Assembly: GCA_041738615.1 (NCBI GenBank)
Contig: JBGSPL010000004.1
Coordinates: 65,203-129,202, forward strand
Reading direction: 5' to 3'
Source of the DNA: Patescibacteria group bacterium
GTDB lineage: Bacteria > Patescibacteriota > CPR2 > UBA1875 > CAIMLA01
Length of the DNA stretch: 64,000 bases
Below, piece by piece: positions 1 to 64,000 of the stretch (positions are counted from its first letter, which is position 1; the number at the start of each line of letters is the position of its first letter). The position numbers were made by a program, and so were the translations under genes. The notes beneath the pieces were generated by a model, which worked only from the letters and a program-made list of their open reading frames with translations, made no database searches and was not told where the DNA came from.

Positions 1-379
1 GGCTAGCTGAATCGGCAGCCGCTAGTATCTTAGCTTCTATGGTTTCTGGTTGGACATCCCTACATCGATGCGATCTCACACAATGAGCAACCGCATCTGT
101 TTTAATATCCGAGTATTGGAGATCTTTAAGAAAAGCCCTGGCCTCGGTTTCGGCCTTCTTTGCATGATCCTTATTCCTATCTCCAAATGTTTGCCCAATA
201 TCATGGAGCCAGACCGAAACCAAAACAACTTCTTTGTCAGCCTCGGGATAATCTTTCCGCAATTTATTTGCCCACTTCTCAACTGTTTCAACATGACGAG
301 GCAAATACGGATAAGCGTCTGCTTTGCCCGCCTCGAATTTATCGAGAAAGTGTTGTTTAGTCTTTTCTACGATATCCAC
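1..379 (-). CDS. HD-domain phosphohydrolase (partial, continues beyond window start); GTG start at 379
   Basis: Reverse-strand translation reads VDIVEKTKQHFLDKFEAGKADAYPYLPRHVETVEKWANKLRKDYPEADKEVVLVSVWLHDIGQTFGDRNKDHAKKAETEARAF... with H..HD metal-binding signature; 4-nt overlap with upstream gene stop. Confidence 0.6.
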   Translation of the reverse strand, partial: MDIVEKTKQHFLDKFEAGKADAYPYLPRHVETVEKWANKLRKDYPEADKEVVLVSVWLHDIGQTFGDRNKDHAKKAETEARAFLKDLQYSDIKTDAVAHCVRSHRCRDVQPETIEAKILAAADSAS

Positions 380-769
380 TTATATCACCCCAAGGTACTT
401 TAGAACTATTAAAATAACAATAAGCCCCTCGGCGACTGCGACAACTGGTAAAGCGCCTGGAATAATAGCAATATTTCTGGTTAATTCTTTAACATTGCCT
501 GTCCAGTGAGGGAACTCATCGAGCACTAGCCCTAGGCCGACACCATAAAGAATCGGGATGAGATAGTTGGCCGGGCTAACGCCTAGGCCGATTACTAGAA
601 AACTAGCAAAAACGATAAGTATGTTTCCCCAAACAAAGTGATGGGAGCGTTTGCCATTTGAAAGGACATCGAGTGGTAATATGTGCCATTTTAGTACCGC
701 AAAGCTAAGCAATCTGGCAATTACGACGGTTAGCAATATAGCAAAGAAAATTATTATTAGTTGAATCAT
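380..769 (-). CDS. small integral membrane protein (4 predicted TM helices), unknown function
   Basis: ORF 129 aa, hydrophobic helices; overlaps neighbours by 4 nt (operon with YtoQ-like/DUF/HD genes). Confidence 0.5.
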   Translation of the reverse strand: MIQLIIIFFAILLTVVIARLLSFAVLKWHILPLDVLSNGKRSHHFVWGNILIVFASFLVIGLGVSPANYLIPILYGVGLGLVLDEFPHWTGNVKELTRNIAIIPGALPVVAVAEGLIVILIVLKYLGVI

Positions 770-1224
770 ACCAAAACACTCCCAGCATAATAAAACACAT
801 AAACATGCTTATCATCTTTAGTAATTTGTTCCGTACCGCCAATCTCGTTTATACCATCGGTTGAAGCTGGATCGCAGGTGTATATAAAGCCATCTTTTTC
901 CCACTCAACCTTTTTGTACAATCTAGTTTCTTTATTATTGATTAGTGCCCCACGGAGAATATTATCGATTTCCTCCTCAGTCATATCGCCCCAGTTTCCG
1001 TAATAACTCACACCAAAGATGGGTTTATTAAGGTAGAAAACGGTTTCCATGCCGTAAAAGGTGTTTTTACCAGTGTAGTAAACGTCACGGTAGAGCCAAT
1101 CACTCTCCTTATATTCCAGTTGGGTCGAATTATTCAGTGCGGCTTTGACCCTTCCCTCATCGGAAGCATAGGTATTCGCTCTCGCCTTAATCAAGAAGGG
1201 CTCTAGTTGTTCTAACTTGTTCAT
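766..1224 (-). CDS. hypothetical protein, possibly DUF5680-like (G.E.VF....P.W.M.Y.G pattern)
   Basis: 152-aa ORF; motif FYGMETVFYLNKPIFGVSYYGNWGD; family assignment from memory only. Confidence 0.45.
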   Translation of the reverse strand: MNKLEQLEPFLIKARANTYASDEGRVKAALNNSTQLEYKESDWLYRDVYYTGKNTFYGMETVFYLNKPIFGVSYYGNWGDMTEEEIDNILRGALINNKETRLYKKVEWEKDGFIYTCDPASTDGINEIGGTEQITKDDKHVYVFYYAGSVLV

Positions 1225-1607
1225 TTCATCTCCTCAAGTATAGCAATAGCTTCTTCAATATTCTCGACGATTCGACCTGTTTTCCGCACGAATTCTATCG
1301 ACCAATCAATGCGTTCTTTTGGCCAAATAATTATTAGGTTTTCGCAAAAATCACCAGGACTTTTTGTATGGGTTGCGATAAAGTAGCCGACTTCTATCCA
1401 AGTCCCTTCACAAGGTGTTGTCCCTGTGCTGGCAATTAATATGTCAGCTTGTTTTACGGCCGAGAGATCATCGGGGTAAAAGGTTTCGGAAGATGATTGG
1501 TTGGAATGGAGTTCGGGATCAAAAAAGTCAAAATCTTTAACTTTGGAGATTTCATTCTTCCACTTATCATATTCTTTAAATTGTCCCGCTAAATATACCT
1601 GCTTCAT
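1221..1607 (-). CDS. YtoQ-like / nucleoside 2-deoxyribosyltransferase-like family protein
   Basis: N-terminus MKQVYLAGQF.. and Rossmann-like pattern typical of YtoQ/NDT-like proteins. Confidence 0.55.
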   Translation of the reverse strand: MKQVYLAGQFKEYDKWKNEISKVKDFDFFDPELHSNQSSSETFYPDDLSAVKQADILIASTGTTPCEGTWIEVGYFIATHTKSPGDFCENLIIIWPKERIDWSIEFVRKTGRIVENIEEAIAILEEMK

Positions 1608-1662
1608 GTCAGCATTATAACTTAATTTGGCCTAAATCTTAAGTTAAATGGGGTAAAACGAG

Positions 1663-1696
1663 AAGAGCCCCTCCGCCGAATGGCGAAGGGGCTCCT
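1663..1696 (-). terminator. GC-rich hairpin (gagcccctccgcc/ggcgaaggggctc) at left boundary of high-GC segment; probable terminator of minus-strand island operon
   Basis: 13-bp stem with one mismatch, followed on minus strand by U-containing tract. Confidence 0.45.
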
Positions 1697-1739
1697 TGGT
1701 AGTTCCTCGTGGAACTGTGGTACAAGCAGCTGCGTGCTA

Positions 1740-2006
1740 CTAGACGGTCGCGTCCTGCGACTTGTGTTGGTTGCCTCTGCTCTGCCACCACTCCTTCAGA
1801 TGATCCTCTACCCAACCAGCGCCCATAAGAAGCGCGCCGCAGGCGAAGATGAGGACCGTACCGAGTGCCGGGACCAGAAAGAAGGTCGTGACGTCGGGGG
1901 CGGTCTGGAGCTGGAGCCGAACCATCAGGAACTCGAGGAAGAAGAGTCCGGCGTAGACTTCGCCCACGACCCTAGCGTTCCCCCAGGTGCTGCGGATGAA
2001 TTTCAT
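1740..2006 (-). CDS. small 2-TM membrane protein (island gene C), unknown function
   Basis: 88-aa ORF with strongly GC3-rich codons and SD aaggaggcgg upstream; inside high-GC segment. Confidence 0.45.
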   Translation of the reverse strand: MKFIRSTWGNARVVGEVYAGLFFLEFLMVRLQLQTAPDVTTFFLVPALGTVLIFACGALLMGAGWVEDHLKEWWQSRGNQHKSQDATV

Positions 2007-2043
2007 GATCTTCCGCCTCCTTGGCGAGAGTGGCGTGCCTGCT

Positions 2044-2430
2044 CTAGTTGTCCTCCTGATGAATGACGCGCAGGGCGACTTCGCAGACGGGTTTCAAGTC
2101 GCTGTCCAACTCGATGTTGGCCTCGATGAAGCCACCGAGACCAGTAGTGGTCTCTGAGCTGGCGAAGGTGTGGGCCTTCTCGTCGTAGGTGAACACCCGG
2201 ACGAAGAAGTGCGGCAAGACGATGTGATCGGCCCCTTCGGCCATGCCGATATAGGTGACCTTGGTCTCCGCGACGAGCACAACGCCTTCGCCGTAGCAGA
2301 CCTGACCGTCAACCGCTAGCGTGCCTCCTACCACTTTATTGATGGCGAACGTGATGGCGGCCTTGATCTCCTTCTCCTTCTCAGAGTAGTCGTCGCCCTC
2401 GTGGACGACCATTTCCTGGAGCCGCTTCAT
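2044..2430 (-). CDS. hypothetical cytoplasmic protein (island gene B)
   Basis: 128-aa GC3-rich ORF, tightly spaced between genes A and C. Confidence 0.45.
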   Translation of the reverse strand: MKRLQEMVVHEGDDYSEKEKEIKAAITFAINKVVGGTLAVDGQVCYGEGVVLVAETKVTYIGMAEGADHIVLPHFFVRVFTYDEKAHTFASSETTTGLGGFIEANIELDSDLKPVCEVALRVIHQEDN

Positions 2431-2456
2431 GGTGTTGCCTCCTTGGCGAATCGTAA

Positions 2457-3026
2457 TCAGCAGGCGAATTCGGATACCGTGACCTTGATGTTGAAAAGAA
2501 CCTCGCAGTCCATGCCTTCGTCGATCTTCTTGATGTCGGTGATGATTGCCGTGTAGGCCTGAAACCCGCAGAAGTTGACCATGAACCCGATGAATACCGG
2601 CTCAGCCGTACCGCGCTTGGCGCGGACTTCAGGGGTCCAAATCTCAGTGCACACGATCTCGAGATGGCCCTCATGAGCGTACAGCTCACGCAGGCTCTCG
2701 GTGTCGAGCAGGTAATCCAATACCTTCTCTTTCATGTAGCGACTGATGTGACAGGTCTTCAATGGCTCCAGCTGGAACTCGAAGTCGAGGCTTCCACGCT
2801 CCTGCTGATACTGATCCTGGATCAGCTCAACCTCCGGTCGGGGCTTGCGGAGTCGTTCGATCAGCGCCCCAAGGACTCGCTTGATCTCGTCGCCTTGTTC
2901 GTTGACGTTCTGGGCTTCTCCTTCTTCGAGTCTTGCGCCATCGTAGACCGCGTCCACAACCTTGCCGAACTGGAGACCTTTCGGGTCTCGAGACGTGATC
3001 AATGCCGCATCGGGCATCGTCATCAT
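2457..3026 (-). CDS. hypothetical cytoplasmic protein (island gene A)
   Basis: 189-aa GC3-rich ORF; no recognisable domain by eye. Confidence 0.45.
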   Translation of the reverse strand: MMTMPDAALITSRDPKGLQFGKVVDAVYDGARLEEGEAQNVNEQGDEIKRVLGALIERLRKPRPEVELIQDQYQQERGSLDFEFQLEPLKTCHISRYMKEKVLDYLLDTESLRELYAHEGHLEIVCTEIWTPEVRAKRGTAEPVFIGFMVNFCGFQAYTAIITDIKKIDEGMDCEVLFNIKVTVSEFAC

Positions 3027-3261
3027 CTCCTTTCAGCTCTAATCCTGCTTTTTGAATGCAGAATTCGTGCTCCCCAATGGAGCACTATGTCCCTACGGGA
3101 CAGTAACCAAGTTACATGTATGCAAACTGATTACTGCCTCGAAGGATTTTGAAGGTACAATAACAAGCTACTATACCACGAAGAATGCCTATTTGTCAAC
3201 CGTTTCGTGGCTACTCTGGGCGGTTCGAGTCCCACGCGGTTGCAACAAAAAAACACGGATT

Positions 3262-3298
3262 CTTGCGAAAACGTGTTATTTTTTGTGCGTGACTTCAG
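3262..3298. terminator. intrinsic terminator hairpin (aacacg...cgtgtt flanked by A/T runs) downstream of tRNA-Asp
   Basis: aaaaaaacacggattcttgcgaaaacgtgttatttttt. Confidence 0.6.
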
Positions 3299-3327
3299 GC
3301 ATTCCGGTCACACAGAACGAACAAATT

Positions 3328-3405
3328 TGGCGATCCAGATGGGACTCGAACCCACGACCTCCGCCGTGACAGGGCGGCGCTCTAACCAGCTGAGCTACTG
3401 GACCG
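3328..3405 (-). tRNA. tRNA-Asp (anticodon GTC)
   Basis: Reverse complement folds as cloverleaf: acceptor CGGTCCA/TGGATCG, anticodon loop cCTGTCAc, T-loop GGGTTCGAGTCCC, 3' CCA encoded. Confidence 0.9.
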
Positions 3406-3624
3406 TGTGAGCAAAGCGGCTGCTTTGCGAACATTCTTTGGTATATTTCGATGAAGGCAGATGCGCTGTCACCGCTATATATCGGAGTAATTATAGCGTA
3501 TTTTGCCGACTATTTCAAGAGTAATGAAAAACTATTTCCAACCATATATTAAGAATAAAACATTGTAAAAAGCGAGAAAAGGTGGTATCATACTGTTTCG
3601 TGTCCATCCAGGGGAAGGAATCAT

Positions 3625-3996
3625 ATGTGTCGAGGTCTGCGGATTCACAGCCACACGGCTGAAGGCATCACGGTCCTTGAGGTTCGCCTCGAAGGTCTCT
3701 GCGACGGAAACATGGTCTACGACCTTGTCATGTTGCGCGATCGTCTGCTCAACCAAGAGGATGCCGATGTCATCATTGACGCCAGCAATGCGTTGGTGAT
3801 GCCGGGTGCGCCCGAAGGCGTGCTTATCTCTCTCGGGAGAGAGCTCGCGCAGCGAGGCAAGATGCTTCACTACGTAGTGGGGAACGACAACCGGCCCAGC
3901 ATGGCTGATCTGACTACGAAGTATCGGGGCATTTCGTTCCACAAGACCCTGACTTCGGCGTTGGAATCGGCCGGAGCGGTCACGGTCGCGGCATAG
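3625..3996 (+). CDS. STAS-domain protein (anti-sigma-factor antagonist-like)
   Basis: 123 aa; VLEVRLEGLCDG...VIIDASNALVM...FHKTLTSALES pattern typical of SpoIIAA-like STAS; GC-rich; SD ggggaagg upstream. Confidence 0.55.
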   Translation: MCRGLRIHSHTAEGITVLEVRLEGLCDGNMVYDLVMLRDRLLNQEDADVIIDASNALVMPGAPEGVLISLGRELAQRGKMLHYVVGNDNRPSMADLTTKYRGISFHKTLTSALESAGAVTVAA

Positions 3997-4136
3997 CTGC
4001 GAAGACGGGGCACCTGCGCATAGCAGGTGCCCTGCGTCCATTTATGATACAAACGTTAATTATATAGCTGACAATATCGTTTTTTCGTGGTAGAATGGCT
4101 TCGACATGCACTTTCCGACGCCTATAGGAGGCAACC

Positions 4137-4847
4137 ATGGAAGGGCCATTTGCACCTGAAATCATGCCTCCGTTTATGCGAGGCGAAGATGTGCGGAAGA
4201 GCACGCAGTTCTACTGGCGACTTGGCAGGATCGTCGACATCATCTCGTCGGCAGCCTTCAAGTTTGCCATCGATGGGCTCGAGAATCTGCCCGACGACAC
4301 TGGAAGTGTGTTGGCGCCGAATCACGACAACGCGTTCGACCCAATCCTAGCTTCGCTATTGCACTGTTCCTGGTGCCTGCCGATCCACTGGCTGGCGAAG
4401 ATCGAGCTCTTCGGTGAGCTGCGTTTTGAGGTTGGTAATCGTCTCATCGTGATTCCCCCCGGGAAGATGACCAAGTTCATGTACGCTGTGCGCTGTATTC
4501 CGATCACTCGCGAGAAGCCAGAGCTCCAGTCCTTCAAATCCGTGAAGGCCATACTGGGGAATGGTGGAGTCGTTGGTATCTTTCCCGAGGGGACGCGGAA
4601 CAAGGACGGCAAGAAGGAGACTACGAGCGATCTGAAGGGCGGCGCGATCAAGTTCGCCCAGATGGCGGGCGTACCCGTGGTACCGCTCTTGATGAAATCG
4701 ACGATGCCGTCACTCTGGCCGCTGCGCCGAGGGACATTCGTCATCAAGTACGGCATACCGTTCCTCCCGACTCGTGATCAAACGATCGAGGAGCAGCTCG
4801 AGATGCTACGCCAGTCCATGGCCTCACTCGGCTGCTTCGACTACTAG
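4137..4847 (+). CDS. 1-acyl-sn-glycerol-3-phosphate acyltransferase family (PlsC/LPLAT)
   Basis: H(X4)D motif APNHDNAFDP and FPEGTR motif; GC-rich codons. Confidence 0.8.
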   Translation: MEGPFAPEIMPPFMRGEDVRKSTQFYWRLGRIVDIISSAAFKFAIDGLENLPDDTGSVLAPNHDNAFDPILASLLHCSWCLPIHWLAKIELFGELRFEVGNRLIVIPPGKMTKFMYAVRCIPITREKPELQSFKSVKAILGNGGVVGIFPEGTRNKDGKKETTSDLKGGAIKFAQMAGVPVVPLLMKSTMPSLWPLRRGTFVIKYGIPFLPTRDQTIEEQLEMLRQSMASLGCFDY

Positions 4848-4983
4848 GCCACCAAGGAAAGGATGCTCGATGAAAGAGCCACCCGATCCGCGGTGGCTCT
4901 TTCTGTACCCAACTTTATCTATAAATGAAGCAGCCCCCATCGCAATATTGCGATGGGGGCTGCGCGTTTCGTGTGGTCCCTTA

Positions 4984-5799
4984 CTAAGGGACTGTCGTGG
5001 AAGTCGACGCAGACCAGTGTGCTTGGTACTTTACCGGAATCTGGTAGTCCGCGTCCTCGTAGTCGACTTGGATATGGAAGTCCGCCTCGCTAGCTTTCGC
5101 GGCCTCGTTGTTGTAGATCTCAGCGTTCAGGTCCCGATCTACCGCGAGGGCGTGAATCTTGTCCCAGGTGAGCTTTCGTTGCTCGGCGACTAGGGTAGCC
5201 GACAGGGCGCCGTCGTACGATGTGGCCACGTCTAGGACGGCGATTTCTTCATCGATGTCTCGTACTTTGCGGTGCATTTCGTGGAACCAGAGTGCTTCCT
5301 TCTCGAGAGCGGGGACGTAGATGTCGGTGAACGTCGTCGTCTCTAGCTCATCCATTCCAAAGAACTTGTCTATAGTCCTGAAGCGCTCTTTCGAGACCTC
5401 GATACGGGGGTTGCGTTCATTCTTGACGTAATACACAGTAGGGGAGCCAGTGACTTCGGTCGACTCCCCTCGCACGTAGATCGTGGCCGTCCTCGGCTGG
5501 CCCTCAGTACTGCGAGACACTACGTAGTAGGGCTTCCCTGGGATACGGTCGAGAGAAGCTGTTTCTTTGACCTGTGGGACTGTGAAGAGCACGCTAAGAC
5601 CCGCTACGCCAAAGACGATGATCAGTAGGACGGCGATGCCCAGGGAGAACGCAAAGGCACTGCTAGCCCTGACCTTCTTCGGCCAGTCCCGGTCGTTGCG
5701 AAGTCTTCGGTAGATCAAGGGGGCTCCTACGGCTGTGATGAGGAGCCAAACCAAGAACGTCAGTGACAGAGCAGTGATATGGATGCCGAGAATGTACAC
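4984..5799 (-). CDS. membrane-anchored hypothetical protein (2 N-terminal TM helices plus extracytoplasmic domain)
   Basis: 271-aa GC-rich ORF; right end of high-GC segment. Confidence 0.45.
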   Translation of the reverse strand: MYILGIHITALSLTFLVWLLITAVGAPLIYRRLRNDRDWPKKVRASSAFAFSLGIAVLLIIVFGVAGLSVLFTVPQVKETASLDRIPGKPYYVVSRSTEGQPRTATIYVRGESTEVTGSPTVYYVKNERNPRIEVSKERFRTIDKFFGMDELETTTFTDIYVPALEKEALWFHEMHRKVRDIDEEIAVLDVATSYDGALSATLVAEQRKLTWDKIHALAVDRDLNAEIYNNEAAKASEADFHIQVDYEDADYQIPVKYQAHWSASTSTTVP

Positions 5800-5914
5800 G
5801 GTGTGTCCTTCCGTCGATGGATTTTGGAAACGCGCACCAGCATTTTACTATGAGAGAGCGTTTCTGTCCATATATTCAATCTATAATTAAATTCAAATCC
5901 ACTAAAGATTAAAG

Positions 5915-7882
5915 TTAGTTCAGATAGTCCTTGAATAGGTTTCTCTTAATAAGTGTACTTACCGCCTTGTCGATTTCGGCCCTCTTGGTCAGTAGTGTGT
6001 TGCATTCTGCGATTTCGAGTTCCGTTCGCTTCTTGTCGACGTATTTGCTGCAAGAAAGAGAGGTGTTGTTGTTTAGATAGCGAAGGTTTTCCGAGTAGAT
6101 TTGCTCGTAGTTATCATCAAAAGTATTGGTGTAGAAGAAGGGGGGTTCGCTGCCAAAGAGATCCCGGCCAAACATCGGGGAGGTCGGCTTGGCTCCAACC
6201 AGGTTGAGGATAGTGGGCATAATGTCGAGGTGCGAACTAGGGCTATTAATCCTCTTACCAGTCGTCTGGGCAGGAAGCTTAATGACTAGCGGTACTCGTT
6301 TTCCGGCGAGAGAATCTGGCTCTATCCTCGTTGTATCTGTATCGAAGCCGTCAAAATGGGCAGTATGATCGCCGTATAGCACGATTAGTGAATCGTTGTA
6401 GAGGCCGTCTGCCTTTAGCTTCTCAAAAAACTTTCCGAGGCTGGCATCGGTATAGTGGACTGCCTGTAGATAGTCATGGGTAAGGCTCGTGTATTTGTCG
6501 CGATTTAAAGTGAGAGTTTGATACTCCTTTGCCATCTCGAAGGAGAAATGGCTAGACAACGTAATTAGGTAACTCAGAGTGGTAGTAGGAGTAGCTTTTA
6601 TGTAATCGGCTGACTGGAAGAGGAAGTCTTCGTCCGAGAGTCCCATATTGACCGTTTTACCTGGCTTGTAATTGTCGGAGGCCATGAATCTATCGAACCC
6701 AAGCGACTTGTACATCGTGTTTCGGTTCCAGTACCCACGGCTGTTTGCGTGATATGCTTCGGTGTTGTATCCGCTCTTCTTGAGCTCCTTTTCTAAACTG
6801 GTAAAGCTATCCTTGGCGTACTTTACAAAGACAGAAGAGTCGGCGAGTGGGTAGAGAGAGGTATTTACCGAGAAATCAGCATCGGAGGTGCCGCCGGCGC
6901 CGAGTGTAAAGTAGTTGTTGGTAAAATAGTTTGAACCGGAAATTAGTTTGTTGATGTTCGGTGTGATTTCTTGTTTTTCGACCGACGCACCAATATTGAA
7001 ATCATTCAGAGACTCTACTTGGACCATAATGACACGCTTACCAGCAGCTATTCCGGTGGTTTTATTGGGTGCCAGCTTGGTTGTATTGGCTTTTAGCGTC
7101 GCGATGGTTTCTTCTTTGTCTAGAGGGCTGAGGTTGGTAAATGCCACTACAAAATTACGTGAGAAATCGAGAAGATGAGTGCTGATAACGCCGATATTCT
7201 TGGCCACCACCTTGTTCTCCGAGGTCTGGTTATAGAAAAAGGGCAGCTTGGTCGCAAGGTCGCTATAGAAGATGGCAAGGATCGTTGCGATAGGGAGCAC
7301 AGCTACAGCGAACCTTGCCTTTTTGCTGAGGCGACTCACTGGTATCACAGGGAAATCGATGCGTTTACGACGACGCCTGTGGATCCATATAAAGATGATA
7401 TCTAGTATCAGGATAATGTCGGAGTAGGACACTAGCTTGCTTATCCATGACGGCAAATCGGCAATTAGCTGCCCTCCCGTCCCGAGCATGCTCATCACAG
7501 GCAGGGTACCAAAGAAGCGGATGTAGTAGCTATCTCCGAGAAGAACTAGTGTGAGTACGATATCCATAACGAAAAGGTAAGTGGCTCGGCGCCCTCGGAT
7601 AAAGAGCTCAGGAATGGCTATGACCCAAGCAACCACCAGACTATATGCGAGGAATGGAACGAGGTTTTCCGCGTTGGGCCACAGATCGTTCGTGGCGCTA
7701 AAAATCACCAGTTTCACAAAGAAAATGAGGGCAAAAGTAATGACGATACGCTCTCTCACGTACCTGGATTCGTCCACGACTGTTGTTTTGTGGGGAGACC
7801 AGAATTTATGGAGCTCCCTGGGAATCGATTTTATATATTTACTTAATTTCATCCCAACTATAGTAACAAATTTTACGGACAA
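5915..7882 (-). CDS. LTA synthase family protein (LtaS-like sulfatase/phosphoglycerol transferase); start uncertain (TTG at 7882 or ATG at 7852)
   Basis: N-terminal multi-TM region followed by sulfatase-like domain with YGDHTAHF and GGTSDADF motifs. Confidence 0.75.
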   Translation of the reverse strand: MSVKFVTIVGMKLSKYIKSIPRELHKFWSPHKTTVVDESRYVRERIVITFALIFFVKLVIFSATNDLWPNAENLVPFLAYSLVVAWVIAIPELFIRGRRATYLFVMDIVLTLVLLGDSYYIRFFGTLPVMSMLGTGGQLIADLPSWISKLVSYSDIILILDIIFIWIHRRRRKRIDFPVIPVSRLSKKARFAVAVLPIATILAIFYSDLATKLPFFYNQTSENKVVAKNIGVISTHLLDFSRNFVVAFTNLSPLDKEETIATLKANTTKLAPNKTTGIAAGKRVIMVQVESLNDFNIGASVEKQEITPNINKLISGSNYFTNNYFTLGAGGTSDADFSVNTSLYPLADSSVFVKYAKDSFTSLEKELKKSGYNTEAYHANSRGYWNRNTMYKSLGFDRFMASDNYKPGKTVNMGLSDEDFLFQSADYIKATPTTTLSYLITLSSHFSFEMAKEYQTLTLNRDKYTSLTHDYLQAVHYTDASLGKFFEKLKADGLYNDSLIVLYGDHTAHFDGFDTDTTRIEPDSLAGKRVPLVIKLPAQTTGKRINSPSSHLDIMPTILNLVGAKPTSPMFGRDLFGSEPPFFYTNTFDDNYEQIYSENLRYLNNNTSLSCSKYVDKKRTELEIAECNTLLTKRAEIDKAVSTLIKRNLFKDYLN

Positions 7883-7927
7883 TGGTTAGGTTGCCGTGAT
7901 GCGCAAATATTCTGGTATAATCGTTCT

Positions 7928-9091
7928 ATGAAAAGACTACGAGTCGTAACACCACTGATATTTCTCTTCGCAGTCGCTACTGGCTACTTTTTGTATCTTA
8001 CTTTCAGCGGGCACATCACACCGAACCCAGTATCGGACGCGGTAGTTGCTAGCGTACGTCCCTACCCAACACTGACAAGTCCAAAGAATGTAACCTTGAA
8101 TTGCGATTATCATGGCGAAAATGTTGCAGTGACCGAAACTCTCTACGGCAGTCTCGCGGACTACTATCGCAATAATCCAGCCAAATACAGTGCCTTCTAT
8201 CACAACCAGAACGAGAAATACGTTTTTAGCTACAAACAAGACCCCACTATCTCTGACCTCACCAGCAAGATTAAGAAAATAGGGGTAGATAAAGGGCTGG
8301 ACAGGGATCGAACGCTCGATTTGGCAACGTGTTTACTGCAGAGTATCCCATATGATAATGAAAAGGCAGCACGAATTCTGAGCCCTGACTATTACAAACT
8401 AGCGGCCAATCAGTTAGTGCCACGCTACCCGTACGAGACTCTCTATGAAGGTAAGGGGATCTGTACCGATAAGTCGTTTCTAGGAGCGGCAGTATTTCTG
8501 GAGCTTGGATACGGGACATCGCTGCTCACTTTTGACAGCCAGCGCCATATGTCTATCGGGGTCTCGGTTCCCGACGGGATGGGTGACTTTGGGACGGATT
8601 ATGGCATAGTGGAGCTTACCGGTAGTAATTTCCTAGTAGGAGATATCCCTGAGATTAGTGGCAATGCTGGCCTTGCAGTGGGCGGAGTCCAGACTATACC
8701 GAACGTGACAACGGATAGTACTGTCGCTGCGGAAAATAGAACGGTCCTCTCGGCGCTTAGTGCTACAATTCCAATTTCCTCTGGCGCTATCTATAGCCGT
8801 ATAAGTGCAAGGATGGCTCTAAAAAACGAGATATCTACGCTTCAACCCCAGCTCGCGAGCAGCAGGAGTAGCTATTTAAATCTAAAAGCCGCCCTCACGG
8901 CCTCAGAGGAGGAGCTTCAAAAAACTGAGTCTAGCTACAAGCAGAGTCCGACAAGCGCGAGCTATTCTCGCTATACGACATCGTATAATTCGTACCTTAG
9001 CGCCTATAATGCCGCAACCACTGCCGTTGATGAATACAACTCACTCGTAAACAAATACAACGAGCTAGTGGCTAAGTACAAGGAATTTTAG
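7928..9091 (+). CDS. membrane-anchored protein with transglutaminase-like (Cys-His-Asp) core and low-complexity S/T/Y-rich coiled C-terminus
   Basis: GKGICTDKSFLGAAVFLELGYGTSLL...QRHMSIG resembles transglutaminase-like cysteine protease fold; assignment tentative. Confidence 0.4.
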   Translation: MKRLRVVTPLIFLFAVATGYFLYLTFSGHITPNPVSDAVVASVRPYPTLTSPKNVTLNCDYHGENVAVTETLYGSLADYYRNNPAKYSAFYHNQNEKYVFSYKQDPTISDLTSKIKKIGVDKGLDRDRTLDLATCLLQSIPYDNEKAARILSPDYYKLAANQLVPRYPYETLYEGKGICTDKSFLGAAVFLELGYGTSLLTFDSQRHMSIGVSVPDGMGDFGTDYGIVELTGSNFLVGDIPEISGNAGLAVGGVQTIPNVTTDSTVAAENRTVLSALSATIPISSGAIYSRISARMALKNEISTLQPQLASSRSSYLNLKAALTASEEELQKTESSYKQSPTSASYSRYTTSYNSYLSAYNAATTAVDEYNSLVNKYNELVAKYKEF

Positions 9092-9151
9092 TTGAGAGAA
9101 TGGCTGATTTCTGTTAAAATAGGCGTTGTTTCCAGCTAATTTCTGGGAATT

Positions 9152-9204
9152 GGGGTCCCCTAAAATTCGAAGCATTTTAGGGGAGGAGGAAGTGCAGTGA
9201 CAGG
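9152..9204 (+). repeat. tRNA-upstream conserved hairpin element, copy 1 (GGGGTCC - 10-bp hairpin - AGGAGGAAG.GCAG), 53 nt upstream of tRNA-Gly
   Basis: cccctaaaat/attttagggg perfect stem; homologous copies at 9430..9480 and 24070..24122 with covarying stems. Confidence 0.5.
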
Positions 9205-9256
9205 GCGTAGTAAATATCAATTAGTATTTACGGAGCGCGATAGCTCGTACTGAAGC

Positions 9257-9330
9257 GCGGGTATAGTTTACCGGTAGAACGTGACCTTCCCAAGGTCGAG
9301 AAACGGGTTCGATTCCCGTTACCCGCTCCA
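9257..9330 (+). tRNA. tRNA-Gly (anticodon CCC)
   Basis: Acceptor GCGGGTA/TACCCGC, anticodon stem TGACC/GGTCG, loop ttCCCaa, T-loop GGGTTCGATTCCC, CCA encoded. Confidence 0.9.
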
Positions 9331-9429
9331 GCGTCAGCGTAAGCTGACGCACTACACGAGTTAGCCAAAGGCTAATCATTTCGTGCTATCGCACGCCTCC
9401 TTTTCCGAGAAAACCTTGCGGTTTATCTC

Positions 9430-9480
9430 GGGGACCGACAAAAATGAAGTTTTTGTCGGAAGAGGAGGAATCGCGGCAGG
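9430..9480 (+). repeat. tRNA-upstream conserved hairpin element, copy 2 (GGGGACC - hairpin ccgacaaaaa/tttttgtcgg - AAGAGGAGGAA.GCGGCAGG), 53 nt upstream of tRNA-Thr
   Basis: Same architecture and flanks as copies 1 and 3. Confidence 0.5.
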
Positions 9481-9532
9481 ATGAAGACGTTGAATTTCTT
9501 CAATCGTCGGAATCCGAAAGCGGATTCCGACG

Positions 9533-9607
9533 TGCCGATGTAGCTCAGGGGTAGAGCAGCACTTTCGTAAAGTGTTGGTCGGTGGTTCGATTCCACTCAT
9601 CGGCTCC
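9533..9607 (+). tRNA. tRNA-Thr (anticodon CGT)
   Basis: Acceptor GCCGATG/CATCGGC, D-arm AGCTCAGGGGTAGAGC, anticodon loop ttCGTaa, T-loop GGTTCGATTCC, discriminator U, CCA encoded. Confidence 0.9.
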
Positions 9608-9646
9608 AGTAATATCATTTGAAGTTGGATTGGAATATAATACAGA

Positions 9647-10043
9647 TATGTCGAAGCTTACGAAATTATTTGAAAAGTATCGGACAAAAGCAATCCATGA
9701 TTTTGGGACTTCTTTTTATCATGATCCTGTGATGTTAGGGATGGCCTCTCTATTTGTGGTGCAATTAGTTTCATTACTGCTACTCCTAATATTCCGTGTG
9801 CAACCCGGGTCCGTTGTGCCACTTACCTACAATGTAGTTTACGGGGTTACCTATTCGTCTACATGGTTTGGGCCGTATTATTATCTTCTAGCTCTTGCTG
9901 GTTTTGGAGTGATCAACTATCTGATTGCATGGGCTTACTTTGACAAGGAGCGCCTGCTTTCTTACCTGATTGCGTGCGTGAACATCTTACTAGCGGCACT
10001 GATGATCTTATACATCTTTAACCTTACCGCCCTGGTCTCGTAA
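9647..10043 (+). CDS. small polytopic membrane protein co-transcribed with GT2 glycosyltransferase (stop overlaps next start, taATGa)
   Basis: Start taken at ATG 9647 (MSKLTKLF...) because the ORF-track start at 9582 lies inside tRNA-Thr. Confidence 0.5.
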
Positions 10044-11671
10044 TGAAGAAAGACCTTGTAGATAACCGAGTATTTACCCGATTTTTGGAGATTGCGCCCG
10101 GCTTTGTGGCGCTTTCTTACCTTATTCTACCTTTTCTATTGGCTCCGACTTTCCCTATAGTAGTCGCGTATTTCATCTTGGCTTTTAACTTTTACTGGTT
10201 TATAAAGGCCATAAATATCATGAGGCATATGATAAACGGTTTTAGGCACATGTGGCACGATATGAAGGTGGATTTTCTGTCTCGCGCCAAGTTGGCCACG
10301 AGTAATCCCGCCAAGCTAGAAAAGGAGCTGCGGGATAAGTACGAGAAGAGCAACAATCGTCTGGATTATTTGGACTGGTTGGAGTTTTCGCATCTCGAGG
10401 GTAGATACGACAACATCAAAAACTGGGAAGACGTCTATCAAGTTGTCTTTGTTACTAACTATCAGGAAGAGTATTACATCACGGAATCTACTTTTCAGGC
10501 ACTGAAGGACTCTAATTTTCCGAACGATAGAATCATCGTGGTATCCTGCGGCGAAAAGCGTGATGAAGAAAACTACCTTCAGGTCCAGGCCGAGATCGAA
10601 AAGAATTTTGGCGGGGTATTCCGCGACATGCATTTCTACATGCACGATGTAATGCCGGATGAGGTCATCGGCAAAGGTGGAAATCTCTACTCAGCCATGA
10701 CTAAATTCTACAAGGTATTTAAGGAAAAATATTCTGACGTTCGTCCTGAGAACGTGATTTGCACGACCCTCGACGGAGACCATATCCCGCACAAGGAGTA
10801 CTTTGCAGAGATCACCTATAAGCACATCATCGATCCCGACCGCGATCGAAAGACCTACCAGCCAAATATACTAATGTTCAACAATATTTGGGACGCTCCG
10901 TCTCCAAGCCGAGTGTTAGCGGTAGCTTCTAGTTTTTGGCAGATGGTGGAGTCGATGCGACCTTACCGTTTGCGTACATTTGCTTCCCACTCGCAGAGCC
11001 TAGCTACGCTAATCACTACAGATTTTGTATCGCGATATACAATCGTTGAGGATGGCCACCAGTATTGGCGCACCTACTTTGCATTTAACGGAAATCACGA
11101 GATGATGCCGATATATGTTCCGATTTATCACGACACAGTACTGGGGAACAACTTCTGGGAGACGCTCAAGAATCAATACAAACAGCGCCGCCGCTGGGCT
11201 TGGGGCATCTCGGACTTTCCATTTATCATCAAAAACTATATGCGCCACCCAGAAATCCCTTTTTGGGAGAAGTTTATACAGACCTACCGCCATGTCGCAG
11301 GGCACATCTCTTGGTCCACCTCGTCTTTCCTACTGGCCTTTGCCTGGATACCCCTCCTTTTTAACAGTTCTTTTCAAGACACAGTGCTTGCACATAATGT
11401 ATCTATCTATAGCTCGATGATGCTCAAACTGGCCTGGATTGCGGTCTTTGCCAACGCCTGGCTCTACTTCCTGCTTCTGCCACCGCTACCAAAGCGCTTC
11501 GAGAAAACGCGAGTTCTGCGCTATGCCGGAATGGTCTTCCAGTGGGCGATTGCTCCCTTTGTACCGATATTACTTTCATCATTACCTGCCCTAGAGTCGC
11601 AGATTCGGTTAATGTTTGGGCAAAGCCTAAATGTTTTTTGGACGACACCGAAGGTCCGCGGCAGGGACTAG
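10043..11671 (+). CDS. family 2 processive glycosyltransferase (cellulose-synthase-like)
   Basis: N- and C-terminal TM helices, TLDGDH (DxD-like) and QRRRW (Q.xRW) motifs. Confidence 0.8.
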   Translation: MKKDLVDNRVFTRFLEIAPGFVALSYLILPFLLAPTFPIVVAYFILAFNFYWFIKAINIMRHMINGFRHMWHDMKVDFLSRAKLATSNPAKLEKELRDKYEKSNNRLDYLDWLEFSHLEGRYDNIKNWEDVYQVVFVTNYQEEYYITESTFQALKDSNFPNDRIIVVSCGEKRDEENYLQVQAEIEKNFGGVFRDMHFYMHDVMPDEVIGKGGNLYSAMTKFYKVFKEKYSDVRPENVICTTLDGDHIPHKEYFAEITYKHIIDPDRDRKTYQPNILMFNNIWDAPSPSRVLAVASSFWQMVESMRPYRLRTFASHSQSLATLITTDFVSRYTIVEDGHQYWRTYFAFNGNHEMMPIYVPIYHDTVLGNNFWETLKNQYKQRRRWAWGISDFPFIIKNYMRHPEIPFWEKFIQTYRHVAGHISWSTSSFLLAFAWIPLLFNSSFQDTVLAHNVSIYSSMMLKLAWIAVFANAWLYFLLLPPLPKRFEKTRVLRYAGMVFQWAIAPFVPILLSSLPALESQIRLMFGQSLNVFWTTPKVRGRD

Positions 11672-11724
11672 CTGGAACTAAAAATAGCTACTGATTCCTT
11701 TGCAATCAGTGGTACAATATAGTC

Positions 11725-12057
11725 ATGGATGAGAGAAACTTTTCTAATATTTTTCGCAAAGCTACCGGGCACTTTTTTTGCCCGGCTTGTGGTAGTAAAT
11801 ACAGCGGGACCGAGATTGAATCTATCGAAAGACATGAACAGGGATATTTAGTATCCGTAGCTTGTGCCAGCTGTAAGCTAAAGCTCTCGATGCAGGTGGT
11901 GACAAAAGGCTTTGGACCAGCCGCAGAAAGCACAGACTTCGACGATGCTGACATTTCGGTGGACGAGATTATCGATTTTCATGAAAGACTAAAAACCTTT
12001 GATGGTAATTTTAGGCGAGTTTTTACCTCTAGGATTGACCAAAACCGCTTATTTTGA
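11725..12057 (+). CDS. hypothetical zinc-ribbon protein (CPAC...CASC)
   Basis: 110-aa ORF with two Cys pairs. Confidence 0.4.
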   Translation: MDERNFSNIFRKATGHFFCPACGSKYSGTEIESIERHEQGYLVSVACASCKLKLSMQVVTKGFGPAAESTDFDDADISVDEIIDFHERLKTFDGNFRRVFTSRIDQNRLF

Positions 12058-12158
12058 TAGAATGAGTCAGCTGAAGTGTAACTTCGGCTTATTTCTTAGC
12101 TTAGAATTTACTTTATAAACATCACACTTTATAGCTGAAGTGACCGGAAGGAACGATA

Positions 12159-12848
12159 ATGGGCGAAAAAGAGAAACTAGTTGCAAAAGAGAGAACTGTT
12201 AAGGGTAAGCAAGTACGAGCACTCAGAAATGCCGGGCTTACACCTGTTGTAATCTATGGTAACGATCGTAAACCAGTAGCGCTAGAGGTGAATTCACACG
12301 ACTTCGCATTGCTTTATCGTAAGGCTGGAGGTAACACCATCGTGGCTATGGATATCGAAAAAGAAGACGGCACTAAAGAGCGCAAGAACGTACTGATTCA
12401 CGAAGTTGCGATTGATGGTGTCAAGGGACACATCCTTCATGCTGATCTTTTGCAGATCAACATGAAAGAGAAGCTTACAACAAATATTCCGCTGAAGTTC
12501 GTAGGTGATTCCCTGGCAGTTATCGACTTGCAGGGTTCACTCCTCGAGGCTCTAGACGAGATTGAAGTAGAGTGTCTGCCATCTGACCTTCCTCACGAAA
12601 TCGAGGTTGACCTTGCATCTCTTGTAGACTTCGACGCCGTGATTCACGTTTCTGACATTGTGGTACCCGAGGGTGTCACCGTTCTTACCGACCCAGAGGC
12701 TACCGTAGCTCACGTAGAGGCTCCACGTAGTGACGAAGAGCTCGAAGAGCTAGAGGAAACCCCGGAGGCCCCAGAAGCACCAGAGAGCGAGCATGGTGAA
12801 GCCGAGGAGGCCACAGAGACAACTGAAGGCGAAGCAAAAGCCGAATAG
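12159..12848 (+). CDS. rplY: 50S ribosomal protein L25/general stress protein Ctc, with acidic C-terminal tail
   Basis: TVKGKQVRALRNAGLTPVVIYG... L25 signature; SD ggaagg 8 nt upstream. Confidence 0.85.
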   Translation: MGEKEKLVAKERTVKGKQVRALRNAGLTPVVIYGNDRKPVALEVNSHDFALLYRKAGGNTIVAMDIEKEDGTKERKNVLIHEVAIDGVKGHILHADLLQINMKEKLTTNIPLKFVGDSLAVIDLQGSLLEALDEIEVECLPSDLPHEIEVDLASLVDFDAVIHVSDIVVPEGVTVLTDPEATVAHVEAPRSDEELEELEETPEAPEAPESEHGEAEEATETTEGEAKAE

Positions 12849-12862
12849 CAGAGATTTGATAC

Positions 12863-12893
12863 AAAACCGCCCCTATACACTGGGGCGGTTTTT
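12863..12893 (+). terminator. intrinsic terminator after rplY
   Basis: ccgcccc-tatacact-ggggcgg followed by ttttt. Confidence 0.8.
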
Positions 12894-12910
12894 GATTATA
12901 ATTATTCGTA

Positions 12911-13984
12911 ATGAAACTATCTCTACCAAATCTCCGCCAAATCAAGGGATTTCTATACAAATACCGCATAAGTGTGGCGATTATCTTCGTGGCCCTTGTT
13001 GTAGCCGGAGGGGCTACAGGATATGGGTTAACCAGAAATATCTCAGTTGATTTCGGACCGCTGAAACTCAAAGAGAAGGTGGAGACTAGGGTCCCAGCAC
13101 CGCTCACCGGTGAGCTCGTGGATCCAGCAGTAATCACAAAACGCCCAATCGCTGTGGTTATCGAGAACCATCCAGACGCAAGGCCACAGAGCGGTTACAA
13201 CGACGCTGACATTGTCTATGAGACCCTAGCCGAAGGTGGGATTACTCGCACTTTGGCAATTTTCCAGTCCAAGAGCAGTACCGAGATTGGGCCGGTTCGT
13301 TCGGCTAGGTCGTATTTTGTAGACTGGCTGACCGCCTACGGGGCACTTTTTGGTCATGTCGGTGGTAATGCTGACGCACTTGATTTGGTTTCGCAGATAG
13401 GGGTCGCTGATCTTAACCAATTCTACAACGGAGGAAACTATTGGCGCTCCGCTGATCGATACGCCCCTCACAATGTCTATACAACCACAGACAAACTCTA
13501 TGCAGCCGCCAAGGCAAACAATCTCTCAACTTCGGCGATAGTTGCGGGGCTCAAGTTCAAGAAAGATGTTGCCGAGAAGGATCGTCCGGCAAGCCAGGAT
13601 GTCAACATTGAGTTTTCATATGACGATTTCACTGCGGGCTACAGCTATGTGCCCAAAACCAATACGTATTTGCGCTCAAACGGAGGTGTGGCTGCCAAGG
13701 ACAAGAACACGGGCGCGCAGATTGCACCCAAGAACGTCATCGTAGAATTCACCTCCATCGTGCCTTATATAAACTACGCTGCAGAGCAGGGAGTGCGAAT
13801 TACGGATATTGGAAGCGGTTCGGGATACCTTTTTCAGGACGGCAAGACGACGAAGATTACTTGGACGAAGAGCTCAAGAGAAGCGCGGACAAAGTATGTT
13901 GACGAAACTGGCAAGGAAATTGAGCTTAATCCTGGGCAAACCTGGATTGAGGTAGTCCCTACCGGAAATAGTGTGACTTTCTAA
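12911..13984 (+). CDS. DUF3048 domain-containing lipoprotein-like protein (YerB-like)
   Basis: N-terminal TM/signal anchor; AVVIENHPDARPQSG...ADIVYE..EGGITR motifs typical of DUF3048. Confidence 0.65.
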   Translation: MKLSLPNLRQIKGFLYKYRISVAIIFVALVVAGGATGYGLTRNISVDFGPLKLKEKVETRVPAPLTGELVDPAVITKRPIAVVIENHPDARPQSGYNDADIVYETLAEGGITRTLAIFQSKSSTEIGPVRSARSYFVDWLTAYGALFGHVGGNADALDLVSQIGVADLNQFYNGGNYWRSADRYAPHNVYTTTDKLYAAAKANNLSTSAIVAGLKFKKDVAEKDRPASQDVNIEFSYDDFTAGYSYVPKTNTYLRSNGGVAAKDKNTGAQIAPKNVIVEFTSIVPYINYAAEQGVRITDIGSGSGYLFQDGKTTKITWTKSSREARTKYVDETGKEIELNPGQTWIEVVPTGNSVTF

Positions 13985-13985
13985 C

Positions 13986-15413
13986 ATGAATAAATATTCA
14001 CTCAAACAGATAGAACGTAAATTCAGCATCCCAGTGCGCAAACTGACCTACTTAATACGCAAGGACCTTCTGGAGCCAGTGGTAGATGAGGGGCACCTGC
14101 TTATATCAGAAGGTGAAATCAAGCGATACTTGTCACTCTCCAATGACGTTAAGCGCAAGCATCAGGATTCCTTTCTAAAAACTTTGGGCCCAGGCATAAT
14201 CACTGGAGCCTCGGACGATGACCCGTCTGGTATCGGTACTTACTCTTCTGTGGGTGCGCAGTATGGGTTGGGGCTTACCTGGCTTTCACTTTACCTGCTA
14301 CCAATGAATACAGCAGTGCAAGAAACCGTAGCCCGTATTGGCATTGTTACCGGCAAGGGTCTCGCAGGCGTTATTGGGAAGCATTATAGCAAAAAGATTC
14401 TTTATGTTTTGATTTCACTGCTCGTGATTGCGAATACTATCAATATTGGTGCCGACATTGGGGCTATGGTGGCCTCATTCCAGTTGCTCGTTCCGATAAA
14501 CTTTGTGCTGGGTGCCGTGGCGCTAACAGTGAGCATGTTGCTTCTAGAAGTGCTGTTTTCCTATCATCGCTATGCCAAGATACTCAAATGGCTCACCGTT
14601 TCACTATTTGCCTACATTATCACTGGTATCATCATTCACCCAGATTGGATTGCAGTGGGCACCAGCATGGTACTGCCAAAGATAATTCTAGATACTTCAT
14701 TCTTGGCCGCCCTTGTGGCTGTGATGGGGACCACCATCTCTCCATATCTCTTTTTTTGGCAAGCCTCAGAGGAAGTAGAGGAAGAGCGGGATAAGGGAGT
14801 GCTGGCCGATCATCATGTGCTTGCATATCGTAGGGAAATTAAGGCGATGCGCAAGGATACATTTACCGGTATGGCTTATGCGAATGTAGTATTTCTTTTT
14901 ATCGTGATTACAACAGCTTTTGTCCTGAACGCTAATGGGATTACCCATATAGATTCAGCCGCAGAAGCAGCCATGGCCCTAAAGCCGCTCGCGGGCGATT
15001 TTGCATATCTTCTCTTCACTATCGGCATCTTTGGTGTTGGTTTGCTTGCCGTTCCGGTACTTGCCGGTTCTTCGGCCTACGCAATTTCTGAAGTTTTGGG
15101 TTGGAAAGAAGGTCTAAATAAAAAGTACAGCAAAGCCAAGGGTTTTTATGGGGTAATTATCGCTTCTATGCTTGTAGGCCTTGCGATCAACTTTATCGGC
15201 ATTAATCCGATAAAAGCGCTTTACTATGCAGCGATTGTAAACGGGCTGGCTTCGCCGATGCTCATGTATTTCATCTTCAAGATTGGCCGTAACCAGAAAG
15301 TTATGGGAGAGTTCACTAGTCCTAGGTGGGTAAACTTCTGGGGAAATATCGCTACCGTTCTGATGGGAGTTTCTGCCGTTACCCTGATTATATTTTCTTT
15401 GCTAGGGATATAA
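13986..15413 (+). CDS. NRAMP-family divalent metal cation transporter with about 50-aa N-terminal HTH-like extension
   Basis: GPGIITGASDDDPSGIGTYS signature, about 11 TM helices. Confidence 0.8.
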   Translation: MNKYSLKQIERKFSIPVRKLTYLIRKDLLEPVVDEGHLLISEGEIKRYLSLSNDVKRKHQDSFLKTLGPGIITGASDDDPSGIGTYSSVGAQYGLGLTWLSLYLLPMNTAVQETVARIGIVTGKGLAGVIGKHYSKKILYVLISLLVIANTINIGADIGAMVASFQLLVPINFVLGAVALTVSMLLLEVLFSYHRYAKILKWLTVSLFAYIITGIIIHPDWIAVGTSMVLPKIILDTSFLAALVAVMGTTISPYLFFWQASEEVEEERDKGVLADHHVLAYRREIKAMRKDTFTGMAYANVVFLFIVITTAFVLNANGITHIDSAAEAAMALKPLAGDFAYLLFTIGIFGVGLLAVPVLAGSSAYAISEVLGWKEGLNKKYSKAKGFYGVIIASMLVGLAINFIGINPIKALYYAAIVNGLASPMLMYFIFKIGRNQKVMGEFTSPRWVNFWGNIATVLMGVSAVTLIIFSLLGI

Positions 15414-15414
15414 G

Positions 15415-16152
15415 ATGATTGGTATCTTTGACTCTGGTGTTGGTGGTCTATCCATATATTGTGAGCTCAAGAAGCTAGCTCCACAGCTTTCAATCGTTTA
15501 CTTTGCCGACAGCGCCAATTTTCCCTATGGGGAGAAGACCCAGGCGGAATTGCTTGCAGTGTCCTCGTCTGCTACAGAGCGATTGATCTCGATGGGAGTG
15601 GGTACGATCGTAGTAGCTTGCAATAGTGCCACGGTTTCGACTATCGCGGAACTCAGGGAGCGATATCCTAAGGTTGCCTTTATCGGAGTGGAGCCTGCAA
15701 TCAAAGTAGCAACAGAACAGCTCAAGTCTAAGAGCATTGGCCTTTTAGCCACGAAGAAAACCGTAGTTACGCATGATTCAGACAAGCTGGCTGCTGGGGG
15801 GCAAGTATATAGGCATTGGGATTCGGCCCTGATTGATAGAATTGAAAATCATTTTCACGAGATTACAAGGCAGGATTTACAGATTGCAACGTTGCCCCTC
15901 ATACAGAAACGGGTAGATACTATTGTGCTCGGGTGTACCCATTTTTACTTTGTGAAAGAACGTTTTATACATGAGTTTCCTGAGCTCTCATTTGTGGAAG
16001 CAGCGGAGGCTGTAGCGAAGAGGGCACTGAATATTGGGGGAGTAGATAGCGAAGACCAAGTAATATTCCTCGTGTCTGGAGACCAAGCGAGGTTTACTGA
16101 TTTTGTAGAAAATGTAGTAGGATATAAGCATGCAGATATCAGAAAAGTATAA
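15415..16152 (+). CDS. murI: glutamate racemase
   Basis: IGIFDSGVGGLS, ACNSA, GCTHF motifs. Confidence 0.9.
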   Translation: MIGIFDSGVGGLSIYCELKKLAPQLSIVYFADSANFPYGEKTQAELLAVSSSATERLISMGVGTIVVACNSATVSTIAELRERYPKVAFIGVEPAIKVATEQLKSKSIGLLATKKTVVTHDSDKLAAGGQVYRHWDSALIDRIENHFHEITRQDLQIATLPLIQKRVDTIVLGCTHFYFVKERFIHEFPELSFVEAAEAVAKRALNIGGVDSEDQVIFLVSGDQARFTDFVENVVGYKHADIRKV

Positions 16153-17491
16153 AGACAAGCGGGTTTGTGTCCTCGGTTTTGGCGCCGAAGGGCAGGCGAC
16201 CTTTGAGTACCTGAAGCAGCATGAGATAGCTGCAGCGATTTGTGACGCATTGCCGGAAGAGGAATTTGCTACAAAACATCCAGAGTATGTAAATGAGAAA
16301 CTCCACCTGGGTGGTGGTTATATCCAGCAGTCAGTGAAGTACGATGTTGTCTTCAAGACCCCCGGGATATCTCCTTTGCGGGCGGAGCTGGTTGCGGCTA
16401 CTGAACGCGGAGTGGTGGTTACTAGTCAACTCCAGGAATTCCTTGAGCTCTGTCCTTGCCCAGTAATCGGCGTGACGGGGACCAAAGGTAAGGGAACTAC
16501 CTCGACAATCATTCACGATTGTCTACTTGCCGCCGGTCAGGATGTTTACTTCGGCGGGAATATTGGGAACCCAGCGATTTCTTTTCTGGATGATCTCAAT
16601 GATATCTCGACGGTAGTACTGGAACTTTCCTCTTTCCAGTTGCAAGTACTTACCAAGAGTCCGCAGATTGCAGTGCTACTCAATGTGACTAGTGAGCACC
16701 TCGACTACCACGAGGATACCTCGGAGTATAGGGACGCAAAGATTAATATACTTAGATTTCAAGATCCTGCAGATACGGCTATCATCAACGCAGATTATGA
16801 AGTACCACAAGAGATGGCTAGCCAGGGATCGGCAGGCAAGCTATATTTCAGTAAAGAGAAGGCTGTTAGGGGTTGTTACGTCGATAGCAGTGACGACATT
16901 GTCTTGGACTACGAAGGGACACATGCGGTGTTGGCAAATGCTTCGGAGATGCGACTGAGAGGTAGACATAACTTGGAAAACATAACTGCAGCGAGCCTCG
17001 CGGCCTCGGTTGCCGGAGTTCCTACCGAGACGATATCTAGGGTGATAAAGAATTTTGTCGGCCTGGAACATCGTTTGGAGCTAGTGCGTGAGGTTCAAGG
17101 CGTACGGTACTACAATGATTCATTCTCTACAGTACCGGAAACCGCGATAGCAGCGCTCGACAGCTTCCCTGAACCTATAGTACTTATCGCTGGGGGGAGC
17201 AGCAAAAATTCTGATTACACTGAGCTTGGAAAAAAGATTTCGGAGGCAAACATTCGGGGGCTTATCCTGATCGGCGCCACTGCAAAAGAAATAGAGCAGT
17301 CACTAGTCCCTGGTCTCAGCTTTCCTATCGTCCGGAATTTAGAAAACATGACTGACATTGTGATGGCAGCACGAGATGCGGCGAAGCTAGGCGATATCGT
17401 CTTACTTTCTCCTGCCTGTGCGTCCAAGGGGCTCTTCCTAAACTACAAGGATAGGGGCAACCAGTACAAGGAAGCTGTAAGAAAACTCTAA
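16130..17491 (+). CDS. murD: UDP-N-acetylmuramoyl-L-alanine--D-glutamate ligase
   Basis: GVTGTKGKGTT P-loop, GLEHRLE motif, Mur ligase domain order. Confidence 0.9.
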   Translation: MQISEKYKDKRVCVLGFGAEGQATFEYLKQHEIAAAICDALPEEEFATKHPEYVNEKLHLGGGYIQQSVKYDVVFKTPGISPLRAELVAATERGVVVTSQLQEFLELCPCPVIGVTGTKGKGTTSTIIHDCLLAAGQDVYFGGNIGNPAISFLDDLNDISTVVLELSSFQLQVLTKSPQIAVLLNVTSEHLDYHEDTSEYRDAKINILRFQDPADTAIINADYEVPQEMASQGSAGKLYFSKEKAVRGCYVDSSDDIVLDYEGTHAVLANASEMRLRGRHNLENITAASLAASVAGVPTETISRVIKNFVGLEHRLELVREVQGVRYYNDSFSTVPETAIAALDSFPEPIVLIAGGSSKNSDYTELGKKISEANIRGLILIGATAKEIEQSLVPGLSFPIVRNLENMTDIVMAARDAAKLGDIVLLSPACASKGLFLNYKDRGNQYKEAVRKL

Positions 17492-17559
17492 AGTTCAAAA
17501 TATTTATACAATATAAGCACAAAGTACTAGACAAAACCGAACAATATTATTATAATGCG

Positions 17560-17575
17560 AATAATAATAGTTACC
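17560..17575. promoter_or_regulatory. perfect 6-bp-arm palindrome GTTACCttgtGGTAAC between -10 (tataat 17541..17546) and SD of the wHTH regulator gene; candidate autoregulatory operator
   Basis: seen directly in sequence. Confidence 0.4.
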
Positions 17576-17599
17576 TTGTGGTAACAAAGTGAGGTAAAG

Positions 17600-18181
17600 A
17601 TGTACGATACATTATTTGGTTCAAAAACTCGGGTAAAGCTACTGGCACTACTACTTACTAGCTCTGGGCGTTCTTTCTACGTTCGCGAGCTCACTAGAGC
17701 AATCGAGGAGCAGATTAATTCAGTACGTAGGGAACTTTTGAATCTCAAGTCTCTGGGAATTGTAAAATCTCATGAGAAACGCGGCAAGGTCTATTATGAA
17801 GCAAATACCAAGTATGCGGCTTACCCAGAACTGAAGAAGATGTTTGAAAAGGCCGAGAAGGGTCTGGGTGCTGATGACAAGCTGGCTAGCGCACTGCGTC
17901 GAGCTGGGGATGTTCAGTATGTGGCCCTGATGGGTGCTTTCGTTGGTGATAACAGTTCTCAGGTTGATATCTTTATCGTCGGTGAGATTGACAAACGCAA
18001 GCTCAAGCCGGCACTGAACGATTTGGAGAAAGAGATCGGCCGAGAAGCAAACTATTGCATTATGGGTGAAGCAGAGTTCGAGGATCGCTCAATGCTCTTT
18101 GATCGCTTTATCACTGAGACCATGGCGAAGCCAAAGAAGGTTATCATTGATTACCTAAAGACCGCTGAAGAGGGGGAGTAA
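17600..18181 (+). CDS. winged-helix transcriptional regulator-like protein
   Basis: N-terminal wHTH-like segment (FYVRELTRAI...SVRRELLNLKSLGIV). Confidence 0.45.
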   Translation: MYDTLFGSKTRVKLLALLLTSSGRSFYVRELTRAIEEQINSVRRELLNLKSLGIVKSHEKRGKVYYEANTKYAAYPELKKMFEKAEKGLGADDKLASALRRAGDVQYVALMGAFVGDNSSQVDIFIVGEIDKRKLKPALNDLEKEIGREANYCIMGEAEFEDRSMLFDRFITETMAKPKKVIIDYLKTAEEGE

Positions 18182-19224
18182 TGGAAGAAGAGAGGGATCA
18201 TAAAGTAACGGTAGAGTTCTCCTTCGTTTCAATCTTTTGGGTTCTCGGTATCATCCTGAGTCTGTGGCTTTTCGTAAACTTACAAGACATATTGATGTCT
18301 TTGGTTTTGGCCTTCATTCTCGCTACTGCTATAGCTCCTGTCATTGACTTACTTCAAAAGAAGAAGGTTCCACGAGCAATCTCTATCACTGTTATTTACT
18401 TGCTGATACTGGGTCTTATAGTGCTGATAGCGAGACTAATATTGCCTCCACTCGCGCAGCAAATAACTGGTCTTTTCCAGAACAGAATGAGCTATATTGA
18501 TACGATTTCTGGGTATTTCGGTAGTTTTAGTGAACCGATACGCATGAACATGACTAGTGCCGTGAATAAGTTCTCTGGAACATTTACGAACCTGAACTAC
18601 TCGGGTCTCGTGACTGGTGCAAAAGATATTTTCTCTGGCCTTATCGACATAATCTTAGTTTTTGTCTTAAGCTTCTATTTTCTTCTTTCCAAAAATGGTA
18701 TCGAGAACACAATCACCCAGTACGTGCCGAAACAGCATCAGAAGAGGGTTACCTTTCTTTTTAGAAAAATCTCCAAGAAGATGAGTGCCTGGTTACAAGG
18801 TCAGGTATTTCTAGGGCTCATCATCTTTGCCGTGAATTTCGTTGGGCTTAGCATCCTGCGGGTTGATTATGCTCTTACTTTGGCAATAATCTCCGGGCTT
18901 CTCGAAGTATTACCGATTATTGGACCTTGGGTTTCTGGTGGTCTGGCCACTATCGTGGCCCTCACCATGTCGCCTATCCTAGGTCTAATCGTGGCTTCTT
19001 GGTACGTTTTGGTGCAGCAGCTAGAGAACCACATTATCGTACCTATGGTGATGAAGAAGTCACTCGGGCTCAATCCTATTGCTGTGATTCTCGCCCTACT
19101 TATTGGTGGTAAACTACTCGGGATTCTTGGTATAATTATCTCTGTGCCAGTCGCTGCCGCTATAGGTGTATTGCTGGAAGAATTTGTGAAGATTAAGGAA
19201 ACGGAGGCAACGGGTGGAAATTAG
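18181..19224 (+). CDS. AI-2E family transporter (PerM/UPF0118)
   Basis: 8 TM helices, QQLENHIIVPMVM motif. Confidence 0.8.
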   Translation: MEEERDHKVTVEFSFVSIFWVLGIILSLWLFVNLQDILMSLVLAFILATAIAPVIDLLQKKKVPRAISITVIYLLILGLIVLIARLILPPLAQQITGLFQNRMSYIDTISGYFGSFSEPIRMNMTSAVNKFSGTFTNLNYSGLVTGAKDIFSGLIDIILVFVLSFYFLLSKNGIENTITQYVPKQHQKRVTFLFRKISKKMSAWLQGQVFLGLIIFAVNFVGLSILRVDYALTLAIISGLLEVLPIIGPWVSGGLATIVALTMSPILGLIVASWYVLVQQLENHIIVPMVMKKSLGLNPIAVILALLIGGKLLGILGIIISVPVAAAIGVLLEEFVKIKETEATGGN

Positions 19225-19846
19225 TTATCTCGGACAGTCGTGTTTTAAGGTTACAGGCAAGAAAATTACGGTCCTCACCGACCCATTTGATCCAGCCGTC
19301 GTCGGCATCAAGCTCGGGAAACAGGATGCAGACGTGGTAACTGTCAGTCATAACCACAAAGACCACAACAACCTCTCGGTAGTAAAGAGCGAAGAGTATT
19401 TGGTCCTAGATTCACCTGGCGAATACGAAGTAAAAGAATCTGAGTTTGTCGGTGTAGAAGCCTATCATGACGAGAACCAGGGCGCAGATCGTGGCAAGGT
19501 CACGATGTTTGCTTTTGAAGTCGACGGAATAAAGATTGCTCATCTAGGAGATGTGGGAACAGAGCTCACTAGTGCCCAGCTCGATTGTTTAGACGGCGTA
19601 GATATACTTATGCTTCCAGTAGGCGGTCACAAGCATATAGACGCCAAGATGGCGGTAAAGGTAGCAACTCAGATAGAGCCAAAGATTATCCTGCCGATGC
19701 ACTACAAGATGGTGGAAGGTTCTGAGTTTGACCCAGTTGATAACTTCTATCACGAGATGGCAGTGAAGCCTGAGCTTCAGGATAAGCTGAAAATCCAGAA
19801 GAAGGATTTACCACTAGAGCTCACAGTTGTAGCACTTAAATACTAA
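19214..19846 (+). CDS. MBL-fold metallo-hydrolase
   Basis: VSHNHKDH (H.H.DH) motif. Confidence 0.8.
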   Translation: MEISYLGQSCFKVTGKKITVLTDPFDPAVVGIKLGKQDADVVTVSHNHKDHNNLSVVKSEEYLVLDSPGEYEVKESEFVGVEAYHDENQGADRGKVTMFAFEVDGIKIAHLGDVGTELTSAQLDCLDGVDILMLPVGGHKHIDAKMAVKVATQIEPKIILPMHYKMVEGSEFDPVDNFYHEMAVKPELQDKLKIQKKDLPLELTVVALKY

Positions 19847-19854
19847 ACACTTTA

Positions 19855-19884
19855 AAAACCGCCCAGAAGCCTGGGCGGTTTTTG
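19855..19884. terminator. bidirectional intrinsic terminator between convergent genes
   Basis: aaaaaccgcccag-aagc-ctgggcggttttt. Confidence 0.8.
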
Positions 19885-20724
19885 TTATGCTAGAGAGACG
19901 ATATTCATGAAGAGGAGTAGGAATGCGAAGCAGTTTATGAGTAGGGCAGAGCGGAACTCAAACATATGTTTCTTGCTGGTATGCAGTCCACAACGACGAA
20001 GCTCAATGCCGTCAAAGACGATTAGCATAAAGAGCATTCCCCAGAGGATAAAGTAAGCAAGCTTGCTGTCGCTGACAGGACTTAGTAGATTCAGCGCAGG
20101 TTCGCTCTTGGCCCCCATAACGAGGGTCGTAAAGTTGCTGGTCTGGGTAGGCGCGGTCTTCGGCCGGCCAAACATTTGAACCATCACATTATTATCTTTT
20201 CCATCCAGCGTAATCGAACCAACGGCGACCCCAATCTCGGTAAAATTGCTGTTTAGAAGATTCTCTCGGTGTTTTGGTGACTCGGTCCAGGCCTTTACCA
20301 CTCCCTCGGCCGTACTGAAGCCCTTCCCGAGGTTTTCCCCGGCATATGCGTAATTGTAGCCGACACCCTCAATAAATGACCAGGGCTGGGCTCCAGAGGG
20401 GGAAGTATGATCCCAATAGCTATTCTTTTGCATGTCTGCGATTTTGTCGTTGGCGGCCTGGTCGAGCTGTGAGCTCTCCGCTAGTACTCCGAGTGAGTTA
20501 CTAGCTCGAAAAGTATTGGTTCTCTCGATGACTTCCTTGCTATCCGGCATCTGGGCCGCAAGGCTATGAGAAGGGTTAATGTAAAAGCCGCCAGTAAAGA
20601 GCTGGGCCGCTGCTAGTAATGCCGAAAGGAAGGCCGCCAGCTTGTGGTTGGTCTTCTTTGTTTTGGTCTTACAAGCCCTTTTGGGTTGTAAAGATCTAGT
20701 TGTAGTCTTTTTCCCTGCCATCTT
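19885..20724 (-). CDS. CAP (SCP/PR-1-like) domain secreted/membrane protein; start at ATG 20724 (MAGKK), not 20766
   Basis: YWDHTSP...GENL...WTESPKHRENLL...FTEIGVAV CAP motifs; extended -10 ttgttataat upstream; ATG at 20766 lies inside a terminator hairpin. Confidence 0.7.
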   Translation of the reverse strand, partial: KMAGKKTTTRSLQPKRACKTKTKKTNHKLAAFLSALLAAAQLFTGGFYINPSHSLAAQMPDSKEVIERTNTFRASNSLGVLAESSQLDQAANDKIADMQKNSYWDHTSPSGAQPWSFIEGVGYNYAYAGENLGKGFSTAEGVVKAWTESPKHRENLLNSNFTEIGVAVGSITLDGKDNNVMVQMFGRPKTAPTQTSNFTTLVMGAKSEPALNLLSPVSDSKLAYFILWGMLFMLIVFDGIELRRCGLHTSKKHMFEFRSALLINCFAFLLLFMNIVSLA

Positions 20725-20748
20725 GAGCTTATTATAACAAAGTCGGAT

Positions 20749-20777
20749 AAAAAAAGAGAGACCCACATGGGTCTCTC
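20749..20777 (-). terminator. intrinsic terminator (minus strand) after surface-protein gene
   Basis: gagagaccc-acat-gggtctctc followed (minus) by ttttttt. Confidence 0.7.
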
Positions 20778-20792
20778 AAGAGAGAAGGCAAA

Positions 20793-22889
20793 TTACTTCC
20801 TAACGGTTCTCTTCCCTAGTACGAGCCACCAGTAGCCGAAGGCTGCGACTGCAGCTATAGCTAGTAATGCCCATAACCATCTTGCAATTCCCATGACGGT
20901 TGTGTTCCACCAGGTTGGAGAGTCGGTATCACCTTTTACTTCGGTAACGTCTTCGCTGTTACCAGCGACAGTGGTACCGCTAGGAGTTGAAGCTGTGGTG
21001 TTGTCTGTGCTCACTCCTGCCACTTCTCCGGTACTAACTGACGAACTAGTGGTGTCCGTTATTTGTGCCACTGTTGTGTTTCCCGAGCTCGCAGCTGGGG
21101 TAATAGGCGTTGGTATTGGAGCGGTGTTTGCAACCCATTGAGCTACGAATGTAGCATTATTAGAGGCCATTGTGGAAGGTATCGCAGGACTCCAGCCATC
21201 GAATGTGTAACCAGTCTTGGTTGGATCTGCAGGTACTGCAATGGCTGCGCCAAAGTCAGTTGGTACTACTGTGAGTACACCATCTACATTGAAGGTTGCG
21301 TCATATGAGTTTACCGTCCACTGTGCCACAAAAGTGACATCATTTGCAGGCATTGTCTCTGGTACTAGTGGCAACCAGCCATCGAATGTGTAACCAGTCT
21401 TAGTTGGATCTGCAGGTACTGCAATGGCTGCGCCAAAGTCAGTTGGTACTACTGTGAGTACACCATCTACATTGAAGGTTGCGTCATACATCACCACAGG
21501 ATTGTTAACAGTAAAAGAGGCAGAGGTATCTGAGAACTGTGTCATAGCACCATTTACTGCTCCTAGAAATATGCCGTGAGTTTCAGCTACTGTAGGGCTG
21601 GCGTTGTCAAAAGCTATTTGGAAATGGAAACTGACGGTTTGGCCGACAGCAAGCGTAGGTGTATTTACCGGCAAGCTAAATATCTCAAGTCTGCAATTAC
21701 CCATCCAGTCACACGTTTCATTTGGAACGGTGATGGGTGTAACAGTTGGACCATCAACGTAGTTGAAGGTTTTGATGCCGGATTTTCGGATGTTTGATAT
21801 TGACATCCACCAGTAGCCAATACTGTAAGGAGAGGCGGTGTCGTTGGTGATAGTATAGGTGAAGTCAGCTGGGACAGTAGCGCCACTAAGCACAGTAGCA
21901 GGGGAGCCAGAAACAGTGATAGTGGGTGTGGTGGTAGGTGTGTTTGAAGCAAAATATGCAGTCACAGAAATGTCGGCAGAAACAAAGAGGTCTGTCCTCG
22001 CAGCGGTAAGAACTCCGTCGCTCCAACTAGTAAAGTGGTAGCCTGTATTCGGCACTGCCGTCACGGTGGTACCATCGGCGAGAGCACTAACCGATTGAGC
22101 CGTATTACCCGAAATCAAACCGTTAGCTCCTGCAGTGTAGGTAAGTGTGTAGGACGCGGCAAGAACAGGGTTGACCGTGTAGGTGCCTGTAGTGTAACCC
22201 TGATTAATCATGTTGTCGGCAATAATATCCATCGTGTACATGCCGGCAGATAGATAATCGATTGCAGATCCATTCCAGGTACCATCGCCATTATTTGTAG
22301 GATAGATTACGGAATAGACGGAATAATCATCATTATGAATTATTACCGTGACGTAAGCCGACGGATCATCTATGGATCCTGAAACTATGGGGAGTGAAAG
22401 AGTATCTGTGGTTACTGGGTTCACAGTAACTATTGGTGTAGAAGTGCTAAGGTCTCTAATTATGGACGATGTTGTATACGTAGTAATTCCGCTGCTATTC
22501 GCTACACCCATTTCTACCTCGATATTAGGAGCGGCCAGGGTTGATGTATCGGGGTATGCGAAACAAGAGCCGCTACCAAAAATCGGATTGCCCGGATTGT
22601 CGGTATCAGCGGAATACGTACCCGAAAGCCACCCTGTCCAAGCATCTGCACTTGATTTGTATCGATATGTGCAAGAGACCAGCTCATAAAATGAATCCGT
22701 CGCGTGTATGCGGAATTCAGGAGTGAAATTTGTTGCTGTACCACTATCAGGGTTAACTGATAATTGCTCATCAATGATTGGCCCTACCGCTGCAAAAACT
22801 GGTGTTGCCCCCATGAAAAGCATCGGCACTGTGAGTGCGACGATAGCCATCCCCGAGATTACTTTTCTGAATTTTTCTAGAATCTTCAT
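20793..22889 (-). CDS. secreted surface protein with two tandem Listeria-Bacteroides (Flg_new-type) repeats and C-terminal TM anchor; start at second ATG (MKILEKF)
   Basis: Signal peptide ...ATPVFAAVG; repeats YDATFNVDGVLTVVPTDFGAAIAVPADPTKTGYTFDGW..ATFVAQW x2; C-terminal WWLVLGKRTVRK anchor; SD ggagaa before second ATG. Confidence 0.7.
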   Translation of the reverse strand: MKILEKFRKVISGMAIVALTVPMLFMGATPVFAAVGPIIDEQLSVNPDSGTATNFTPEFRIHATDSFYELVSCTYRYKSSADAWTGWLSGTYSADTDNPGNPIFGSGSCFAYPDTSTLAAPNIEVEMGVANSSGITTYTTSSIIRDLSTSTPIVTVNPVTTDTLSLPIVSGSIDDPSAYVTVIIHNDDYSVYSVIYPTNNGDGTWNGSAIDYLSAGMYTMDIIADNMINQGYTTGTYTVNPVLAASYTLTYTAGANGLISGNTAQSVSALADGTTVTAVPNTGYHFTSWSDGVLTAARTDLFVSADISVTAYFASNTPTTTPTITVSGSPATVLSGATVPADFTYTITNDTASPYSIGYWWMSISNIRKSGIKTFNYVDGPTVTPITVPNETCDWMGNCRLEIFSLPVNTPTLAVGQTVSFHFQIAFDNASPTVAETHGIFLGAVNGAMTQFSDTSASFTVNNPVVMYDATFNVDGVLTVVPTDFGAAIAVPADPTKTGYTFDGWLPLVPETMPANDVTFVAQWTVNSYDATFNVDGVLTVVPTDFGAAIAVPADPTKTGYTFDGWSPAIPSTMASNNATFVAQWVANTAPIPTPITPAASSGNTTVAQITDTTSSSVSTGEVAGVSTDNTTASTPSGTTVAGNSEDVTEVKGDTDSPTWWNTTVMGIARWLWALLAIAAVAAFGYWWLVLGKRTVRK
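21192..21305. repeat. 114-bp direct repeat copy 1 (1 mismatch to copy 2) inside surface-protein gene
   Basis: ccagccatcgaatgtgtaaccagtcttggttggatctgcaggtactgcaatggctgcgccaaagtcagttggtactactgtgagtacaccatctacattgaaggttgcgtcata. Confidence 0.85.
21376..21489. repeat. 114-bp direct repeat copy 2
   Basis: identical to 21192..21305 except g/a at one position; 184-bp period equals one protein repeat unit. Confidence 0.85.
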
Positions 22890-23125
22890 ATCGATTCTCC
22901 TTTCCACCCCTCAACTCTTAGAATTTAGTATCTTTAAACAAATTAGGCACAAACCAATAGAAAGAAGTGTAAACTTCCTCCCATAAGCTCATGCCCATAG
23001 AAGTACCTAATTGTATTTTTTGTTTTTTAGGGCTAGTTTGGCCCCTAAGATGATGAGTGCCCTTAGTCGCTACCAAAGACATTCTTATTATACACCTAGA
23101 GGTCAATGGGGTAATAGTCATGGAA

Positions 23126-23152
23126 TAAAAAAACCGGCCCTAGGGCCGGTTT
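23126..23152 (-). terminator. intrinsic terminator after rpmB (minus strand)
   Basis: ccggccc-tag-ggccgg with A-run on plus (T-run on minus). Confidence 0.75.
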
Positions 23153-23163
23153 ATATGTCTATA

Positions 23164-23346
23164 TTATTTAGCGACTTTGCTTGCTGTCTTGATGCATTTG
23201 GTACAAGCTTTTACGCGTTTAGTTTCGCCTGCTGGAGTAAACCATTGCAAATTTGGTAGCCATCGACGCTTGGTCTTGGCATGTGAGTGACTGACATTAT
23301 TACCTGCCATTGGCTTTTTTCCGCAAACTCTACATTCTACGCTCAT
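23164..23346 (-). CDS. rpmB: 50S ribosomal protein L28
   Basis: [35 protein letters not shown] matches L28 N-terminal signature. Confidence 0.9.
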
Positions 23347-23422
23347 TACTGGGCTCCTCGTTTGAATTACAACGTGGTAAATGTTATCATAATCTCACTT
23401 TAAGGTCAAGGATAAATACGCT

Positions 23423-24055
23423 ATGTTACTACTCAAATTCATCCAATTTCCAGAGCTTATTCTATATATTCCGGTTTCACTGATTATCGGTATTACAGTT
23501 CATGAATTTATGCATGCTTGGACTGCGAATTTTCTTGGCGATCCAACTCCCAAGAAGTTCGGCCGTCTGTCCTTAAATCCTTTGGCTCACCTAGAGCCCA
23601 TCGGTACCCTGGCACTTCTGTTTCTCGGATTTGGATGGGGCAAGCCCGTACCTGTAAACCCAAACAACTTCAAGAATCCACGTCTTGGCTCGGCACTTAC
23701 TTCGATAGCAGGGCCGCTGACTAATCTGCTCGTTGCCGATGTACTGGCAATTGCATACCGTTTTAGCGGGCTTACTACCTCTACTTTGGGTGGCAGGGTA
23801 ATCTTGGCAATCATCTTTTACAATCTACTACTAATGGTGTTCAATCTGATCCCGATACCTCCGCTAGATGGTGCAGGGTTTGTGGCACTTTTCTTCCCCA
23901 GTTTCGATAGCGACAAGTTCCACCAGATTGGGCCTATAATTCTGATAATCATCCTGCTTTTTACGGGATTTACCTTCATATTGCCGATACTTTTCTATAT
24001 TCTCAAACTTATCGGTATAAACCCCACGAGTATCTACTTCCTATTCTCCGGTTAG
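23423..24055 (+). CDS. site-2 protease family (peptidase M50) membrane metalloprotease
   Basis: HEFMHA (HExxH) and LIPIPPLDG motifs. Confidence 0.8.
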   Translation: MLLLKFIQFPELILYIPVSLIIGITVHEFMHAWTANFLGDPTPKKFGRLSLNPLAHLEPIGTLALLFLGFGWGKPVPVNPNNFKNPRLGSALTSIAGPLTNLLVADVLAIAYRFSGLTTSTLGGRVILAIIFYNLLLMVFNLIPIPPLDGAGFVALFFPSFDSDKFHQIGPIILIIILLFTGFTFILPILFYILKLIGINPTSIYFLFSG

Positions 24056-24069
24056 CGATTATTCGTTGT

Positions 24070-24122
24070 GGGGGTCCCGAAATCCGTAGGATTTAAGGGG
24101 AAGAGGAGCAGCCACGAAGTGG
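24070..24122 (+). repeat. tRNA-upstream conserved hairpin element, copy 3 (GGGGTCC - hairpin cccgaaatcc/ggatttaaggg - AAGAGGAGCAGCC), 51 nt upstream of tRNA-Pro
   Basis: Same flanks as copies at 9152 and 9430; stem sequence differs but pairing is preserved. Confidence 0.5.
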
Positions 24123-24172
24123 TGAAGTAATCGGCATTGGCGAATTATTGAACATGTAGTGTACTGCGACGA

Positions 24173-24248
24173 CGGGGTGTAGCGCAGCTGGTAGCGCGTA
24201 CGGCTGGGGGCCGTGAGGTCGCAGGTTCAAGTCCTGTCACCCCGACCA
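24173..24248 (+). tRNA. tRNA-Pro (anticodon GGG)
   Basis: Acceptor CGGGGTG/CACCCCG, anticodon loop cTGGGGg, T-loop GGTTCAAGTCC, CCA encoded. Confidence 0.9.
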
Positions 24249-24396
24249 CGTCATAACAATATTCCAATAATCGCAGACCATCAAGGTGGCTGCTTTTATT
24301 TACATATTATTATTCCTTTCCGATCAAAACAGTCGTTTCGATCGGGTACCGAGGAGACGGTGCAGGCGAGGGGGTTTTTCTGCTATACTATTTACT

Positions 24397-25284
24397 ATGA
24401 GATGCGACGAAGAAGTAATCAGAAGACTCCTTGTCAGGAAAAAGAGCCGCAAGGATGACTATAAGATAGGACTAATAGTACAGGGAGGAGGGATGCGAGG
24501 CGCCTTTTCTAGCGGTGCTATGATGGGTCTCGACGATCTTGGGCTTACAAACGCTTTCGATTACGTTTATGGAGCGTCGTCAGGTAGTTGCGCCGGAGCT
24601 TATCTTTTGTCCGGGCAGATTCAGAAATCCGGGCCTATATATTGGGAATATCTCCATAGCTTTCGCTTTATTAAGCCTTGGCAGTGGGGGAGAATTTTGG
24701 ACCTCGATTACCTTTGTGACGATTTGTTCCGTAACGAACACAAGCTAGACGTCAAAAAACTACGAAAAAACCCGGCTGTTCTAAAGGTATTCCTTACAGA
24801 TAGTAAGACCGGACGTAGCGAATTTGTTACCAATCGTGACGACGACGATATGGTCACGGCGATCAAGGCTTCTTGCTCGTTACCTGCCTACTATAAGGAG
24901 CCGATAGAGCTACGGGGAAGATCTTACTATGATGGTAATGTCGGTAAGGCACTCGCCTTTGAGGAGGCACTTCGCGATGGGTGTACCGATTTGCTGGTAA
25001 TAACTACAGTAGCTGAGCACGCAAAAGACTCACTATTTTTGAGCCGTTTTCTGACATTCGGTTTCAGTAGTAAAGTTCGCGAGATGGTAAAGCCAAAGTT
25101 ACTAAATTACCAGGCGAATCTCGACATGGTATTTGGACGCAAGAAGTTCAAGGGGGTAAATATATATACAATTGCCCCATCCTCTACACTATTTAGGGCC
25201 GAAATCCGCCAGAAGGTTCTGGAAAAAACAGGGAAGCAAGGGCATGACGCAGTAATTAAGGCATTCGAGAAAGGAAGTAAATGA
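24397..25284 (+). CDS. patatin-like phospholipase family protein (start at ATG 24397 preferred over GTG 24286)
   Basis: GGGMRGAFSSG oxyanion motif, GASSG (GxSxG) nucleophile elbow, YYDGNV catalytic Asp. Confidence 0.75.
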   Translation: MRCDEEVIRRLLVRKKSRKDDYKIGLIVQGGGMRGAFSSGAMMGLDDLGLTNAFDYVYGASSGSCAGAYLLSGQIQKSGPIYWEYLHSFRFIKPWQWGRILDLDYLCDDLFRNEHKLDVKKLRKNPAVLKVFLTDSKTGRSEFVTNRDDDDMVTAIKASCSLPAYYKEPIELRGRSYYDGNVGKALAFEEALRDGCTDLLVITTVAEHAKDSLFLSRFLTFGFSSKVREMVKPKLLNYQANLDMVFGRKKFKGVNIYTIAPSSTLFRAEIRQKVLEKTGKQGHDAVIKAFEKGSK

Positions 25285-25685
25285 ACAAACTAATAATCAA
25301 TACAGACGGAGGGTCTCGCGGCAATCCCGGGCCAGCTGGTATCGGGGTGGTGTTTAGCGACGAAGAGGGGGAAGTAATTGCTTCTTTCAAGGAGTGTATC
25401 GGGGAGGAAACAAATAACACCGCAGAGTATCGTGCGCTTATCTTGGCACTTACGAAAGCGAAGGACTTTGAATTCACCGAGGCAGAGTGTCGGCTCGATA
25501 GTGAGCTGGTCGTCAAGCAACTGCTCGGACAATACAAAGTAAAAGATGCCAAGATGAAGGTGCTGTATGCACAAGTTCAAGAACTGATGTTCTTCCGCCC
25601 AGTGAAGTTTGTCCATGTGCGCCGTGAGTTCAATAAATTAGCGGATACCCTGGTAAATGAGGCGCTAGACGAAGCCGGATTTTAG
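25281..25685 (+). CDS. rnhA: ribonuclease HI
   Basis: TDGGSRGNPGPAG...NNTAEYRAL...DSELVVKQ motifs. Confidence 0.85.
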   Translation: MNKLIINTDGGSRGNPGPAGIGVVFSDEEGEVIASFKECIGEETNNTAEYRALILALTKAKDFEFTEAECRLDSELVVKQLLGQYKVKDAKMKVLYAQVQELMFFRPVKFVHVRREFNKLADTLVNEALDEAGF

Positions 25686-25697
25686 TCTTGTCATATA

Positions 25698-25716
25698 TTG
25701 ACAAGTGTGTTATAAT
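25698..25716 (+). promoter_or_regulatory. rnpB promoter: extended -10 tgtTATAAT (25708..25716); upstream TTGACA lies too close (7 nt) to be a canonical -35
   Basis: TSS expected about 7 nt downstream at the first base of the P1 stem (about 25723). Confidence 0.5.
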
Positions 25717-25722
25717 ATATAA

Positions 25723-26115
25723 GTTCAGCTAGCTAGACAATCGCCCCTTCGGGGGAGGAAAGTCCGGGCACTACATGATTGGAATAGTTGCTAACGGCAA
25801 CCGGTCGTGAGGCTAGGGAAAGTGCCACAGAGACAAAACTGCCGATGACCCGTAAGGGCACAGGTGATGGTGAAAAGAGTGAGGTAAGAGCTCACAGTGA
25901 GTAGTGGTGACACTATTCAGAGGTAAACCCTATTTGGTGCAAGACAGGTGGGCTAGGGTAAGGTCGATATGATCGCCTTGGGTAAAATCCAAGGCAGTCT
26001 CTAATTCGAAAAAGTTGTAATCAGAACCCCTTACCTGCGGTCCTGTCGCGTAGATAGATGATTGTCAGATCCTAGTAATAGGACGAACAAAACCCGGCTT
26101 ACCGGCTAACTGAAC
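25723..26115 (+). ncRNA. rnpB: RNase P RNA, bacterial type A
   Basis: P4 signature AGGAAAGTCCGGGC near 5' end and ACAAAACCCGGCTTA near 3' end; P1 pairing GTTCAGCTAGC/GCTAACTGAAC; about 393 nt. Confidence 0.85.
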
Positions 26116-26120
26116 ATTAA

Positions 26121-26147
26121 AAAATCCGACTTCTTGTCGGATTTTTT
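26121..26147. terminator. bidirectional intrinsic terminator after rnpB
   Basis: aaaaatccgac-ttctt-gtcggatttttt. Confidence 0.8.
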
Positions 26148-26430
26148 AGTACTTGATATTCCAGTGAGAGAGGAGCGAGTCAAAGAGGTTCGTCTTATAG
26201 AATACGAGTCCCAACGCGCAAACTACCAGCACGAAGACACCAATGATAACCAGGGTGCTACGGAGGTCCTTGCCGATAAACTTGTCTTGTGGGCTGAGAG
26301 AAGTCTTTTTGCTGTGATTCTCGGCAACTGCCTCCACGCTTTTGCGAATAGCGGGATTCTTTGTGAGATGCTCCAGATGGTGTCTGGTAACCTCTTTCTC
26401 AATCCTAGTTTTTATCTTTTTCTTGCTCAT
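26146..26430 (-). CDS. small C-terminally TM-anchored basic protein, unknown function
   Basis: 94-aa ORF; stop lies within terminator U-tract. Confidence 0.4.
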   Translation of the reverse strand: MSKKKIKTRIEKEVTRHHLEHLTKNPAIRKSVEAVAENHSKKTSLSPQDKFIGKDLRSTLVIIGVFVLVVCALGLVFYKTNLFDSLLSHWNIKY

Positions 26431-26517
26431 AATACCTTATGATTATAGAGCAGATAGGGCGTGTTGTCATCAAAAACTTGAAAATTCGCCCAGAATAGTC
26501 GATAATTGGGGCACGAA

Positions 26518-26983
26518 GATGGTGGATATGACTACGATAGCTTTAATACTCATCGCAGTTCTGCTTTTGTGGAACGGCATTTTGACGTACATTTTTATCC
26601 GCACACGGAAACAGAATGAGCTGTTCTTTGACGATGGCAGCAAGAATCTACGAGATCTAGTGACGAGAGCAATCACCGAAAATAAGGCGATACATCAGCG
26701 TGCTGCGAAGATAGAGGGTAGTATCGATCAGATCTCGGCTATCATCAAGAATAGCTATCAAAAGTTTGCGATGGTAAGATATAATCCTTTCTCTGACACT
26801 GGTGGAGACCAGAGCTTTAGCCTGGCACTTCTAGACCTGAACAACAACGGATTTGTGATTACTAGCATTCACGGGCGTGAAGTGAATAGGATATATGCCA
26901 AACAGGTTGTGGGTGGCAAATCGAGTCATAATTTAAGCGCCGAAGAGGAAGAGGCGATAAGGAGAGCGGTAAATGAAAAATAA
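26518..26983 (+). CDS. DUF4446-family protein (start at ATG 26518)
   Basis: N-terminal TM helix; VRYNPFSDTGGDQSFSLALLDLNNNGFVITSIHGRE pattern. Confidence 0.55.
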
Positions 26984-27416
26984 AGGAGATGGCATGTTCG
27001 AGAAACGCGAAGAAACCCACGTAAGTGGCGCTGCCGAAACGATTGTCGGGACATCGGTAAAACTAAAGGGAAATCTACGTAGCGAAGGCGACATTACCGT
27101 CGATGGTAGTGTAAATGGCGAGATCAAGACCAAGGGAACTGTAAACATTGGACCCAATGCTCACATTATTGCAAACGTGCAGGCAAAGAACGTTGTTATC
27201 GCAGGGACTGTCCAGGGCAATGTAGTCGCGAACGAGCGGCTAAATATCACTGAGTCGGGGAGAGTTTATGGTGACATTTCGGCCAATATTCTAGCAATTT
27301 CAGCCGGAGCTATCTTTACGGGCAAATCTACAATGGCAGAAGCTATTATGCAGCCAGAGATTGAGCTCACCTTAGAGACCGAAGAAGTCGTTCTCGAAGA
27401 AAAAGCAGCAAAATAG
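26973..27416 (+). CDS. bactofilin family cytoskeletal protein
   Basis: Repetitive beta-helical pattern IGPNAHIIANVQAKNVVIAGTVQGNVVANERLNITESGRVYGDI. Confidence 0.75.
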   Translation: MKNKGDGMFEKREETHVSGAAETIVGTSVKLKGNLRSEGDITVDGSVNGEIKTKGTVNIGPNAHIIANVQAKNVVIAGTVQGNVVANERLNITESGRVYGDISANILAISAGAIFTGKSTMAEAIMQPEIELTLETEEVVLEEKAAK

Positions 27417-27490
27417 TATTCGGATCTCAAATAGGGCGGTTATTGCTGCTATTTTGTACTGAAAAATAATCAAAGAATCGAAGATTTAAT

Positions 27491-28363
27491 ATGTACTATT
27501 ACATCATCAACCCGGCTTCGGGTGGTGGAAAAATTAATAAGGTTCAGGACAAGCTGAAAGATCGGCTCAAGGAGCTCGGGATTGCTGGCGAGTTTGTCAA
27601 AAGTACTGGCCCTGGGGACATCCCTAGGCTGACTCGCATGGCGATCGAGAAAGGCTACAAGACAATCGTGGCTGTTGGTGGTGATGGGACGATAAACGAG
27701 ATTATTAACTCCATCGGGACCACTGGCGTTGCTCTCGGAATCATTCCGCTTGGAGCGACCAATGAGCTCGCTGGCATGCTCGGGATTCCAGATTGGCAGA
27801 CGGCGTGCAACATTCTGGCGGCACGTAAAATCGAGGAAGTTGACCTCGGGATTATAAACGATAATGTTTTTGTTACCTCTGCGGCTATCGGCTTTGACAA
27901 CATCGTCTTCGACCTCAAGCGGAATATGACTACGGGTGCACTTGGTAGATTCAGCTTTCTTACGAAGCTTTCGGCTGCGATCAAGGGGTTCAAACCAGTA
28001 CGTTTAACGCTAGATTTTGATAAGAAATACACCGTCGACACCGATTGTTTCAACTTTTCGCTTTCGAACAGCGCTTTCTATCACTTTTTACCACAGGTTG
28101 TAAGGCCTCAGGATAACATGCTAGATGCCATTCTCGTGGGTCAGCTTGGCTTCTCGGATGCACTCAAGTATGGCCAGGATAACCTAGATCTTTCCAAACG
28201 TCCCGGGCAAGTCTCGATTTTTCATACTCGTAAAATCACTATTACCTCACCAAAGCCAGTACCGGTGAGTGCGGACGGTAAGATCGTGGCTCATACGCCG
28301 GTAACAATCCGGGTCTCCGACAAAAAACTGAAGGTAATTGTCTCTAGGAAGCGCCAGTTCTAG
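27491..28363 (+). CDS. diacylglycerol kinase catalytic-domain lipid kinase (YegS/DagK-like)
   Basis: IINPASGGG..., VAVGGDGTINE (GGDGT) motifs. Confidence 0.8.
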   Translation: MYYYIINPASGGGKINKVQDKLKDRLKELGIAGEFVKSTGPGDIPRLTRMAIEKGYKTIVAVGGDGTINEIINSIGTTGVALGIIPLGATNELAGMLGIPDWQTACNILAARKIEEVDLGIINDNVFVTSAAIGFDNIVFDLKRNMTTGALGRFSFLTKLSAAIKGFKPVRLTLDFDKKYTVDTDCFNFSLSNSAFYHFLPQVVRPQDNMLDAILVGQLGFSDALKYGQDNLDLSKRPGQVSIFHTRKITITSPKPVPVSADGKIVAHTPVTIRVSDKKLKVIVSRKRQF

Positions 28364-28370
28364 CCTATCG

Positions 28371-28399
28371 TTGACATTTGCACTTATTTTTGATAGAAT
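28371..28399 (+). promoter_or_regulatory. consensus sigma70-type promoter TTGACA-17-TAGAAT upstream of infC
   Basis: ttgaca 28371..28376, 17-nt spacer, tagaat 28394..28399. Confidence 0.6.
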
Positions 28400-28425
28400 T
28401 AACCACAGTTTTTTGGGAGAAAAAG

Positions 28426-28953
28426 ATAGAAAAAAAGACCCGCATTAACCAACAGATTCGCGTATCAGAAGTACGACTTATTTCTCATGATGGCGAGCAG
28501 GTTGGTGTTGTGCCTACCTCCACTGCACTAGCAATGGCAGAAGAGGTCGGTCTTGACCTTGTCGAAGTTTCGCCAAATGCAGCTCCACCGGTTGCCAAAA
28601 TCCTAGATTGGGGCAAATACAAGTACGAGCAGCAGAAACAACAGGCAAAAGCTAAAGCCAAACAAAAGACTACTGAACTCAAGGGAATTCGCCTCGGTGT
28701 AAAAATCGGAGCACATGACCTCGATACCAAGCTCAAAAATGCGGAGAAATTTCTCGGCAAAGATGACAAGGTGAAGTTCGCCCTACGCTTTCGTGGACGA
28801 GAAATTGTACACAAAGAGCTTGGAGAAAAGATTCTTCTGAATGTAGCAGAGAGACTCTCGGAGATTTCCGAAGTCGAGCAGAAGCCTACATTTGCCGGAC
28901 GTGAGATGACACTCATCGTTGCGCCCAAAAAGACCAAAGGTTCAAAAGAGTAA
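28426..28953 (+). CDS. infC: translation initiation factor IF-3; probable non-ATG start (AUA 28426 or AUU 28444)
   Basis: INQQIRVSEVRLISHDGEQVGVVPTSTALAMAEEVGLDLVEVSP..., IF-3 N- and C-domain signatures; SD gggag at 28415..28419; the ORF-track ATG at 28378 lies inside the promoter. Confidence 0.8.
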   Translation: MEKKTRINQQIRVSEVRLISHDGEQVGVVPTSTALAMAEEVGLDLVEVSPNAAPPVAKILDWGKYKYEQQKQQAKAKAKQKTTELKGIRLGVKIGAHDLDTKLKNAEKFLGKDDKVKFALRFRGREIVHKELGEKILLNVAERLSEISEVEQKPTFAGREMTLIVAPKKTKGSKE

Positions 28954-29022
28954 TATATAAAGTTTGTAAGTCCGAAGTTCGTTCAGTTTCTGAGGTCCCG
29001 AGGATAAGTACAGGAGGCATTT

Positions 29023-29220
29023 ATGCCAAAGATGAAAACACATAGTGGTGCTGCAAAGAGATTTACCATCACAAAGACCGGTAAGATGAAGCGTGAAAAC
29101 GCGTTTGCTAACCATCTTTTGGAGCACAAAACTCAGGATCAGAAACGTGGTTATCGCGGCACTTCGAATGTCTCTGCTGCTGATCGCAAGAATGTTAAGA
29201 AAATGTTGGGAGTCGGTTAA
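29023..29220 (+). CDS. rpmI: 50S ribosomal protein L35
   Basis: MPKMKTHSGAAKRF..KTGK L35 signature. Confidence 0.9.
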   Translation: MPKMKTHSGAAKRFTITKTGKMKRENAFANHLLEHKTQDQKRGYRGTSNVSAADRKNVKKMLGVG

Positions 29221-29561
29221 TGAGAGTTAAGAGAGGCGTTACAAGCCACGCAAAACACAAAAAGGTTATGGCCCAGACAAAGGGCATGAGCAAGATTCGC
29301 CGAAGTAGTATCAAGAAGGCAAAAGAAGCTCTAATGAAGGCATGGGCCTACCAGTACCGCGATCGACGTAATATGAAGCGTGATTTTCGTGCTCTTTGGA
29401 TTACCCGTGTCGGAAACGCGGCCAAAGCTTCTGGAATGTCATATTCTCGATTTATAGCTGCCCTCAAGGCAAACAAGATTGATCTAGACCGCAAGGTTCT
29501 TGCTGAGGTTGCTGTGAATCATCCTACAGTTTTCGAAAAGATTGTAGAGAAGGTAAAGTAG
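29220..29561 (+). CDS. rplT: 50S ribosomal protein L20
   Basis: MRVKRGVTSHAKHKKV... L20 signature; stop/start overlap with rpmI. Confidence 0.9.
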   Translation: MRVKRGVTSHAKHKKVMAQTKGMSKIRRSSIKKAKEALMKAWAYQYRDRRNMKRDFRALWITRVGNAAKASGMSYSRFIAALKANKIDLDRKVLAEVAVNHPTVFEKIVEKVK

Positions 29562-29755
29562 TGAAAATCTGGGACTGCAAATGCACAGAGTGTAAAGCAG
29601 AGTTTCAAGCAGTACTTGAAGGCGCTGACGATGTCGTAGAATGTCCTTCTTGTAACTCGAAGAAAGTGGACCTCACAGAGACCGAGATGGAGTTTGGCTG
29701 CGGTGGCGGTTGCGGCAGTTGCGGCGGCGGTTGCGGTTCTGCTGACGCAGAGTAA
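29561..29755 (+). CDS. FmdB-family zinc-ribbon putative regulatory protein with Gly/Cys-rich C-terminus
   Basis: CKCTEC...CPSCNS then GCGGGCGSCGGGCGS tail. Confidence 0.65.
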   Translation: MKIWDCKCTECKAEFQAVLEGADDVVECPSCNSKKVDLTETEMEFGCGGGCGSCGGGCGSADAE

Positions 29756-29781
29756 CTAGGCGCTAGGAATTAGTGAAAAGT

Positions 29782-29807
29782 AAAAAGGACTCGGAGAGTC
29801 CTTTTTT
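29782..29807. terminator. bidirectional intrinsic terminator
   Basis: ggactc-gga-gagtcc followed by tttttt. Confidence 0.75.
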
Positions 29808-29866
29808 GATATTTGTTATGTTTTGTTATTACTAGTTCCTATTACCTAGCTACTATTTACTGCCCG

Positions 29867-31054
29867 TTATTCGTAACGTAGGGCTTCGAGCGGGTCTAGC
29901 TTAGCAGCGCGTCGCGCTGGTAGGATACCAGCTACTGTACTGATAAAGAAAGCGAAACCGACCACAAACCCAGCAAACCATAGTGGGGTAGCGAAGAGGC
30001 TGACCGCAGGACCGTCCAGGCTGACCGCAACGAAGTTGATCATTAGGTTTATACCTTTACCTAGGAGCCACCCTGTGGATACGCCTATCAGTCCGCCAAA
30101 GAGTCCAATCATAGAAGCTTCTGCTGTAAAGACGAACGCGACATCGCTGTTTCTACCACCGATAGCCTTCATGACACCAATCTCATGTGTACGTTCCAGG
30201 AGCGCAATGGTAAGGGTATTGAAGATGCCGATGGCCGCAACCATCAGGGCGATAAAGCCGAAACCTCCCAGTACGAATTTCACGATCGTAAAGACCTGAT
30301 TGATCTGATCAACCGTATCAGTCACTGAGTTTGTCGGATAACCCATACTTTCGACCGCCTTGCGAATTTCCATCATTGACTCTCGCTTTTCAATCTTGAT
30401 CTTCACTTTGCTATAGGTACTCCCTTGGAATTTGTCGAGTACCTTGATCGGTGTGTAGGCAAACTTGGTAGCGTCATCCTTTGAGATACCGATGATCTTT
30501 AGCTTGAGGGTGCTCTCCTCTTTCTTGTCGTTGGAAATAATCTTAACAACCTTTACGCTCAGCTCCTGGCCTAGTGCTTTTGCCGGGTCTGTAAGCTTCA
30601 GAGCCTTTAGACTTGCAATCGAGATGATTGTCTCGTTGGCGGTGTCGCTAGAGAAGGTTTTACTGCCGTAGTCGGCCGTGATGTCTTCGAGGTTTAGGTA
30701 TTTGGGGTTCACGCCGTAGGCGATAGTATCACCACTGTCTGTTGCGGTACTAATGCTTGCTGGGTAGCTAAGAATAGGGCTAATGTCGGTGACGCCCTCG
30801 ATCCCTTTGAACTTCGTTACGGCGTCACTGTTTAGGAGCGTGTTTTCCTTTTGACTTGTATTTACGGTAAGTAGGGTAAGGGCGTCGAGGTTTGCTACCT
30901 TGCTGACGGCTAGTTCTTGCATCCCGAAACCTAGTGAAACAAGGAAGACGATAGCTCCAATACCAACAACCACGCCGGAAATAGTAAGTACTGTTCGTAG
31001 CATATTGCGGCGTAGATTGCCGAAAGAAAGGCGAAGGATGTCAATTATTTTCAC
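29867..31054 (-). CDS. ABC transporter permease, FtsX/MacB family
   Basis: N-terminal TM, large extracytoplasmic domain, C-terminal 3-TM FtsX domain, terminal DPLEALRYE. Confidence 0.85.
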   Translation of the reverse strand: MKIIDILRLSFGNLRRNMLRTVLTISGVVVGIGAIVFLVSLGFGMQELAVSKVANLDALTLLTVNTSQKENTLLNSDAVTKFKGIEGVTDISPILSYPASISTATDSGDTIAYGVNPKYLNLEDITADYGSKTFSSDTANETIISIASLKALKLTDPAKALGQELSVKVVKIISNDKKEESTLKLKIIGISKDDATKFAYTPIKVLDKFQGSTYSKVKIKIEKRESMMEIRKAVESMGYPTNSVTDTVDQINQVFTIVKFVLGGFGFIALMVAAIGIFNTLTIALLERTHEIGVMKAIGGRNSDVAFVFTAEASMIGLFGGLIGVSTGWLLGKGINLMINFVAVSLDGPAVSLFATPLWFAGFVVGFAFFISTVAGILPARRAAKLDPLEALRYE

Positions 31055-32055
31055 TCTTTTGGCTCCTCTGTTTCAGTAGTGGCTTCAGCGTCATTCGCCG
31101 CTGGTTCCACAGTAGTAGTTTCCGTTTCTGTGATTGTAGTTTCGGTATCGGTAGGCTCGGTGGTGTTCGTCTCGGGAATCATCTCTTCGGTTTCCGGTTC
31201 TTCCTCTTCAGTCTTTTTCTTTGATTTCTTGCCTGTTTTTGTCTTCATACCATCATCTGCATTACTGTTGCCGGCTTTCACAGCACCAATCTCTTTGGCA
31301 ACTTCCTTAAGATCATCACTGATGTGTTCAACGCTGTCGACGTCTTCCTCGGTCTTTACCTTGCTATTGACCTGGGTCTTTACTACTTTCCCGTCCTGCA
31401 TAAAGAAGATACGGTCAGCGTAGTCTAGGTACTCTGGGTTATGGGTAATGAGGATAACGGTACGTTTGGATTTACGGTTAAGGGAGATCAGAAGTCTCAT
31501 GACTTCGTTTGCTGATTTCGAGTCCAGATTACCTGTTGGCTCGTCGGCAAGCATAATCCAAGGCGCCGTGACCAGGCTTCTTGCTATAGCAACTCTTTGT
31601 TGCTGTCCTCCTGAGAGCTGTGAGGATGTGTGGTCGGCATATTTTGCTAGCCCTACCGTTTCGAGTAGGCTCTTTGCCCTGGCAATACGCTGAGATTTGG
31701 AAATCCGAGCAAAAGTGAGCGGAAGCGCAATGTTTTCGATGATATTCATGGAAGGGATGAGGTTGAATGACTGGAAGACGATCCCAATCTTGGACCTACG
31801 GTACTTGGCTAGACCTTCGTTATCTAGAGTGGAGAGCTTATCTCCACGGACATAGACTTCGCCTGTGCTTGGCTTTTGAAGGCCAGCAATGATAGAAAGT
31901 AGAGTAGATTTGCCGCAACCAGACTGTCCAAATATACAAATAAACTCCCCCGAGTAAATCTCAAGATTTACTCCTTGTAGAGCTTTTACTTCGACATCGC
32001 CGAGCTGATATGTTTTTGAGACATTGACAGCCTTGAAGACTGGTACTTTTGCCAT
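31051..32055 (-). CDS. ABC transporter ATP-binding protein (MacB/LolD-type) with about 90-aa Thr/Glu-rich disordered C-terminal tail
   Basis: Walker [10 protein letters not shown], signature [13 protein letters not shown], Walker [13 protein letters not shown]. Confidence 0.9.
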
Positions 32056-32119
32056 AAACCCTCACTACTAGACTAAGTATAAAGGATTTTAGAAAAAGTA
32101 AAAAGTATTTTACGGTTCC

Positions 32120-33643
32120 CTAGAGTGCAAATCTCTGCTTTGGGCGATACTGAAGCGCCTCTGCGATATGAGAGGGTTTGATGTTTTCGCTTCCCTCAAG
32201 GTCTGCTATGGTTCTCCCAAGCTTTAAGATCCGATGATAACCACGCGCCGAAAGCCCAAGCTGTTTGCTAGCAGCAAGGAGTAGATTATTCCCCTCTGTA
32301 TTGAGTCGACAATATTCTTTGATATCAGAGAGTGACATTTCGCTATTGGTGACCGCTTTGCTGCCTCTCAGTCTCGCCCGCTGCACTTCGCGAGCAGCCT
32401 TTACCCGAGAAAGTATTTGCAGGGATGGTTCTGCGCTTCTATTGTCGACCAGCTTTTGGTGGTCCACCCTAGGTACTTCGAGATGAATGTCGATCCGGTC
32501 AAGAAGTGGCCCGGAAACCTTCTTCTGATATTTCACTATCTGCCCCAAGGTACAGGTACACTGTCTCTCTGGGTCTGTAGAGTAACCACAGGGGCACGGA
32601 TTCTGGGCTGCGACCAAGATAAACTTCGCCGGGAAATCTAGGCTGCCATTGGCTCTAGAGATTGTTATAGTCCCTTCCTCTAGGGGTTGTCTCATGACCT
32701 CTAGTACCGCCCGAGGAAACTCCGGTAACTCATCGAGAAAGAGGACACCGCGATGCGAGAGACTTATCTCGCCTGGTTTTGGCCAGCTACCGCCACCAAT
32801 AAGCGCCACACCACTGGTCGTATGATGGGGACTACGATAGGGGCGTGTCCGAATGAGAGAACTTTGTTTGTTGAGAGCCCCAGCAACGGAGTAAATCTTT
32901 GTTACCTCCAAGGCTTCCTCGTAACATAGAGGCGGTAGGATAGAGCAGAGAGCCTTGGCAAGCAGAGTTTTGCCGGAACCAGGAGGTCCGTCCATCAGAA
33001 GGTTGTGTCCGCCAGCGGCGGCAATCTCTAATGCTCGTTTGGCGTGCTCTTGTCCGATTACCTGGGCAAAGTCAATCTCGTATTTTTCCGTATCCTGATC
33101 TTTGAAAGGGGAGAAAGGGGAGATAGCTAGCGGTACTTCTTTTCGAAAATGGTTGATGAGATCAATGAGAGAATTAGCCCCGTATATTTCTATACCATCT
33201 ACGACAGTCGCTTCGGCAATATTGATCGCTGGTACGACGATTGAATCAAATCCGAGGTCGCGTGCTGCAACTACAGTCGTCAGGATGCCGTTTGTATGTC
33301 TCAGTTTGCCATCGAGTGACAGTTCGCCGACAAATATATACTTACTAGGATCGAAATCTATCTGCCCGCTTGCAAGCAATATGCCGATGGCAATAGGGAG
33401 GTCGTAGGCCGGGCCTTCCTTGCGAATGTCGGCCGGAGCTAGGTTTACAGTAATCCTTTTCTGGGGAAAGGTGGTGTCGCAGTTCTTGAGTGCGCTGCGG
33501 ACCCGTTCCTTGGATTCCTCGACCGCCTTATCGGGCAAACCGACTATCATGAATCCTGGCAGACCACCAGAAAGATCGACTTCTACCTCTACCTTTTCTG
33601 CGGCAAGCCCAATGACTGCTACCGAACTTATTTTTGCAAGCAT
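32120..33643 (-). CDS. YifB/ComM family Mg-chelatase-like AAA+ ATPase
   Basis: GPPGSGKT Walker A and ComM-type domain order. Confidence 0.85.
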   Translation of the reverse strand: MLAKISSVAVIGLAAEKVEVEVDLSGGLPGFMIVGLPDKAVEESKERVRSALKNCDTTFPQKRITVNLAPADIRKEGPAYDLPIAIGILLASGQIDFDPSKYIFVGELSLDGKLRHTNGILTTVVAARDLGFDSIVVPAINIAEATVVDGIEIYGANSLIDLINHFRKEVPLAISPFSPFKDQDTEKYEIDFAQVIGQEHAKRALEIAAAGGHNLLMDGPPGSGKTLLAKALCSILPPLCYEEALEVTKIYSVAGALNKQSSLIRTRPYRSPHHTTSGVALIGGGSWPKPGEISLSHRGVLFLDELPEFPRAVLEVMRQPLEEGTITISRANGSLDFPAKFILVAAQNPCPCGYSTDPERQCTCTLGQIVKYQKKVSGPLLDRIDIHLEVPRVDHQKLVDNRSAEPSLQILSRVKAAREVQRARLRGSKAVTNSEMSLSDIKEYCRLNTEGNNLLLAASKQLGLSARGYHRILKLGRTIADLEGSENIKPSHIAEALQYRPKQRFAL

Positions 33644-33765
33644 ATTTCCCTCCCAAATAATACTTATCTGAAAGGATAATAGAGCTTAGTACTATACAAT
33701 ACTAGTATACAGATTTAATTTCGAGTTTTGAATTTCTAATTTCGGGTAAAGTAGGGGCTGATTTA

Positions 33766-34338
33766 TTAATATTTTGAGTAATAATCGCGAGTTTTGAGAA
33801 AATCCTTTGAAAGGGGCTTGCCCAGAGACTCTATGTATTTTGTCATTTCTCCATTTATTAGGTTAATCGTATGGCCCCGAGAAACCAGCATTTGAGCACG
33901 TATTACTCGGAATTCATCCTGTTCGGCCGTAGATTCGACAAAGTCTGCGATAAATACAATTTCTTCTATCGGTGACATCTCGGCCCGACCGGTCGTATGC
34001 GAAGCTATGGCAGATAGAATTTCTAGGTCGTTGATGTCTAGTTCCTGTTTACAAATATGTGCCGCGATTTTGGCATGACTCAGAATATTGTCCTGAGTTT
34101 CATCGTCTGTTGTCGCCAACTTGTGTTTGCTAACATATTCTGTACGCTCGCCATTGCTCCAATCCCTCGCTAGGTCATGGAGAGCGCCAGCTACCCAGGC
34201 TTTTTCTGGATTGATATTGTAAACAAGCGCGAGCTTTACTGCCAGTTCTGCCACCCCGAGTGAGTGGCAGGCTCGATCTTTACTAACATGGTATTTCCTA
34301 TATATGTCGGCAATATTGTCTTTAGTTATCTTTATCAT
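33766..34338 (-). CDS. HD-domain protein, YqeK-like bis(5'-nucleosyl)-tetraphosphatase
   Basis: HSLGVAE...ALHDLAR motifs. Confidence 0.65.
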   Translation of the reverse strand: MIKITKDNIADIYRKYHVSKDRACHSLGVAELAVKLALVYNINPEKAWVAGALHDLARDWSNGERTEYVSKHKLATTDDETQDNILSHAKIAAHICKQELDINDLEILSAIASHTTGRAEMSPIEEIVFIADFVESTAEQDEFRVIRAQMLVSRGHTINLINGEMTKYIESLGKPLSKDFLKTRDYYSKY

Positions 34339-34344
34339 GTGCCC

Positions 34345-35142
34345 CTAGATGCTTACGGTTTTTGCAGTTTCGGCTCGTTTTATCGCCGCGTCGTGGGCTG
34401 CGATCTCGATGGAGTCATCGAGAACAGTCAACGGCTCTACATTGCCATAGCGGCGATAAAGGGCGCACTGGATCAGGTGGTCTGTAAACCAAGGGTTCTT
34501 GGGCAGCAAGCTGCCATGGAGGTAGGTGCCGTAGGCGTTCTTGTAGATGGCTCCTTCGTAGCTACCATCTCCTTTATTGCCGAAGCCACGAGTCACATAG
34601 CCGAGAGGCTTGGTGTCCCCTGCGATTACGGTTTGACCGCTGTGGTTTTCGAAACCGACGAGGGTATTGTGCCCGCTAGCAGTAGGGGGCGTTTTGAACT
34701 GATTTTCCCATTCGGTAAGGGTATGCGAGATATCAATAACAACATTACCAATTAAGCGCTTGTTTCCTGCGACTGTTGTGGCGTCAAAGACGCCGACGCC
34801 CGGTATTTTGTCTCCGGTATTGGTCTGAAAGTAGTGACCAAAGAGCTGAAAACCGCCACAAATCAGTAGAGCTGCGGCGCCTTCGTCGATAGCTTCCTTG
34901 ATAGCTGGTCCCTTGGCTACTAGATCGCTAGTGACAATCTTTTGACCGCTGTCTTGGCCACCACCCATATAAATCAGGTCGGCTTTTTGGAAGTCTACGC
35001 TGTCGCCGACGTGAACGTTTACGACTTCTGTCTCGATACCACGCCACTCGCAGCGCCTAGTGATGGCAATAATGTTACCTAGGTCTCCATAGAGATTCAT
35101 GGCATCTGGGTAGAGGTGGAATATTGTAATCTTCTTGGCCAT
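34345..35142 (-). CDS. gatD: lipid II isoglutaminyl synthase glutaminase subunit GatD-like (type 1 glutamine amidotransferase)
   Basis: CobQ/CobB-type GATase with LLICGGFQLFG and H..G motifs; immediately downstream of MurT-like gene (1-nt overlap). Confidence 0.7.
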   Translation of the reverse strand: MAKKITIFHLYPDAMNLYGDLGNIIAITRRCEWRGIETEVVNVHVGDSVDFQKADLIYMGGGQDSGQKIVTSDLVAKGPAIKEAIDEGAAALLICGGFQLFGHYFQTNTGDKIPGVGVFDATTVAGNKRLIGNVVIDISHTLTEWENQFKTPPTASGHNTLVGFENHSGQTVIAGDTKPLGYVTRGFGNKGDGSYEGAIYKNAYGTYLHGSLLPKNPWFTDHLIQCALYRRYGNVEPLTVLDDSIEIAAHDAAIKRAETAKTVSI

Positions 35143-36509
35143 TATTCTAAGTACCCTTTCACGAGATGTCTATTTGCCAGGATTCTGCGTATCTCGAGCA
35201 TAGCAGTATATGTTGGTAGGATATATAGAGTCTCTCCGTCCTTGGTCATGGAGAGAGCAGAGTCGAGCGCCGCAGCCGTATTTTTCTCGAGAGTAATGCC
35301 TTTGGTACTAAAGCCCGCATATTTGAATCGGAGAAGCATGTCCTCGGCGCGGATCCCGGCGATGGTGACTGGTCCTAGGTGGTCCTTTAGGATTTCCATT
35401 TCGGAATCCCAAATCCAGGAAATGTCTGTCCCATCTGCAAAGTTGTCGTTTAGGGCAATGAGGAGATTCTTTTTATTATCATCAAAGGTGAGGGTTTCGA
35501 TGGTTTGTGTGAACCCAGTAGGGTTCTTCACGAGCATCAGGAAGATGTTTTTGTTGCCTACGGCGATTTTTTCCATCCTTCCAAATGCGGCTGAGACATT
35601 GGTGAGAGCGTAGGCGATAGATTGCCCGGGGATGCCGTAAAAGTCAGCAACCGCAGCGGCAGTGAGGGCATTGTAGAGGTTGTATAGACCAGGTAGGGTG
35701 ACTTGGATTCTCGTCTTGTGACGAGCTTCTGCAAACGTAGCTCCAGACATTTCGGTTTGCAGATTCAGCTCAGTAAGGGCGTAGTGTAGCTTAGGTCTAG
35801 CGAGGCCACAATTTGGACATTTGTAGTTTCCGAGATGTCCAAAATATCTTGGTGTGAAGGTAAGCTCATGGCCACAGACTAGGCAAGTGCGACTGTCGAT
35901 AGCACCCGTGGACTTGGTGGTGTATTTGTCATTGATGCCAAAGTAAAGTGCCTTCGGATTGTCGTTGCCAAGACTAGCAACTAGCGGATCGTCTGCGTTT
36001 AGGAGTAGTGTTGCCTCGGGAGCCATCTTGATGGCCTTCTCGATGATTGCCGCTGTTTTGTCGACTTCACCATATCTGTCCAGTTGGTCCCGAAAAAGGT
36101 TGGTTACGACGATCATTTTTGGCTTTACTAGGGCCACAATCTCTGGCATCGTGGCTTCGTCTACCTCGAAGAGGCCGACCTCGCCGTCTATCTTGGTGCC
36201 CCAGAAGTTCGTCTTTTGGATAAGAAAAGAAGCAATTCCCCGGGCGAGATTGCTGCCGCTGAAGTTATAAATTACTTTATGTCCCGCCGCTTCCAGGATG
36301 CCAGCAATCATCTTACTGCTAGTAGTTTTTCCATTTGTACCGGTAACTAGGATGATACCGCCCGGGAGCATCTCGGAGAGTTTTGTAATAATAGCTGGAT
36401 CTACTTTTTGAGCAACGAGACCTGGGAGTGCAGAGCCGCTGCCTTTCCCGGTACTTTGGCTAAGAGCTCTAGCAAACTCGGCTATTAGAATGGCAAAGAA
36501 TTTACGCAT
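35142..36509 (-). CDS. murT: MurT-like Mur-ligase-domain protein (lipid II isoglutaminyl synthase ligase subunit)
   Basis: VTGTNGKTT P-loop, CxxC...CxxC zinc ribbon, C-terminal DUF1727-like region. Confidence 0.75.
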   Translation of the reverse strand: MRKFFAILIAEFARALSQSTGKGSGSALPGLVAQKVDPAIITKLSEMLPGGIILVTGTNGKTTSSKMIAGILEAAGHKVIYNFSGSNLARGIASFLIQKTNFWGTKIDGEVGLFEVDEATMPEIVALVKPKMIVVTNLFRDQLDRYGEVDKTAAIIEKAIKMAPEATLLLNADDPLVASLGNDNPKALYFGINDKYTTKSTGAIDSRTCLVCGHELTFTPRYFGHLGNYKCPNCGLARPKLHYALTELNLQTEMSGATFAEARHKTRIQVTLPGLYNLYNALTAAAVADFYGIPGQSIAYALTNVSAAFGRMEKIAVGNKNIFLMLVKNPTGFTQTIETLTFDDNKKNLLIALNDNFADGTDISWIWDSEMEILKDHLGPVTIAGIRAEDMLLRFKYAGFSTKGITLEKNTAAALDSALSMTKDGETLYILPTYTAMLEIRRILANRHLVKGYLE

Positions 36510-36535
36510 GAGCTAATTATATATCAAAAAGCTGG

Positions 36536-37441
36536 CTAGTGCGAAGCGAGGAAGTTGTTTATAGCTTTTTCTGCTGCCGGCATAGAGTCCACCCATAGAA
36601 TATCAGGATTCCGGCGAAACCAAGTGAGCTGTTTCTTCGCAAGATTGCGGTCACCTTGTTTGAACTTCTCAATGGCTTCATCTCGGGAAATTTCACCTCG
36701 CAGAAAACGAGTGAACTGCTTGTATCCTATACCGCTCATCCCTGGAGCATCACTGCCATACTCTGCGTTTAGGTTTTCTACCTCTTTTTCGAATCCAGCT
36801 GACAGCCAGGTCTCAACACGTTTGTTGAGCTTGTTGTACAGCGTGGCACGGTCTACGCTTATCGCGAGGTATAGTACATTATCTGGTAGCGGATCTCTTG
36901 ATTCTTGTACTACCTTACCTTTTCCGGTTTGTTCTAGCACTTCTAGGGCCCTTATAGTGCGACGTTTGTTGCGAGGATCTATGGTAATTGCTGTTTCGGG
37001 ATCATTCTTTTTAAGTATTTCGTATAATTCTTCGGCCGATTGCCCCTCAAGCATTCCACGATATGCTTCGTCTAATTTCCCGGCAGGAGAGAAGTTGTAA
37101 ATGAGTGAGTCGATATATAAACCAGTACCACCTACCACAAAGGGTATTTTACCTTGTTTCCATATTTCGGTAAGTTTATCTTTTGCCTTAGCTTGAAACT
37201 CTACCAAGCTAAAGCTCTCATCGGGCGCAACCAGATCGAACAAGTGATGAGGTATACCATTCATTTCTTCAATGGTTGGTTTACCGGTGCCCAAATTCAT
37301 CTTTTTGTAAATACTACGTGAGTCAGCATTAATTACTTCGCCACCATATTTGCCTGCCAATGCAACAGCTAGAGCTGTTTTACCGCTGGCTGTGGGCCCT
37401 GTAATTACGATTATCGGTTTATTTAGGGACTTCATTCTCAA
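36536..37441 (-). CDS. miaA: tRNA dimethylallyltransferase
   Basis: ITGPTASGKTALA P-loop, IPT family motifs. Confidence 0.9.
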   Translation of the reverse strand: MRMKSLNKPIIVITGPTASGKTALAVALAGKYGGEVINADSRSIYKKMNLGTGKPTIEEMNGIPHHLFDLVAPDESFSLVEFQAKAKDKLTEIWKQGKIPFVVGGTGLYIDSLIYNFSPAGKLDEAYRGMLEGQSAEELYEILKKNDPETAITIDPRNKRRTIRALEVLEQTGKGKVVQESRDPLPDNVLYLAISVDRATLYNKLNKRVETWLSAGFEKEVENLNAEYGSDAPGMSGIGYKQFTRFLRGEISRDEAIEKFKQGDRNLAKKQLTWFRRNPDILWVDSMPAAEKAINNFLASH

Positions 37442-38261
37442 GTCTTTCTATGTGCCTTACCACGGCATCGATGGAAAAATCTGGGGTTGAGGCACCCGCA
37501 GCAATTCCAACCGTGGATACTCCCTGAAACCAAGACTTTTGAATCTCGGTTTCGTTTAGAATATGGTGCGTGGTGACGTTCTTTTCGGCGACTTCACGAA
37601 GCCGTGTAGTATTCGAGGATTCCTTGCCGCCAACGATTATCATCAAATCTACTTCTTTGGACAAATTTTGGACCTCGTTTTGATTATTCTCAGTAGCGCC
37701 ACAGATTGTATTCACAGTCTCAACGTTTGGATATTTGTTACATAGATAAACAGAAATCTCATGAAATTTAGAAGTGCTCTGTGTGGTTTGCGAGATGAAA
37801 AGAATGTTTTTGTCTTTTTCTATCTCGGGGATGTCGGTAATATCATTTACTACGTGGGCAGTAGGAGCATAGCTCACAACGCTCACAATCTCTGGGTGGT
37901 TGGTCTCTCCCAAGATTAATACCTCATAACCACGTTTTGCGTGATCGGCGGCAAGTTTTTGGACCTTCTTTACGAAAGGACAAGTAGCATCTATGATTTC
38001 CAGTTTTTTGGCGAAAAGCTTAGATTCGAGCTCCTTAGTGATACCGTGTGTTCTGGTAATTATCTTATTGGTCACTATTTCCTCAGGCGTGTTGACGACA
38101 GTAATGCCAGAATCTTGCAAAGTGCGGATGTATTCAGGATTATGGATTAGCGGTCCAAATGTTTGGATATTATCGCCCGATTTTGCCTCGGTCATAGTCA
38201 TTTCGGCGGCGCGGCGGACACCAAAACAAAAACCGGCTCCCTTGGCAACGAGTATATTCAT
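37419..38261 (-). CDS. ispH: 4-hydroxy-3-methylbut-2-enyl diphosphate reductase
   Basis: GFCFGVRRA and conserved Cys positions of LytB family. Confidence 0.9.
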
Positions 38262-39304
38262 AGTTTGGCAATCTCTTCGAGGAGTGCAGGTAGAAGCTCG
38301 TTTTCTGGTAGAGTCTTCAGCACGACACCTTTTTTGAAGATTACTCCGGCTCCCTTGCCTCCCGCGACGCCGATGTCTGCCTCCTTGGCTTCACCAGGTC
38401 CATTTACTACGCATCCCATTACGGCTACTGTTACTGGCTTATCGATTTTTTCTAGTTCTTTCTCGACCGCATTGGCAAGTGCAATCAGGTCAATCTCGGT
38501 GCGGCCACAGGTGGGGCACGAGACGAGATTGGCTCCTTTCTCACGCATTCCTAGCGATTTCAGTATTTCCCAGGCAACACGGACCTCCTCTACTGGATTA
38601 GCGGTTAGGGAGATACGAAGAGTATCGCCGATGCCGTCAGCAAGTAATATTCCGATACCGACGGAGCTCTTTATAACGCCTACTTTTGGTGTTCCTGCCT
38701 CGGTAATGCCAAGGTGTAGTGGGTAATCTACTTCTTTTGAGAGTAACCGATAGGCCTCGACCGTACGATTGACGTCGGAGGCCTTAAGTGAAACTACAAT
38801 ATCATGAAAATCATGCTTTTCGAGGAGACGGATGTGATGTAAGGCACTCTCGGCTATCGCTTTTGCGGTTCGGCCGTACTTTTCCTCCAGATGTCTCTCT
38901 AAAGAGCCAATATTTACTCCAATACGTATGGGAACGCCGTGCTTTTTGCAAGCATCAACAACGGCTTTGACCTTCTCCTCAGAACCAATATTCCCTGGAT
39001 TGATACGAATTTTGTCGATTCCCTGTTCGATACACTCAAGGGCAAGTTTGTAATCAAAATGAATATCGGCGACAAGAGGGATATCGATTCCGGCCTTGAT
39101 CTCGCCAATTTTCTTGGCAGCCGCCATGTCGGGAACTGCAACCCGAACAATCTCACAGCCTGCCATTGTGAGCTCTTTGATCTGTTTTATGGTTGCGAAG
39201 GCATCGCGAGTGTCCGTATTTGTCATAGATTGGACAGCTACGGGGTGGTTGCCTCCGATAGTTACGTTTCCGATACGTACTTCTCTAGTTGTTTTTCGTT
39301 TCAT
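38258..39304 (-). CDS. ispG: 4-hydroxy-3-methylbut-2-en-1-yl diphosphate synthase (flavodoxin)
   Basis: VQSMTNT...[10 protein letters not shown] GcpE signature; C-terminal CPTCGR. Confidence 0.9.
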
Positions 39305-39373
39305 ATATAAGAGTCAGCTTGTTAATTTGACTTTCGTATTATACACTAAAATCACGTAAATTAGGAGAGAAAG

Positions 39374-40027
39374 ATGAGCGCAGAAACCCCAGATAGAGGA
39401 AGTGATTACTATAAAAACGTTATGGCTCAAGGGCTAGGAGAGTTGCCGAGACAAGCTAGAGCCGAAAAACCTGATGATTGGAAAGCTGCTGCACAAGAGA
39501 TTAAGATTCCAGAACGTGCAGCAAGAGAAGATACAGCTGAACTGGAAAGCGCTAGAGTAAATTTAGAAGCAGCAGGAATTAGCGCCGGGGCAGTTTCGGA
39601 TAAAGTGATTGCCTCAAGAAGCGCGGAAGAGCATGAAAGCAGCGTACGGCAGAAACAAAGGGATAGGCATCTGAGAAATGCCACAGTCAAGGCGGCTGAC
39701 CAGAAAAGAACTCTCAAGCAACTTGGGGTTGGAGCTTTGGCAACGCTTTCTATCCTGGCAGGTTATTTGGGGGTAAAGAGTAACCATGAAGTGAAACCTC
39801 TTGGAGATTCTCCGATTGGAAACAGCGGAATGACTCAGCCGGACAGAGAAGTTAGCAACGACGAGCTAGCCCAAACGGTGGAAAACAATATGAATCAAGC
39901 TGATGCTCAGGCAAAAGCTGACAGCGAGGTTGCCGCTCAGGAAGCAGCAGCGGTTGCTAAAGGCTTGGAAACCGACGGAACTCAAGTGGGTGAGAGCTCC
40001 GAGGGGTTGGATCCGCAAAGAGACTAA
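39374..40027 (+). CDS. hypothetical low-complexity protein with single central TM helix
   Basis: 217-aa ORF, A/E/Q-rich. Confidence 0.35.
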   Translation: MSAETPDRGSDYYKNVMAQGLGELPRQARAEKPDDWKAAAQEIKIPERAAREDTAELESARVNLEAAGISAGAVSDKVIASRSAEEHESSVRQKQRDRHLRNATVKAADQKRTLKQLGVGALATLSILAGYLGVKSNHEVKPLGDSPIGNSGMTQPDREVSNDELAQTVENNMNQADAQAKADSEVAAQEAAAVAKGLETDGTQVGESSEGLDPQRD

Positions 40028-41325
40028 TCGAGGGCTTCCCCAGATAACTTCCAGCTACTTGTAGATTCGATTTTTACATCAATAAACTGGCCGATCTCGA
40101 GAGGTTGGTCAGTTTTAATTTCTACTACTTTATAACCTGCGGTTCGGCCAAAGTATTTCTTGCCTTTTTGCTCATCGACTAGCACTCTTTGCACTGTTCC
40201 AACAAGCTTCTCGTTATGCGTAAGGACAGAAGCTTTTACAATCTTTTGGAGGGCAGCTTCACGCCCCTTTTTATCTGTTTTTGAAACATTGTCGGGTTGT
40301 TTAGCGCTGACCGTCCCAGAACGGGGCGAGTATTGGGCAATAAAAGCCATGTCATAATCTGCTAGGCGCATTGTTTCTGCAGTATCTTGGAATTGTTCTT
40401 TCGTTTCACCTGGGTATCCTACGATAACGTCAGTCGTCAGGGTGACGTCGGGTAGTGCTTGACGGATTTTTGCTACAAGGGAAAGGTAGTCTTCTTTGGT
40501 ATTATGGCGGTTCATCTTCTGTAGAATTTCATCATTTCCAGATTGAAGAGGTAGGTGAATGTAATGGGGGAAATGTTTTAAGGTGGCCAATGCCAAGATT
40601 AGCTCGTCTGTCATATCTTTTGGGTGATTGGAGTAGAAATAGATGCGGTGTTCACCCGGGATATTATCAAGTCGCTCGAGCAATTCGATAAACTTGTTAT
40701 TTGTTGCTTGTTTTTTGTCGTTTGCTCCATAGGAGTTCACATTTTGACCGACTAAGGTAATCTCCTTATATCCCTTGGTAATCAGTGCCTTTACTTCGTC
40801 ATAAATATCCGTCAGAGGGCGCGATGTCTCTCGGCCTTTAGTATAGGGGACGGCACAGTAGCTACAAAAGTTGTCGCAACCCACGCTGATGGGCACGTAG
40901 GCACGGAAAGTGGATTCATAATGTGGCGCAACTTTAAAGTAATCGACGGAACCTTTCTCTAATTTGTTACCTTCGGAGGTAAAGGTAGAAACGGCGGATA
41001 TTTGTGCAGGGAGATTCTCGATTTCCTTTGTCTCAAGCATAACGTCAAAGACTTTTCCTAGTTTTTTGGCATCTTTCTCGAGGACACAGCCAGTAAGGAC
41101 AGTAATTAGCTGCTCTCCAGTATCTTTTCTGTTTTTGAGGTCTTTTACCTTGCCATAGATACGAAGAATCGCCGATTCGCGGACGGAACAGGAGATAACA
41201 ATAAAGATGTTGGCTTCTGATTCGTCGTAGGTCCTGGTGTGCCCGGTAGCATCAAGAATGGCGGCGATCCTTTCGGAGTCCGAATAATTCATTGCGCAAC
41301 CGAGAATCCAGAAATAGTATTTCAT
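40024..41325 (-). CDS. miaB: radical-SAM methylthiotransferase, MiaB-like (tRNA-i6A37 methylthiotransferase); start at MKYYFW
   Basis: MTTase N-domain, CDNFCSYC radical-SAM motif, TRAM C-domain; next to miaA. Confidence 0.8.
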   Translation of the reverse strand: MKYYFWILGCAMNYSDSERIAAILDATGHTRTYDESEANIFIVISCSVRESAILRIYGKVKDLKNRKDTGEQLITVLTGCVLEKDAKKLGKVFDVMLETKEIENLPAQISAVSTFTSEGNKLEKGSVDYFKVAPHYESTFRAYVPISVGCDNFCSYCAVPYTKGRETSRPLTDIYDEVKALITKGYKEITLVGQNVNSYGANDKKQATNNKFIELLERLDNIPGEHRIYFYSNHPKDMTDELILALATLKHFPHYIHLPLQSGNDEILQKMNRHNTKEDYLSLVAKIRQALPDVTLTTDVIVGYPGETKEQFQDTAETMRLADYDMAFIAQYSPRSGTVSAKQPDNVSKTDKKGREAALQKIVKASVLTHNEKLVGTVQRVLVDEQKGKKYFGRTAGYKVVEIKTDQPLEIGQFIDVKIESTSSWKLSGEALD

Positions 41326-41354
41326 AGAGCGTAATTTTAGCACAAAAGGAGTTT

Positions 41355-42242
41355 TTATCCTAGCTTATCCATGGCAAAGGCCGCTGCACCAAGTAGGCAT
41401 ACTTCATCGTCGTGATTGGTAAAGAGAAGTTTCGTTTGATTCGAGATTCTGGCATCTAAGCCTGCCGTAAATAGTTCTCGGTTAGCAAGGATTACAGGTC
41501 CTCCCAGAACTATGATCTCTGGTTTGTAACGCTCGATGATTGTAAGGAGTGCAAAGCTGTTTGTGGGACCGATCACATTAACTATAAATTCGTGAGCTTC
41601 TGACTCGGTTTGCTCCGCGGCCATAAATATTTCCTGAACGTCCATATGCACAGGGCTTAATTCCTTGGATTCTCTCCATGCGGCATAGAAAGTCGGGATG
41701 TTCAGCCCAGCAGAGAATGATTCCCAGTGATTTTTGCCACCGCAGCCGCAGGCTTGATTAAAATCCGAAGGTATTTCCAAATGTCCAAGTTCGTCTTTTA
41801 CGGTGTAGAAACGGACAATTTCCCCGCCTTTTACTGCACCCACGCCGATACCAGATGAGATAGTGACATAGACTAAGTCCTCTGAATTATTCCCCCTAGC
41901 TTCATAGTAAGCTGCCGCGGTGGCATCATTGATAATGAAGACGTGTTTGGATAGTTCCATGAAATCATTCTCGTGTAAAGAGAGTCGCCTTGAGACATTA
42001 GTCAAAACCACAGAACCATCCTTGTCCACCGGGCCTGCAACGCTAATTGCTACGCTGTCGATTGTGTCTTGTTGGCATAGGTTTTCGGCCATTATTTTGA
42101 TACTCGATATCAGTCCCGAGCGGGGGGTTTCTGATTTAGTAGACCTAATAATGTGCAGCTTACTATCAAATATAGCGAGTCTCGTATTGGTAGCGCCAAT
42201 ATCGATTGCTAGTATTCTACTATTTAAATTTCTTGAGCTCAT
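41355..42242 (-). CDS. ROK-family sugar kinase (glucokinase-like); internal ATG start used
   Basis: LAIDIGATNTRLA, GHLEI...CGCGG..HWE zinc motif. Confidence 0.8.
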   Translation of the reverse strand: MSSRNLNSRILAIDIGATNTRLAIFDSKLHIIRSTKSETPRSGLISSIKIMAENLCQQDTIDSVAISVAGPVDKDGSVVLTNVSRRLSLHENDFMELSKHVFIINDATAAAYYEARGNNSEDLVYVTISSGIGVGAVKGGEIVRFYTVKDELGHLEIPSDFNQACGCGGKNHWESFSAGLNIPTFYAAWRESKELSPVHMDVQEIFMAAEQTESEAHEFIVNVIGPTNSFALLTIIERYKPEIIVLGGPVILANRELFTAGLDARISNQTKLLFTNHDDEVCLLGAAAFAMDKLG

Positions 42243-43353
42243 TTGCGATAGTCTCCACAACTCTTGGGTCAAAAATAGAAGGGATGATGTTGTCTTTTGT
42301 TGGTTCTGCAATTAGTAAAGCGATGGCTTCTGCTACTGTGACCTTGATATCGTTTGTAACGTGTTTGATTTTATTGTCCAGTAGTCCGCGAAAGAGACCG
42401 GGGAAAACCAGCGCATTGTTTAGTTGGTTTGGAAAATCAGAACGCCCGGTGGCGATTACTGCGGCTCCACCCTTGGCAGCTTCTTCTGGTAGGATTTCAG
42501 GGACGGGATTTGCGAGAGCAAAAACGACGGCATTATCATTCATGGTTTTTATGTCTTTTGAGTCAAACTGATTTGGTTGAGAAACGCCAATCAATACATC
42601 GGCACCGACGAGTGAAAGTGCACAGCTCCCTGTCTCACAGCTGTGGTTACTGCGAGCCATGGCCTCCTTTTTGTAGCCGTTGATATCGGTTCTATCGGCG
42701 GAAATAGTGCCTCTGGAGTCGCACATGCAATAGTTTGTAAACCCATAGCTTGCGAGTAGCTCTGCAATGGCGATACCCGCCGCCCCTGCCCCAGAGATTA
42801 CGATTTTTACAGATTTATCTTTGCCTACGACCTTGATAGCATTGATGAGTCCAGCGAGAACAACGATGGCCGTTCCATGTTGGTCGTCATGAAAAACTGG
42901 GATGTCGAGTTCTACTTCTAGTCGGCGTTCGATCTCAAAACACCGCGGAGCGGAGATGTCTTCTAGGTTGATGCCGCCAAATGAGGGCTCCAAGTATTTG
43001 ATAGTTTTGATGATCTCCTCCGTATCCTGAGTGTTCAAGCAGATAGCGGAAGCATCAATTTTTGCAAATTGAGAGAATATGGCTGCTTTCCCCTCCATGA
43101 CGGGCATGGCTGCCTCTGGGCCGATGTTTCCGAGGCCGAGTACGGCAGAGCCATCGGTCACAATCGCCACTCTGTTGCCTCGCCCTGTGAGCTCCCAGCT
43201 CAGGGTCTTGTCTTTGGCAATTGCATCGGAAACTGCGCCTACCCCGGGGGTATAAGCTATCGGTAGTGTGGTTTCGTCTAGTTTGATCTTCGAAGAAACG
43301 TGTGTTTTCCCAATTAGTTCCTTATGAAATTGTATTGGATCTAGTCTATTCAT
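42220..43353 (-). CDS. NAD(P)-dependent malic enzyme
   Basis: Malic enzyme N-terminal and NAD-binding (GAGAAG) motifs. Confidence 0.85.
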
Positions 43354-43415
43354 TCGTGTATTTTACCACCCTTCCTTCCTCTGATACAATTGGTTGGTAA
43401 TAGAAGGAGTCAGAA

Positions 43416-44663
43416 ATGTCAGAGATGAATCCGTACGACCAAGCTCTAGCTCAGCTAGCGGCAGCGGCAGAAATAATGACCATTGACGATAGCGTACTAA
43501 ATATTCTCCGTACTCCCAAGAAGGTGATGCTTGCATCTATACCTGTAAAAATGGACGACCAGACAATCCAGGTTTTCGAAGGTTACCGCGTGCAGCACAA
43601 CGACGCTCGAGGTCCGCACAAGGGCGGGATTCGTTTTCATCCTCATGTAGATTTATCCGAGGTAAAGGCACTGGCTTTTTGGATGAGCATCAAGACCGCA
43701 GTACTTGACGTGCCGTTCGGCGGCGCCAAGGGTGGCGTAACGGTAGATCCAAAAAAACTTTCTAAAGGCGAGATAGAGCGACTTTCTCGTGGCTACGTGA
43801 AGGCATTTTACCCAATTATCGGTCCAAGACAGGATATACCAGCGCCGGATGTTTATACAAATCCACAGATTATGGCCTGGATGATGGACGAATATTCTAC
43901 GATATCAGGGGCACATGAGCCCGGATCGTTCACAGGCAAACCACTTGAGGTGGGAGGATCGATTGATCGTGACACGGCGACTGCTCAGGGGGGAGTTTAT
44001 GTCCTCGAGGAAGCGATAAAACATTATTTACCAAAGAAAAAGCAGTACACGGTAGCAATCCAGGGTTTCGGGAATGCGGGCGCGGTAGCCGCGGAGATAC
44101 TGTTTTACCTAGATGATAAGTACAAGATAGTGGCAGTTTCTGACTCTAAGGGTGGGGTCTACGACGAAAAAGGATTGGATATTCCGTTTGCAATCGCCTA
44201 CAAGAAAGAGAACGGTAGCCTCGCTGAGTATGACAATGCAAAGACAATAACCAATGATGATCTGCTGGCTCTCGATGTCGATATATTGGTTCCAGCCGCC
44301 TTTGAGGATACTATTACTTCGAAGAATGCAGAAAGTGTGAATGCGAAGGTAATTCTAGAGCTCGCCAACGGCCCAGTCACGGCTGCCGCAGAGAAGGTAT
44401 TGCTAGGTAGGGGGTTTACAATTCTTCCAGATATTCTAGCGAATGCCGGAGGAGTTACGGTCAGTTATTTCGAATGGGTACAGAATAACAGCGGGCTATA
44501 TTGGGATTCTGCTGAAGTACAACAACGGCTCTCTGCCAAGATGGCCTCTGCCCTAAACTCAGTAATGGATCTATCAAAAGAGTACGAAACAGATCTCAGG
44601 ACGGCAGCCTACATGCTCGCAGTATCGAGGATCGCAAAAGCCCAGGATTTACGCGGGCTATAG
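43416..44663 (+). CDS. gdhA: Glu/Leu/Phe/Val dehydrogenase family: glutamate dehydrogenase
   Basis: KGGIRFHP...PFGGAKGG signature. Confidence 0.9.
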
Positions 44664-44680
44664 TTTCCGTTAGACGATAA

Positions 44681-44714
44681 ATAAAAAAGCTGACTAGATT
44701 TCGTCAGCTTTTTT
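44681..44714. terminator. bidirectional intrinsic terminator between gdhA and convergent gene
   Basis: aaaaaagctgac-tagatttc-gtcagctttttt. Confidence 0.75.
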
Positions 44715-45059
44715 GATCGCGGTTATTAGTAGTGCTAGCGAAGGCTCTTGATCATATGGTTCTAGGCAGTAGATTCTCTTTTCGAGGGCAGCAGCATACC
44801 CGATCTCTTGCATCATCGATTTGCCGAATTCACCATCGTAGTTGAGTACATAGAGTGCATCAGAATCACTAAGTTCGCGGTAATATTCACGAACGGCCTC
44901 CAAGTATTGGGACTCGTCGATTTCTAGGCCGCTTTTGCCAAACAGACGCATGTCAATGTCGAGTGGAGTGGTACAGTCGTGACCGTTGTTCTCGAGGGTA
45001 GCCTTGGTCTCCGGCCACCGCTCCCAGTGCTTATACTTAGAGCAGATTAGGATTTTCAT
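44694..45059 (-). CDS. small Rossmann-like protein, possibly nucleoside 2-deoxyribosyltransferase-like
   Basis: MKILICS...ALYVLNYDGEFGKSMMQEIGYAAALEKRIY pattern; tentative. Confidence 0.4.
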   Translation of the reverse strand: MKILICSKYKHWERWPETKATLENNGHDCTTPLDIDMRLFGKSGLEIDESQYLEAVREYYRELSDSDALYVLNYDGEFGKSMMQEIGYAAALEKRIYCLEPYDQEPSLALLITAIKKADEI

Positions 45060-46768
45060 GAAGCTAGTTTTTTGACCTCGGCGATGGTCATGAGTCCGAG
45101 GTCACCATCGGCATAGGAGCGCACCGAAAATTTGCCAGATTCTAGCTCTTTGTCTCCGACTACTAGCATAAACGGATGTTTCTGCATTTCTGCATTCCGA
45201 ATTTTCTTCCCTACAGACTCTTTACTCTCGTCGATAGTTACGCGAGCCCCTGCTTCCCTAAGTTCCTTAGCTACCTTGGCGCAGTATTCGACATGTCGGT
45301 CCGCAACAGGCAGCAAGGCTACCTGGAAAGGGGAGAGCCAGGCTGGTAATGCGCCAGCGTAGTTCTCGAGCAGAATCCCCATAAATCTCTCTAGGGAACC
45401 AAATACGGTGCGGTGAATCATTACTGGTCGCTTGCGGTCTCCGTTTTCGTCTACGTATTCAAGATCAAAGCGTTCTGGCATCGAGAAGTCGAGTTGTATA
45501 GTGGCACATTGCCAAGTGCGGCCGATAGCGTCGGTGATATGAAAGTCAAACTTGGGACCATAGAAGGCGCCATCACCAGGGTTTACGACGAAGTCTAGTT
45601 TTAGATCTTTTGCGACCTCTTCCATCACTGACTCGGCGTGCGTCCAGATCTCATCTGAGCCGATGGATTTCTCGGGGCGGGTAGAAAGCTCAACATGGTA
45701 TTTGTCAAATCCCAGCTCTTTGTACATCTTCTCAATTAGTCGGATAACCCCCTCTAATTCATCTTTGGCCTGTGCTTCGGTACAGTAGATGTGGGCATCA
45801 TCCTGAGTAAATGAGCGAACACGGAAGAGGCCATGTAGCGCTCCTGAGAGCTCATGTCTGTGCACGAGTCCTAGTTCGGCATAACGAAGGGGTAGCTCGC
45901 GGTACGAGTGAAGACCAGATTTATAGATTTGGATTCCGCCTGGGCAGTTCATCGGCTTGATAGCATATCCTTGCTCATCAATAGTAGTGAAATACATGTT
46001 GTTTTTGTAGTTGTCCCAGTGACCAGACTGGTGCCAGAGTTCCTCACGAAGGATAATTGGGGTATTAATCTCCTCATATCCAGCATTCTTGTGTTCACTT
46101 TTCCAGTATTCTGTGAGGAGGTTGCGTACCACCATTCCCTTTGGATGCCAAAAGGGGAATCCTGGTCCTTCTTCGTGGAAAGAGAAGAGGTCCAGCTCTG
46201 TACCGAGCCGACGGTGGTCGCGCTTCTTGGCTTCTTCCTGGAGTCTCTCGTAATCTGCAAGCTCTTCAGCGGTATCAAAAGCCAGGCCATAGATGCGTTG
46301 CAGCATCTTGTTCTTCTCGCTGCCTTTCCAGTAAGCACCAGCAATGGAGGTAAGCTTGAATGCCTTACTGTCTAGTTCCTTGGTATTCTCGACGTGAGGA
46401 CCAGCGCAAAGATCTACAAAGCCGTCTACGCGATAGAAAGAAACAGTTTTTTCGCCTTTTGCAGTCAGGTCCTCGATAAGCTCCGCTTTGTATATTTGCT
46501 TTTTCTTTTTGGCTTCTGCCAAAGCATCGGCGACAGGCACCTCTGAGCGCTCAAAACTGTCACCAGACTTGATGAGCTGTTTCATAGCCTTCTGTAGCAG
46601 AGGTAAGTCCTCTGGGATTAGTGTTCTAGGCAATTCGAAATCGTAATAGAAACCATTATCAATCGCTGGGCCTATTGCCAGCTTTGCCTCAGGGAACATC
46701 TCCAGTACGGCAGCTGCTAATATGTGGCCGTAGCTGTGTCTTTTAGTCTCTATACTAGCTTTACTCAT
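45056..46768 (-). CDS. thrS: threonine--tRNA ligase lacking N-terminal TGS domain; start at MSKAS (ATG 46768) overlapping the upstream ORF stop (ATGAGTAA)
   Basis: RHSYGHILAAAV editing-domain start, class II aaRS catalytic motifs, C-terminal anticodon-binding domain. Confidence 0.9.
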   Translation of the reverse strand: MSKASIETKRHSYGHILAAAVLEMFPEAKLAIGPAIDNGFYYDFELPRTLIPEDLPLLQKAMKQLIKSGDSFERSEVPVADALAEAKKKKQIYKAELIEDLTAKGEKTVSFYRVDGFVDLCAGPHVENTKELDSKAFKLTSIAGAYWKGSEKNKMLQRIYGLAFDTAEELADYERLQEEAKKRDHRRLGTELDLFSFHEEGPGFPFWHPKGMVVRNLLTEYWKSEHKNAGYEEINTPIILREELWHQSGHWDNYKNNMYFTTIDEQGYAIKPMNCPGGIQIYKSGLHSYRELPLRYAELGLVHRHELSGALHGLFRVRSFTQDDAHIYCTEAQAKDELEGVIRLIEKMYKELGFDKYHVELSTRPEKSIGSDEIWTHAESVMEEVAKDLKLDFVVNPGDGAFYGPKFDFHITDAIGRTWQCATIQLDFSMPERFDLEYVDENGDRKRPVMIHRTVFGSLERFMGILLENYAGALPAWLSPFQVALLPVADRHVEYCAKVAKELREAGARVTIDESKESVGKKIRNAEMQKHPFMLVVGDKELESGKFSVRSYADGDLGLMTIAEVKKLAS

Positions 46769-47030
46769 TTTTGTCTCCATGATCTGCTCTAATTTCTTTT
46801 ACTTGTTTTTCGGTATACTCTTTATATTTTACCAAACTCGAATCGTCTGTAATGCCTTCTCCCCAGGCCGCGTCACGAACTCTACGCCAGACCTGATCAC
46901 CCACATCTATCTGATGCTCTCCGAGAAGCCTGTCCATGTCGGTAATCTCAGCCTCAAGTTGTTCGAAAAAAGCTCGATTTGCCTTTGTGCGCTCAATCAT
47001 TTCACCTTGGTTTTCGGTTATTTCTCTCAT
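46761..47030 (-). CDS. 89-aa upstream ORF translationally coupled to thrS, unknown function
   Basis: SD aggaga 6 nt upstream; stop TAA overlaps thrS codons 2-3; acidic hydrophilic protein. Confidence 0.45.
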   Translation of the reverse strand: MREITENQGEMIERTKANRAFFEQLEAEITDMDRLLGEHQIDVGDQVWRRVRDAAWGEGITDDSSLVKYKEYTEKQVKEIRADHGDKNE

Positions 47031-47040
47031 CTTCTCTCCT

Positions 47041-47240
47041 TAAATAAAAATACGGCCAAATCTGGCCGTCAAGTCCCGTAATCCAACGGGAGGTTCCACT
47101 CGACTTTCCCCGACGCTTTGGACGGGAACTCTCTTTGGCCCATATCCACCTGGGCTCCTGGGTGAGACTCGGAGGTTGGTGAGGCCTCGTCGCGGTCTAA
47201 ATCTATGAATTGAGTATACTACCCAACGTTGTGGTTTACA
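47041..47240 (-). promoter_or_regulatory. T-box riboswitch leader (Thr; candidate specifier ACC) with antiterminator/terminator switch
   Basis: On minus strand: A1 helix GUCGAG...CUUGAC, 7-nt bulge UGGAACC (T-box core AGUGGAACC; UGGA complements UCCA end of tRNA-Thr in this window), A2 hairpin UCCCG-uuggauua-CGGGA, competing terminator ACGGCCA-gauu-UGGCCGU plus U-tract immediately before SD of downstream ORF; ACC and AGAGAG motifs in stem I region. Confidence 0.7.
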
Positions 47241-47242
47241 AA

Positions 47243-47319
47243 TGGTGGGTGATACAGGGCTCGAACCTGTGACCTCTGCAATGTCAATGCAACGCTCTAG
47301 CCAGCTGAGCTAATCACCC
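47243..47319 (-). tRNA. tRNA-Val (anticodon GAC)
   Basis: Reverse complement: acceptor GGGTGAT/ATCACCC, anticodon loop ttGACat, T-loop GGTTCGAGCCC, CCA encoded. Confidence 0.9.
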
Positions 47320-47330
47320 GCAACCCGAGT

Positions 47331-47359
47331 ATTTTAGCATTTTTTGCTTCAATTTTCAA
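47331..47359 (-). promoter_or_regulatory. promoter for tRNA-Val/T-box/thrS transcript (minus strand TTGAAA-17-TAAAAT)
   Basis: -10 atttta (plus strand) 47331..47336, -35 tttcaa 47354..47359. Confidence 0.5.
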
Positions 47360-47391
47360 CGATTTTACGCTAGAATAGGCTAGTTATTCGC

Positions 47392-47478
47392 GGGGATGTG
47401 GTGAAATTGGTATACACGCTACGTTCAGGTCGTAGTGGGGTCAAACCCGTGGGAGTTCGAGTCTCCCCATCCCCACCA
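47392..47478 (+). tRNA. tRNA-Leu (anticodon CAG), long variable arm
   Basis: Acceptor GGGGATG/CATCCCC, anticodon stem CTACG/CGTAG with loop ttCAGgt, variable arm TGGGGTCAAACCCGT, T-loop GAGTTCGAGTCTC, CCA encoded. Confidence 0.9.
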
Positions 47479-47482
47479 TAAT

Positions 47483-47508
47483 AAAAACCCAACATTTGTT
47501 GGGTTTTT
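47483..47508. terminator. bidirectional intrinsic terminator after tRNA-Leu
   Basis: aaaaacccaaca-tttg-ttgggttttt. Confidence 0.8.
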
Positions 47509-47616
47509 ATTATGGCATTAAATACCGTTGACAAAATCTTTCCACTTTCTCTTTAATTGCTTTATACTACGGTTATAGGGTGTTTAAGGAATCTCAAAAG
47601 GAAGGAGGTGAAAAAA

Positions 47617-48291
47617 ATGCAAGATATCGCACAAGTTACTTCGACTGCTGTCGTTGACTCACTATCCAAAATCGTTAGCTATCTTCCAAACGTCTTAGGC
47701 GCTTTGGTAATACTGCTGATTGGTGTCGTAGTCGGCTGGGCAGTCAAGTTTGTTATTGTAAAGGGTCTTGGGTTCATCAAACTCAAGAAATATACCGACG
47801 CAGTTGGCCTGGGCAACATCTTCACACAGAAGGTAGAATTCGTTACTCTTCTCGGAGATCTCGCTAAATGGACAGTTGTAATCGCTTTCCTTCTGCCAGC
47901 TTTCCAGGTTCTGAACCTAGAGGCTGCAAACGAAATCGTACTTGGTATCCTGTCTTATATCCCCGATGTTATCAAAGCCGTTGTTGCTATCGTAATTGGT
48001 GCTGTAGTTGCTGATCTCGCTTCACGCGTGATTCGTGCTACTGCTGCTACTATCGGTACACATACAGCTGACATCGCTGCCGATGTTGCTCGCTGGGCTA
48101 TCATGGCCTTCGTGCTTCTTGGCGCACTACAACAGCTCAATATCTTACCAGAGCTCGTTAGCACACTTACTATCGGTGTCGTCGCTTTCTTCGTCATCGC
48201 TGGTGGTCTCGCTTTCGGTCTAGGTTCTAAGGATGCTGCAGCTGACGTTGTTGCAAATTTCCGCAAGCGTCTACCAAAAGACAAAAAATAG
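47617..48291 (+). CDS. small-conductance mechanosensitive-channel-like / conserved TM-helix repeat membrane protein
   Basis: Start at ATG 47617 with SD ggaaggaggtg; repeated amphipathic TM helices. Confidence 0.5.
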   Translation: MQDIAQVTSTAVVDSLSKIVSYLPNVLGALVILLIGVVVGWAVKFVIVKGLGFIKLKKYTDAVGLGNIFTQKVEFVTLLGDLAKWTVVIAFLLPAFQVLNLEAANEIVLGILSYIPDVIKAVVAIVIGAVVADLASRVIRATAATIGTHTADIAADVARWAIMAFVLLGALQQLNILPELVSTLTIGVVAFFVIAGGLAFGLGSKDAAADVVANFRKRLPKDKK

Positions 48292-48494
48292 GGGACAATT
48301 GCCCAAAAATATAAGAGGTTTTGCCGCATTAGTGGGGAAGCCTCTTTTATATTGTGGAACTGGTCATAAAAAGTAGTATTACAAAGCTAGTTTGTGTATA
48401 ATATTTATAGCGAATAGGAGGGCTAACTATAGCCAAAAAGAAGTCGAAAATCAGGCACGCTCTCGGGCTTCTGCGTTTTCATACTACACTTCGG

Positions 48495-51400
48495 TTGCAC
48501 CAACACGCATCGAAGATTTCTTGGTATAGAAAGTGGCATGATTTTCGCTATGCACACCATGTGCATGTTGCGGCTCTGATTGGGTATGTGATTGCCCTCG
48601 GCGTATTTCTCGGGGCAAATTATTATATCGCTCCGGGCAAGGCATTCGCTGCCAACGGTAACTTTAGCCAAACGACTTTCAGTGGATCTGATGGAACTTA
48701 TACCAACACAACACCTATCAACTCCGGTGCGGATGTGGCCCTGAACCCGGTGCTTTCTAACGCCGGAGGCTCGGGCTGGCTTTATAAAAGACCAATCACT
48801 GTGACTAACGGATCTGGTGGTCCCCTGACAGATTATCCGGTAGCGGTTACTCCGTTTAGCGACTCGACCTTTGTAAACAACACCAGCCTTAACGGATCGT
48901 GGCATTTTTCGGAAGGAGCGGGCACCACTACCGTAGATAAATCCGGGAACGTCAATTCCGGCACTATGAATGGCACTAGCTACTGGACAGCCGGGGCCAC
49001 CGATGGGAAATCGGGCTATGGTTTTAACGCCGTGGCTGCTAACAGCAACTTTGTGAATGTCCCTGATAGCACGAACTTGAAATTCGGAACTGGTAATTTT
49101 TCAGTTTCGGCCTGGGTTAAGCAAACCAATACCACGGGGACACAGAATATAGTAACGAAAGGCGTTTCAGGATCGGGCATCTCCTACCTTCCAATCTATC
49201 AACTTGCCATTGTTGGTGGTAAAGTGTCGGCCTATGTTGACGGTAATAATGCTAGCGGACAGCATTACGCTTCATGCACTGGTGCAACAACCTTATCAAC
49301 GGGGACTTGGAACTTGGTCACCCTAGTTAGGACTGGCGCAACAATCTCTACTTATTTGAACGGAAATGCAACCGCAGAATGTTCTTATACCGCTGTTGCT
49401 TCAACCGGCAGTTCAGATACTACTGAGCCACTAATGATAGGCAGGGAACGACATACCAGCGCGGGTTATCGGAACTATTTCAATGGAGTAATAGACGATG
49501 TAAAGGTTTATGGACGGGCTTTGGCCGGAGCTGAAGCCGCGGTTAATTATGGAGCCACTGGAACAACTAAGATTCGCACCGATTTCCAGGACATTAGGTT
49601 CGCTAACTCGGTGACGGGGGTGGAATATCCTTATTGGCAAGAAAATGACGGAAAATTTTGGGTTAAGGTCAACAGCTTACCGAATGGCACGAACACTAAT
49701 TTTTTGAATATGTATTATGGAAACGCTAGCGCTACCCCGACGAGTAATGGTTCCAATATTTTTGCACTCTATGATGATTTCGAAAGTTACGGAATCGGTG
49801 CATTGGGCACCCAGGGGGGCTGGGTTAGTTCAGCTGGGACCAACGGCTTTGCCAATGTAGTAGCCGGAAAATATTTTGACTCGGGAATCACTAGTGGTAC
49901 TGACGGTCAGGATGGAACGGCAAGCCATGCTATTACGGCTATGAATGCGGGGGAAGTATCCTATCGTTTTAAAAGGGATAGTACGAGTAACAATTATAGC
50001 TATTTCGTGTTATCAGAAGGTGCCACCGCGCGGTTTCAAATAGTAGGAAGCAACAGTGGGGAGATTAAATATATTGGTGGTGCTTACCCTTGGACATCAC
50101 TGTCACCAGTTACGAACTGGGTTAATGGAACGTGGTATACAATTACCGTTAAATGGTATAGCAATAGTACGGCAGATATATATGTGAATGGTGTCCTGAA
50201 GAAAACTGCAGCGGCATTTGGCACATCTATGGTTACGGCTATTGATAAAGTTACGTTTACGACTAGCAGCAGCGGTGATCCGCACTCCATTCATTTGGGA
50301 ACGGATGATGTAAGAGTTCGAAAGGCCACGACAACGGAGCCGACCCATACAGCCCCGGGCACAGAGGTTGCAGCCTATAATACTACCGGCTCATATACGA
50401 CCGCCGTCCAGGCTCCTGCCGGAGTCTATAACTGGGGCGCACTTACTTATACAAAAACTACTCCTGGTTCTTCGACGGCAACAATCGACGTTTTGAACGG
50501 CACAAACGATGCTGTTATTTCATCTAATGTGGCCAGTGGGACTAATCTCAACCTATCTGGGCTGACATACCCCTCATTGAAAATAAAGGTGAATTACACG
50601 ACCTCTGCAGTCGGTAACATCCCGACCCTTAGTCAGTGGGACCTGGTTTATAGCGCAGACACTACCCCGCCAAGTGTCCCAACCGGGTTAACGATAGGGA
50701 CAGCAACTTCTAGCGCAATACCCCTTACATGGTCTGGCGCAACAGATGGCGAATCTGGGGTCCTCGGATATGAGATTTCAAGAGCGCCAGACTCGGCTGG
50801 TAATCCTGGCACCTGGGCGGCGGTGGCTACTGATTCTCCTTGCTATGGAGCAGCAGGAGTTTTGAATGCTATAAGCTGCACGGATAGCTCAGTTTCCACC
50901 CCCTTATTATCGAATTCTAAATATTTCTACCGAGTGAGGGCAAAGGATAATGCTGGTAATTTTTCTGGTTATTCTGGGGAGCAAAATGTTGATGCGAGTA
51001 CAGTGGGGCTTTGGCATCTGAATGAAGGTACGGGAGCAACAACGGCAGATTCGAGTGGTATTAATCAAACAGGGACAATGAACGGCACTAGTTATTGGAC
51101 TACTGGAAAGGTGGGTGGTGGACTCGCGGCTAACACAAATAATAACACTTCAGTTACTAGCACCGCAGCTTTAAAGCCCTCAAATTTTACAGTCGAAGCT
51201 TGGTTTTATGCTACCAGTGACCAAAATAGTAAAATTTTAGTTTCAAAATATGCTGCTCTCCCAGCTGACTATGAAATATCAATAGATGTAAACGATTACC
51301 TGAACGTAAGGTCTGATACCGCAGGATCAGTCGCTTACTATGCAACAGACAATGTCGTCTTTACAAATTATTTGAATGGCTGGCACCATGTTGCCGGGAC

Positions 51401-54400
51401 TTATGATACTGATAACAAGCTTAGGTTATACGTTGATGGTCAGTTAAAAGGCACAAGCGCGGCCTTTACCAGGGCGAATTCAAGAACTGATTTACTTACG
51501 TTTGGAAGAAGGGCTTACGCAGGTGCCGAATCACCTTTTACGGGTAAAATCGACGAGGTTCGGATCTCGAACACAGCTCGTTCGGCAGCCGATATCCTAG
51601 CCTATTACACTGAATCAAACCCACAGCCAAAATCTACCACTACTCTTCCTGGTGTTCCGACGGCTTTTACGGGTAGTGCAGTTTCGACATCGGCAATCAA
51701 TATGACTTGGTCAGCTCCAGCTGGAGGTGCGGATCACTATCATGTGAAGTACTCTGGCGATGGTTACGCTTCAAATATTTATAACAATGCTACGGCTGCC
51801 TTTGATGATACTGGCAGGGGTGCCAATACATCATATACATACCGTCTCTACTCGGTAAATGCTAGCGGGGCGGAGTCAGATACCTACTCTGAAATAACCA
51901 AATCTACCTGGGTAAATGCTCCCGTCAATCAAACGGCCACTACTGTCTCTAATACTCAAATTAATCTAGCTTGGGAAGCAGGCGCTAACGGTGCGAACCA
52001 TTACCACGTTCGTTCGTCGTCAGATGCTTATGCTACGCTCAAATATGACAATACTACAGCGAGCTGGAATGAAAGCGGTCTCACGGGCAATACGGCCTAC
52101 ACTTATCGTATCTACGCCGTCAGTGTCGATAATGTCGAAAATACTAGCTATGTGACAGCTACCAACACCACACTTACGAACACACCAGTGTTAGCTGCTC
52201 AAACTACTCCGACCAATGATAATACCCCACAGATTCATTCTACGACCATAGATAGTTCCGCCGCGAACCGCACAGTTAAGCTATACCAAGGGGCATCTCT
52301 GGTGGCTACCACTACAGCTGCCGCCAACGGTACCTTTACCTTTGCCAACGGAGACTGGGGCGCCAACACACTGGCCGATGGAGTGTATACCGATCTTGTT
52401 GCGAAATCAGTTAATAGTGCCGGGCAGGAAAGCGTGGCTTCTGTTGCTCTAAACTTGCCGACTGGGTTATTGATAGATACTCATGCACCGTCTTCTAGCG
52501 TAACCAATAATCCTACGCTTCCCGGAGACCACAACGGCTATTTTGTTACAAACCCTGTGATTACCCTCACTGCCATAGACGATGCCCCTTCAAGCGGAAC
52601 AACAGTTCACTACCGTTGGGGAGCCGACGCTTTTGCTACTTATTCTGGAACGATCAGTATCCCGGCACAAGGCGAGAACACACTCAACTGGTATGCGACC
52701 GACGGTGCCGGCAACATCGAGAGCACGCACACGGAAACATACATGTTGGATAGCGTGAAGCCTGCTGGTAACATTTCTTTCCAATACGAGTATGCTCATT
52801 TCGATCCAGAGCTACTAATTCTCGACGCGAGTGATGATACGAGCGGTGTAGATAGTGTACGGTTGTCCAACGACGGAGTAACATTTTGTACGATTCCCTA
52901 CACTCAATACATTCAGTGGAATTTCTCCGGGCTGATTACCGATGATCCGTATATATATGGCGCTGATTGCGGTATGAACTATGGAGGTGAGGGGGCCAAT
53001 ACTATTTACTTTAGTTTTGTAGACGGGGCCCTGAACGTAAGTGACACACAGACCGTTTCGATCATCCTAGATAGCATTGAGCCAGTGAACCCTACAGCTA
53101 CAGTTACGGCAACGCCAGCAGGAGGTGCAAACGGCTGGTACAAGAGTGCTGCGCCAACCTTTACTTTAACCGGTGCTTCTGACGCGACAAGCGGCCTAGA
53201 TGGCTACTTTGTCCTATTTACTACAGACCCATTGGCGGAACCGGTAGTAGACGGTATATATCAGGCAGTGAATCCTGGAGGTGACACTTTTACGCCTACC
53301 ATAGACCCTGCAGATTCGGGCAAGACATTTTACCTGCGTGTTCAGGCAAGAGATGGTGCTCTCAACTTGCATTGGGGTCCGGACGAAGCAAATCTGACCA
53401 TATTTACGTATAAGTATGACGGCACCAATCCCGCAGCAATCAGCTTTATTACGCCATCCCCAGCGGGCTGGAGCGCTACAAACAACTTCGATTTCGCGTG
53501 GCCAAAGACGAGCGATATAGACAGCAATGGCGCCTCCTCGGGTATGGATGGTTATCTCTACCGTCGTAAGCTAGCTGCAGACAGCGATACCTATGAGAGT
53601 TGGGATAAGGGGAGTCGTTTTGTTGCGCAACCAGCGGGTAGCACTGTGAATCTAAACGATATCGAGGCCCTGTATACTGGCCTAAACGTGATAGAGATTA
53701 AGGCGCTGGACAAGGTCGGTAATGAATCGGCCGCAAAACCTGTAAATTACTACTATTCTGGCGATATTCCGCAGCCCACGAATCTAAGTGTCGATCTTTC
53801 CCAGTCAAATAACATGACAGTAAACAGATATAACTTCAGTTGGAACGCTCCTACCGGTGTGACTCCTCAGGGCTACTATTACTCGGTGAATGCAGAGCCT
53901 GATACTCAAAACAGTACTTTTATTCCTTATAATGAGGGTGGTAGTACGAGTACCGGATTTGCGGCTTTTGCCACGAAGACAGGGCTTAACAAGTTTTATG
54001 TAGTGACTAAAGCGAATGACATGGTTGGTTGGACCAACTTTGAGATGGCCGAGTTTACCTGTAACACCTCGGCGCCAGGGATTCCGACTGGTGTGATGAT
54101 AACGGATTCCTCGAGTCGCGATAGCGAACGATGGCAACTTACCGTAAATTGGGATCAGCCAGCTCAGATTTCCACTGATTTCAATGGTTATGCCATCGAG
54201 CGGAGCACCGATGGGACGAATTTCTCCGAGATCGCGACCACGGGTGAAAATACAACTGGCTATTTGGATACAAATTTGCTAAACGTTTCTACCTATTATT
54301 ATAGAGTGAAGTCGAGAGACAATACGGGTAATAAATCGCCAGCATCCACTGTCGTTTCGCGTCAGCCCACTGGTCGCTATACTGAGCCTCCAAAGATGAT

Positions 54401-55604
54401 AGGGGACCCAAAGATAGAGGTCCAGGCAACCAAAGCAATCATCGACTTTACTACAGAACGCGATGCCGACTCCTTTGTACAGGTCGGGACAACAACAACC
54501 TATGGTATGACTCAGGGGCAGCTCGATAGCACTAGCAGCCATACCGTGAATCTATCCGGACTCACCCCCGGAGTCTTCTACCACTATCGTGCTATGTGGC
54601 GTGATATAGACGGGAACATCGGCTACAGCAAGGACTATACATTCAAGACCCAGGATGCGCCTGGTATTTCGGAGGTAAATGTCAGTAGTATTGGTCTCAC
54701 GAGTGCTATCGTGAGCTGGAAGACGAATACTGTTTCCTCGTCCGTGGTCAAATATGGTAAAACAAATACTTACGGCTCTCAGGTAGAAGACAGGTCTGGC
54801 TCTGGCGTCACAGTTCATGTGGTGAAAATAGACGGTCTCAACGACTCTACTACTTACCATTTTAAAATTTCAGGCACCGATACAGACGGCAATGGACTCA
54901 GTAGCGACGATTATTCGTTTGAGACCCTCACCTTCCCACGAGTTTCAGATGTCAAGATTACCCAAAAGGCCGACGAGGTTACCTCGACGATTGTTGTTAC
55001 TTGGTCTACAAATGTACCGACAGACTCAGTAGTGAACTACTCTGGAGGCGGCACAAACAAGGAATCATCCAAGGCACTGCTAGAGCAAAAACATAGCATT
55101 ACCGTGGGTAATCTACGCGACAACACCGCATACACCATCAGTGTCGGGGGCAGAGACGCATACGGTAATCAGGCCGAGGGCGGCAGTGCCAGCTACAAGA
55201 CAGCGTTTGATACCAGACCACCACAGATCACAGCGATTACGACTGAGACCTCGATAGTGGGCTTTGGTATCGATGCAAAGGGTCAGGTCATAGTTTCATG
55301 GGAAACCGACGAACCTAGTACTTCTCAAGTAGAGTACGGCGTAGGAGTCTCTGGAGACGACTATTCGCAGAAGACACAGGAGGATACGGGTCTTACTACC
55401 ACCCATGTCGTCGTTATGTCTGGTCTCAAGCCATCGACTTCTTACCATTTCCAGGTAGTATCCAAGGATGCTTCGGGCAACACCGCAAGCTCCGAGGATA
55501 CCTCGTTTCTTACCGACCAGGCGAGCTCTTCTGTGCTCGATATCATCGTCAATTCGCTGCAATCAACAATTGGCTGGATTTTCGGCTCATTCGCTAGGAG
55601 GTAA
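48495..55604 (+). CDS. giant (2369 aa) secreted multidomain surface protein: signal/TM anchor, DUF2341 with inserted LamG jelly-roll, second LamG, at least 8 FN3-like modules, Ig-like domain; exact start uncertain (TTG 48495; in-frame SD aggaggg at 48416)
   Basis: GWLYKRPITVTNG...DYPVAVT and TKIRTDFQDIRFANSVTGVEYPYWQENDGKFWVKVNSLPNGTNTNFLNMYYGN = DUF2341 halves; LamG signatures GTMNGTSYWT.G and LYVDGQLKGT...GKIDEVRIS; FN3 motifs with conserved W and YxYR(V/L)xAxD. Confidence 0.8.
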   Translation: MHQHASKISWYRKWHDFRYAHHVHVAALIGYVIALGVFLGANYYIAPGKAFAANGNFSQTTFSGSDGTYTNTTPINSGADVALNPVLSNAGGSGWLYKRPITVTNGSGGPLTDYPVAVTPFSDSTFVNNTSLNGSWHFSEGAGTTTVDKSGNVNSGTMNGTSYWTAGATDGKSGYGFNAVAANSNFVNVPDSTNLKFGTGNFSVSAWVKQTNTTGTQNIVTKGVSGSGISYLPIYQLAIVGGKVSAYVDGNNASGQHYASCTGATTLSTGTWNLVTLVRTGATISTYLNGNATAECSYTAVASTGSSDTTEPLMIGRERHTSAGYRNYFNGVIDDVKVYGRALAGAEAAVNYGATGTTKIRTDFQDIRFANSVTGVEYPYWQENDGKFWVKVNSLPNGTNTNFLNMYYGNASATPTSNGSNIFALYDDFESYGIGALGTQGGWVSSAGTNGFANVVAGKYFDSGITSGTDGQDGTASHAITAMNAGEVSYRFKRDSTSNNYSYFVLSEGATARFQIVGSNSGEIKYIGGAYPWTSLSPVTNWVNGTWYTITVKWYSNSTADIYVNGVLKKTAAAFGTSMVTAIDKVTFTTSSSGDPHSIHLGTDDVRVRKATTTEPTHTAPGTEVAAYNTTGSYTTAVQAPAGVYNWGALTYTKTTPGSSTATIDVLNGTNDAVISSNVASGTNLNLSGLTYPSLKIKVNYTTSAVGNIPTLSQWDLVYSADTTPPSVPTGLTIGTATSSAIPLTWSGATDGESGVLGYEISRAPDSAGNPGTWAAVATDSPCYGAAGVLNAISCTDSSVSTPLLSNSKYFYRVRAKDNAGNFSGYSGEQNVDASTVGLWHLNEGTGATTADSSGINQTGTMNGTSYWTTGKVGGGLAANTNNNTSVTSTAALKPSNFTVEAWFYATSDQNSKILVSKYAALPADYEISIDVNDYLNVRSDTAGSVAYYATDNVVFTNYLNGWHHVAGTYDTDNKLRLYVDGQLKGTSAAFTRANSRTDLLTFGRRAYAGAESPFTGKIDEVRISNTARSAADILAYYTESNPQPKSTTTLPGVPTAFTGSAVSTSAINMTWSAPAGGADHYHVKYSGDGYASNIYNNATAAFDDTGRGANTSYTYRLYSVNASGAESDTYSEITKSTWVNAPVNQTATTVSNTQINLAWEAGANGANHYHVRSSSDAYATLKYDNTTASWNESGLTGNTAYTYRIYAVSVDNVENTSYVTATNTTLTNTPVLAAQTTPTNDNTPQIHSTTIDSSAANRTVKLYQGASLVATTTAAANGTFTFANGDWGANTLADGVYTDLVAKSVNSAGQESVASVALNLPTGLLIDTHAPSSSVTNNPTLPGDHNGYFVTNPVITLTAIDDAPSSGTTVHYRWGADAFATYSGTISIPAQGENTLNWYATDGAGNIESTHTETYMLDSVKPAGNISFQYEYAHFDPELLILDASDDTSGVDSVRLSNDGVTFCTIPYTQYIQWNFSGLITDDPYIYGADCGMNYGGEGANTIYFSFVDGALNVSDTQTVSIILDSIEPVNPTATVTATPAGGANGWYKSAAPTFTLTGASDATSGLDGYFVLFTTDPLAEPVVDGIYQAVNPGGDTFTPTIDPADSGKTFYLRVQARDGALNLHWGPDEANLTIFTYKYDGTNPAAISFITPSPAGWSATNNFDFAWPKTSDIDSNGASSGMDGYLYRRKLAADSDTYESWDKGSRFVAQPAGSTVNLNDIEALYTGLNVIEIKALDKVGNESAAKPVNYYYSGDIPQPTNLSVDLSQSNNMTVNRYNFSWNAPTGVTPQGYYYSVNAEPDTQNSTFIPYNEGGSTSTGFAAFATKTGLNKFYVVTKANDMVGWTNFEMAEFTCNTSAPGIPTGVMITDSSSRDSERWQLTVNWDQPAQISTDFNGYAIERSTDGTNFSEIATTGENTTGYLDTNLLNVSTYYYRVKSRDNTGNKSPASTVVSRQPTGRYTEPPKMIGDPKIEVQATKAIIDFTTERDADSFVQVGTTTTYGMTQGQLDSTSSHTVNLSGLTPGVFYHYRAMWRDIDGNIGYSKDYTFKTQDAPGISEVNVSSIGLTSAIVSWKTNTVSSSVVKYGKTNTYGSQVEDRSGSGVTVHVVKIDGLNDSTTYHFKISGTDTDGNGLSSDDYSFETLTFPRVSDVKITQKADEVTSTIVVTWSTNVPTDSVVNYSGGGTNKESSKALLEQKHSITVGNLRDNTAYTISVGGRDAYGNQAEGGSASYKTAFDTRPPQITAITTETSIVGFGIDAKGQVIVSWETDEPSTSQVEYGVGVSGDDYSQKTQEDTGLTTTHVVVMSGLKPSTSYHFQVVSKDASGNTASSEDTSFLTDQASSSVLDIIVNSLQSTIGWIFGSFARR

Positions 55605-55606
55605 GT

Positions 55607-56365
55607 GTGAAAAAGCATCCTATCATTTCGGTAAATAATCTGCACAAGACCTTCCATGTTGGTAAGACAGACATTGAAGTTCTAAAGAACATTGACCTTG
55701 ATATATATGAGGGAGAGTTCGTGATAATACTGGGCCCCTCTGGGTGTGGGAAGTCGACTCTGCTAAACACGATTATCGGTCTTGAGGCACCTACTTCTGG
55801 CTCAGTTACTATCAGGAAACAAAACGTCTTCGGGAATACTACATCGGATCAACGTTCCATTTTTCGTAGGAAGAATATAGGGATGGTGTATCAGCAATCA
55901 AACTGGATGCAGTCTCTCAACGTTTTCGAGAACGTGGAGTTTCCACTCCGAATGACAAAACTGCGGAACGCTAGCATAAAAAAACGTGCTCATAACATCC
56001 TTGACCTTATGGGGATGAGCGAATACGAAAAGTATAAGCCTACGGAGCTCTCCGGAGGTCAGCAACAGCGCGTAAGTATGGCCAGGGCGCTAGTCACCAA
56101 TCCCCTTATTATCGTAGCTGACGAACCAACGGGAAACTTGGATACCATCACGGCGGCTGATGTAATGAGCATCTTTAAGTATATAAATGACGAATCTCAC
56201 CGCACCGTCATAATGGTCACACACAATCTGGACTACGAAAAGTATGCAAACAAGGTGGTCTATATGAGGGACGGGGCAATAGAGAAGATCAAAGATACCA
56301 GAAAGGCAGTACAGTCGGGGGCAGAAGGCAAGAAGGATCTTTTGGAAATGGCATTGGAGATGTAA
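55607..56365 (+). CDS. ABC transporter ATP-binding protein (MacB/LolD-type), 3 nt downstream of giant protein gene
   Basis: [34 protein letters not shown]. Confidence 0.9.
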   Translation: MKKHPIISVNNLHKTFHVGKTDIEVLKNIDLDIYEGEFVIILGPSGCGKSTLLNTIIGLEAPTSGSVTIRKQNVFGNTTSDQRSIFRRKNIGMVYQQSNWMQSLNVFENVEFPLRMTKLRNASIKKRAHNILDLMGMSEYEKYKPTELSGGQQQRVSMARALVTNPLIIVADEPTGNLDTITAADVMSIFKYINDESHRTVIMVTHNLDYEKYANKVVYMRDGAIEKIKDTRKAVQSGAEGKKDLLEMALEM

Positions 56366-57561
56366 TGAAGAATAGATATATTATACTACTAGCATTCAAA
56401 AATCTGATTAGTCACAAAATGAGGACAATACTCACGGCTGGGGGAGTCGCCATTTCTGTAGGCTTCGTAGTCTTCTTGGTCACTCTGGGTCTCGGGCTGC
56501 AACGAATCTCGACAAATCAGATAGCAAACCTAGACGCACTGCGAAACCTTACGGTTACATCCGGCAAGTCGAAGATAGTAAGCATAAACGACGAGACCCT
56601 TGGGAAGTTCTCTACGCTCAGTAATGTGGTAGATGTACAGTCTTCGTTTAGCAACCCGGCTAGCATCTCCTATAATGGTTCCAATATTGATAGTGTCGTC
56701 TACGGTAAGAGTGCGGAATATATCAAACTCGAAGCCCCAAAGTTTGAAGTTAACGGAAAGTATACAAGCAACAATGCAGATGAGGTGATATTGAGCAGTG
56801 AATTGCTGAATCAGCTTGGAGTAAAGAGTGCCAATTCATTGATTGGGAAGCAGGTGGATCTCGTTACTACGATCAAGAGAGCGGATCTCGGAGCGAATTC
56901 CGAATCAAAGAAACTAAGTTATCAGCTCAAGGTCGTAGGAGTAATAGACGATAAGAATGCTCCATATGCATATATGCCTGCAAATTTGCTTACACGAGAC
57001 GGCCTAAAGAATTATTCGGGAGCCCTGGTCCGAGTGAACGACAAGTCGGATGTAGATAAGGTCAAAACAGAAGTTGAAAACTTGGGTTTTAAAACAGCTT
57101 CCGTAAAGGAAACTGTAGATCAAATCAATCAGTTCTTTAGTGTTTTTCAGATTATCCTTCTGTCCTTCGGGGCAATTTCGATAATCGTCGCCTGTTTGGG
57201 TGTTTTTAATACCCTAACCATCTCCCTGCTCGAGAAAACACGAGAAGTTGGTTTTATGAAAGCGATGGGCGCCACGAAGCCAGATATCTATAAGTTATTT
57301 ATTTCAGAGTCCCTAATTATCGGCGTGCTAGGTAGCGGCGCAGGGCTTATATTCGGTTTCACTGTGGGTAATGTCCTGAACCTCAGTATTTCTGGCCTCG
57401 CCAAAGCTACAGGTAACGTCGCTGTTGAGCTTTTTTATGCCCCTATTTATCTCGCAGCGATAATTGTAGCAATAGCGCTTCTTATAAGCCTCCTTACCGG
57501 TCTATATCCTTCGTTCAGAGCCGCTAAGATAAATCCGCTAGACGCACTTCGTTACGAATAA
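56365..57561 (+). CDS. ABC transporter permease, FtsX/MacB family (paralog of 29867..31054)
   Basis: Same architecture and terminal NPLDALRYE as the other permease; start overlaps ATPase stop. Confidence 0.85.
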   Translation: MKNRYIILLAFKNLISHKMRTILTAGGVAISVGFVVFLVTLGLGLQRISTNQIANLDALRNLTVTSGKSKIVSINDETLGKFSTLSNVVDVQSSFSNPASISYNGSNIDSVVYGKSAEYIKLEAPKFEVNGKYTSNNADEVILSSELLNQLGVKSANSLIGKQVDLVTTIKRADLGANSESKKLSYQLKVVGVIDDKNAPYAYMPANLLTRDGLKNYSGALVRVNDKSDVDKVKTEVENLGFKTASVKETVDQINQFFSVFQIILLSFGAISIIVACLGVFNTLTISLLEKTREVGFMKAMGATKPDIYKLFISESLIIGVLGSGAGLIFGFTVGNVLNLSISGLAKATGNVAVELFYAPIYLAAIIVAIALLISLLTGLYPSFRAAKINPLDALRYE

Positions 57562-57589
57562 GAAAAAGAGGCCCCTTGGCCTCTTTTTC
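57562..57589. terminator. bidirectional intrinsic terminator
   Basis: gaggcc-cctt-ggcctc followed by ttttt. Confidence 0.8.
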
Positions 57590-58510
57590 TTATTCTTTGT
57601 AGATTTTTGCGGCCTGCTCGGGTGGTATTGAATTTATGATAACACCAGTACCGAGCTCTAGGCCTGCCCAGATGTTTGGACGAGGAGAGAGCTTCAGGTG
57701 AGTGTGGTAATCTTCATGATTGACGGCGTTTTCGAAAAAGTAATTATAAGCGATACCTAGCTCATCGAGCTTTGCGAGGACAATCTTCATTGCAGTTGCT
57801 AGCGATTCTTTTTCTGGTTTGGTGAGTTCAGAAAAGGTGGCTATATGCCGTTTGGGGATGAACCAGGCGCCGTAAGGAGAGTCACTGGCATAAGGTGCAA
57901 GGACAAAGAGATTCTCATCCTCCCAGATCACGCGGCTGCTGTCCTTCTCTTTCTCAATAATGTCGCAGTAGGGGCAGTTTACGTGCTCTAGGCGGTACTC
58001 ATTGTACGCCTTGGCCTCTTCCTCCACTTTCGGCGGTACGATGGGCAGAGCGATGATCTGTGTATGTGAGTGGGACACAGAGGCACCAGCTTTACCGCCC
58101 TCGTTCTTAAAGACGATAACATGTTTTACCTTTGGCATATTCCTGAGAGCCTCGAAGCGGTTTATACAGGCATCTAGGATATTTACAACGTGGCTGACTG
58201 CGAGCTCCTGCAACTCCTTGCAGTGGTCTCGAGTCTCTATGAGGACTTCTTGTTGTCCAAAGGCTCGTGAGTTCTCGACAGAGAGTGCGCTAAACTTGTT
58301 TATCACAGAAATAACGTCCCATTTGCCATCGCTATTCTTGTGTTCGTAGGTAACCACTTCGTCCTCGGACAGGTTTTGGGGGCAAAAAAAGCAATCCTTA
58401 CTGCAATTATCGGCCGGCAAAGTGATTTTTTGTGGCCGTTTGTTGCGTTTAGGTGCAATTATTACGTATTTATCTAAAAAGTAATCCTTGCGAATTTCCG
58501 ATTTTTCCAT
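57590..58510 (-). CDS. galactose-1-phosphate uridylyltransferase-like (GalT/HIT superfamily); start at MEKSE
   Basis: CFFCP zinc motif, VSHSHTQIIA (HxHxQ) active site. Confidence 0.75.
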   Translation of the reverse strand: MEKSEIRKDYFLDKYVIIAPKRNKRPQKITLPADNCSKDCFFCPQNLSEDEVVTYEHKNSDGKWDVISVINKFSALSVENSRAFGQQEVLIETRDHCKELQELAVSHVVNILDACINRFEALRNMPKVKHVIVFKNEGGKAGASVSHSHTQIIALPIVPPKVEEEAKAYNEYRLEHVNCPYCDIIEKEKDSSRVIWEDENLFVLAPYASDSPYGAWFIPKRHIATFSELTKPEKESLATAMKIVLAKLDELGIAYNYFFENAVNHEDYHTHLKLSPRPNIWAGLELGTGVIINSIPPEQAAKIYKE

Positions 58511-58606
58511 GGACCCTCCAGGTACAAGTATAATCCAATGCATAAAAAAACACCACATAGGGGTGCCGAATGTAGAAATTGTTTCATTGACATTTGTCAG
58601 TTGTCT

Positions 58607-58918
58607 CTAATTTGTGAAATAAAGCACCCAGAATCCTAGGAAAGTGTAGGCGCCAAGCCAGCAGACACTGTAGATAGCAGCCTTGATACCATCTTCATTC
58701 TTACCTTCCATGAAGAGTAGTAGCGACTTCCCGAATACCAATCCTCCAACAACAGCTGCAGACAGGCAGAATAGCAGCAGGATAACAAATGGAGTCAGCA
58801 TACTGTCGGTTTCACCGAACAGTCTCGAGCCGTTTTGCATGAGTTGCGATACTAATAAAATGTATAATGCGGCACCAGAAGTGTTTCGAAGTGTCAAATA
58901 AAGCAGTTTCTTATCCAT
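58607..58918 (-). CDS. small 3-TM membrane protein, unknown
   Basis: 103-aa hydrophobic ORF. Confidence 0.4.
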   Translation of the reverse strand: MDKKLLYLTLRNTSGAALYILLVSQLMQNGSRLFGETDSMLTPFVILLLFCLSAAVVGGLVFGKSLLLFMEGKNEDGIKAAIYSVCWLGAYTFLGFWVLYFTN

Positions 58919-59511
58919 AGCTACATACTATCAGAAAATCCTCAATAATGGCATAACTCAGACAGTACCCGTAATGCCGAAGGGCCTCTTCCCAGCTCGG
59001 AAAGAAGCCCCCGCGATGTTCGTGAGACGACTATGAAGGGTGGACTGGAGAAGGTGTTTTCTCAGGTTCCGCCCGAGGCCCTCCTAAGTCGTTAGGGAAT
59101 CTAGGCTGTTCGCCGGCAAGTAACTCTGGGTGCATCTCAACCTCTCTAGCGACAGACTCTCGAGAGTCCAGATACTGCGCCAGAGGTATGCGGCAGAGAA
59201 TTTTGGGCGGTATCCCTTGCTGCTGCTCACTCACAGGAACAAAGAAGTTCACCGTCTTTCTATTTGCGTCCAGCTCGGCCAACAAGCCTTCCGGCTCTGT
59301 ACCAGCTCCAAAAGGGAACGCAGCCATTCCAATCCCCGCCCCTCACTATTAGTGACGCATAATCGATCAGTAAACTGATTGATCCTCTGTATATAATTAT
59401 ACCATTTGGGGCAACTGGAGTAGAGCGAGCAGGGTGGTTGTAGGCAGGTTCGGCTGTGCGCGTTATGAGTCGTTTTTGCCTCCCCTGGTATAATTAGATA
59501 GAGACAAGGAG

Positions 59512-60225
59512 ATGAAAATGAAAAATGATTTTTCCGATTTGAAAGCAGTGATTATAAACTGCACACTCAAAAAAACCCCAGAAGTGTCTAATACAGAGGG
59601 TCTTTTCGATATTGCCAAAAGGATTATGGAAAAGCAGGGAATCGAAGTGGAAGTGATCAGAGCTGTTGACTACGAGATTGCCCCAGGGGTCTATCCTGAC
59701 ATGACAGAGCATGGTTGGGAAACAGATGATTGGCCGAAAATACAAAAGCGGGTTATGGGTGCAAATATCCTTATAGTAGCTACCCCAATCTGGCTAGGGG
59801 ACAAGTCTTCTGTCTGCACAAAGGTAATAGAGAGACTCTACGGCTTCTCGGGAAAACTGAATGAAAAAGGACAGTATGCATACTACGGACGCGTCGGCGG
59901 ATGCGTAATTACGGGTAACGAAGATGGGGCAAAGCATTGCGCGATGAACATCCTTTATAGTCTGCAACATCTCGGCTACGTAATACCTCCCCAGGCAGAC
60001 AGCGCCTGGCTAGGACCTATCGGTCCCGGTCCATCCTACATGGACAAGGAGGCGCACGCCTTTGAGAATGACTTCACGAACAGGAATACAACATTTATGA
60101 CCTGGAACCTGATACATATGGCAAGAATGCTCAAAGATAACGGGGGAATGCCGGCTTATGGTAATCAGCGTTCAGAGTGGGACGCGGGGTGTCGCTTTGA
60201 TTTCGAAAACCCAGAATATAGGTAA
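59512..60225 (+). CDS. NAD(P)H-dependent FMN reductase / flavodoxin-like fold oxidoreductase
   Basis: AVIINCTLKKTP...ILIVATPIW pattern; extended -10 tggtataat and SD aaggag upstream. Confidence 0.7.
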   Translation: MKMKNDFSDLKAVIINCTLKKTPEVSNTEGLFDIAKRIMEKQGIEVEVIRAVDYEIAPGVYPDMTEHGWETDDWPKIQKRVMGANILIVATPIWLGDKSSVCTKVIERLYGFSGKLNEKGQYAYYGRVGGCVITGNEDGAKHCAMNILYSLQHLGYVIPPQADSAWLGPIGPGPSYMDKEAHAFENDFTNRNTTFMTWNLIHMARMLKDNGGMPAYGNQRSEWDAGCRFDFENPEYR

Positions 60226-60257
60226 GATGCACTGTTTGGCGGGGTGAACCAGAGGAA

Positions 60258-60755
60258 CTATTTTTTGCTATATGCGTAGTACTCGAACGGTGGAAGTTCG
60301 GGAAATCGTTTATTCTTCTCACTTAGTACAATTAATCGCTTTAGATTAAACGACCAAACTAACTCATAGACGATAGCTGACAGGGGGAGTTTGGTAAGTT
60401 TTATCTTCGAAAACCCTCTAGTTAAGGCCATTTTTACTACAACAGGGTTTCTAGTTGTGAGATATATTATCTTTTTAGTATTCTGGTAGCGCTCCAGTGC
60501 GGCAACAAATAGTTTCTCGCCCACGCCGAGACCGCGCCTAGTTTCCAGCACAATCAAGATCTTCAGGTCAATGAAATCTCCGCCCTCTGTCACGACAAAA
60601 CACCCAGCAAGGCCCTCGGTATCCTCCGCAACAAAGCATTGTTTAAAGCGGGTTAGCTCTCTGGGGCTATAGTAAATAATATTGCCAGTGTTTCGTATCT
60701 CGTGCGAGATCAATCGGGCTTCATTTATATCTAGTTTTCGCCTAGTTATCAGCAT
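60258..60755 (-). CDS. GNAT family N-acetyltransferase
   Basis: RRGLGVGEKLF acetyl-CoA binding motif. Confidence 0.75.
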   Translation of the reverse strand: MLITRRKLDINEARLISHEIRNTGNIIYYSPRELTRFKQCFVAEDTEGLAGCFVVTEGGDFIDLKILIVLETRRGLGVGEKLFVAALERYQNTKKIIYLTTRNPVVVKMALTRGFSKIKLTKLPLSAIVYELVWSFNLKRLIVLSEKNKRFPELPPFEYYAYSKK

Positions 60756-60909
60756 GGTTATATATTAGCAGATAACATTAAGATTTAGCCATACAACGAC
60801 CTATCATCATTGTTTTGGTCTCGCATAGTAAGAATATAGTTTTTTGTTGGGGTTGCATTATGCTTAAGGTAAATGGCATAATAGGGCTATTGATGACGAA
60901 GGAGCCATT

Positions 60910-61374
60910 ATGCCAGAAGGAGTGCAGCCGTTTAATCCGGAATCCGATAGACCAGCTGAATATATGGGTAATTGGGTAGATTCGAATGTTGCCGAAGCAG
61001 AAGAAGCTGCTATTGATGGTGGGGGCAATAACGTAGAACGAACAGTCAAAGTCGACTATGAGGCCGAGAGACTAATCCACCAGTCAGTATTAGAAGCTAT
61101 TAGCGATTCTTTATCCTCCAAATTTGAGAGTTTGAAAATCGTTCAAGAACCAGAAGGACAGTTTAGCTACTCGATGAAATTAAAGGACGGCAGGGAGGTA
61201 CTTGCAACCTTTCTCCGTGGACGCGCTGGTGAGGGGACCCTTGACCTTAACCTTGAGGTCCGTCAGGACTTGGCTGATGAGGTTACTCCTGTGTTTCAAA
61301 CAATTGCTCAAGAGATCGGAGCTAAATACAGTATACTCGTTAACATAAGTATTAAAGAGATACCTAGAGACTAA
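60910..61374 (+). CDS. hypothetical acidic protein
   Basis: 154-aa ORF, no recognisable domain. Confidence 0.4.
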   Translation: MPEGVQPFNPESDRPAEYMGNWVDSNVAEAEEAAIDGGGNNVERTVKVDYEAERLIHQSVLEAISDSLSSKFESLKIVQEPEGQFSYSMKLKDGREVLATFLRGRAGEGTLDLNLEVRQDLADEVTPVFQTIAQEIGAKYSILVNISIKEIPRD

Positions 61375-61407
61375 TAAATGTAAATGGTAGAGTTATTCAA
61401 GCTACAA

Positions 61408-61435
61408 TAAAAGAGACCCGCCTGGGTCTCTTTTA
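61408..61435. terminator. bidirectional intrinsic terminator
   Basis: aagagaccc-gcct-gggtctc followed by tttt. Confidence 0.75.
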
Positions 61436-61443
61436 TAATGAAG

Positions 61444-61926
61444 CTATTTTGTTGCGTTGTCGCAGGTGCCGTCACCGTTCGCATCTACGAAACCAGAACC
61501 ATTTCCAGATCCGTTGTGCATTTTAGATCCCCCGTTACCACCACCATTTCCACCCCAAGCAGGCTTACCAGCTGCGGTTCTGATGGTAACCTGAGAACCA
61601 TCAGCTTTAGTTAAGTTCCAGGCGCTGATTGTGCCTGCAGTTTTCTCTAAGCCTTCGACTTTGACATTATCACCAGCCTGAACTGTTGTGTCAACATAGC
61701 CGCGTTTACCTAGATTTACTGTGTATGATTTTCCATCGGAATCCTTTACTTGGATCTGATTTTTACCAGTCGTAGAGACGCTCTCTACACTCCCAGAAAC
61801 TCCCACTTTAGCTACTTCTGTGCCACTTGGTGTCTTTACTGTTCCCAGTGAAGCCTTGGCAAAGACTACACCCGTAGAAAGTAAGGATATAGCCACTGCT
61901 GTTCCGACGATCAATGTTTTATTCAT
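61444..61926 (-). CDS. secreted protein with signal peptide and Gly/Asn-rich C-terminus (start at MNKTLIV)
   Basis: Signal peptide MNKTLIVGTAVAISLLSTGVVFA; GGNGGGNGGS...DANGDGTCDN tail; last gene of the ECF-sigma cluster. Confidence 0.45.
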   Translation of the reverse strand: MNKTLIVGTAVAISLLSTGVVFAKASLGTVKTPSGTEVAKVGVSGSVESVSTTGKNQIQVKDSDGKSYTVNLGKRGYVDTTVQAGDNVKVEGLEKTAGTISAWNLTKADGSQVTIRTAAGKPAWGGNGGGNGGSKMHNGSGNGSGFVDANGDGTCDNATK

Positions 61927-62004
61927 TATTTTCTCCTTTTCTAGAAGGGTGTTAATCATTCCTTCTGTAAGTAATACGGCGTTAGAGAAAAAATATTTCA
62001 AACC

Positions 62005-62463
62005 TTATCGTATATTACGATGATAGCCGTTACCTTGGCCTCTGCCGTTCATCTGGCCAAAGCCTTTTTCTAGAGTTTCATTGAAGTTAGAAACTGAAAG
62101 TAGAAAACCAGTAATGATGATTACTAAAGAAACTATTCCGATTATCCAGGCCAGTCGTTTTTTATAAGCGCCAGTATAGTGGTAGATTATCCATGTGAGT
62201 AAACCGATACCAGAGACACCGAGTATGACAATCCACCAAGGTATGACAGAAAAAACATGTTCCCAACGATTCGAACCTAGACCTAAGCCGAGACCTCTAC
62301 GTGGTAAATAGAAACTAAGGTTTACTAGAAATATCACGAGCAGTGTTAGTGCAACAATTCCGATCTCTGAAAGAGCTTTCATTATTCTGAAGAAAGACTT
62401 CGGTCGCATCTTCACTTCGTTCTTGTCGATGCTTTGCATTACCTTGTTTTTTAGCTCACTCAT
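62005..62463 (-). CDS. membrane protein, probable anti-sigma factor-like partner of the ECF sigma factor
   Basis: 3 TM helices; start overlaps sigma gene stop (4-nt overlap). Confidence 0.4.
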   Translation of the reverse strand: MSELKNKVMQSIDKNEVKMRPKSFFRIMKALSEIGIVALTLLVIFLVNLSFYLPRRGLGLGLGSNRWEHVFSVIPWWIVILGVSGIGLLTWIIYHYTGAYKKRLAWIIGIVSLVIIITGFLLSVSNFNETLEKGFGQMNGRGQGNGYHRNIR

Positions 62464-63020
62464 AGTATCTCCTCAAGATGGATGTCTTTAAAATGCTTCT
62501 TTATCTCGTTCTTTCCTCTGCTCAGGTAAGTTCCCACGGTATTCACAGGCAGGTGCATGATCTCCGAAATTTCTTCATAGCTTTTATCTTCATAGAAGCG
62601 AAAGACAATCACTTCTCGATATTTGAGCGGGATAGTGAGCAGGGCCCTTTCTAATAACTCTTTCTGAGCACCAGTGTCAATTTTCTTCTGTATAATCTCT
62701 GCGTTATTTTCGCCACTGGCGATCTCTACTACTTCATCTAGTGCAACGTGTTTAGTATTTTTGCGGTAGTGAGTAATCGCTTCGTTGTGAGCTATACGGT
62801 ATATCCAAGAGGAAAACTTCCTTTTGGGGTCATATGAGTTGATGTTCTTATAGGCTTTCAGGAACGTTTCTTGGAGAGCATCGGCACAGTTTTCTCTGTC
62901 ACCAAGCATACGGTAAATAAAGGCGCAAAGTGGTTTTTCGAATCGGTCTATGACCTCTCCGAAAGCCTCTTTGTCACCATCCTGAACCATAACGGCTATT
63001 TCTTCATCTGTCAGTAGCAT
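62460..63020 (-). CDS. RNA polymerase sigma-70 factor, ECF subfamily
   Basis: Region 2 (FIYRMLGDRENCADALQETFLKAY...YRIAHNEAI) and region 4 (EEISEIMHLPVNTVGTYLSRGK) signatures. Confidence 0.85.
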   Translation of the reverse strand: MLLTDEEIAVMVQDGDKEAFGEVIDRFEKPLCAFIYRMLGDRENCADALQETFLKAYKNINSYDPKRKFSSWIYRIAHNEAITHYRKNTKHVALDEVVEIASGENNAEIIQKKIDTGAQKELLERALLTIPLKYREVIVFRFYEDKSYEEISEIMHLPVNTVGTYLSRGKNEIKKHFKDIHLEEIL

Positions 63021-63029
63021 ATGCCCTTA

Positions 63030-63713
63030 TTATATCTTCTTTTTGAATACAGTTACAAAGTATCTCCAGTGCCAGATGATGTGAAAGACGGAAACTGCGG
63101 TCATGGCTACGCCGGCCTCAACGTGCCAATAAAGCATATTGAAGGGTAGGGGAATTACTAAGCCGTTACTAATTCTGAGGACAAGAAAACACCCAAGTAC
63201 AGCCGATACAAGGAAGAAGCCGAGAAGGAACCAATTCCAAATCTTCTTGTGTAAAGCATAGCCCAGGATCTTAAATCTAGACAAAATGAAACTAACTATA
63301 TAAATCAAAAGTAGGCCGATGGAGATAGGAAAGAAGTTGTACTGTTTCTCTGGTGTAGATACCTTGGGAACCTCTACGGTTTCAGTGGTTGTATCTTTTG
63401 CAGTGACAACTTCTCCCTCTTCAGCCTGCAGCTTTGCAGCAAGATCCTTTATAGTACTTGTTTCTGCACCATAGTTGTCTGCTAGTAACTGAAAGGTATC
63501 GCTAGTCTTTACGTTTACTCCTATCGATTTAGTAAGTTCTTTGGCGAAATTGTCGGCGTTGATGTTGTAAATAACTGCTACTTCGGTCACGGTTTTTGCT
63601 TTTAGGTCTTTGCCGGAAAGCTCAACCGTAGCAGCATTGACGGATCTGGCGCCGCCGAATGTTGTTACTAAAACGATTCCCAGTACTAGAATAATCCCTT
63701 GTAGTATTTTCAT
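63030..63713 (-). CDS. membrane protein with signal peptide and C-terminal His-containing TM helices (DUF4405-like); start at MKILQG
   Basis: WHVEAGVAMTAVSVFHIIWHWRYF. Confidence 0.45.
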   Translation of the reverse strand: MKILQGIILVLGIVLVTTFGGARSVNAATVELSGKDLKAKTVTEVAVIYNINADNFAKELTKSIGVNVKTSDTFQLLADNYGAETSTIKDLAAKLQAEEGEVVTAKDTTTETVEVPKVSTPEKQYNFFPISIGLLLIYIVSFILSRFKILGYALHKKIWNWFLLGFFLVSAVLGCFLVLRISNGLVIPLPFNMLYWHVEAGVAMTAVSVFHIIWHWRYFVTVFKKKI

Positions 63714-63940
63714 TATTTCTCCTATTTTACTAGTAGTACGCAAATATATAGAAAATATTTCAAAACAATTGAATAAGTAGTGTATTAAAAAATATAACTG
63801 GCTTCCGCAAACTAATGTTTGTAATGGTGGAGCATAGCCCGTGCAAATGAACGTGTTCATCCGTTTGGGCGGGTAGATGAAGCATGGAACTACTATATTA
63901 ATACTGCCTCAGAGTTTGTATAATTATTCTAAGGAGAGTT

Positions 63941-64000
63941 ATGAAAGAAACAATTTTAGTTACTGGTGCTACGGGGAATGTCGGCAGAGAAATTATTGCG
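63941..64000 (+). CDS. NAD(P)-binding Rossmann-fold oxidoreductase (NmrA/SDR-like), partial at window end
   Basis: MKETILVTGATGNVGREIIA = TGxxGxxG nucleotide-binding motif. Confidence 0.5.
   Translation, partial: MKETILVTGATGNVGREIIA

Follow-up and report, generated by a model that had tools for sequence, protein, structure and literature searches.

Cultured Saccharibacteria have Actinobacteria as hosts, and actinobacterial codon usage favors C/G-ending codons, GTC and CTC among them. With their slow growth and reduced genomes, CPR bacteria are expected to show only weak translational selection. DGR cassettes of atypical GC content are usually taken as products of horizontal gene transfer (PMC5758913). 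The locus described here is a GC-rich stretch at positions 1640–5830 of a 64-kb piece of DNA (the window, i.e., the whole stretch analyzed), for which the nearest relative proved to be a Candidatus Saccharibacteria MAG (L006; LtaS 83% identical), in keeping with the original guess of an epibiotic CPR lineage. Comparisons covered 64 kb of this genome and 9–22 kb per relative, and they reveal a composite locus with different genes on the two sides of a tRNA-Asp gene.

An ORF-limited, synonymous GC shift

The GC content of 1640–5830 is 55.0%, as compared to 46.3% for the remainder of the window. When computed in 1-kb steps (mean 0.469, sd 0.029), GC was more than 2 sd high only within 1501–5500, and the stretch is the sole one of its kind in the 64 kb. 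GC3 amounts to 0.70–0.82 in its ORFs (p88 and p123 being represented by their overall GC of 0.58–0.60), versus 0.475 ± 0.056 (at most 0.58) in the other 50+ ORFs of the window. Recomputation of sliding GC and GC3 upheld the noted composition switch at ~1640 and ~5830, and these edges match a hairpin terminator (1663–1696, the GC-rich hairpin noted at the left boundary) and the promoter spacer of p271. The raw tetranucleotide distance between the stretch and the rest of the window was large (z = 8.9), whereas correction for base composition left a signature that departed only mildly from the rest (TUD correlation 0.426, z = –2.5, with 0.352 in the lowest ordinary window).

Within the segment GC varies, falling to 0.39–0.49 near tRNA-Asp (3328–3404) and in the spacers that carry promoters. 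The shift is limited to ORFs: coding sequences of the island have a GC content of 0.572 versus 0.466 for host coding sequences, and its spacers 0.457 versus 0.435 for host intergenic DNA. In GC, the p189 leader and the promoter spacers resemble the host, the short intra-operon spacers are GC-rich (0.54–0.65), and the left-flank genes lie under the genome average. The amino-acid composition of the encoded proteins is host-like as well (Ala 8.2 vs 8.6%, Gly 7.1 vs 7.4%), and the shift is almost wholly synonymous, residing at third codon positions with GC1 slightly raised. NNC is strongly preferred in two-fold pyrimidine boxes (TTC 0.80, TAC 0.87, AAC 0.73, GAC 0.71, CAC 0.74), ATC and AAG reach 0.80 and 0.79, and the G-ending codons AAG, GAG, CAG, ACG, and CCG are likewise enriched. 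Of the actinobacterium-like codon usage proposed originally, the preference for C/G-ending codons stands; a GC3 of 0.7–0.8 instead of ~0.9 and the host-like amino acids do not fit. The genes for ribosomal L25, IF3, and L20 in the window lack this bias (GC3 0.43–0.46), and L25 in the relative L013 has a GC3 of 0.24.

The genes form four self-contained transcription units, each preceded by an AT-rich spacer with a sigma70-type promoter, and the eight sigma70-like promoters in the island (2.4 ± 1.6 expected) bear out the earlier description of these spacers. Promoters near consensus (11/12, 10/12) are accompanied by strong Shine-Dalgarno (SD) sequences and stable terminators; a hairpin of its own ends the p189 operon, and one bidirectional terminator is common to PlsC and p271.

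The GC-rich stretch is real and correctly assembled. At 100% identity, Logan contigs cross both junctions: L001, corresponding to 4934–7913, the right one, and L002, with p189–p128–p88 and a left-flank gene, the left one—although these unitig-based contigs may share their reads with the source assembly. A search for the same junctions in relatives, as had been suggested, found both the adjacencies and the GC contrast again in species and samples independent of this one (L006, L013, L014/L015, L016, L020/L021, L004/L005), and a native tRNA-Asp and host-like spacers sit within the segment.

The variable 3′ flank of tRNA-Asp and its cassette

The following features lie at the tRNA gene and on its 3′ side:
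3328–3404, minus strand: native tRNA-Asp(GTC), found by ARAGORN and Rfam (69.2 bits)
3173–3243, plus strand: degenerate tRNA-Glu-like remnant overlapping the p189 promoter, called by ARAGORN at a relaxed threshold only
3170–3199, minus strand: promoter of the p189 operon, TTGACA-18-TATAGT with extended –10 TG, 11/12 consensus matches
3027–3165, minus strand: structured 5′ leader of the p189 operon, ~140 nt, conserved with L004 2352–2503; 5′ end placed from the promoter position
2457–3026, minus strand: p189, first cassette gene, GC3 0.73, an N-terminal and a C-terminal module joined
2044–2430, minus strand: p128, second cassette gene, soluble orphan protein, GC3 0.82, with a conserved RBS spacer at 2431–2456
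1740–2006, minus strand: p88, third cassette gene, ORF for a small orphan protein with TM-like segments 13–31 and 36–66
1663–1696, minus strand: intrinsic terminator that closes the p189 operon and marks the left edge of the GC-rich stretch; 15-bp stem with 10 G-C pairs, T tail

The tRNA-Asp gene has its own promoter (TTGAAA-17-TATAAT at 3518–3490) and is 97% identical to the L006 copy. DNA past its 3′ end differs in every relative, and in L014 a serine-recombinase island adjoins the gene. In line with the proposed role of the tRNA as an integration site, this flank is a hypervariable integration hot spot. The tRNA-like remnant has the 13-nt T-arm GGTTCGAGTCCCA in common with tRNA-Asp; it was not detected by Rfam and has no second copy within the window. 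As originally noted, there is no integrase or recombinase among the window genes scanned, and no att-type direct repeat: the tRNA-like fragment 3222–3244 occurs once in the window, and repeats of the island do not recur outside it.

The three-gene cassette at 1740–3026 is indeed an operon on the minus strand. Searches of Pfam, PHROG, and PADLOC returned no match for p88, which is preceded by a conserved TCGCCAAGGAGGC RBS spacer, and none for p128. In p189, an N-terminal ~60-aa module ('MMTM..LITSRDPKG..AQxxNExG') is followed by a C-terminal one ('TVSEFA'); two matches were found among 5.8e9 proteins, with P0002 (55%) as the single true homolog, and an exhaustive HMMER search added ~60 proteins that share residues 1–60 only and one, P0167, that shares residues 112–190. 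The leader matched no Rfam family. All of its 40 predicted pairs are paired in both the window and the L004 sequence, six of them compensatory (0–2 in slid controls), and in the predicted outer stem UCCUU pairs with the SD region.

Similarity to two tandem cassettes in L004, a distant 35%-GC genome (99.99% identical to L005 from a second sample), covers roughly the whole transcript length, including the leader, the RBS spacers, and the terminator, which belongs to a homologous module (~1646–1729) with 74% identity over 85 nt to the terminators 3′ of both L004 cassettes. Given that p189 is 56% identical to its L004 counterpart, whereas MurD reaches only 32–39%, and given the conserved leader, spacers, and terminator, the cassette has clearly moved between distant genomes; p189–p128–p88 is a mobile, moron-like cassette with a history of horizontal movement. 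To this extent the suggested horizontal acquisition survives. On phage contig L023, the DGR target also carries the N-terminal module of p189; this target gene has a GC3 of 0.77 versus ~0.50 for the phage, and 23/28 TR/VR mismatches are at TR adenines. The occurrence of the module on GC-rich, DGR-diversified phage proteins points to the phage/mobile gene pool of these bacteria as the source, and not to an actinobacterial host.

Clade-restricted genes on the 5′ side of tRNA-Asp

The right half of the stretch contains:
3563–3591, plus strand: p123 promoter-like site, TTGTAA-17-TATCAT with TG, 9/12 matches
3625–3996, plus strand: p123, a STAS-fold (SpoIIAA/RsbV-like) protein by predicted structure and Foldseek
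4068–4096, plus strand: PlsC promoter-like site, CTGACA-17-TAGAAT with TG, 10/12 matches
4137–4847, plus strand: PlsC-type acyltransferase, PF01553 (E 1.5e-19), in whose sequence the HX4D and EGTR motifs can be seen
4930–4963, both strands: bidirectional terminator from the terminator scan, a perfect 34-nt palindrome (17 + 17 nt, 100% complementary) between the convergent PlsC and p271
4984–5799, minus strand: p271, near-orphan membrane protein with N-terminal TM-like segments 1–31 and 43–78 and a conserved soluble C-terminal domain
5842–5870, minus strand: p271 promoter-like site, TGGACA-17-TAAAAT, 10/12 matches, right edge of the GC-rich stretch

The earlier labels for PlsC and for p271 as a protein with two TM segments were confirmed. 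The STAS label of p123 holds at the fold level: Pfam STAS stayed below cut-offs, with a sub-threshold match for the L006 ortholog only (E 0.054), and the best Foldseek matches of a single-sequence AF2 model (pLDDT 56.7) were SpoIIAA, RsbV, and anti-sigma antagonists (E 3e-5, TM 0.62–0.67). Orthologs of p123 occur in L006 (52%) and L020 (29%). PlsC has five relatives at 47–64% identity and the next at ≤34%, and belongs to a small Saccharibacteria-only clade; its GC3 is 0.74 in the window and 0.59–0.67 in hosts with a GC3 of 0.30–0.45. Among 5.8e9 proteins, p271 matched only itself and its L006 ortholog (56%), with a GC3 of 0.70 in both genomes; the spacer beyond it (5800–5914) has a GC content of 0.37. 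Logan contig L001 ends at the 4930–4963 palindrome.

Gene order in the sister species L006 is LtaS, p271, p123, tRNA-Asp, with GC-rich p271 and p123 orthologs (GC3 0.70 and 0.74) and ordinary-GC genes interleaved (0.42 for a 151-aa gene between them, 0.48 for RR/HK; a syntenic homolog of the 151-aa gene in L014 has 0.39). PlsC adjoins tRNA-Asp in at least four Saccharibacteria of ~36–47% GC (the window, L013, L014, and L016); gene, orientation, and promoter of the upstream tRNA are alike in L013, gene and orientation in L014 and L016, and a downstream block is common to L013, L014, and L015. The tRNA-Asp–PlsC adjacency is conserved backbone, and p123, PlsC, and p271 are probably long-resident genes inherited with it. 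The best matches of the right-half proteins lie in the flanks' own lineage, an outcome named beforehand as counterevidence, so that a simple reading as horizontal transfer fails there.

Four-fold sites of PlsC are saturated (0.25–0.32 observed vs 0.24–0.27 expected), as are those of the flank genes. Its GC4 nevertheless exceeds that of the host by 0.26–0.31 in the window, L013, and L016, and is nearly ameliorated in L014 (0.49–0.54 vs host 0.43–0.49). At least in this gene, the high-GC codon choice has outlasted very deep divergence. For p123 and p271, the estimated window–L006 divergence of ~1.7 substitutions per four-fold site means that decay from an ancestor with a GC4 of ~0.95 could still yield the observed 0.61–0.87. 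Third-position identity exceeds the saturation prediction (0.46–0.53 vs 0.29–0.33) for p123 in window–L006, p189 in window–L004, and PlsC in window–L016, which could reflect exchange after speciation. Congruence between the PlsC tree and the flank genes is not clear (window–L013 55%, window–L014 53%; the flanks favor L014). Across four genomes and the phage, the GC-rich gene sets share a codon profile, correlating in RSCU with each other at r = 0.64–0.89 and with their own hosts at –0.65 to +0.41; GTC>GTG is common to them and CTC≥CTG is found in most, unlike in a generic 60%-GC contig.

A single recent import of 4.2 kb is not supported, in view of the tRNA-Asp–PlsC backbone, the syntenic p123/p271 of L006 with ordinary-GC genes between them, and synonymous sites at or near saturation.

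Origin and maintenance of the GC-rich codons

On balance, we lean towards a composite accessory locus built around the native tRNA-Asp of a Saccharibacteria chromosome, with GC-rich codons that are maintained and not the trace of a recent import. Foremost, and mainly from PlsC, we infer that selection acting gene by gene, on mRNA or on synonymous sites, keeps these codons GC-rich.

The best-surviving alternative, though an unlikely one, is that a GC-rich pool not yet sampled (a CPR lineage, plasmid, or phage family) supplied the genes, either long ago or repeatedly; these would have entered the tRNA-Asp hot spot and its flank at different times, sometimes by xenologous replacement, and would still be ameliorating without codon selection. 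The hot spot, where islands carrying recombinases occupy the same tRNA, the p189 cassette shared by distant genomes, the three gene pairs short of synonymous saturation despite low protein identity, the near-ameliorated PlsC of L014, and the customary view of atypical-GC DGR cassettes would all agree with it, and a common source would give one codon profile across genomes. However, every instance (six genomes, one phage) is an island in a lower-GC replicon and never lies in a GC-rich one, the sole uniformly GC-rich contig (L019) measures just 1.2 kb, and 5.8–15 billion proteins contained no closer homologs. The GC shift also halts at ORF boundaries with host-like amino acids, and since PlsC adjoins tRNA-Asp in four genomes, such a supply would require repeated ORF-precise replacement.

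GC-biased gene conversion, by which a recombination hot spot at tRNA-Asp raised the GC of exchanged genes or homology arms, is improbable. It would suit the clustering of the GC-rich genes around tRNA-Asp in the window, L006, and L013, the hypervariability of the locus, the GC-rich intra-operon spacers, and the raised GC1, but not the ordinary-GC genes interleaved in L006 and L014, the host-like promoter spacers and p189 leader, or the low-GC left flank; moreover, GC contrasts ascribed to this process in bacteria are reportedly much smaller than the GC3 contrast of 0.30 to 0.67 seen here.

We give very little credence to the reading first envisaged, in which a high-GC organism, for instance an actinobacterial host, recently donated one island that entered at the tRNA gene. 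The abrupt switch beside a tRNA gene, the Actinobacteria-like preference for C/G-ending codons including GTC and CTC, and the lifestyle of cultured Saccharibacteria are set against a tRNA in mid-segment instead of at one end, the lack of an att repeat and, among the window genes scanned, of an integrase, a right half that is syntenic backbone, and saturated synonymous sites between orthologs. Nor does a high-GC donor emerge from the proteins, which are orphan or clade-restricted without actinobacterial relatives (p189 and p271 nearly without homologs, PlsC in Saccharibacteria only), or from the host-like spacers and amino acids and the GC3 below ~0.9. Just as implausible is ordinary translational selection, with extremely high expression demanding optimal C-ending codons: the NNC preference, near-consensus promoters, strong SD sequences, and stable terminators would accord with it, but L25, IF3, and L20 lack the bias, G-ending codons are enriched too, and such selection should be weak in CPR genomes. 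A chimeric join, i.e., a GC-rich fragment of another organism mis-assembled into the contig, has next to no chance despite sharp composition breaks in a metagenome-derived genome, as contigs cross both junctions, the adjacencies and contrasts recur across species and samples, and the segment itself contains host-like spacers and the native tRNA-Asp.

Under the favored reading of a composite, maintained locus, the 3′ side of the tRNA would carry a mobile cassette comprising a promoter, an SD-sequestering leader, three genes with TCGCCAAGGAGGC RBS spacers, and a terminator, drawn from the phage/mobile gene pool of these bacteria. On the 5′ side, STAS-fold p123, PlsC, and the two-TM p271 would have been long resident and inherited with the backbone. 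High-GC codon usage may then be a maintained property of this gene class, preserved through selection on synonymous sites or mRNA.

Composition, assembly and host of the GC-rich segment

The abrupt compositional shift reported for positions 1640–5830 in the original prediction was confirmed by recomputed 1-kb GC, by the third-position GC content (GC3) of ORFs and by raw tetranucleotide distance (z = 8.9 for the island against the rest of the window). The GC content is 55.0% within the island and 46.3% outside (46.8% in the whole window), and the only 1-kb windows lying over 2 sd above the mean (mean GC 0.469, sd 0.029) fall between 1501 and 5500. Island ORFs have a GC3 of 0.70–0.82 vs. 0.475 ± 0.056 (maximum 0.58) in more than 50 other window ORFs. 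Once corrected for base composition, the oligonucleotide signature of the island is only mildly unusual (z = −2.5, inside the ordinary-window range), arguing that the anomaly is a GC and third-position effect and not a foreign “dialect”. AT-rich spacers and tRNA-Asp (3328–3404) break up the GC-rich stretch: island spacers have 45.7% GC vs. 43.5% in intergenic DNA elsewhere in the window, and coding GC is 57.2% vs. 46.6%. The GC shift is limited to ORFs, synonymous, and recurs across genomes.

At the third position, C- and G-ending codons are favored (TTC 0.80, TAC 0.87, ATC 0.80, AAC 0.73, GAC 0.71, AAG 0.79, GTC 0.50). A and T are equally depleted there, which ruled out an A-specific depletion as a DGR-like footprint. 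Long antisense ORFs were rejected as evidence for dual coding, because avoidance of TTA, CTA, and TCA keeps that antisense frame open automatically. The actinobacterium-like codon usage originally noted was borne out only loosely: amino acid usage matches that of the host—the remaining genome around the GC-rich genes—and is not actinobacterial (Ala 8.2 vs. 8.6%, Gly 7.1 vs. 7.4%), and GC3 stays below ~0.9.

A chimeric assembly join, the other explanation put forward for the shift, is not supported, as Logan contigs of run SRR28170474 (which may share their reads with the source assembly) cross both boundaries and the contrast is repeated in independent samples. Of these contigs, L001 is 100% identical to window positions 4934–7913, and L002 carries p189, p128, and p88—the operon on the 3′ side of tRNA-Asp—together with the deoxyribosyltransferase-like gene of the left flank. 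The comparative evidence is the stronger argument: these gene adjacencies recur, with a matching contrast in GC, in a sister-species Candidatus Saccharibacteria MAG (L006), in further Saccharibacteria relatives (L013, L014/L015, L016, L020/L021), and in a distant low-GC genome (L004/L005). The assembly of the segment is sound.

The host is a Saccharibacteria bacterium. A reference-genome scan with the flanking LtaS-like protein led to L006, whose LtaS is 83% identical and whose flanks are 73–80% identical to the window at the DNA level, and the window otherwise consists of ordinary Saccharibacteria chromosome (MurT/GatD, ThrRS, IF3 and L20, RNase P RNA, L25, Nramp). It includes a 2369-aa ORF with unusually high GC2 (0.51; 48495–55604, plus strand), perhaps a surface protein, and a 704-aa protein with Listeria-Bacteroides/InlB B-repeat domains (20793–22907, minus strand) that may be another. 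Two small nucleoside 2-deoxyribosyltransferase-like genes lie in the 64-kb window (1221–1607 and 44694–45059, both minus strand). For homologs, lineages were assigned from contig context, as the protein tools carry no taxonomy.

Conserved and variable sides of tRNA-Asp

To the right of the tRNA—on its 5′ side—lie p123, PlsC, and p271. The predicted PlsC-type acyltransferase matches PF01553 (70.5 bits vs. a Pfam cut-off of 23), and its translation contains the HX4D (‘NHDNAFD’) and EGTR (‘FPEGTR’) motifs, assigning it by sequence to the PlsC/1-acyl-sn-glycerol-3-phosphate acyltransferase family. Its clade comprises five relatives at 47–64% identity, followed by a drop to ≤34%, and every member with usable context sits in a Saccharibacteria-like neighborhood. 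PlsC shares 52–56% identity with the L013 and L014 orthologs, comparable to the 40–71% of the flanking proteins, so vertical inheritance is the simplest reading. The 2-TM membrane protein of the original prediction, p271, does have two TM segments; its L006 ortholog is its only relative among 5.8 billion proteins. Between the convergent PlsC and p271 genes lies a perfect 34-nt palindrome (4930–4963), probably a bidirectional terminator judging from its sequence, and L001 breaks exactly there.

The STAS assignment of p123 fared less uniformly: it fails in Pfam (no PF01740 hit for p123, and a sub-threshold L006 ortholog with E 0.054 and 13.7 bits vs. 22.6) and stands at the level of predicted structure, where the top 20 Foldseek matches are SpoIIAA, RsbV, and STAS proteins (E 3e-5, TM 0.62–0.67; model pLDDT 56.7). 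We therefore describe p123 as having a predicted SpoIIAA/RsbV-like STAS fold. PDB sequence searches with p123 profiles returned no hits, no DSSG-type motif stands out in the protein, and a Pfam scan of the locus found no SpoIIAB/RsbW-like partner gene. The weaker fold hits include MlaB, which is the STAS subunit of the Mla phospholipid transporter. The STAS-fold gene (3625–3996) and PlsC (4137–4847) are neighbors, as they are, in opposite order, in L020 (266–1610). A lipid-related partnership is thus possible from the MlaB hit and the adjacency in two genomes.

In L013, L014, and L016, tRNA-Asp (minus strand) lies 180–250 nt upstream of a PlsC homolog (plus strand), and the tRNA-Asp promoter TTGAAA-17-TATAAT is kept in L013; tRNA-Asp through PlsC is therefore conserved backbone. 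The downstream block is common to the window, L013, and L014/L015 (tgl, a 542-aa protein, L25, DUF3048, Nramp, racemase, MurD). In L006, the order is LtaS, a two-component system, the p271 ortholog, a 151-aa gene, the p123 ortholog, a GIY-YIG gene, and tRNA-Asp. The genes p123, PlsC, and p271 are thus resident.

Past the 3′ end of tRNA-Asp, the DNA differs between the window, L006, L013, L014, and L016. L014 carries a low-GC island there (1–9856; 0.29–0.35) with an OLD-family nuclease, MutH, a Dcm methylase, and a serine recombinase of 534 aa, the 3′ end of which overlaps that of tRNA-Asp; at the tRNA-Asp of L016, a type ISP restriction enzyme accompanies another serine recombinase (1620–7119). 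These recombinases mark tRNA-Asp as a conserved integration hot spot. In L006, the flank combines low-GC genes with a GC-rich radical-SAM cluster (18703–21881; GC3 0.62–0.75), in which CxxxCxxC motifs make two ORFs radical-SAM/SPASM-like, with two small Cys-rich ORFs beside them; by these features it may be a RiPP-type cluster. The flank of L013, a 36%-GC genome, mixes low-GC and high-GC cassettes and includes a Nuc_deoxyri_tr2 gene. Two of its cassettes are GC-rich: three small genes at 1319–2297 (GC3 0.57–0.65; two membrane-protein-like by translation) and a 348- plus 159-aa gene pair at 5068–6603 (GC3 0.61–0.66), both unrelated in sequence to the window cassette proteins.

In the window, the flank holds the p189 operon and a tRNA-like remnant:

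3173–3243, plus strand: degenerate tRNA-Glu-like remnant, called by ARAGORN solely at a relaxed threshold

The remnant shares a 13-nt T-arm with tRNA-Asp, lies on the opposite strand to it, and overlaps the p189 promoter; it has no second copy in the window and is not called as a tRNA by Rfam. It may be the relic of an old integration site.

Variable presence among relatives at a conserved site thus holds for the left part only, PlsC being conserved beside the tRNA. Of the suspected tRNA-linked island, the left cassette stands, lying in the variable tRNA-Asp 3′ flank, and the right half does not, as it is conserved backbone. The island is therefore composite, with a mobile cassette in the tRNA-Asp 3′ hot spot on the left and long-resident genes on the right. 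As in tRNA-associated islands, the 3′ side is hypervariable, holds the cassette, and bears recombinases in L014 and L016. Unlike such islands, the GC-rich stretch straddles the tRNA, Pfam turned up neither an integrase nor a recombinase in the island, the flanks, or the other window genes scanned, and the window contains no direct repeat of the tRNA-Asp end (attL/attR), the left end of the element possibly lying beyond the window start. On both absences we agree with the original prediction.

The p189 cassette and its relatives

The three-gene operon of the original prediction holds, as do its left-boundary terminator, a strong hairpin at the left edge, and the sigma70-like promoters of the island (eight predicted vs. 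2.4 expected). Its elements are:

1740–3026, minus strand: p189 operon, three genes (window ORFs)
3199–3170, minus strand: predicted p189 operon promoter, TTGACA-18-TATAGT
1696–1663, minus strand: predicted p189 operon terminator, 15-bp hairpin with T tail
3027–3165, minus strand, and L004 2352–2503, plus strand: candidate leader RNA upstream of p189, fold from two copies

Among 5.8 billion proteins, p189 has one true homolog, P0002 (55–56% identity), located in L004/L005—two samples, mutually 99.99% identical. This genome has 31–37% GC, and its MurD is just 32–39% identical to that of the window. In its 23S rRNA gene (L004 9724–13040), model positions 1–2454 span 3317 nt, ~860 nt extra. Insertions in rRNA are a CPR trait, and this genome, too, probably belongs to a CPR bacterium. 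The P0002 gene lies within a 56–61% GC block (GC3 0.68–0.77) made of two unrelated tandem gene pairs, with low-GC repeat units of ~350–450 nt on either side of each pair (~120–500, 2032–2500, 4166–4440; 78–92% identical). Every unit combines a terminator hairpin with a repeat and a TTGACT-17-TAAGAT promoter, so each cassette would be transcribed independently; the small ORFs apparently encoded in the units are probably spurious. By analogy, the layout resembles a cassette array. Like integron and tandem cassette arrays, it has gene pairs bracketed by repeats and stereotyped junctions; unlike integron arrays, an integrase was not identified, nor was an attC-like site apparent, and the window has a single cassette without the L004 repeats.

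The window and L004 cassettes have in common a ~140-nt leader, a terminator, and the junction TCGCCAAGGAGGC ahead of every downstream gene (4/4 junctions, even between unrelated genes), and their homology begins at about the expected transcript start. The leader is predicted to fold into five helices, with 40/40 pairs kept in both known sequences and six compensatory changes vs. 0–2 in slid controls (two sequences). In the outer stem, UCCUU is predicted to pair with the Shine-Dalgarno region, making the leader a candidate cis-regulatory RNA that would sequester this region. No Rfam family matches it, and the leader motif CATAGTGCNNCATNGGGNNGCACGA retrieved only the L004 contig again and L018 from metagenome_contigs, and nothing from viral_contigs. 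We take the L018 match as chance, this contig being uniformly 60%-GC and without cassette similarity. The cassette RBS, terminator, and leader motifs are absent from L006, L013, L014, L015, and L016; these stereotyped modules belong to the cassettes of the window and L004 alone.

PHROGs and PADLOC gave nothing significant for any island or L004 cassette protein, p189, p271, and p123 had no relatives among viral contigs and GenBank phages, and the AlphaFold2 model of p189, from a two-sequence alignment, was unusable (pLDDT 39.6). An exhaustive HMMER search uncovered ~60 proteins of 73–360 aa that match only the N-terminal 60 residues of p189 (P0126–P0184, C-termini varied). Their pattern is MMTM..LITSRDPKG..AAYNKAKL..AQxLNERG, in short MMTM..LITSRDPKG..AQ.LNERG, and no Pfam family matches this module. 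Another protein, P0167, joins Clp_N repeats to the C-terminal module of p189. All of these, P0167 included, are unnamed metagenomic singletons. Many of the module proteins have a common C-terminal domain ending in ..YGSATGFL, as in a DGR target, and the module is present on the IMG/VR contigs L022 and L023, from a phage with an SU10-type capsid and portal. Both carry a complete DGR, which in L023 (5946–8900) consists of:

5946–7049, minus strand: DGR RT (PF00078)
about 7390–7530, minus strand: DGR TR
about 8001–8900, plus strand: DGR target gene, bearing the VR

The L023 VR differs from its TR by 28 mismatches, 23 of them at TR adenines (23/30 template adenines). The target gene stands alone as GC-rich (GC 0.60, GC3 0.77), its replicon having ~47% GC and GC3 ~0.50; it has its own consensus promoter, a long leader, and a hairpin terminator, and had no match among GenBank phages. 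About 20% of DGRs deviate by at least 5% from host GC, taken as recent transfer (Wu et al., PMC5758913).

Like the variable proteins of CPR and phage DGRs, p189 thus has the N-terminal module of ~60 aa and the start context, ..GGAGATGATGACGATG in p189 and the similar ..GGAGGATGACGATG in the phage target gene, which is likewise GC-rich. Unlike them, its C-terminal part is unrelated to their CLec-like VR domain. DGR activity in the window was rejected, as no TR/VR pair is present, no island segment is repeated elsewhere in the window, and no RVT_1-type RT was found among the window genes scanned.

Phage morons are autonomous promoter–gene–terminator insertions of atypical composition, a concept of Hendrix and Juhala. 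The p189 operon and the other island units are similarly self-contained, each with its own sigma70-type promoter, its own or a shared factor-independent terminator, and a composition unlike that of its neighbors, and the N-terminal module of p189 is found on a phage protein. Unlike morons, the operon is not surrounded by phage genes (among the window genes scanned), it comprises three genes with stereotyped RBS spacers and a long structured leader, and resident chromosomal genes have the same anomaly, which for PlsC lasts through saturating divergence. The p189 operon is thus a mobile, moron-like cassette related to a phage and CPR gene pool.

Age and maintenance of the GC-rich codons

Four-fold sites at conserved residues are saturated or nearly so between the window and every relative, even L006 (third-position identity of LtaS 0.33 vs. 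0.27 expected at saturation). PlsC has nevertheless stayed GC-rich:

GC3 of PlsC and of its host genome
Window: PlsC 0.74, host 0.475
L013: PlsC 0.67, host about 0.30
L016: PlsC 0.66, host about 0.40
L020: PlsC 0.66, host about 0.43
L014: PlsC 0.59, host about 0.45

Since its synonymous sites have turned over many times, enough for a deviation to disappear if nothing maintained it, we infer with moderate confidence that GC-rich codon usage is a maintained feature of a gene class and not the residue of a recent import. In L014, PlsC is almost ameliorated. The window–L006 distance of p123 and p271 is estimated at ~1.7 substitutions per four-fold site, which leaves room for simple decay from an ancestor of very high GC.

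According to the leading rival explanation, such genes keep arriving from an unsampled GC-rich mobile pool and ameliorate slowly. The RSCU values of the GC-rich sets (window, L004, L013, L006, phage target) correlate with one another at r = 0.64–0.89, from small counts, compared with −0.65 to +0.41 for each set against its own host and 0.45–0.71 against an unrelated 60%-GC contig. All sets prefer GTC over GTG and most use CTC at least as often as CTG, features that the unrelated contig lacks. This common profile fits a common source and a common selective regime alike. In all-against-all BLASTP, the GC-rich proteins of different genomes are unrelated, orthologs excepted. Three gene pairs show synonymous identity above the saturation prediction, compatible with later exchange, as a pool would provide, or with site-specific synonymous constraint. 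Speaking against the pool, a sampled high-GC donor is absent, p189 and p271 are near-orphans, and the PlsC clade is small.

GC-biased gene conversion around tRNA-Asp would act regionally, and the interleaving of GC-rich and ordinary genes in L006 argues against it: GC3 is 0.70 in the p271 ortholog and 0.74 in the p123 ortholog, but 0.42 in the 151-aa gene that separates them and 0.48 in the neighboring RR, HK, and GIY-YIG genes. (The 151-aa gene is syntenic with an ordinary-GC gene adjoining PlsC in L014.) Intragenomic GC3 heterogeneity was reportedly attributed by Lassalle et al. in 2015 to biased gene conversion or selection. Our case resembles it in being a gene-level synonymous rise in GC, persistent in time and not tied to the GC of the genome. 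It differs in that the contrast is far larger (GC3 0.30 vs. 0.67 in L013) and concerns a few accessory genes around one tRNA, with ordinary genes interleaved and a phage gene included. A literature search on GC3 heterogeneity or GC-rich islands in Saccharibacteria returned nothing relevant. Ordinary translational selection is argued against by L25, IF3, and L20 of the window, in which the bias is absent (GC3 0.43–0.46). Recent acquisition of an actinobacterial island is not supported, homologs occurring only in Saccharibacteria or CPR-like contigs and one phage and amino acid usage being host-like.

Going beyond maintenance as a gene-class property, it is possible, if rather unlikely, that in Saccharibacteria, in a low-GC relative, and in one or more of their phages, autonomously transcribed accessory genes carry a GC-rich, C-ending recoding that is functional and actively maintained regardless of genomic GC. 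Such recoding might couple translation to the state of growth or to a given tRNA pool, might protect mRNAs from RNases or toxins that target AU, or—most speculative of all—might match the codon usage of a high-GC actinobacterial host; the cassettes would then be gathered and exchanged at the tRNA-Asp neighborhood.

Composition-based island calling would mark this segment as recent foreign DNA or MAG contamination, both of which are wrong here. In epibiotic, reduced-genome Saccharibacteria, a small accessory gene set keeps a GC-rich codon profile, which for PlsC holds in genomes of 36–47% GC through saturating divergence and which a phage DGR target also has. New, in addition, are an uncharacterized N-terminal module common to cellular and DGR-diversified phage proteins, a candidate leader RNA that would sequester a Shine-Dalgarno sequence, and a conserved tRNA-Asp integration hot spot. 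Saccharibacteria are understood to depend on host lipids, and the presence of a lipid acyltransferase among the GC-rich genes may matter given this dependence. If the codon profile is selected, it would point to gene regulation or protection of mRNA at a level so far unrecognized in CPR bacteria.

Follow-up and report, generated by a model that had tools for sequence, protein, structure and literature searches.

In a stretch of 64,000 nucleotides from a Patescibacteria group bacterium, here called the window, the genes for tRNA-Gly, tRNA-Thr and tRNA-Pro are each preceded, at almost the same distance, by a hairpin whose stem differs in sequence from one gene to the next. This arrangement poses a question: What are these hairpins, and what keeps them at so constant a distance from three different tRNA genes?

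A structured element of about 107 nt at tRNA genes of the window

The pattern GGGGWCC-N(18-32)-GAGGAG has exactly three matches in the window (at 9152, 9430 and 24071, all on the + strand), against a mean of 0.03 in shuffles, none of 100 of which reached three; the shared architecture reported in the original prediction is confirmed by this comparison. The P1 stems of the three loci (CCCCUAAAAU/AUUUUAGGGG, CCGACAAAAA/UUUUUGUCGG and CCC-GAAAUCC/GGAUUU-AA-GGG) differ in sequence while their pairing is kept. Each of these hairpins is helix P1 of a full-length structured element of about 107 nt (105-110 nt), in which 5' GGGG-N and the P1 hairpin are followed by AGAGGAGG, a long irregular hairpin (P2, a GGA/GRA internal loop, P2a and P3) and, at the 3' end, GACGACGA; in 46 aligned copies the ends are GGGGNCCCC at the 5' side and GACGACGA at the 3' side. 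Each of the sense units in the window, of 105-107 nt, runs up to its tRNA (table 1). The motif of about 50 nt that had been taken for the whole unit is its 5' half, and the weak GC.G..CAGG flank consists of the 5' strand of helix P2 and the internal loop. The constant spacing between hairpin and tRNA is real but is not a spacer: It is the remainder of the element, and it is constant because the 3' end of the element touches tRNA position +1.

Nor are there only three copies. A covariance model of the element (R1, whose seed included the three sense copies of the window and whose E-values are rough) finds two further, diverged copies on the minus strand, flush with the CCA of tRNA-Gly and tRNA-Pro; they had been missed, like the phage family described below. 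Beside tRNA-Asp, tRNA-Val and tRNA-Leu the model finds none, as originally stated. The antisense Gly copy and sense copy 2 overlap head-to-head with their 5' ends in a palindromic GGGGACC (9428-9439), while the antisense Pro copy, read on the + strand, presents its P3 as a hairpin followed by UUUUAUUU, which by eye resembles a terminator. Upstream of copy 1 lies a candidate promoter, and sequence inspection of a relative (L005) finds TTGAGG-17-TAAGAT at the equivalent place, just past the stop codon of the upstream gene.

Table 1. Element copies and neighboring features in the window
Feature	Position	Strand	Remarks
Sigma70-like promoter TTGAGA-17-TAAAAT	9092..9120	+	Consensus match only (10/12 matches, TG extension); upstream of copy 1 and tRNA-Gly
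Sense copy 1	9150..9256	+	Ends at tRNA-Gly +1; P1 hairpin 9157-9183, AGGAGGAA 9184-9191, then P2/P3 hairpin; R1 53.1 bits, full length 1-108; seed member
tRNA-Gly(CCC)	9257..9330	+	ARAGORN, Rfam; CCA encoded
Diverged antisense copy (Gly)	9331..9439	-	3' end (..GCUGACGC) directly after tRNA-Gly CCA; R1 25.4 bits, E 2.8e-5 in window, full length; outside seed
Sense copy 2	9428..9533	+	Ends (..UUCCGACGU) at tRNA-Thr +1; P1 hairpin 9435-9459; R1 50.7 bits; seed member
tRNA-Thr(CGU)	9534..9608	+	ARAGORN, Rfam
Sense copy 3	24068..24172	+	Ends (..CUGCGACGA) at tRNA-Pro +1; P1 hairpin 24076-24099; R1 58.0 bits; seed member
tRNA-Pro(GGG)	24173..24248	+	ARAGORN, Rfam
Diverged antisense copy (Pro)	24249..24352	-	3' end (..UAUGACG) directly after tRNA-Pro CCA; R1 29.2 bits, E 2.5e-6, full length; outside seed
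RNase P RNA gene	25725-26117		Rfam

That the stems covary, and hence that a structure is under selection, had been proposed from the three loci and is strongly supported by the alignment of 46 sequences, in which 85.3% of cells are paired versus 41-48% for slid partners, with 245 double-change cells versus 33-76 in the slid controls. The covariation score is 0.456 against approximately 0.1 in controls, and none of 500 shuffles scored as high. Covariation extends over four helices, which contain frequent G-U pairs, and the alignment further shows three near-invariant purine tracts; GAGGAG and neighboring positions are invariant or nearly so across the 46 copies. Single-sequence folds of the copies reproduce both hairpin domains, with z-scores of -3.5 for sense copy 1, -4.4 for sense copy 2 and -6.5 for the antisense Pro copy, and of the two strands the element's own gives the more stable fold in 49 out of 50 copies from phages and in 15 out of 16 from Saccharibacteria, antisense ones included. 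The alignment also suggests pairing, within the element, of the purine tract with the 3' tail, given G-C at columns 45/123 and 48/120 and Watson-Crick pairing in UCC variants.

Distribution in related genomes and in phages

The search for additional copies with a covariance model, as originally suggested, was productive both in the window and in related Saccharibacteria genomes. There are 16 matches, 15 of them distinct, in six Saccharibacteria genomes (the window, L004, L005/L240, L237, L239 and L243), and every one of the 15 distinct copies lies 0-1 nt from a mature tRNA terminus with its 3' end inward. In this clade the rule of orientation is simple: Copies in sense orientation end at tRNA +1, and those in antisense start directly behind CCA. 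When R1 was run over 519 kb in 48 loci, only L004 and L005 fell below E 0.01, the remaining, mostly unrelated loci giving E of 0.7 or more. A metagenome scan with the upstream 387-aa protein returned one distant locus only.

The antisense Gly copy has orthologous copies in L004, L237 and L239, with a truncated remnant in L233, and the antisense Pro copy has an orthologue in L004 (18887-18990, 35 bits). Behind the Gly-Thr operon, antisense copies persist in relatives whose proteins are only about 50% identical, a conservation that would also fit a retained function. Sense copies are absent from L004, L160 and L001 despite identical tRNAs and about 95% identical flanks, copy 3 being missing at the orthologous site in all three. 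In L004 this absence may partly reflect deletion, because the tRNA-Pro leader there ends with ..TGCTGCAGCGA, resembling the 3' end of the element, and because the antisense copy of L233 is truncated. The first ~42 nt of the Pro copy in the window are about 90% identical to the Gly copy of L237, a genome in which the CCA of tRNA-Gly and that of tRNA-Thr are each followed by a block of about 220 nt composed of copy, linker and copy. Whether a particular tRNA end is occupied thus varies among relatives, near-identical versions occur at different tRNAs, and copies occur in tandem. A GIY-YIG cassette in L001, considered as a source of the element, has no sequence relationship with it.

Between genes, the family is widespread in DNA of gut Clostridia type from uncultivated tailed phages, prophages and plasmids. 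A loose element pattern applied to viral contigs gave matches that were, among those listed, mostly noise, and a hairpin-aware script run on the same loci revealed the family. A strict pattern of 21 bases then occurs in 69 IMG/VR stretches, against an estimated expectation of about 0.5, and yields 50 distinct copies; a pattern anchored on the 3' end of the element occurs in at least 120 IMG/VR stretches. BLAST against GenBank phages and PLSDB plasmids retrieved only three fecal 'Bacteriophage sp.' records and two replicons of Subdoligranulum variabile. Units measure 103-124 nt in phages and 99-114 nt in Saccharibacteria. The phage copies are scattered among genes for capsid, portal, protease, tail and replication proteins, in loci where serine recombinases and integrases are common, and one phage (L204) has 10 or more, every one on the same strand. 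Strand is nearly always uniform within a contig, a consistency used in place of a test based on the orientation of stop-to-stop ORFs, which is uninformative at the high GC of these loci.

In many phage copies the start codon of the following gene, or that gene's own ribosome-binding site, is found 0-25 nt after GACGACGA. Inside the element, the Shine-Dalgarno-like tract GGAGAGGAGG is near-invariant, and in about half of the phage copies it is followed after 7 nt by an AUG whose reading frame is not conserved. A conserved peptide encoded behind this tract is rejected on inspection by eye: Frames and lengths of the small ORFs are not conserved, and some 40% of the copies have no AUG. An intron or spliced element is likewise rejected, since upstream ORFs sometimes enter the element and yet the downstream proteins (DUF2800) keep complete N-termini of their own. 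No tRNA was found near the phage copies, whether drawn from the strict-pattern or from the 3'-anchored stretches. The uniform distance to tRNAs consequently holds for the 15 Saccharibacteria copies and not for the phage copies, and specificity for tRNAs does not extend to the family in its entirety, because phage copies lack the association and abut start codons or ribosome-binding sites instead.

Comparison with known classes

None of the 4227 models of Rfam 15, which include riboswitches, T-box, HDV-like, hatchet, pistol, twister and hammerhead RNAs as well as phage motifs, matches the element. In the window Rfam recovers tRNAs and RNase P only, with nothing credible over the elements even at E<=10; five phage loci gave no matches, nor did the L100 copy at E<=10. 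A limited literature search (by sequence, for tRNA-flanking elements in Saccharibacteria and for structured RNAs of phages) found no description of it. An HDV-like fold is rejected by inspection, as the 5' GGGGNCC has no downstream complement. The element is not a MITE either: GGGGNCCCC and GACGACGA are not complementary in the 46 aligned copies, so that terminal inverted repeats are lacking, and the flanks of 12 Saccharibacteria and 50 phage copies contain no repeat indicative of target-site duplication. A palindrome-associated element derived from IS200/IS605 would have a conserved target of 4-5 nt directly 5' of its left end, and the 15-nt stretches in front of 50 distinct copies show no relationship to each other. 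In a Pfam census of 103 ORFs of 340-520 aa from phages, the 25 most frequent families, which take in every family with at least two ORFs, include neither TnpA or TnpB nor a reverse transcriptase. Junctions at RNA rather than DNA landmarks, as in SINE-like elements, are seen in 15/15 distinct copies, which join the tRNA at +1 or at CCA-3'.

Among the small structured intergenic repeats of bacteria are REP/BIME, ERIC, Correia, pneumococcal BOX and the 107-bp RUP. The element resembles them in being short, non-coding, multi-copy and intergenic, with a predicted stable RNA fold and probable co-transcription with its neighbors; unlike them, it has no terminal inverted repeats or target duplication, its copies are highly diverged with compensatory changes instead of near-identical, and it occurs in two phyla as well as in phages, abutting tRNA termini to the nucleotide. 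The autonomous retrotransposons Ty3 of yeast and TRE5/TRE3 of Dictyostelium recognize the machinery of RNA polymerase III and insert tens of bp away from tRNA genes. Like them, the element accumulates upstream and downstream of tRNA genes in an orientation- and position-specific manner, hitting the same site repeatedly, but it is bacterial, non-coding, 107 nt long and flush with the mature ends. The STAB-SD or 5' stem-loop stabilizers of Firmicutes mRNAs (the cryIIIA leader, the ermC/aprE leaders) are single, gene-specific leaders. The element likewise has a hairpin a few nucleotides from its 5' end and, behind it, a Shine-Dalgarno-like tract that would be complementary to the 16S 3' tail over an unusual length and that, in many copies, is not at start-codon distance. 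The element differs in being a dispersed family of about 107 nt with an extra P2/P2a/P3 domain and an invariant 3' GACGACGA, and in sitting also on tRNA leaders, where stabilization has no evident use. In rRNA operons, with their processing stems and boxB-boxA leaders, the leader and trailer flanking a stable RNA can pair; here too a variable hairpin precedes a conserved single-stranded tract and leader-trailer pairing is possible, although the tract is not boxA-like, the pairing results incidentally from inverted copies, and the leader copy is missing in relatives whose tRNAs are identical.

The Mauriceville and Varkud retroplasmids offer the only precedent known to us for joints placed precisely at the ends of mature tRNAs. 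According to a published summary, these fungal mitochondrial plasmids of Neurospora, equipped with their own reverse transcriptase, start reverse transcription at tRNA 3' ends, capture tRNA sequences and produce plasmid-tRNA hybrids (PMC9925561). The families listed in the census of phage ORFs include no such enzyme, and the likeness would be one of mechanism only. The ncRNA of UG27 reverse transcriptases forms units of about 135-167 nt with little conservation of primary sequence, arrayed beside the genes for UG27 RT, sORF and bORF; the units are intergenic in gut phages of Bacillota and Bacteroidota, variable in number, and gained or lost between close relatives (bioRxiv 10.64898/2026.09.22.753630). 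The element is similar in being structured and intergenic in phages, with a basal hairpin, an interrupted main hairpin and gain or loss of copies, and different in its 105-110 nt, its three near-invariant purine tracts and its scattering among structural and replication genes; on the published description, the lengths and the lack of arrays set it apart from UG27 units.

Competing explanations and the meaning of the element

Several roles had been proposed for the hairpins. That of a 5'-leader element is right as to position for the sense copies, since a promoter-like site precedes copy 1 and copy 2 lies between two co-oriented tRNAs, whereas regulation specific to tRNAs is not indicated because phage members of the family never adjoin tRNA. 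A promoter-proximal regulatory structure, or a U-tract-less terminator insulating the tRNAs, would agree with stable hairpins located upstream of tRNA genes and is nevertheless scarcely credible: The predicted promoter is upstream of the element and not inside it, the sense copies contain neither promoter nor terminator patterns, with P1 followed by AGAGGAGG and no U-tract, phages carry members of the family between translated genes, and the element is lacking in relatives whose tRNAs are identical. Closest to the evidence is the proposal of a small repeat family targeting tRNA-proximal sites, as all 15 distinct copies in the six related genomes touch a tRNA end. 

How could a repeat reach such sites? 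It might do so at the level of DNA, either as a palindrome-associated derivative of an IS200/IS605-type single-strand transposon or as the site of a phage or host recombinase that recognizes either strand of a tRNA gene when it is folded as single-stranded DNA and inserts on the 5' side of this fold. The hairpins near both ends, the strand-specific placement, and the lack of terminal inverted repeats and target duplication would suit a miniature transposon or recombination site of this sort, as would the palindromic 5' end GGGGNCCCC common to the two head-to-head copies at 9428-9439 and the frequency of serine recombinases and integrases in phage loci; moreover, the strand complementary to a tRNA gene folds into a cloverleaf too, so that insertion 5' of such a fold would be accounted for whichever strand is used. 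We consider this quite unlikely all the same. There is no conserved target sequence beside the left end, no TnpA or TnpB was seen among the families listed for the phage ORFs of 340-520 aa, and in phages the copies within one contig nearly always share a strand. Counted from the acceptor stem, the junction lies at 0 nt on the 5' side and at 4 nt (NCCA) on the 3' side, which agrees better with the ends of a mature RNA than with a stem in DNA, and frequent G-U pairs, covariation in four helices and invariant single-stranded purine tracts are typical of selection at the RNA level.

Selection on RNA could instead mean that the element is not selfish but a functional cis-acting module, the 5' hairpin and Shine-Dalgarno-like tract binding 30S subunits and protecting or insulating the downstream RNA, and the leader and trailer copies pairing as a tRNA processing stem. 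Read base by base, GGAGAGGAGG is complementary to the 16S 3' tail CCUCCUUUCU and could pair with it over about 10 bp, by analogy with the Firmicutes stabilizers, while sense leader and antisense trailer could pair through the purine tract and its complement as in rRNA operons. The invariance of GAGGAG, the start codons and ribosome-binding sites behind GACGACGA in many phage copies, and the maintenance of antisense copies after the tRNA operon across the protein divergence noted above all speak for such a module; so do predicted precursor folds in which the leader AGAGGAG pairs with a trailer CCUCC/UCCUUU around the cloverleaf (z-score -6.4 for Gly, -2.0 for Pro), and the hairpin and U-tract that the antisense Pro copy places on the tRNA strand. 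Still, a stabilizer or ribosome-binding site is of no obvious use on a leader discarded by RNase P, close relatives with identical tRNAs lack sense copies, and tRNA-Asp, Val and Leu never have one. If the purine tract pairs with the 3' tail of the element, it may not be free for 16S rRNA. Function alone, furthermore, leaves unexplained the abutment within 0-1 nt at both termini, the tandem copies and the accumulation of copies in one phage. We therefore regard an exclusively functional module as a real but minor possibility, and a role in processing or stability as possible.

The best explanation, which we favor as probable, is a non-autonomous, duplicative mobile element, structured and with specificity for tRNA termini, that keeps its fold on its own strand and whose sense copies form the tRNA 5' leader. 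Under this explanation the sense copies in the window would be transcribed as leader or spacer and removed by RNase P exactly at their 3' end, and the older antisense copies would supply trailer hairpins, the Pro copy looking like the terminator. More speculative is the mechanism that we favor, in which the joints are made at the RNA level; we infer it from junctions that fall at the two ends of the mature tRNA, +1 and CCA-3'. With the 3'-OH of the tRNA as primer, the element RNA would be copied starting at its 3' end, giving tRNA-CCA followed by the antisense element; if copying switched, at the tRNA 5' end, to the 3' end of the element as template, the product would be the element followed by the tRNA. 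The hybrid would then enter the tRNA gene through homologous recombination. No enzyme mobilizing the element, be it a reverse transcriptase, a transposase or another, was identified among the families listed for the phage ORFs of 340-520 aa. In its boldest form, which we find rather unlikely though not negligible, the element would be a prokaryotic SINE-like retroposon, joined to mature tRNAs by tRNA-primed reverse transcription or by template switching onto the GACGACGA 3' end and installed by recombination; alternatively or additionally, it would represent a new class of 30S-binding RNA module scattered by phages between genes.

A fold of about 107 nt is hence shared by well over 100 loci of phages and plasmids and by a lineage of the candidate phyla radiation while matching no Rfam family, and it accounts for the strong variation of tRNA flanks between close relatives in these genomes. 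We know of no described bacterial element that abuts the ends of mature tRNAs to the nucleotide and in either orientation. The covariance model and the clear rules of its junctions can now be used for genome-wide surveys, and the pattern offers a testable handle on whether RNA-level joining to tRNAs shapes bacterial genomes, as well as on what phages gain from a structured, ribosome-binding-like cassette between their genes. If the SINE-like reading is true, this would be the first bacterial element known to target tRNA termini, common to the phages of Clostridia and to Saccharibacteria.

A Structured Element at tRNA Ends

The hairpin motifs originally noted upstream of tRNA-Gly, tRNA-Thr and tRNA-Pro are confirmed: the 64 kb of the window contain three plus-strand matches to the pattern GGGGWCC-N(18-32)-GAGGAG (9152, 9430 and 24071), against a mean of 0.03 in dinucleotide-preserving shuffles; each holds a 10-11-bp hairpin, the stem sequence of which varies among copies. 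Similarity among the three aligned regions runs on as far as the tRNA, and their last base touches tRNA +1; hence the spacing to the tRNA, near-constant as had been observed, is explained by the remainder of an element of about 107 nt, with a layout common to all copies: 5' GGGG-N-[P1 hairpin]-AGAGGAGGAG-[P2]-GGA-[P2a]-...-[P3 hairpin]-...-[P2a']-GRA-[P2']-GACGACGA 3'. A descriptor script requiring GGGG, a hairpin of 8 bp or more and then RGGAG, applied to all sequences collected, singled out conspicuous look-alikes in IMG/VR contigs matched by a looser pattern. With a strict 21-base pattern we retrieved 69 viral stretches, versus an estimated 0.5 or so by chance, containing 50 distinct copies; the window copies align to this family over their full length.

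Structure was tested on an alignment of 46 sequences, 43 from phages and three from the window, from which RNAalifold recovered helices P1, P2, P2a and P3, with compensatory changes in 23 of the 28 predicted pairs. Pairing is seen in 85.3% of cells of the annotated structure, falling to 41-48% once partners are shifted by 1-3 columns; double-change cells number 245 versus 33-76, and the covariation score is 0.456 versus about 0.1. In 500 column shuffles the observed pairing and covariation values were never equalled, which upholds the earlier claim of a selected structure with covarying stems. P2a is split 20:20 between A-U/U-A and G-C/C-G alternatives. The structure of the element and its family membership are established by these data. 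In the alignment the purine tract GAGGAGG lies opposite the 3' tail GACGACGA, and the G-C pairs at columns 45/123 and 48/120, which enclose tandem G-A juxtapositions, are invariant; where GAC is replaced by UCC (5-6 sequences) the pairing turns Watson-Crick. We offer a 'P0' helix between tract and tail as a suggestion only, since near-invariance leaves no covariation by which to judge it. Folded singly, the sequences take an identical two-domain shape (z-scores -1.5 to -6.5), and neither window nor phage copies match any family of Rfam 15, even at E<=10. The element's strand folds more stably than its complement, antisense copies included, which, considering that G-rich strands generally fold better, weakly suggests that the structure may belong to the element and not to the tRNA transcript.

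Scanned with filters off, a covariance model having the three sense copies in its seed (R1) scored these at 58, 53 and 51 bits and detected two further full-length, diverged antisense copies, neither in the seed. The 5' end of the element, GGGGNCCCC, is a palindrome within which the antisense copy at Gly and the sense copy at Thr overlap head to head; the predicted fold of the Gly-Thr spacer transcript is consequently one long imperfect hairpin (z-score -7). The search for more copies was fruitful also at orthologous loci of Saccharibacteria relatives with neighbouring proteins 49-85% identical: antisense copies follow tRNA-Gly and tRNA-Pro in L004, tRNA-Thr in L005 (the same sequence as L240), both Gly and Thr in L237, Gly in L239 and Thr in L243, while sense copies precede Gly in L237 and L243, and Thr in L239. 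In 16 of 16 matches (15 distinct) only 0-1 nt separates the 3' end of the element from a tRNA terminus, sense copies running from GACG(A/U) into tRNA +1 and antisense copies from the tRNA's CCA into CGUC. Placement at tRNA termini is evident from comparison of sequences; the same distance from the tRNA, proposed as a check on every copy, holds for the Saccharibacteria copies but not for those of phages, which have no tRNA link. As had been noted, tRNA-Asp, tRNA-Val and tRNA-Leu have no copy detectable with R1. Across 519 kb from 48 mostly unrelated genome loci, R1 gave E<0.01 only for the L004 and L005 copies.

Coordinates of the element copies and associated features
Feature	Sequence	Position	Strand	Remark
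Sigma70-like promoter	window	9092-9120		
tRNA-Gly	window	9257-9330		downstream of pattern match
Antisense copy	window	9332-9439	-	R1 25 bits; begins 1 base past tRNA-Gly CCA
Palindrome, overlap of copies	window	9428-9439		
tRNA-Thr	window	9534-9608		downstream of pattern match
tRNA-Pro	window	24173-24248		downstream of pattern match
Antisense copy	window	24249-24352	-	R1 29 bits; begins directly after tRNA-Pro CCA
RNase P RNA, bacterial class A	window	25725-26117	+	190 bits
2369-aa ORF	window	48495-55604	+	
Split tRNA-Pro(GGG) locus	L001	10633-11070		orthologue of window 24055-24260
Leader of variant tRNA-Pro	L166	2034-2160		
Serine recombinase gene	L239	959-2598		adjoins tRNA-Asp(GUC)
Serine recombinase gene	L245	5411-6992		adjoins tRNA-Asp(GUC)
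Structural module	L204 (IMGVR_UViG_3300029579_000236)	1414-9870	+	at least 10 copies
Tandem pairs	L204	7121/7262, 8244/8456, 9616/9806	+	37-100 nt apart
Convergent pair	L173	770-1072		around 91-nt segment
Convergent pair	L207	2979-3263		around 60-nt segment
Full-length copy	OY725878.1 (PLSDB)	157089-157203		Subdoligranulum variabile replicon
Full-length copy	OY725877.1 (PLSDB)	28565-28671		Subdoligranulum variabile replicon

The Family in Phages and Plasmids

R1 gave 105 matches at E<=0.001 in the 69 viral loci, many contigs carrying several (six in L202, at least 10 in L204), nearly always on one strand (15 multi-copy contigs single-strand, 3 mixed); a second pattern, anchored at the 3' end, gave at least 120 stretches and uncovered further P1 variants. 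Phage copies occupy gaps between co-oriented ORFs: the upstream ORF reaches into the element in 9 of 50 distinct copies, stopping about 51-56 nt inside, and in most copies a start codon or the gene's own ribosome-binding site follows GACGACGA by 0-25 nt. The downstream genes are diverse (DUF2800 nuclease, ClpP-type prohead protease, head-closure protein, capsid, tail fibre, DNA polymerase, primase, Mob relaxase), and a Pfam census of 103 phage ORFs indicates ordinary tailed temperate phages, with no reverse transcriptase family among the 25 listed. The phage loci are essentially devoid of tRNAs, with none in 633 kb and a single unrelated one in 630 kb. In L204, copies fill nearly every intergenic gap of one structural module, all on the plus strand and some of them as tandem pairs. 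The convergent (tail-to-tail) pairs of L173 and L207 mirror the sense-tRNA-antisense arrangement of Saccharibacteria; ARAGORN found no tRNA in the segments they enclose, that of L207 containing a bidirectional terminator-like hairpin. By BLAST the element also occurs in three human-fecal phage records and two large replicons of Subdoligranulum variabile, the one host of the family seen here that is both named and cultured, with copies 72-75% identical to a phage copy.

Turnover and the tRNA Neighbourhood

L004 shares identical tRNAs with the window, and its flanks are about 95% identical, yet all three sense copies are missing; the Pro sense copy is absent also from L160 and L001. The Gly and Thr genes lie 1 nt apart in L005, L240 and L243 and are separated by one or two copies in window-like genomes. 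Over its first 42 nt or so the window Pro copy has about 90% identity with the Gly copy of L237, the window Thr sense copy is similar to antisense copies in L237 and L239, and a block of about 220 nt in L237 (antisense copy, 23-nt linker, second copy) follows both the Gly and the Thr CCA. As far as sequence comparison reaches, these relationships demonstrate duplicative turnover. Deletion also occurs: L233 keeps a truncated antisense copy, and 3' remnants of sense copies may persist in the short leaders of L004, so an absence is not always an empty site.

The tRNA-Pro 5' flank is an insertion hot spot, taking up structured sequences unrelated to each other. In L001, from a relative about 80% identical, the native tRNA-Pro(GGG) is split into its first 15 and last 14 or so nt around an insertion with two hairpins, an ORF for an 84-aa GIY-YIG endonuclease and a different intact tRNA-Pro(GGG), which looks like a homing-endonuclease cassette bringing its own replacement tRNA. 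Just the 3' remnant is left in L003, and a variant tRNA-Pro in L166 follows a different leader of about 120 nt, with a 17-bp perfect hairpin, no GGGG or GAGGAG motif and no R1 match. The large serine recombinase gene beside tRNA-Asp is accompanied in L243-L245 by T4SS coupling-protein and relaxase genes, suggesting an integrative element at a tRNA without any copy of the 107-nt element. In the window, the promoters of tRNA-Asp and tRNA-Leu are plain sigma70-like ones and their leaders are short, the RNase P RNA gene is closely preceded by a textbook promoter (TTGACA-17-TATAAT) and followed by a terminator, and the 2369-aa ORF is very large for a Saccharibacteria genome.

Origin of the tRNA Junctions

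How did the element come to abut both ends of tRNAs? From their position, sense copies would form part of the tRNA transcript, as leader or spacer, and then be removed by RNase P: a sigma70-like promoter precedes the first copy, the second lies between two co-oriented tRNAs, and the window has an RNase P RNA gene. The earlier candidate roles of promoter-proximal regulatory structure and U-tract-less terminator are contradicted by the place of that promoter, outside the element, and by the lack of a terminator pattern in the sense copies. The main alternative is a functional cis-RNA module, combining a 5'-proximal hairpin with a STAB-SD-like tract or pairing leader and trailer around the tRNA. 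Predicted precursor folds pair AGAGGAG with trailer CCUCC, the purine tract is invariant and antisense copies have long been retained, all in its favour; nevertheless, it leaves unexplained the nucleotide-exact abutment, the tandem copies and the dispensability in close relatives. A DNA-level alternative, either a single-strand transposon or a site of recombination, fits the absence of terminal inverted repeats and of target duplications, but is less likely given the variable left flank, an offset from the acceptor stem that differs between the two sides and a conservation pattern of RNA type.

We favour the inference that the element is joined to tRNA at the RNA level, because the junctions fall at +1 on one side and at the CCA 3' end on the other, 0 versus 4 nt from the acceptor stem. 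Joining could proceed by tRNA-primed copying of the element or by template switch onto its 3' end, and the product would then recombine with the tRNA gene. A precedent for RNA-level joining to tRNAs is the Neurospora Mauriceville retroplasmid, as summarised in PMC9925561. Counter-points to RNA-level joining are the phage copies without tRNA link and the missing reverse transcriptase among the families listed for the phage ORFs.

The element partially resembles STAB-SD-type stabilisers, small structured intergenic repeats, eukaryotic tRNA-targeting retrotransposons and UG27 phage ncRNA units, but does not fit the published description of the latter unit. The defining features tested for a MITE, an IS200/IS605-derived element and an intrinsic terminator are not found in it, and it falls short of the defining score of every Rfam family. 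We rate it as a dispersed structured non-coding element with putative mobilisation, a type of element for which, to our knowledge, a placement rule at tRNA termini is unprecedented.

Follow-up and report, generated by a model that had tools for sequence, protein, structure and literature searches.

How thrS is regulated in this candidate-phylum bacterium is the question raised by a minus-strand stretch of the window (the whole 64,000-nt piece of DNA analyzed), where a tRNA-Val gene, a spacer of ~200 nt, an 89-aa ORF (ORF89), and thrS follow one another. A preliminary description of the sequence had placed a threonine T-box leader in the spacer, then a Shine-Dalgarno (SD) sequence and ORF89 ahead of thrS; this order was confirmed, and comparison of related leaders supported the view that the leader is a threonine T-box provided with both antiterminator and terminator. 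Our reading, to which we assign a probability of about 0.8, is that positions 47198-47042 encode a functional, transcription-attenuating T-box that responds to tRNA-Thr, has its own promoter at 47241-47213, and controls an ORF89-thrS operon; it derives from sequence comparison, as set out below.

A probable promoter between tRNA-Val and the leader

The tRNA-Val(GAC) gene, with its CCA encoded, lies at 47243-47319 on the minus strand (found by ARAGORN; 66.2 bits with the Rfam tRNA model). As previously noted, the sequence TTGAAA-17-TAAAAT stands ahead of it, a promoter-like site at 47359-47331 on the same strand, with TG ahead of the −10 and 10 of 12 matches. A second σ70-type site, TTGTAA-17-TATACT (47241-47213, minus strand; 9 of 12 matches), fills the gap between tRNA-Val and the leader, i.e., the first ~35 nt 3′ of the tRNA are promoter. 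Transcription of the leader would start near 47206, and the conserved structured RNA begins at 47198. A −35/−10 pair is found ahead of all 14 related leaders scanned (scores of 8 to 11 of 12; L092 qualifies only through an extended −10 that was recognized by eye), and in 13 of these the −10 ends 9 to 17 nt ahead of Stem I. The preliminary description had the leader begin 2 nt after the tRNA without a promoter of its own, an arrangement it considered unusual; neither the 2-nt spacing nor the missing promoter holds, because a conserved promoter lies between the two and five related loci have no adjacent tRNA gene.

These five (L085, L091, L092, L095, and L101; at least 5 of 15 related leaders) carry the same leader: at L085 and L101 the upstream position is taken by a gene in divergent orientation instead of a tRNA, and L091 and L092 have no tRNA anywhere within about 4 kb. 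Such loci, together with the promoter pairs, make it unlikely that the T-box is produced only as a 3′ extension of the tRNA-Val transcript, in one obligatory transcription unit. That reading could draw on the lack of any terminator-like site between tRNA-Val and the leader, and on the tRNA gene or tRNA 3′ fragment that ends 40 to 60 nt upstream, in the same orientation, at 9 of 15 related loci; however, the identity of this upstream tRNA is not constant (Val-GAC, Leu-CAG, or Val-CAC). We therefore take tRNA-Val, as far as its sequence context indicates, to be an independent upstream gene without a terminator of its own. Since no terminator separates it from the leader, read-through from tRNA-Val may still occur, and such transcripts probably also end at, or come under the control of, the T-box terminator. 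A tRNA-Val gene also lies upstream of thrS in L004, but that tRNA has its own terminator and the ThrRS there contains a TGS domain.

A probable T-box leader of reduced form, conserved upstream of thrS

Conservation of the leader ahead of thrS extends to 15 distinct loci with ThrRS proteins that are 65 to 96% identical; a covariance model built from the related leaders (R1) scores these loci at 151 to 174 bits. In the alignment of 14 related leaders, all from one lineage and with an effective sequence number of 1.58, 99.2% of cells are paired and eight pairs are changed on both sides; none of 500 shuffled controls reached this, and slid controls gave at most one double-sided pair. RNAalifold independently recovered Stem I, Stem III, the A1/bulge/A2 block, and the terminator hairpin, with 13 compensatory pairs. 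The significance of the leader rests on this conservation and covariation, not on the 10-nt core motif, which occurs once in the window (1.38 expected) and is not significant alone, nor on fold stability, since the single-sequence fold of the 218-nt leader is not unusually stable (z = −0.57). The minimum free energy fold, in which the specifier region forms pairs with that of the pseudoknot, was rejected because it shows no covariation and 10% broken cells in the alignment. Searches of the window with R1 and the core motif gave no further copies, and none of the ten ORFs of ≥387 aa that we checked there encodes another aminoacyl-tRNA synthetase.

Stem I, delimited by pairing and covariation across related leaders, is ultrashort (47165-47198, minus strand; 34 nt): it consists of a C-stem (AGAC/GUCU), a K-turn, a 4-bp helix (GAGG/CCUC), and a 9-nt apical loop, CCUCACCAA. 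The predicted K-turn at its base, with a 3-nt bulge and tandem G·A/A·G pairs (5′-Cstem-NNN-GA-N-GAGG...CCUC-N-GA-Cstem′), is a general feature of T-boxes; its bulge bases vary freely, and the GA/GA pairs are kept in the leaders apart from a single variant, in L095. Double-sided changes affect three of the four C-stem pairs and one of the four upper pairs. The apical loop holds the specifier codon ACC (47178-47180), followed by a conserved A at 47177. All of the aligned leaders lie upstream of thrS, and their specifier is ACC in 11 and ACU in 3, both threonine codons, with the A next in all 14; this is the only frame of the loop in which variation is synonymous, the other two varying non-synonymously. 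As in a T-box specifier, the loop thus presents a codon that matches the amino acid of the gene under control, with a purine next to it.

Directly adjoining Stem I is a predicted H-type pseudoknot (47138-47164; CACC/GGUG plus GCCCA/UGGGC) that appears equivalent to Stem IIA/B: it has the topology of IIA/B in a canonical thrS T-box and likewise sits just ahead of the purine string, although its F-box sequence differs. It is 100% paired across the leaders, with only one double change (C-G to U-A, in L087). The last base of Stem I (47165) runs straight into the first strand of the pseudoknot (47164), which leaves no room for a Stem II; we found neither Stem II nor an S-turn in the leader, and no AGUA/GAA-type internal loop. 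Also absent from its Stem I are the AG bulge and the distal loop platform, the interdigitated T-loops that contact the tRNA elbow.

The purine string AAAGAGAG (47129-47136), the RRRxG or "RAG" motif 5′ of Stem III, has an invariant AAAGAG; it reads GAGAG or GAGUG in 12 of 14 leaders and GAGCG in L092, and only L097 (GAGUU) departs from RRRxG, at the final G. Stem III and the AA that follows it occupy 47105-47127. This hairpin, present with covariation in all 14 leaders, has 5 to 8 bp and a sequence that differs in every one, with an extra inner 5-bp extension in L093; the AA preceding helix A1 is replaced by GA in L093 and L097. In the antiterminator (47068-47104), helix A1 (GUCGAG/CUUGAC) is 100% paired, the 7-nt bulge UGGAACC (47098-47092) is invariant, and the A2 hairpin (47091-47074) covaries, with five different pair types at the pair adjoining the bulge. 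A motif search located the T-box core, GAGUGGAACC, at 47101-47092. The core and antiterminator of the preliminary description are thus upheld, and the order of RRRxG, Stem III, AA, A1, and a 7-nt UGGN-ACC bulge, the N of which is complementary to the discriminator base of the tRNA, fits published defining motifs of T-boxes, including the RRRxG-Stem III-AA motif (PMC7583486 and PMC11297988).

The previously described match between the UGGA of the bulge and the tRNA-Thr encoded in the window was likewise substantiated: this tRNA-Thr(CGU) ends in ...GGC-U-CCA, so that U73-CCA is complementary to UGGA. It cannot read ACC, and the cognate tRNA-Thr(GGU) is not encoded in the window.

The Rfam T-box model, RF00230, had been proposed as the check on this leader, and the model fails: it gave no T-box match in the whole window at its gathering threshold (93 bits), none at E ≤ 10 in 521 nt or 170 nt of the leader region, and none at E ≤ 1 in relatives L082 to L086, whereas canonical thrS leaders score 93 to 128 bits. 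Comparative evidence nonetheless yields a T-box, with an architecture outside the coverage of the model, and we therefore regard the RF00230 result as a false negative. R1, in turn, matches canonical Firmicute thrS T-boxes: L012 at E = 4.7e-5, as well as L073, L001, L072, and L005 at sites where RF00230 gives 96 to 121 bits; it aligns the antiterminator block with the canonical T-box discriminators. A contig search with ThrRS returned only relatives of ≤59% identity, mostly Firmicutes with canonical T-boxes, which served only as controls.

The failure of RF00230, together with the absence of the two known auxiliary tRNA-binding modules, would fit a conserved RNA that does not sense tRNA, for example an operator bound by ThrRS, like that of E. 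coli thrS, or a site for another protein, with a constitutive attenuator. We consider this improbable given the cross-matches of R1 to canonical T-boxes and the fit of the UGGA-ACC bulge, A1/A2, the purine string-Stem III-AA block, and the K-turn to T-box definitions. Moreover, the loop carries a threonine codon (ACY) and not the anticodon-like GGU or CGU of an operator mimic; for this reason operator mimicry of the E. coli type was rejected.

Terminator, proposed response, and relation to known T-boxes

An intrinsic terminator (47042-47069, minus strand; ACGGCCA...UGGCCGU plus U-tract) follows the antiterminator. Its hairpin (−12.2 kcal/mol) and U-tract are conserved, with 95% pairing across relatives. 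The preliminary description had an antiterminator and an overlapping terminator; the terminator is present, but the overlap is marginal, being confined to AC (47069-47068), the only segment shared with A1: 2 nt in the window and 2 to 4 nt in relatives. The terminator and antiterminator states are nearly isoenergetic; since the antiterminator plus truncated hairpin is predicted, in isolation, to be no less stable than the terminator state, the default state and dynamic range are uncertain. The SD of ORF89, AAGGAG (47041-47036), is located beyond the hairpin and U-tract on the 3′ side and stays single-stranded in every fold, so the SD sequestration of class III/IV T-boxes is not seen here.

In the K-turn-based, 34-nt Stem I, the apical loop displays ACC, or ACU in a few related leaders, and then a purine. 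We propose that uncharged tRNA-Thr(GGU) would pair with both the specifier and UGGA, thereby locking helix A1, including its two outermost pairs. The outermost AC of A1 (47069-47068) would double as the base of the terminator stem, beside the U-tract; with A1 locked, the terminator would be cut to 5 bp and held 2 nt off the U-tract, allowing RNA polymerase to read through. Charged tRNA would not stabilize A1, whose end could then fray, permitting the full 7-bp terminator to form and transcription to stop.

The minimal overlap, along with the loss of Stem II and of the distal elements of Stem I, might alternatively mark a canonical T-box in decay whose regulatory role is gone, with a terminator that serves only tRNA-Val or acts as a fixed attenuator. 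This is the least probable of the readings we weighed: the leader is better conserved than ThrRS (in L101 it still scores 168 bits, although the identity of ThrRS has dropped to 65%), its helices are preserved through compensatory changes, and its specifier varies strictly synonymously.

Compared with known systems, the predicted tRNA-Thr-responsive leader recalls class I T-boxes (RF00230; thrS of Clostridium and Virgibacillus, L001 and L073, and tyrS/thrS of B. subtilis). It shares with them the predicted K-turn at the base of Stem I; ACC plus purine; what appears to be a IIA/B-type pseudoknot directly before AAAGAG, Stem III, and AA; A1, UGGAACC, and A2; and an intrinsic terminator upstream of thrS. 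Unlike class I, its Stem I measures 34 nt rather than about 105 nt (105 nt in L001) and lacks an internal specifier loop, the AG bulge, and the distal loop platform; Stem II and the S-turn are missing; no conserved G·U pair marks the bulge-proximal end of A2; and RF00230 misses it. Its terminator is a separate hairpin with 2 to 4 nt in common with A1, whereas the canonical terminator is built with the complete 3′ half of the antiterminator, which amounts to 8 nt in L012.

Class III T-boxes of Actinobacteria (ileS of Nocardia farcinica and Mycobacterium tuberculosis) resemble the leader in their short Stem I without an elbow platform and apical-loop specifier, and have the K-turn and IIA/B pseudoknot that are predicted for the leader (PMC10482949). 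They differ in requiring a long Stem II with an S-turn, of which the leader has neither; in acting translationally, with a sequestered SD, where the SD of the leader (47041-47036) is downstream of the terminator and U-tract; in an apical loop of 5 to 6 nt versus 9; and in amino acid and host (Ile and actinobacterial versus Thr and CPR-like). With class II (glyQS), the leader has in common a transcriptional mode, no Stem II, and a GC-rich specifier-anticodon duplex (GGC in glyQS, ACC here), but glyQS has a long Stem I with an elbow platform and no IIA/B pseudoknot, the reverse of the combination predicted for the leader.

Transcriptional T-boxes are held to need the distal platform of Stem I, which provides fast tRNA capture; if Stem II is missing, RNAs with a short Stem I show hardly any tRNA binding (PMC7583486), and short Stem I variants rely on the Stem II S-turn (PMC7583486, PMC10482949). 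These published requirements weigh against our reading. Because the leader has neither the double T-loop platform at the distal end of Stem I nor an S-turn in a Stem II, the reduced architecture falls outside published classes I to IV, and a conserved, terminator-bearing leader of this kind challenges both rules. We tentatively suggest, at slightly short of even odds, that it represents a fifth class: a natural minimal transcriptional T-box of about 130 nt, counted from Stem I through the antiterminator, whose decision is a contest over the two basal pairs of the terminator, and the first T-box described in CPR/Patescibacteria-like bacteria. Our literature search on T-box riboswitches in the Candidate Phyla Radiation/Patescibacteria found no papers. 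TBDB is built on RF00230 and an Actinobacteria-only class II model; surveys based on RF00230, TBDB included, can miss T-boxes, and the apparent lack of T-boxes in candidate-phyla genomes may be partly a detection artifact. Structural studies and the engineering of tRNA sensors also gain a very small natural scaffold in this leader.

ORF89 and thrS

The thrS gene (45056-46768, minus strand) encodes a 570-aa ThrRS with tRNA_SAD, class II core, and anticodon-binding domains; a domain search agreed with the preliminary description that an N-terminal TGS domain is absent. The TGS domain is a β-grasp fold. ORF89 (46761-47030, minus strand) had been described as having no recognizable function and as not being the missing TGS domain, and both statements stand: it encodes a small acidic protein, predicted to be all-helical with three helices (AlphaFold2 pLDDT, 67), and Pfam yielded no match for it at E ≤ 0.1, nor any for seven ORFs occupying the same slot in relatives. 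It was accordingly rejected as a TGS domain (PF02824). A word-based homolog search found only ORF89 itself; an exhaustive HMMER search returned one true relative and one spurious repeat protein, and the homolog in L086 is 41% identical over 69 aa. By these sequence searches, ORF89 evolves fast, is restricted to the lineage, and occupies a slot of variable content; in L082 the gene is naturally deleted.

For annotation, thrS in this lineage can be placed under predicted sensing of tRNA charging, with the accessory-gene slot under the same control. The stop of ORF89 overlaps the start of thrS at 46768 by 8 nt (ATGAGTAA), as had been observed, and a separate GGAG SD for thrS lies within the last part of ORF89; the earlier statement that ORF89 is translationally coupled to thrS is supported.

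The thrS locus and detection of its leader

The thrS locus, on the minus strand, begins with a promoter-like site (47359-47331), followed by tRNA-Val(GAC) (47319-47243), a noncoding stretch of 212 nt, an SD (AAGGAG) with an 89-aa ORF (ORF89; 47030-46761), thrS (46768-45056), and a 121-aa ORF (45059-44694) that overlaps the thrS stop (ATGA). The ORF89 stop codon (TAA, 46763-46761) falls within thrS codons 2-3, giving an 8-nt overlap; gene callers picked the same ORF89-thrS pair on the identical public contig. The encoded ThrRS combines tRNA_SAD, class II core, and anticodon-binding domains but lacks TGS, as do almost all close ThrRS homologs (61-96% identity, ∼570 aa). The preliminary description of this locus was thus physically correct as to gene order, overlap, and the TGS-less ThrRS. 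The source is probably a CPR/Patescibacteria-like metagenome-assembled genome: the closest named matches to the glutamate dehydrogenase encoded nearby are labeled 'candidate division CPR2' (61%) and 'Patescibacteria group' (58%), and one ThrRS homolog (63%) bears the label Peregrinibacteria.

It had also proposed a T-box between tRNA-Val and ORF89, with the Rfam T-box model (RF00230) as the check. RF00230 found no match in the whole window at the gathering threshold, none at E ≤ 10 in runs limited to 521 nt or 170 nt, and none in five relatives at E ≤ 1; judged by this check alone, the T-box would be refuted. The window has a single copy of the 10-nt core RRGTGGNACC, where 1.38 would be expected by chance, and the stability of the single-sequence leader fold is not unusual (z = −0.57). 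Comparative sequence data, however, point the other way. Among contigs encoding ThrRS homologs and the hits of one metagenome pattern scan, the same leader is present in 15 distinct loci, immediately 5′ of thrS or of the small ORFs in front of it; the ThrRS proteins of these loci are between 96% (L082) and 65% (L101) identical to that of the window. R1, a covariance model derived from 14 of these 15 leaders, scores all its members at 151-174 bits and finds a single copy in the window. Locus L090 (ThrRS 63% identical) has a more divergent leader (20 bits with R1), and we did not find the leader in L089, L100, or L009 (ThrRS 68%, 63%, and 59% identical). The L090 leader (2364-2492) has a 7-nt CCACCAA loop, a UGGAACC bulge, a weak terminator, and no obvious counterpart of the pseudoknot described below; this leader may be reduced still further.

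Leader structure and T-box features

We drew a structure model from the 14-leader alignment (window coordinates, minus strand). Stem I (47198-47165) consists of a C-stem (AGAC/GUCU), a 3-nt variable bulge, tandem GA/GA in a K-turn pattern, 4 bp (GAGG/CCUC), and a 9-nt apical loop, CCUCACCAA. It is followed by a pseudoknot (47164-47138; CACC/GGUG and GCCCA/UGGGC), a purine string (47136-47129; AAAGAGAG), and Stem III, a variable hairpin followed by AA (47127-47105). Helix A1 (47104-47099 with 47073-47068; GUCGAG/CUUGAC) then encloses the T-box bulge, UGGAACC (47098-47092), and the A2 hairpin (47091-47074); a terminator (ACGGCCA...UGGCCGU) with its U-tract ends the leader (47069-47042).

The alignment supports this model: standard pairs fill 99.2% of cells, double-sided changes affect 8 pairs (21 cells), and none of 500 shuffles reached any of five support measures. 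When pairing partners were slid by 1-3 columns, at most one pair showed double changes and pairing did not exceed 46%. The A2 pair adjoining the bulge appears as G-C, U-A, A-U, G-U, and C-G, and Stem III is a 5- to 8-bp hairpin whose sequence differs in all 14 leaders (L093 has an inner 5-bp extension). Run blind on the same alignment, RNAalifold recovered Stem I, the second pseudoknot helix, Stem III, A1/bulge/A2, and the downstream hairpin, with 13 of its pairs compensatory. The single-sequence minimum free energy fold, put through the same alignment test, had no double changes and paired no better than shuffles.

Several features argue that the leader is indeed a T-box. The apical loop carries a specifier that is a Thr codon in every leader (11 with ACC, 3 with ACU) and is always followed by A; read in either neighboring frame, the variation would turn His into Asn or Pro into Leu. 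The UGGA of the bulge can base-pair with the U73-CCA end of the window's tRNA-Thr. Three further features agree with how the discriminator and the base of Stem I are defined in published work: a 7-nt UGGN-ACC bulge between A1 and A2, RRRxG-Stem III-AA, and a K-turn (PMC7583486, PMC7778990, PMC11297988). Moreover, R1 detects canonical Firmicute thrS leaders, L012 at E = 4.7e-5, and its matches in four others (L073, L001, L072, and L005) coincide with RF00230 sites scoring 96-121 bits. In the R1 alignments to canonical leaders, AAAGAG, Stem III, AA, A1, UGGAACC, and A2 are in register, as is the ACC specifier in L073. In the RF00230 alignment, the Clostridium thrS leader has a IIA hairpin with a CCU loop and a downstream AGG directly before GUAAAGAGA and Stem III; the predicted window pseudoknot shares the topology and position of this IIA/B element. 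Together with the covariation, these matches bear out the T-box call. The only tRNA-Thr in the window (9534-9608; U73-CCA end) has the anticodon CGU, which is unable to pair with an ACC specifier, so the GGU isoacceptor, the one sensed, must come from a gene outside the window.

Reduced architecture and proposed switching

The interest of the locus is a conserved, reduced T-box architecture, predicted from leader comparison, that the standard model misses; we found no description of such an architecture in the searchable literature. Stem I is 34 nt, versus ∼105 nt in the canonical leader L001, and has no internal specifier loop, AG bulge, or distal loop; lacking the last two, it would form no tRNA-elbow platform. 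Because the pseudoknot abuts Stem I without a gap, Stem II and its S-turn are also absent. Known T-boxes augment tRNA binding by platform, S-turn, or both: class I combines a platform with Stem II; class II (Gly) has a platform and no Stem II domain; and in classes III and IV, which act by translational control, Stem I is short or intermediate and Stem II is required (PMC10482949). Unlike classes I-IV, the leader described here has neither platform nor S-turn, yet its terminator and U-tract are conserved; the SD lies past the terminator and is unpaired. The published rule of a C at the third specifier position has been ascribed to the S-turn (PMC7583486); this position is U in 3 of 14 leaders, consistent with their lacking an S-turn.

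The terminator also differs from the canonical form. It is a self-contained hairpin that shares only AC (47069-47068) with A1 (up to 4 nt in relatives), whereas 8 nt of the L012 terminator also belong to A2 and A1. In the model, the shared dinucleotide forms both the two outermost A1 pairs and the two basal terminator pairs adjoining the U-tract. A1, A2, and a 5-bp remnant hairpin have a predicted total of −23.6 kcal/mol; the alternative state is A2 plus the full terminator, which alone contributes −12.2 kcal/mol, and the predicted energies of the two states lie within a few kcal/mol. By analogy with known T-box complexes, uncharged tRNA-Thr bound at the specifier and UGGA would stabilize A1, with the Stem III purines docking on it. 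The stabilized A1 would then withhold the two shared pairs from the terminator, leaving the remnant hairpin 2 nt off the U-tract and unable to terminate. We infer this switching mechanism as a whole; either state may be the default.

Promoter, upstream tRNA genes, and the slot before thrS

A predicted promoter, TTGTAA-17-TATACT (47241-47213, minus strand), begins 2 nt past the tRNA-Val CCA. All 14 aligned leaders have such a −35/−10 pair, scoring 8-11 of 12, and in 13 the −10 end lies 9-17 nt upstream of Stem I; the L092 promoter depends on an extended −10, TGTTATAAT, spotted by eye. What lies upstream varies: tRNA-Val(GAC) (window and L082), tRNA-Leu(CAG) (L083, L086, and L097), tRNA-Val(CAC) (L098), an uncalled tRNA-like 3′ end read by eye (L084 and L093), a 23-nt tRNA fragment (L087), a divergently oriented gene (L085 and L101), or no tRNA nearby (L091, L092, and L095). 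This conserved promoter and varying upstream content argue that the leader is an independent transcription unit, and the promoter-less T-box fused to a tRNA that had first drawn attention to the locus is unsupported. Read-through from tRNA-Val into the leader is nevertheless likely, since no terminator lies 3′ of the tRNA; the T-box terminator may double as that of tRNA-Val.

Both tRNA-Val(GAC) and tRNA-Leu(CAG) accompany the thrS leader across the lineage (window 47243-47478; upstream regions of L082-L098), in rearranged order and orientation: divergent in the window, tandem in L086, and with Val inverted in L083. Insertions between them include a NUDIX gene (L082 and L087) and an 82-aa ORF, GIY-YIG-like by eye (L084). 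In L087, an exact 23-nt duplicate of the tRNA-Val(CAC) 3′ end (1767-1789 and 1938-1960) brackets a 148-nt insert that adjoins the T-box promoter on its upstream side; this resembles a scar left when an element integrated into the tRNA gene. In L004, a high-GC actinobacterial metagenome-assembled genome, tRNA-Val(GAC) with its own terminator also lies upstream of thrS (2565-2824), with no T-box and a ThrRS that retains TGS; the shared neighborhood may be coincidence or old synteny.

The slot between the T-box terminator and thrS is variable; where occupied, it holds one or two small ORFs (52-201 aa) from at least four mutually unrelated families. It is empty in L082, whose ThrRS is 96% identical, L088, L095, and L098; is occupied by unrelated small ORFs in L084/L093, L087/L092, and L083/L085; and contains two ORFs in L091/L097 and L101. 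The stop of the last ORF overlaps the thrS start or lies directly against it in most loci with an occupied slot. ORF89 matches no Pfam family and, as the preliminary description held, is not a detached TGS domain; AlphaFold2 predicts three helices with modest confidence. Among 5.8 billion clusters, a word-based search found only ORF89 itself, and an exhaustive HMMER search of 1.84 billion representatives found one true relative, the same-position ORF in L086 (41% identity over 69 aa; ThrRS 81% identical). Since the searches yield one relative and slot content varies between loci, ORF89 is, by sequence comparison, a real, fast-evolving, lineage-restricted gene under predicted T-box control.

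The 121-aa ORF 3′ of thrS (44694-45059) has a sub-threshold nucleoside 2-deoxyribosyltransferase match (24.7 bits; cutoff, 28.8); a 121-aa ORF at the same position was called in L082 (weak match, same family) and L083, and not in L084-L087. The window also contains a class A bacterial RNase P RNA (25725-26117; 190 bits) and a 2369-aa ORF (48495-55604), both ordinary for such genomes; the counterpart of the latter on the identical public contig (L081), a 2347-aa gene call, has Pfam laminin-G, DUF2341, and faint fibronectin-III matches.
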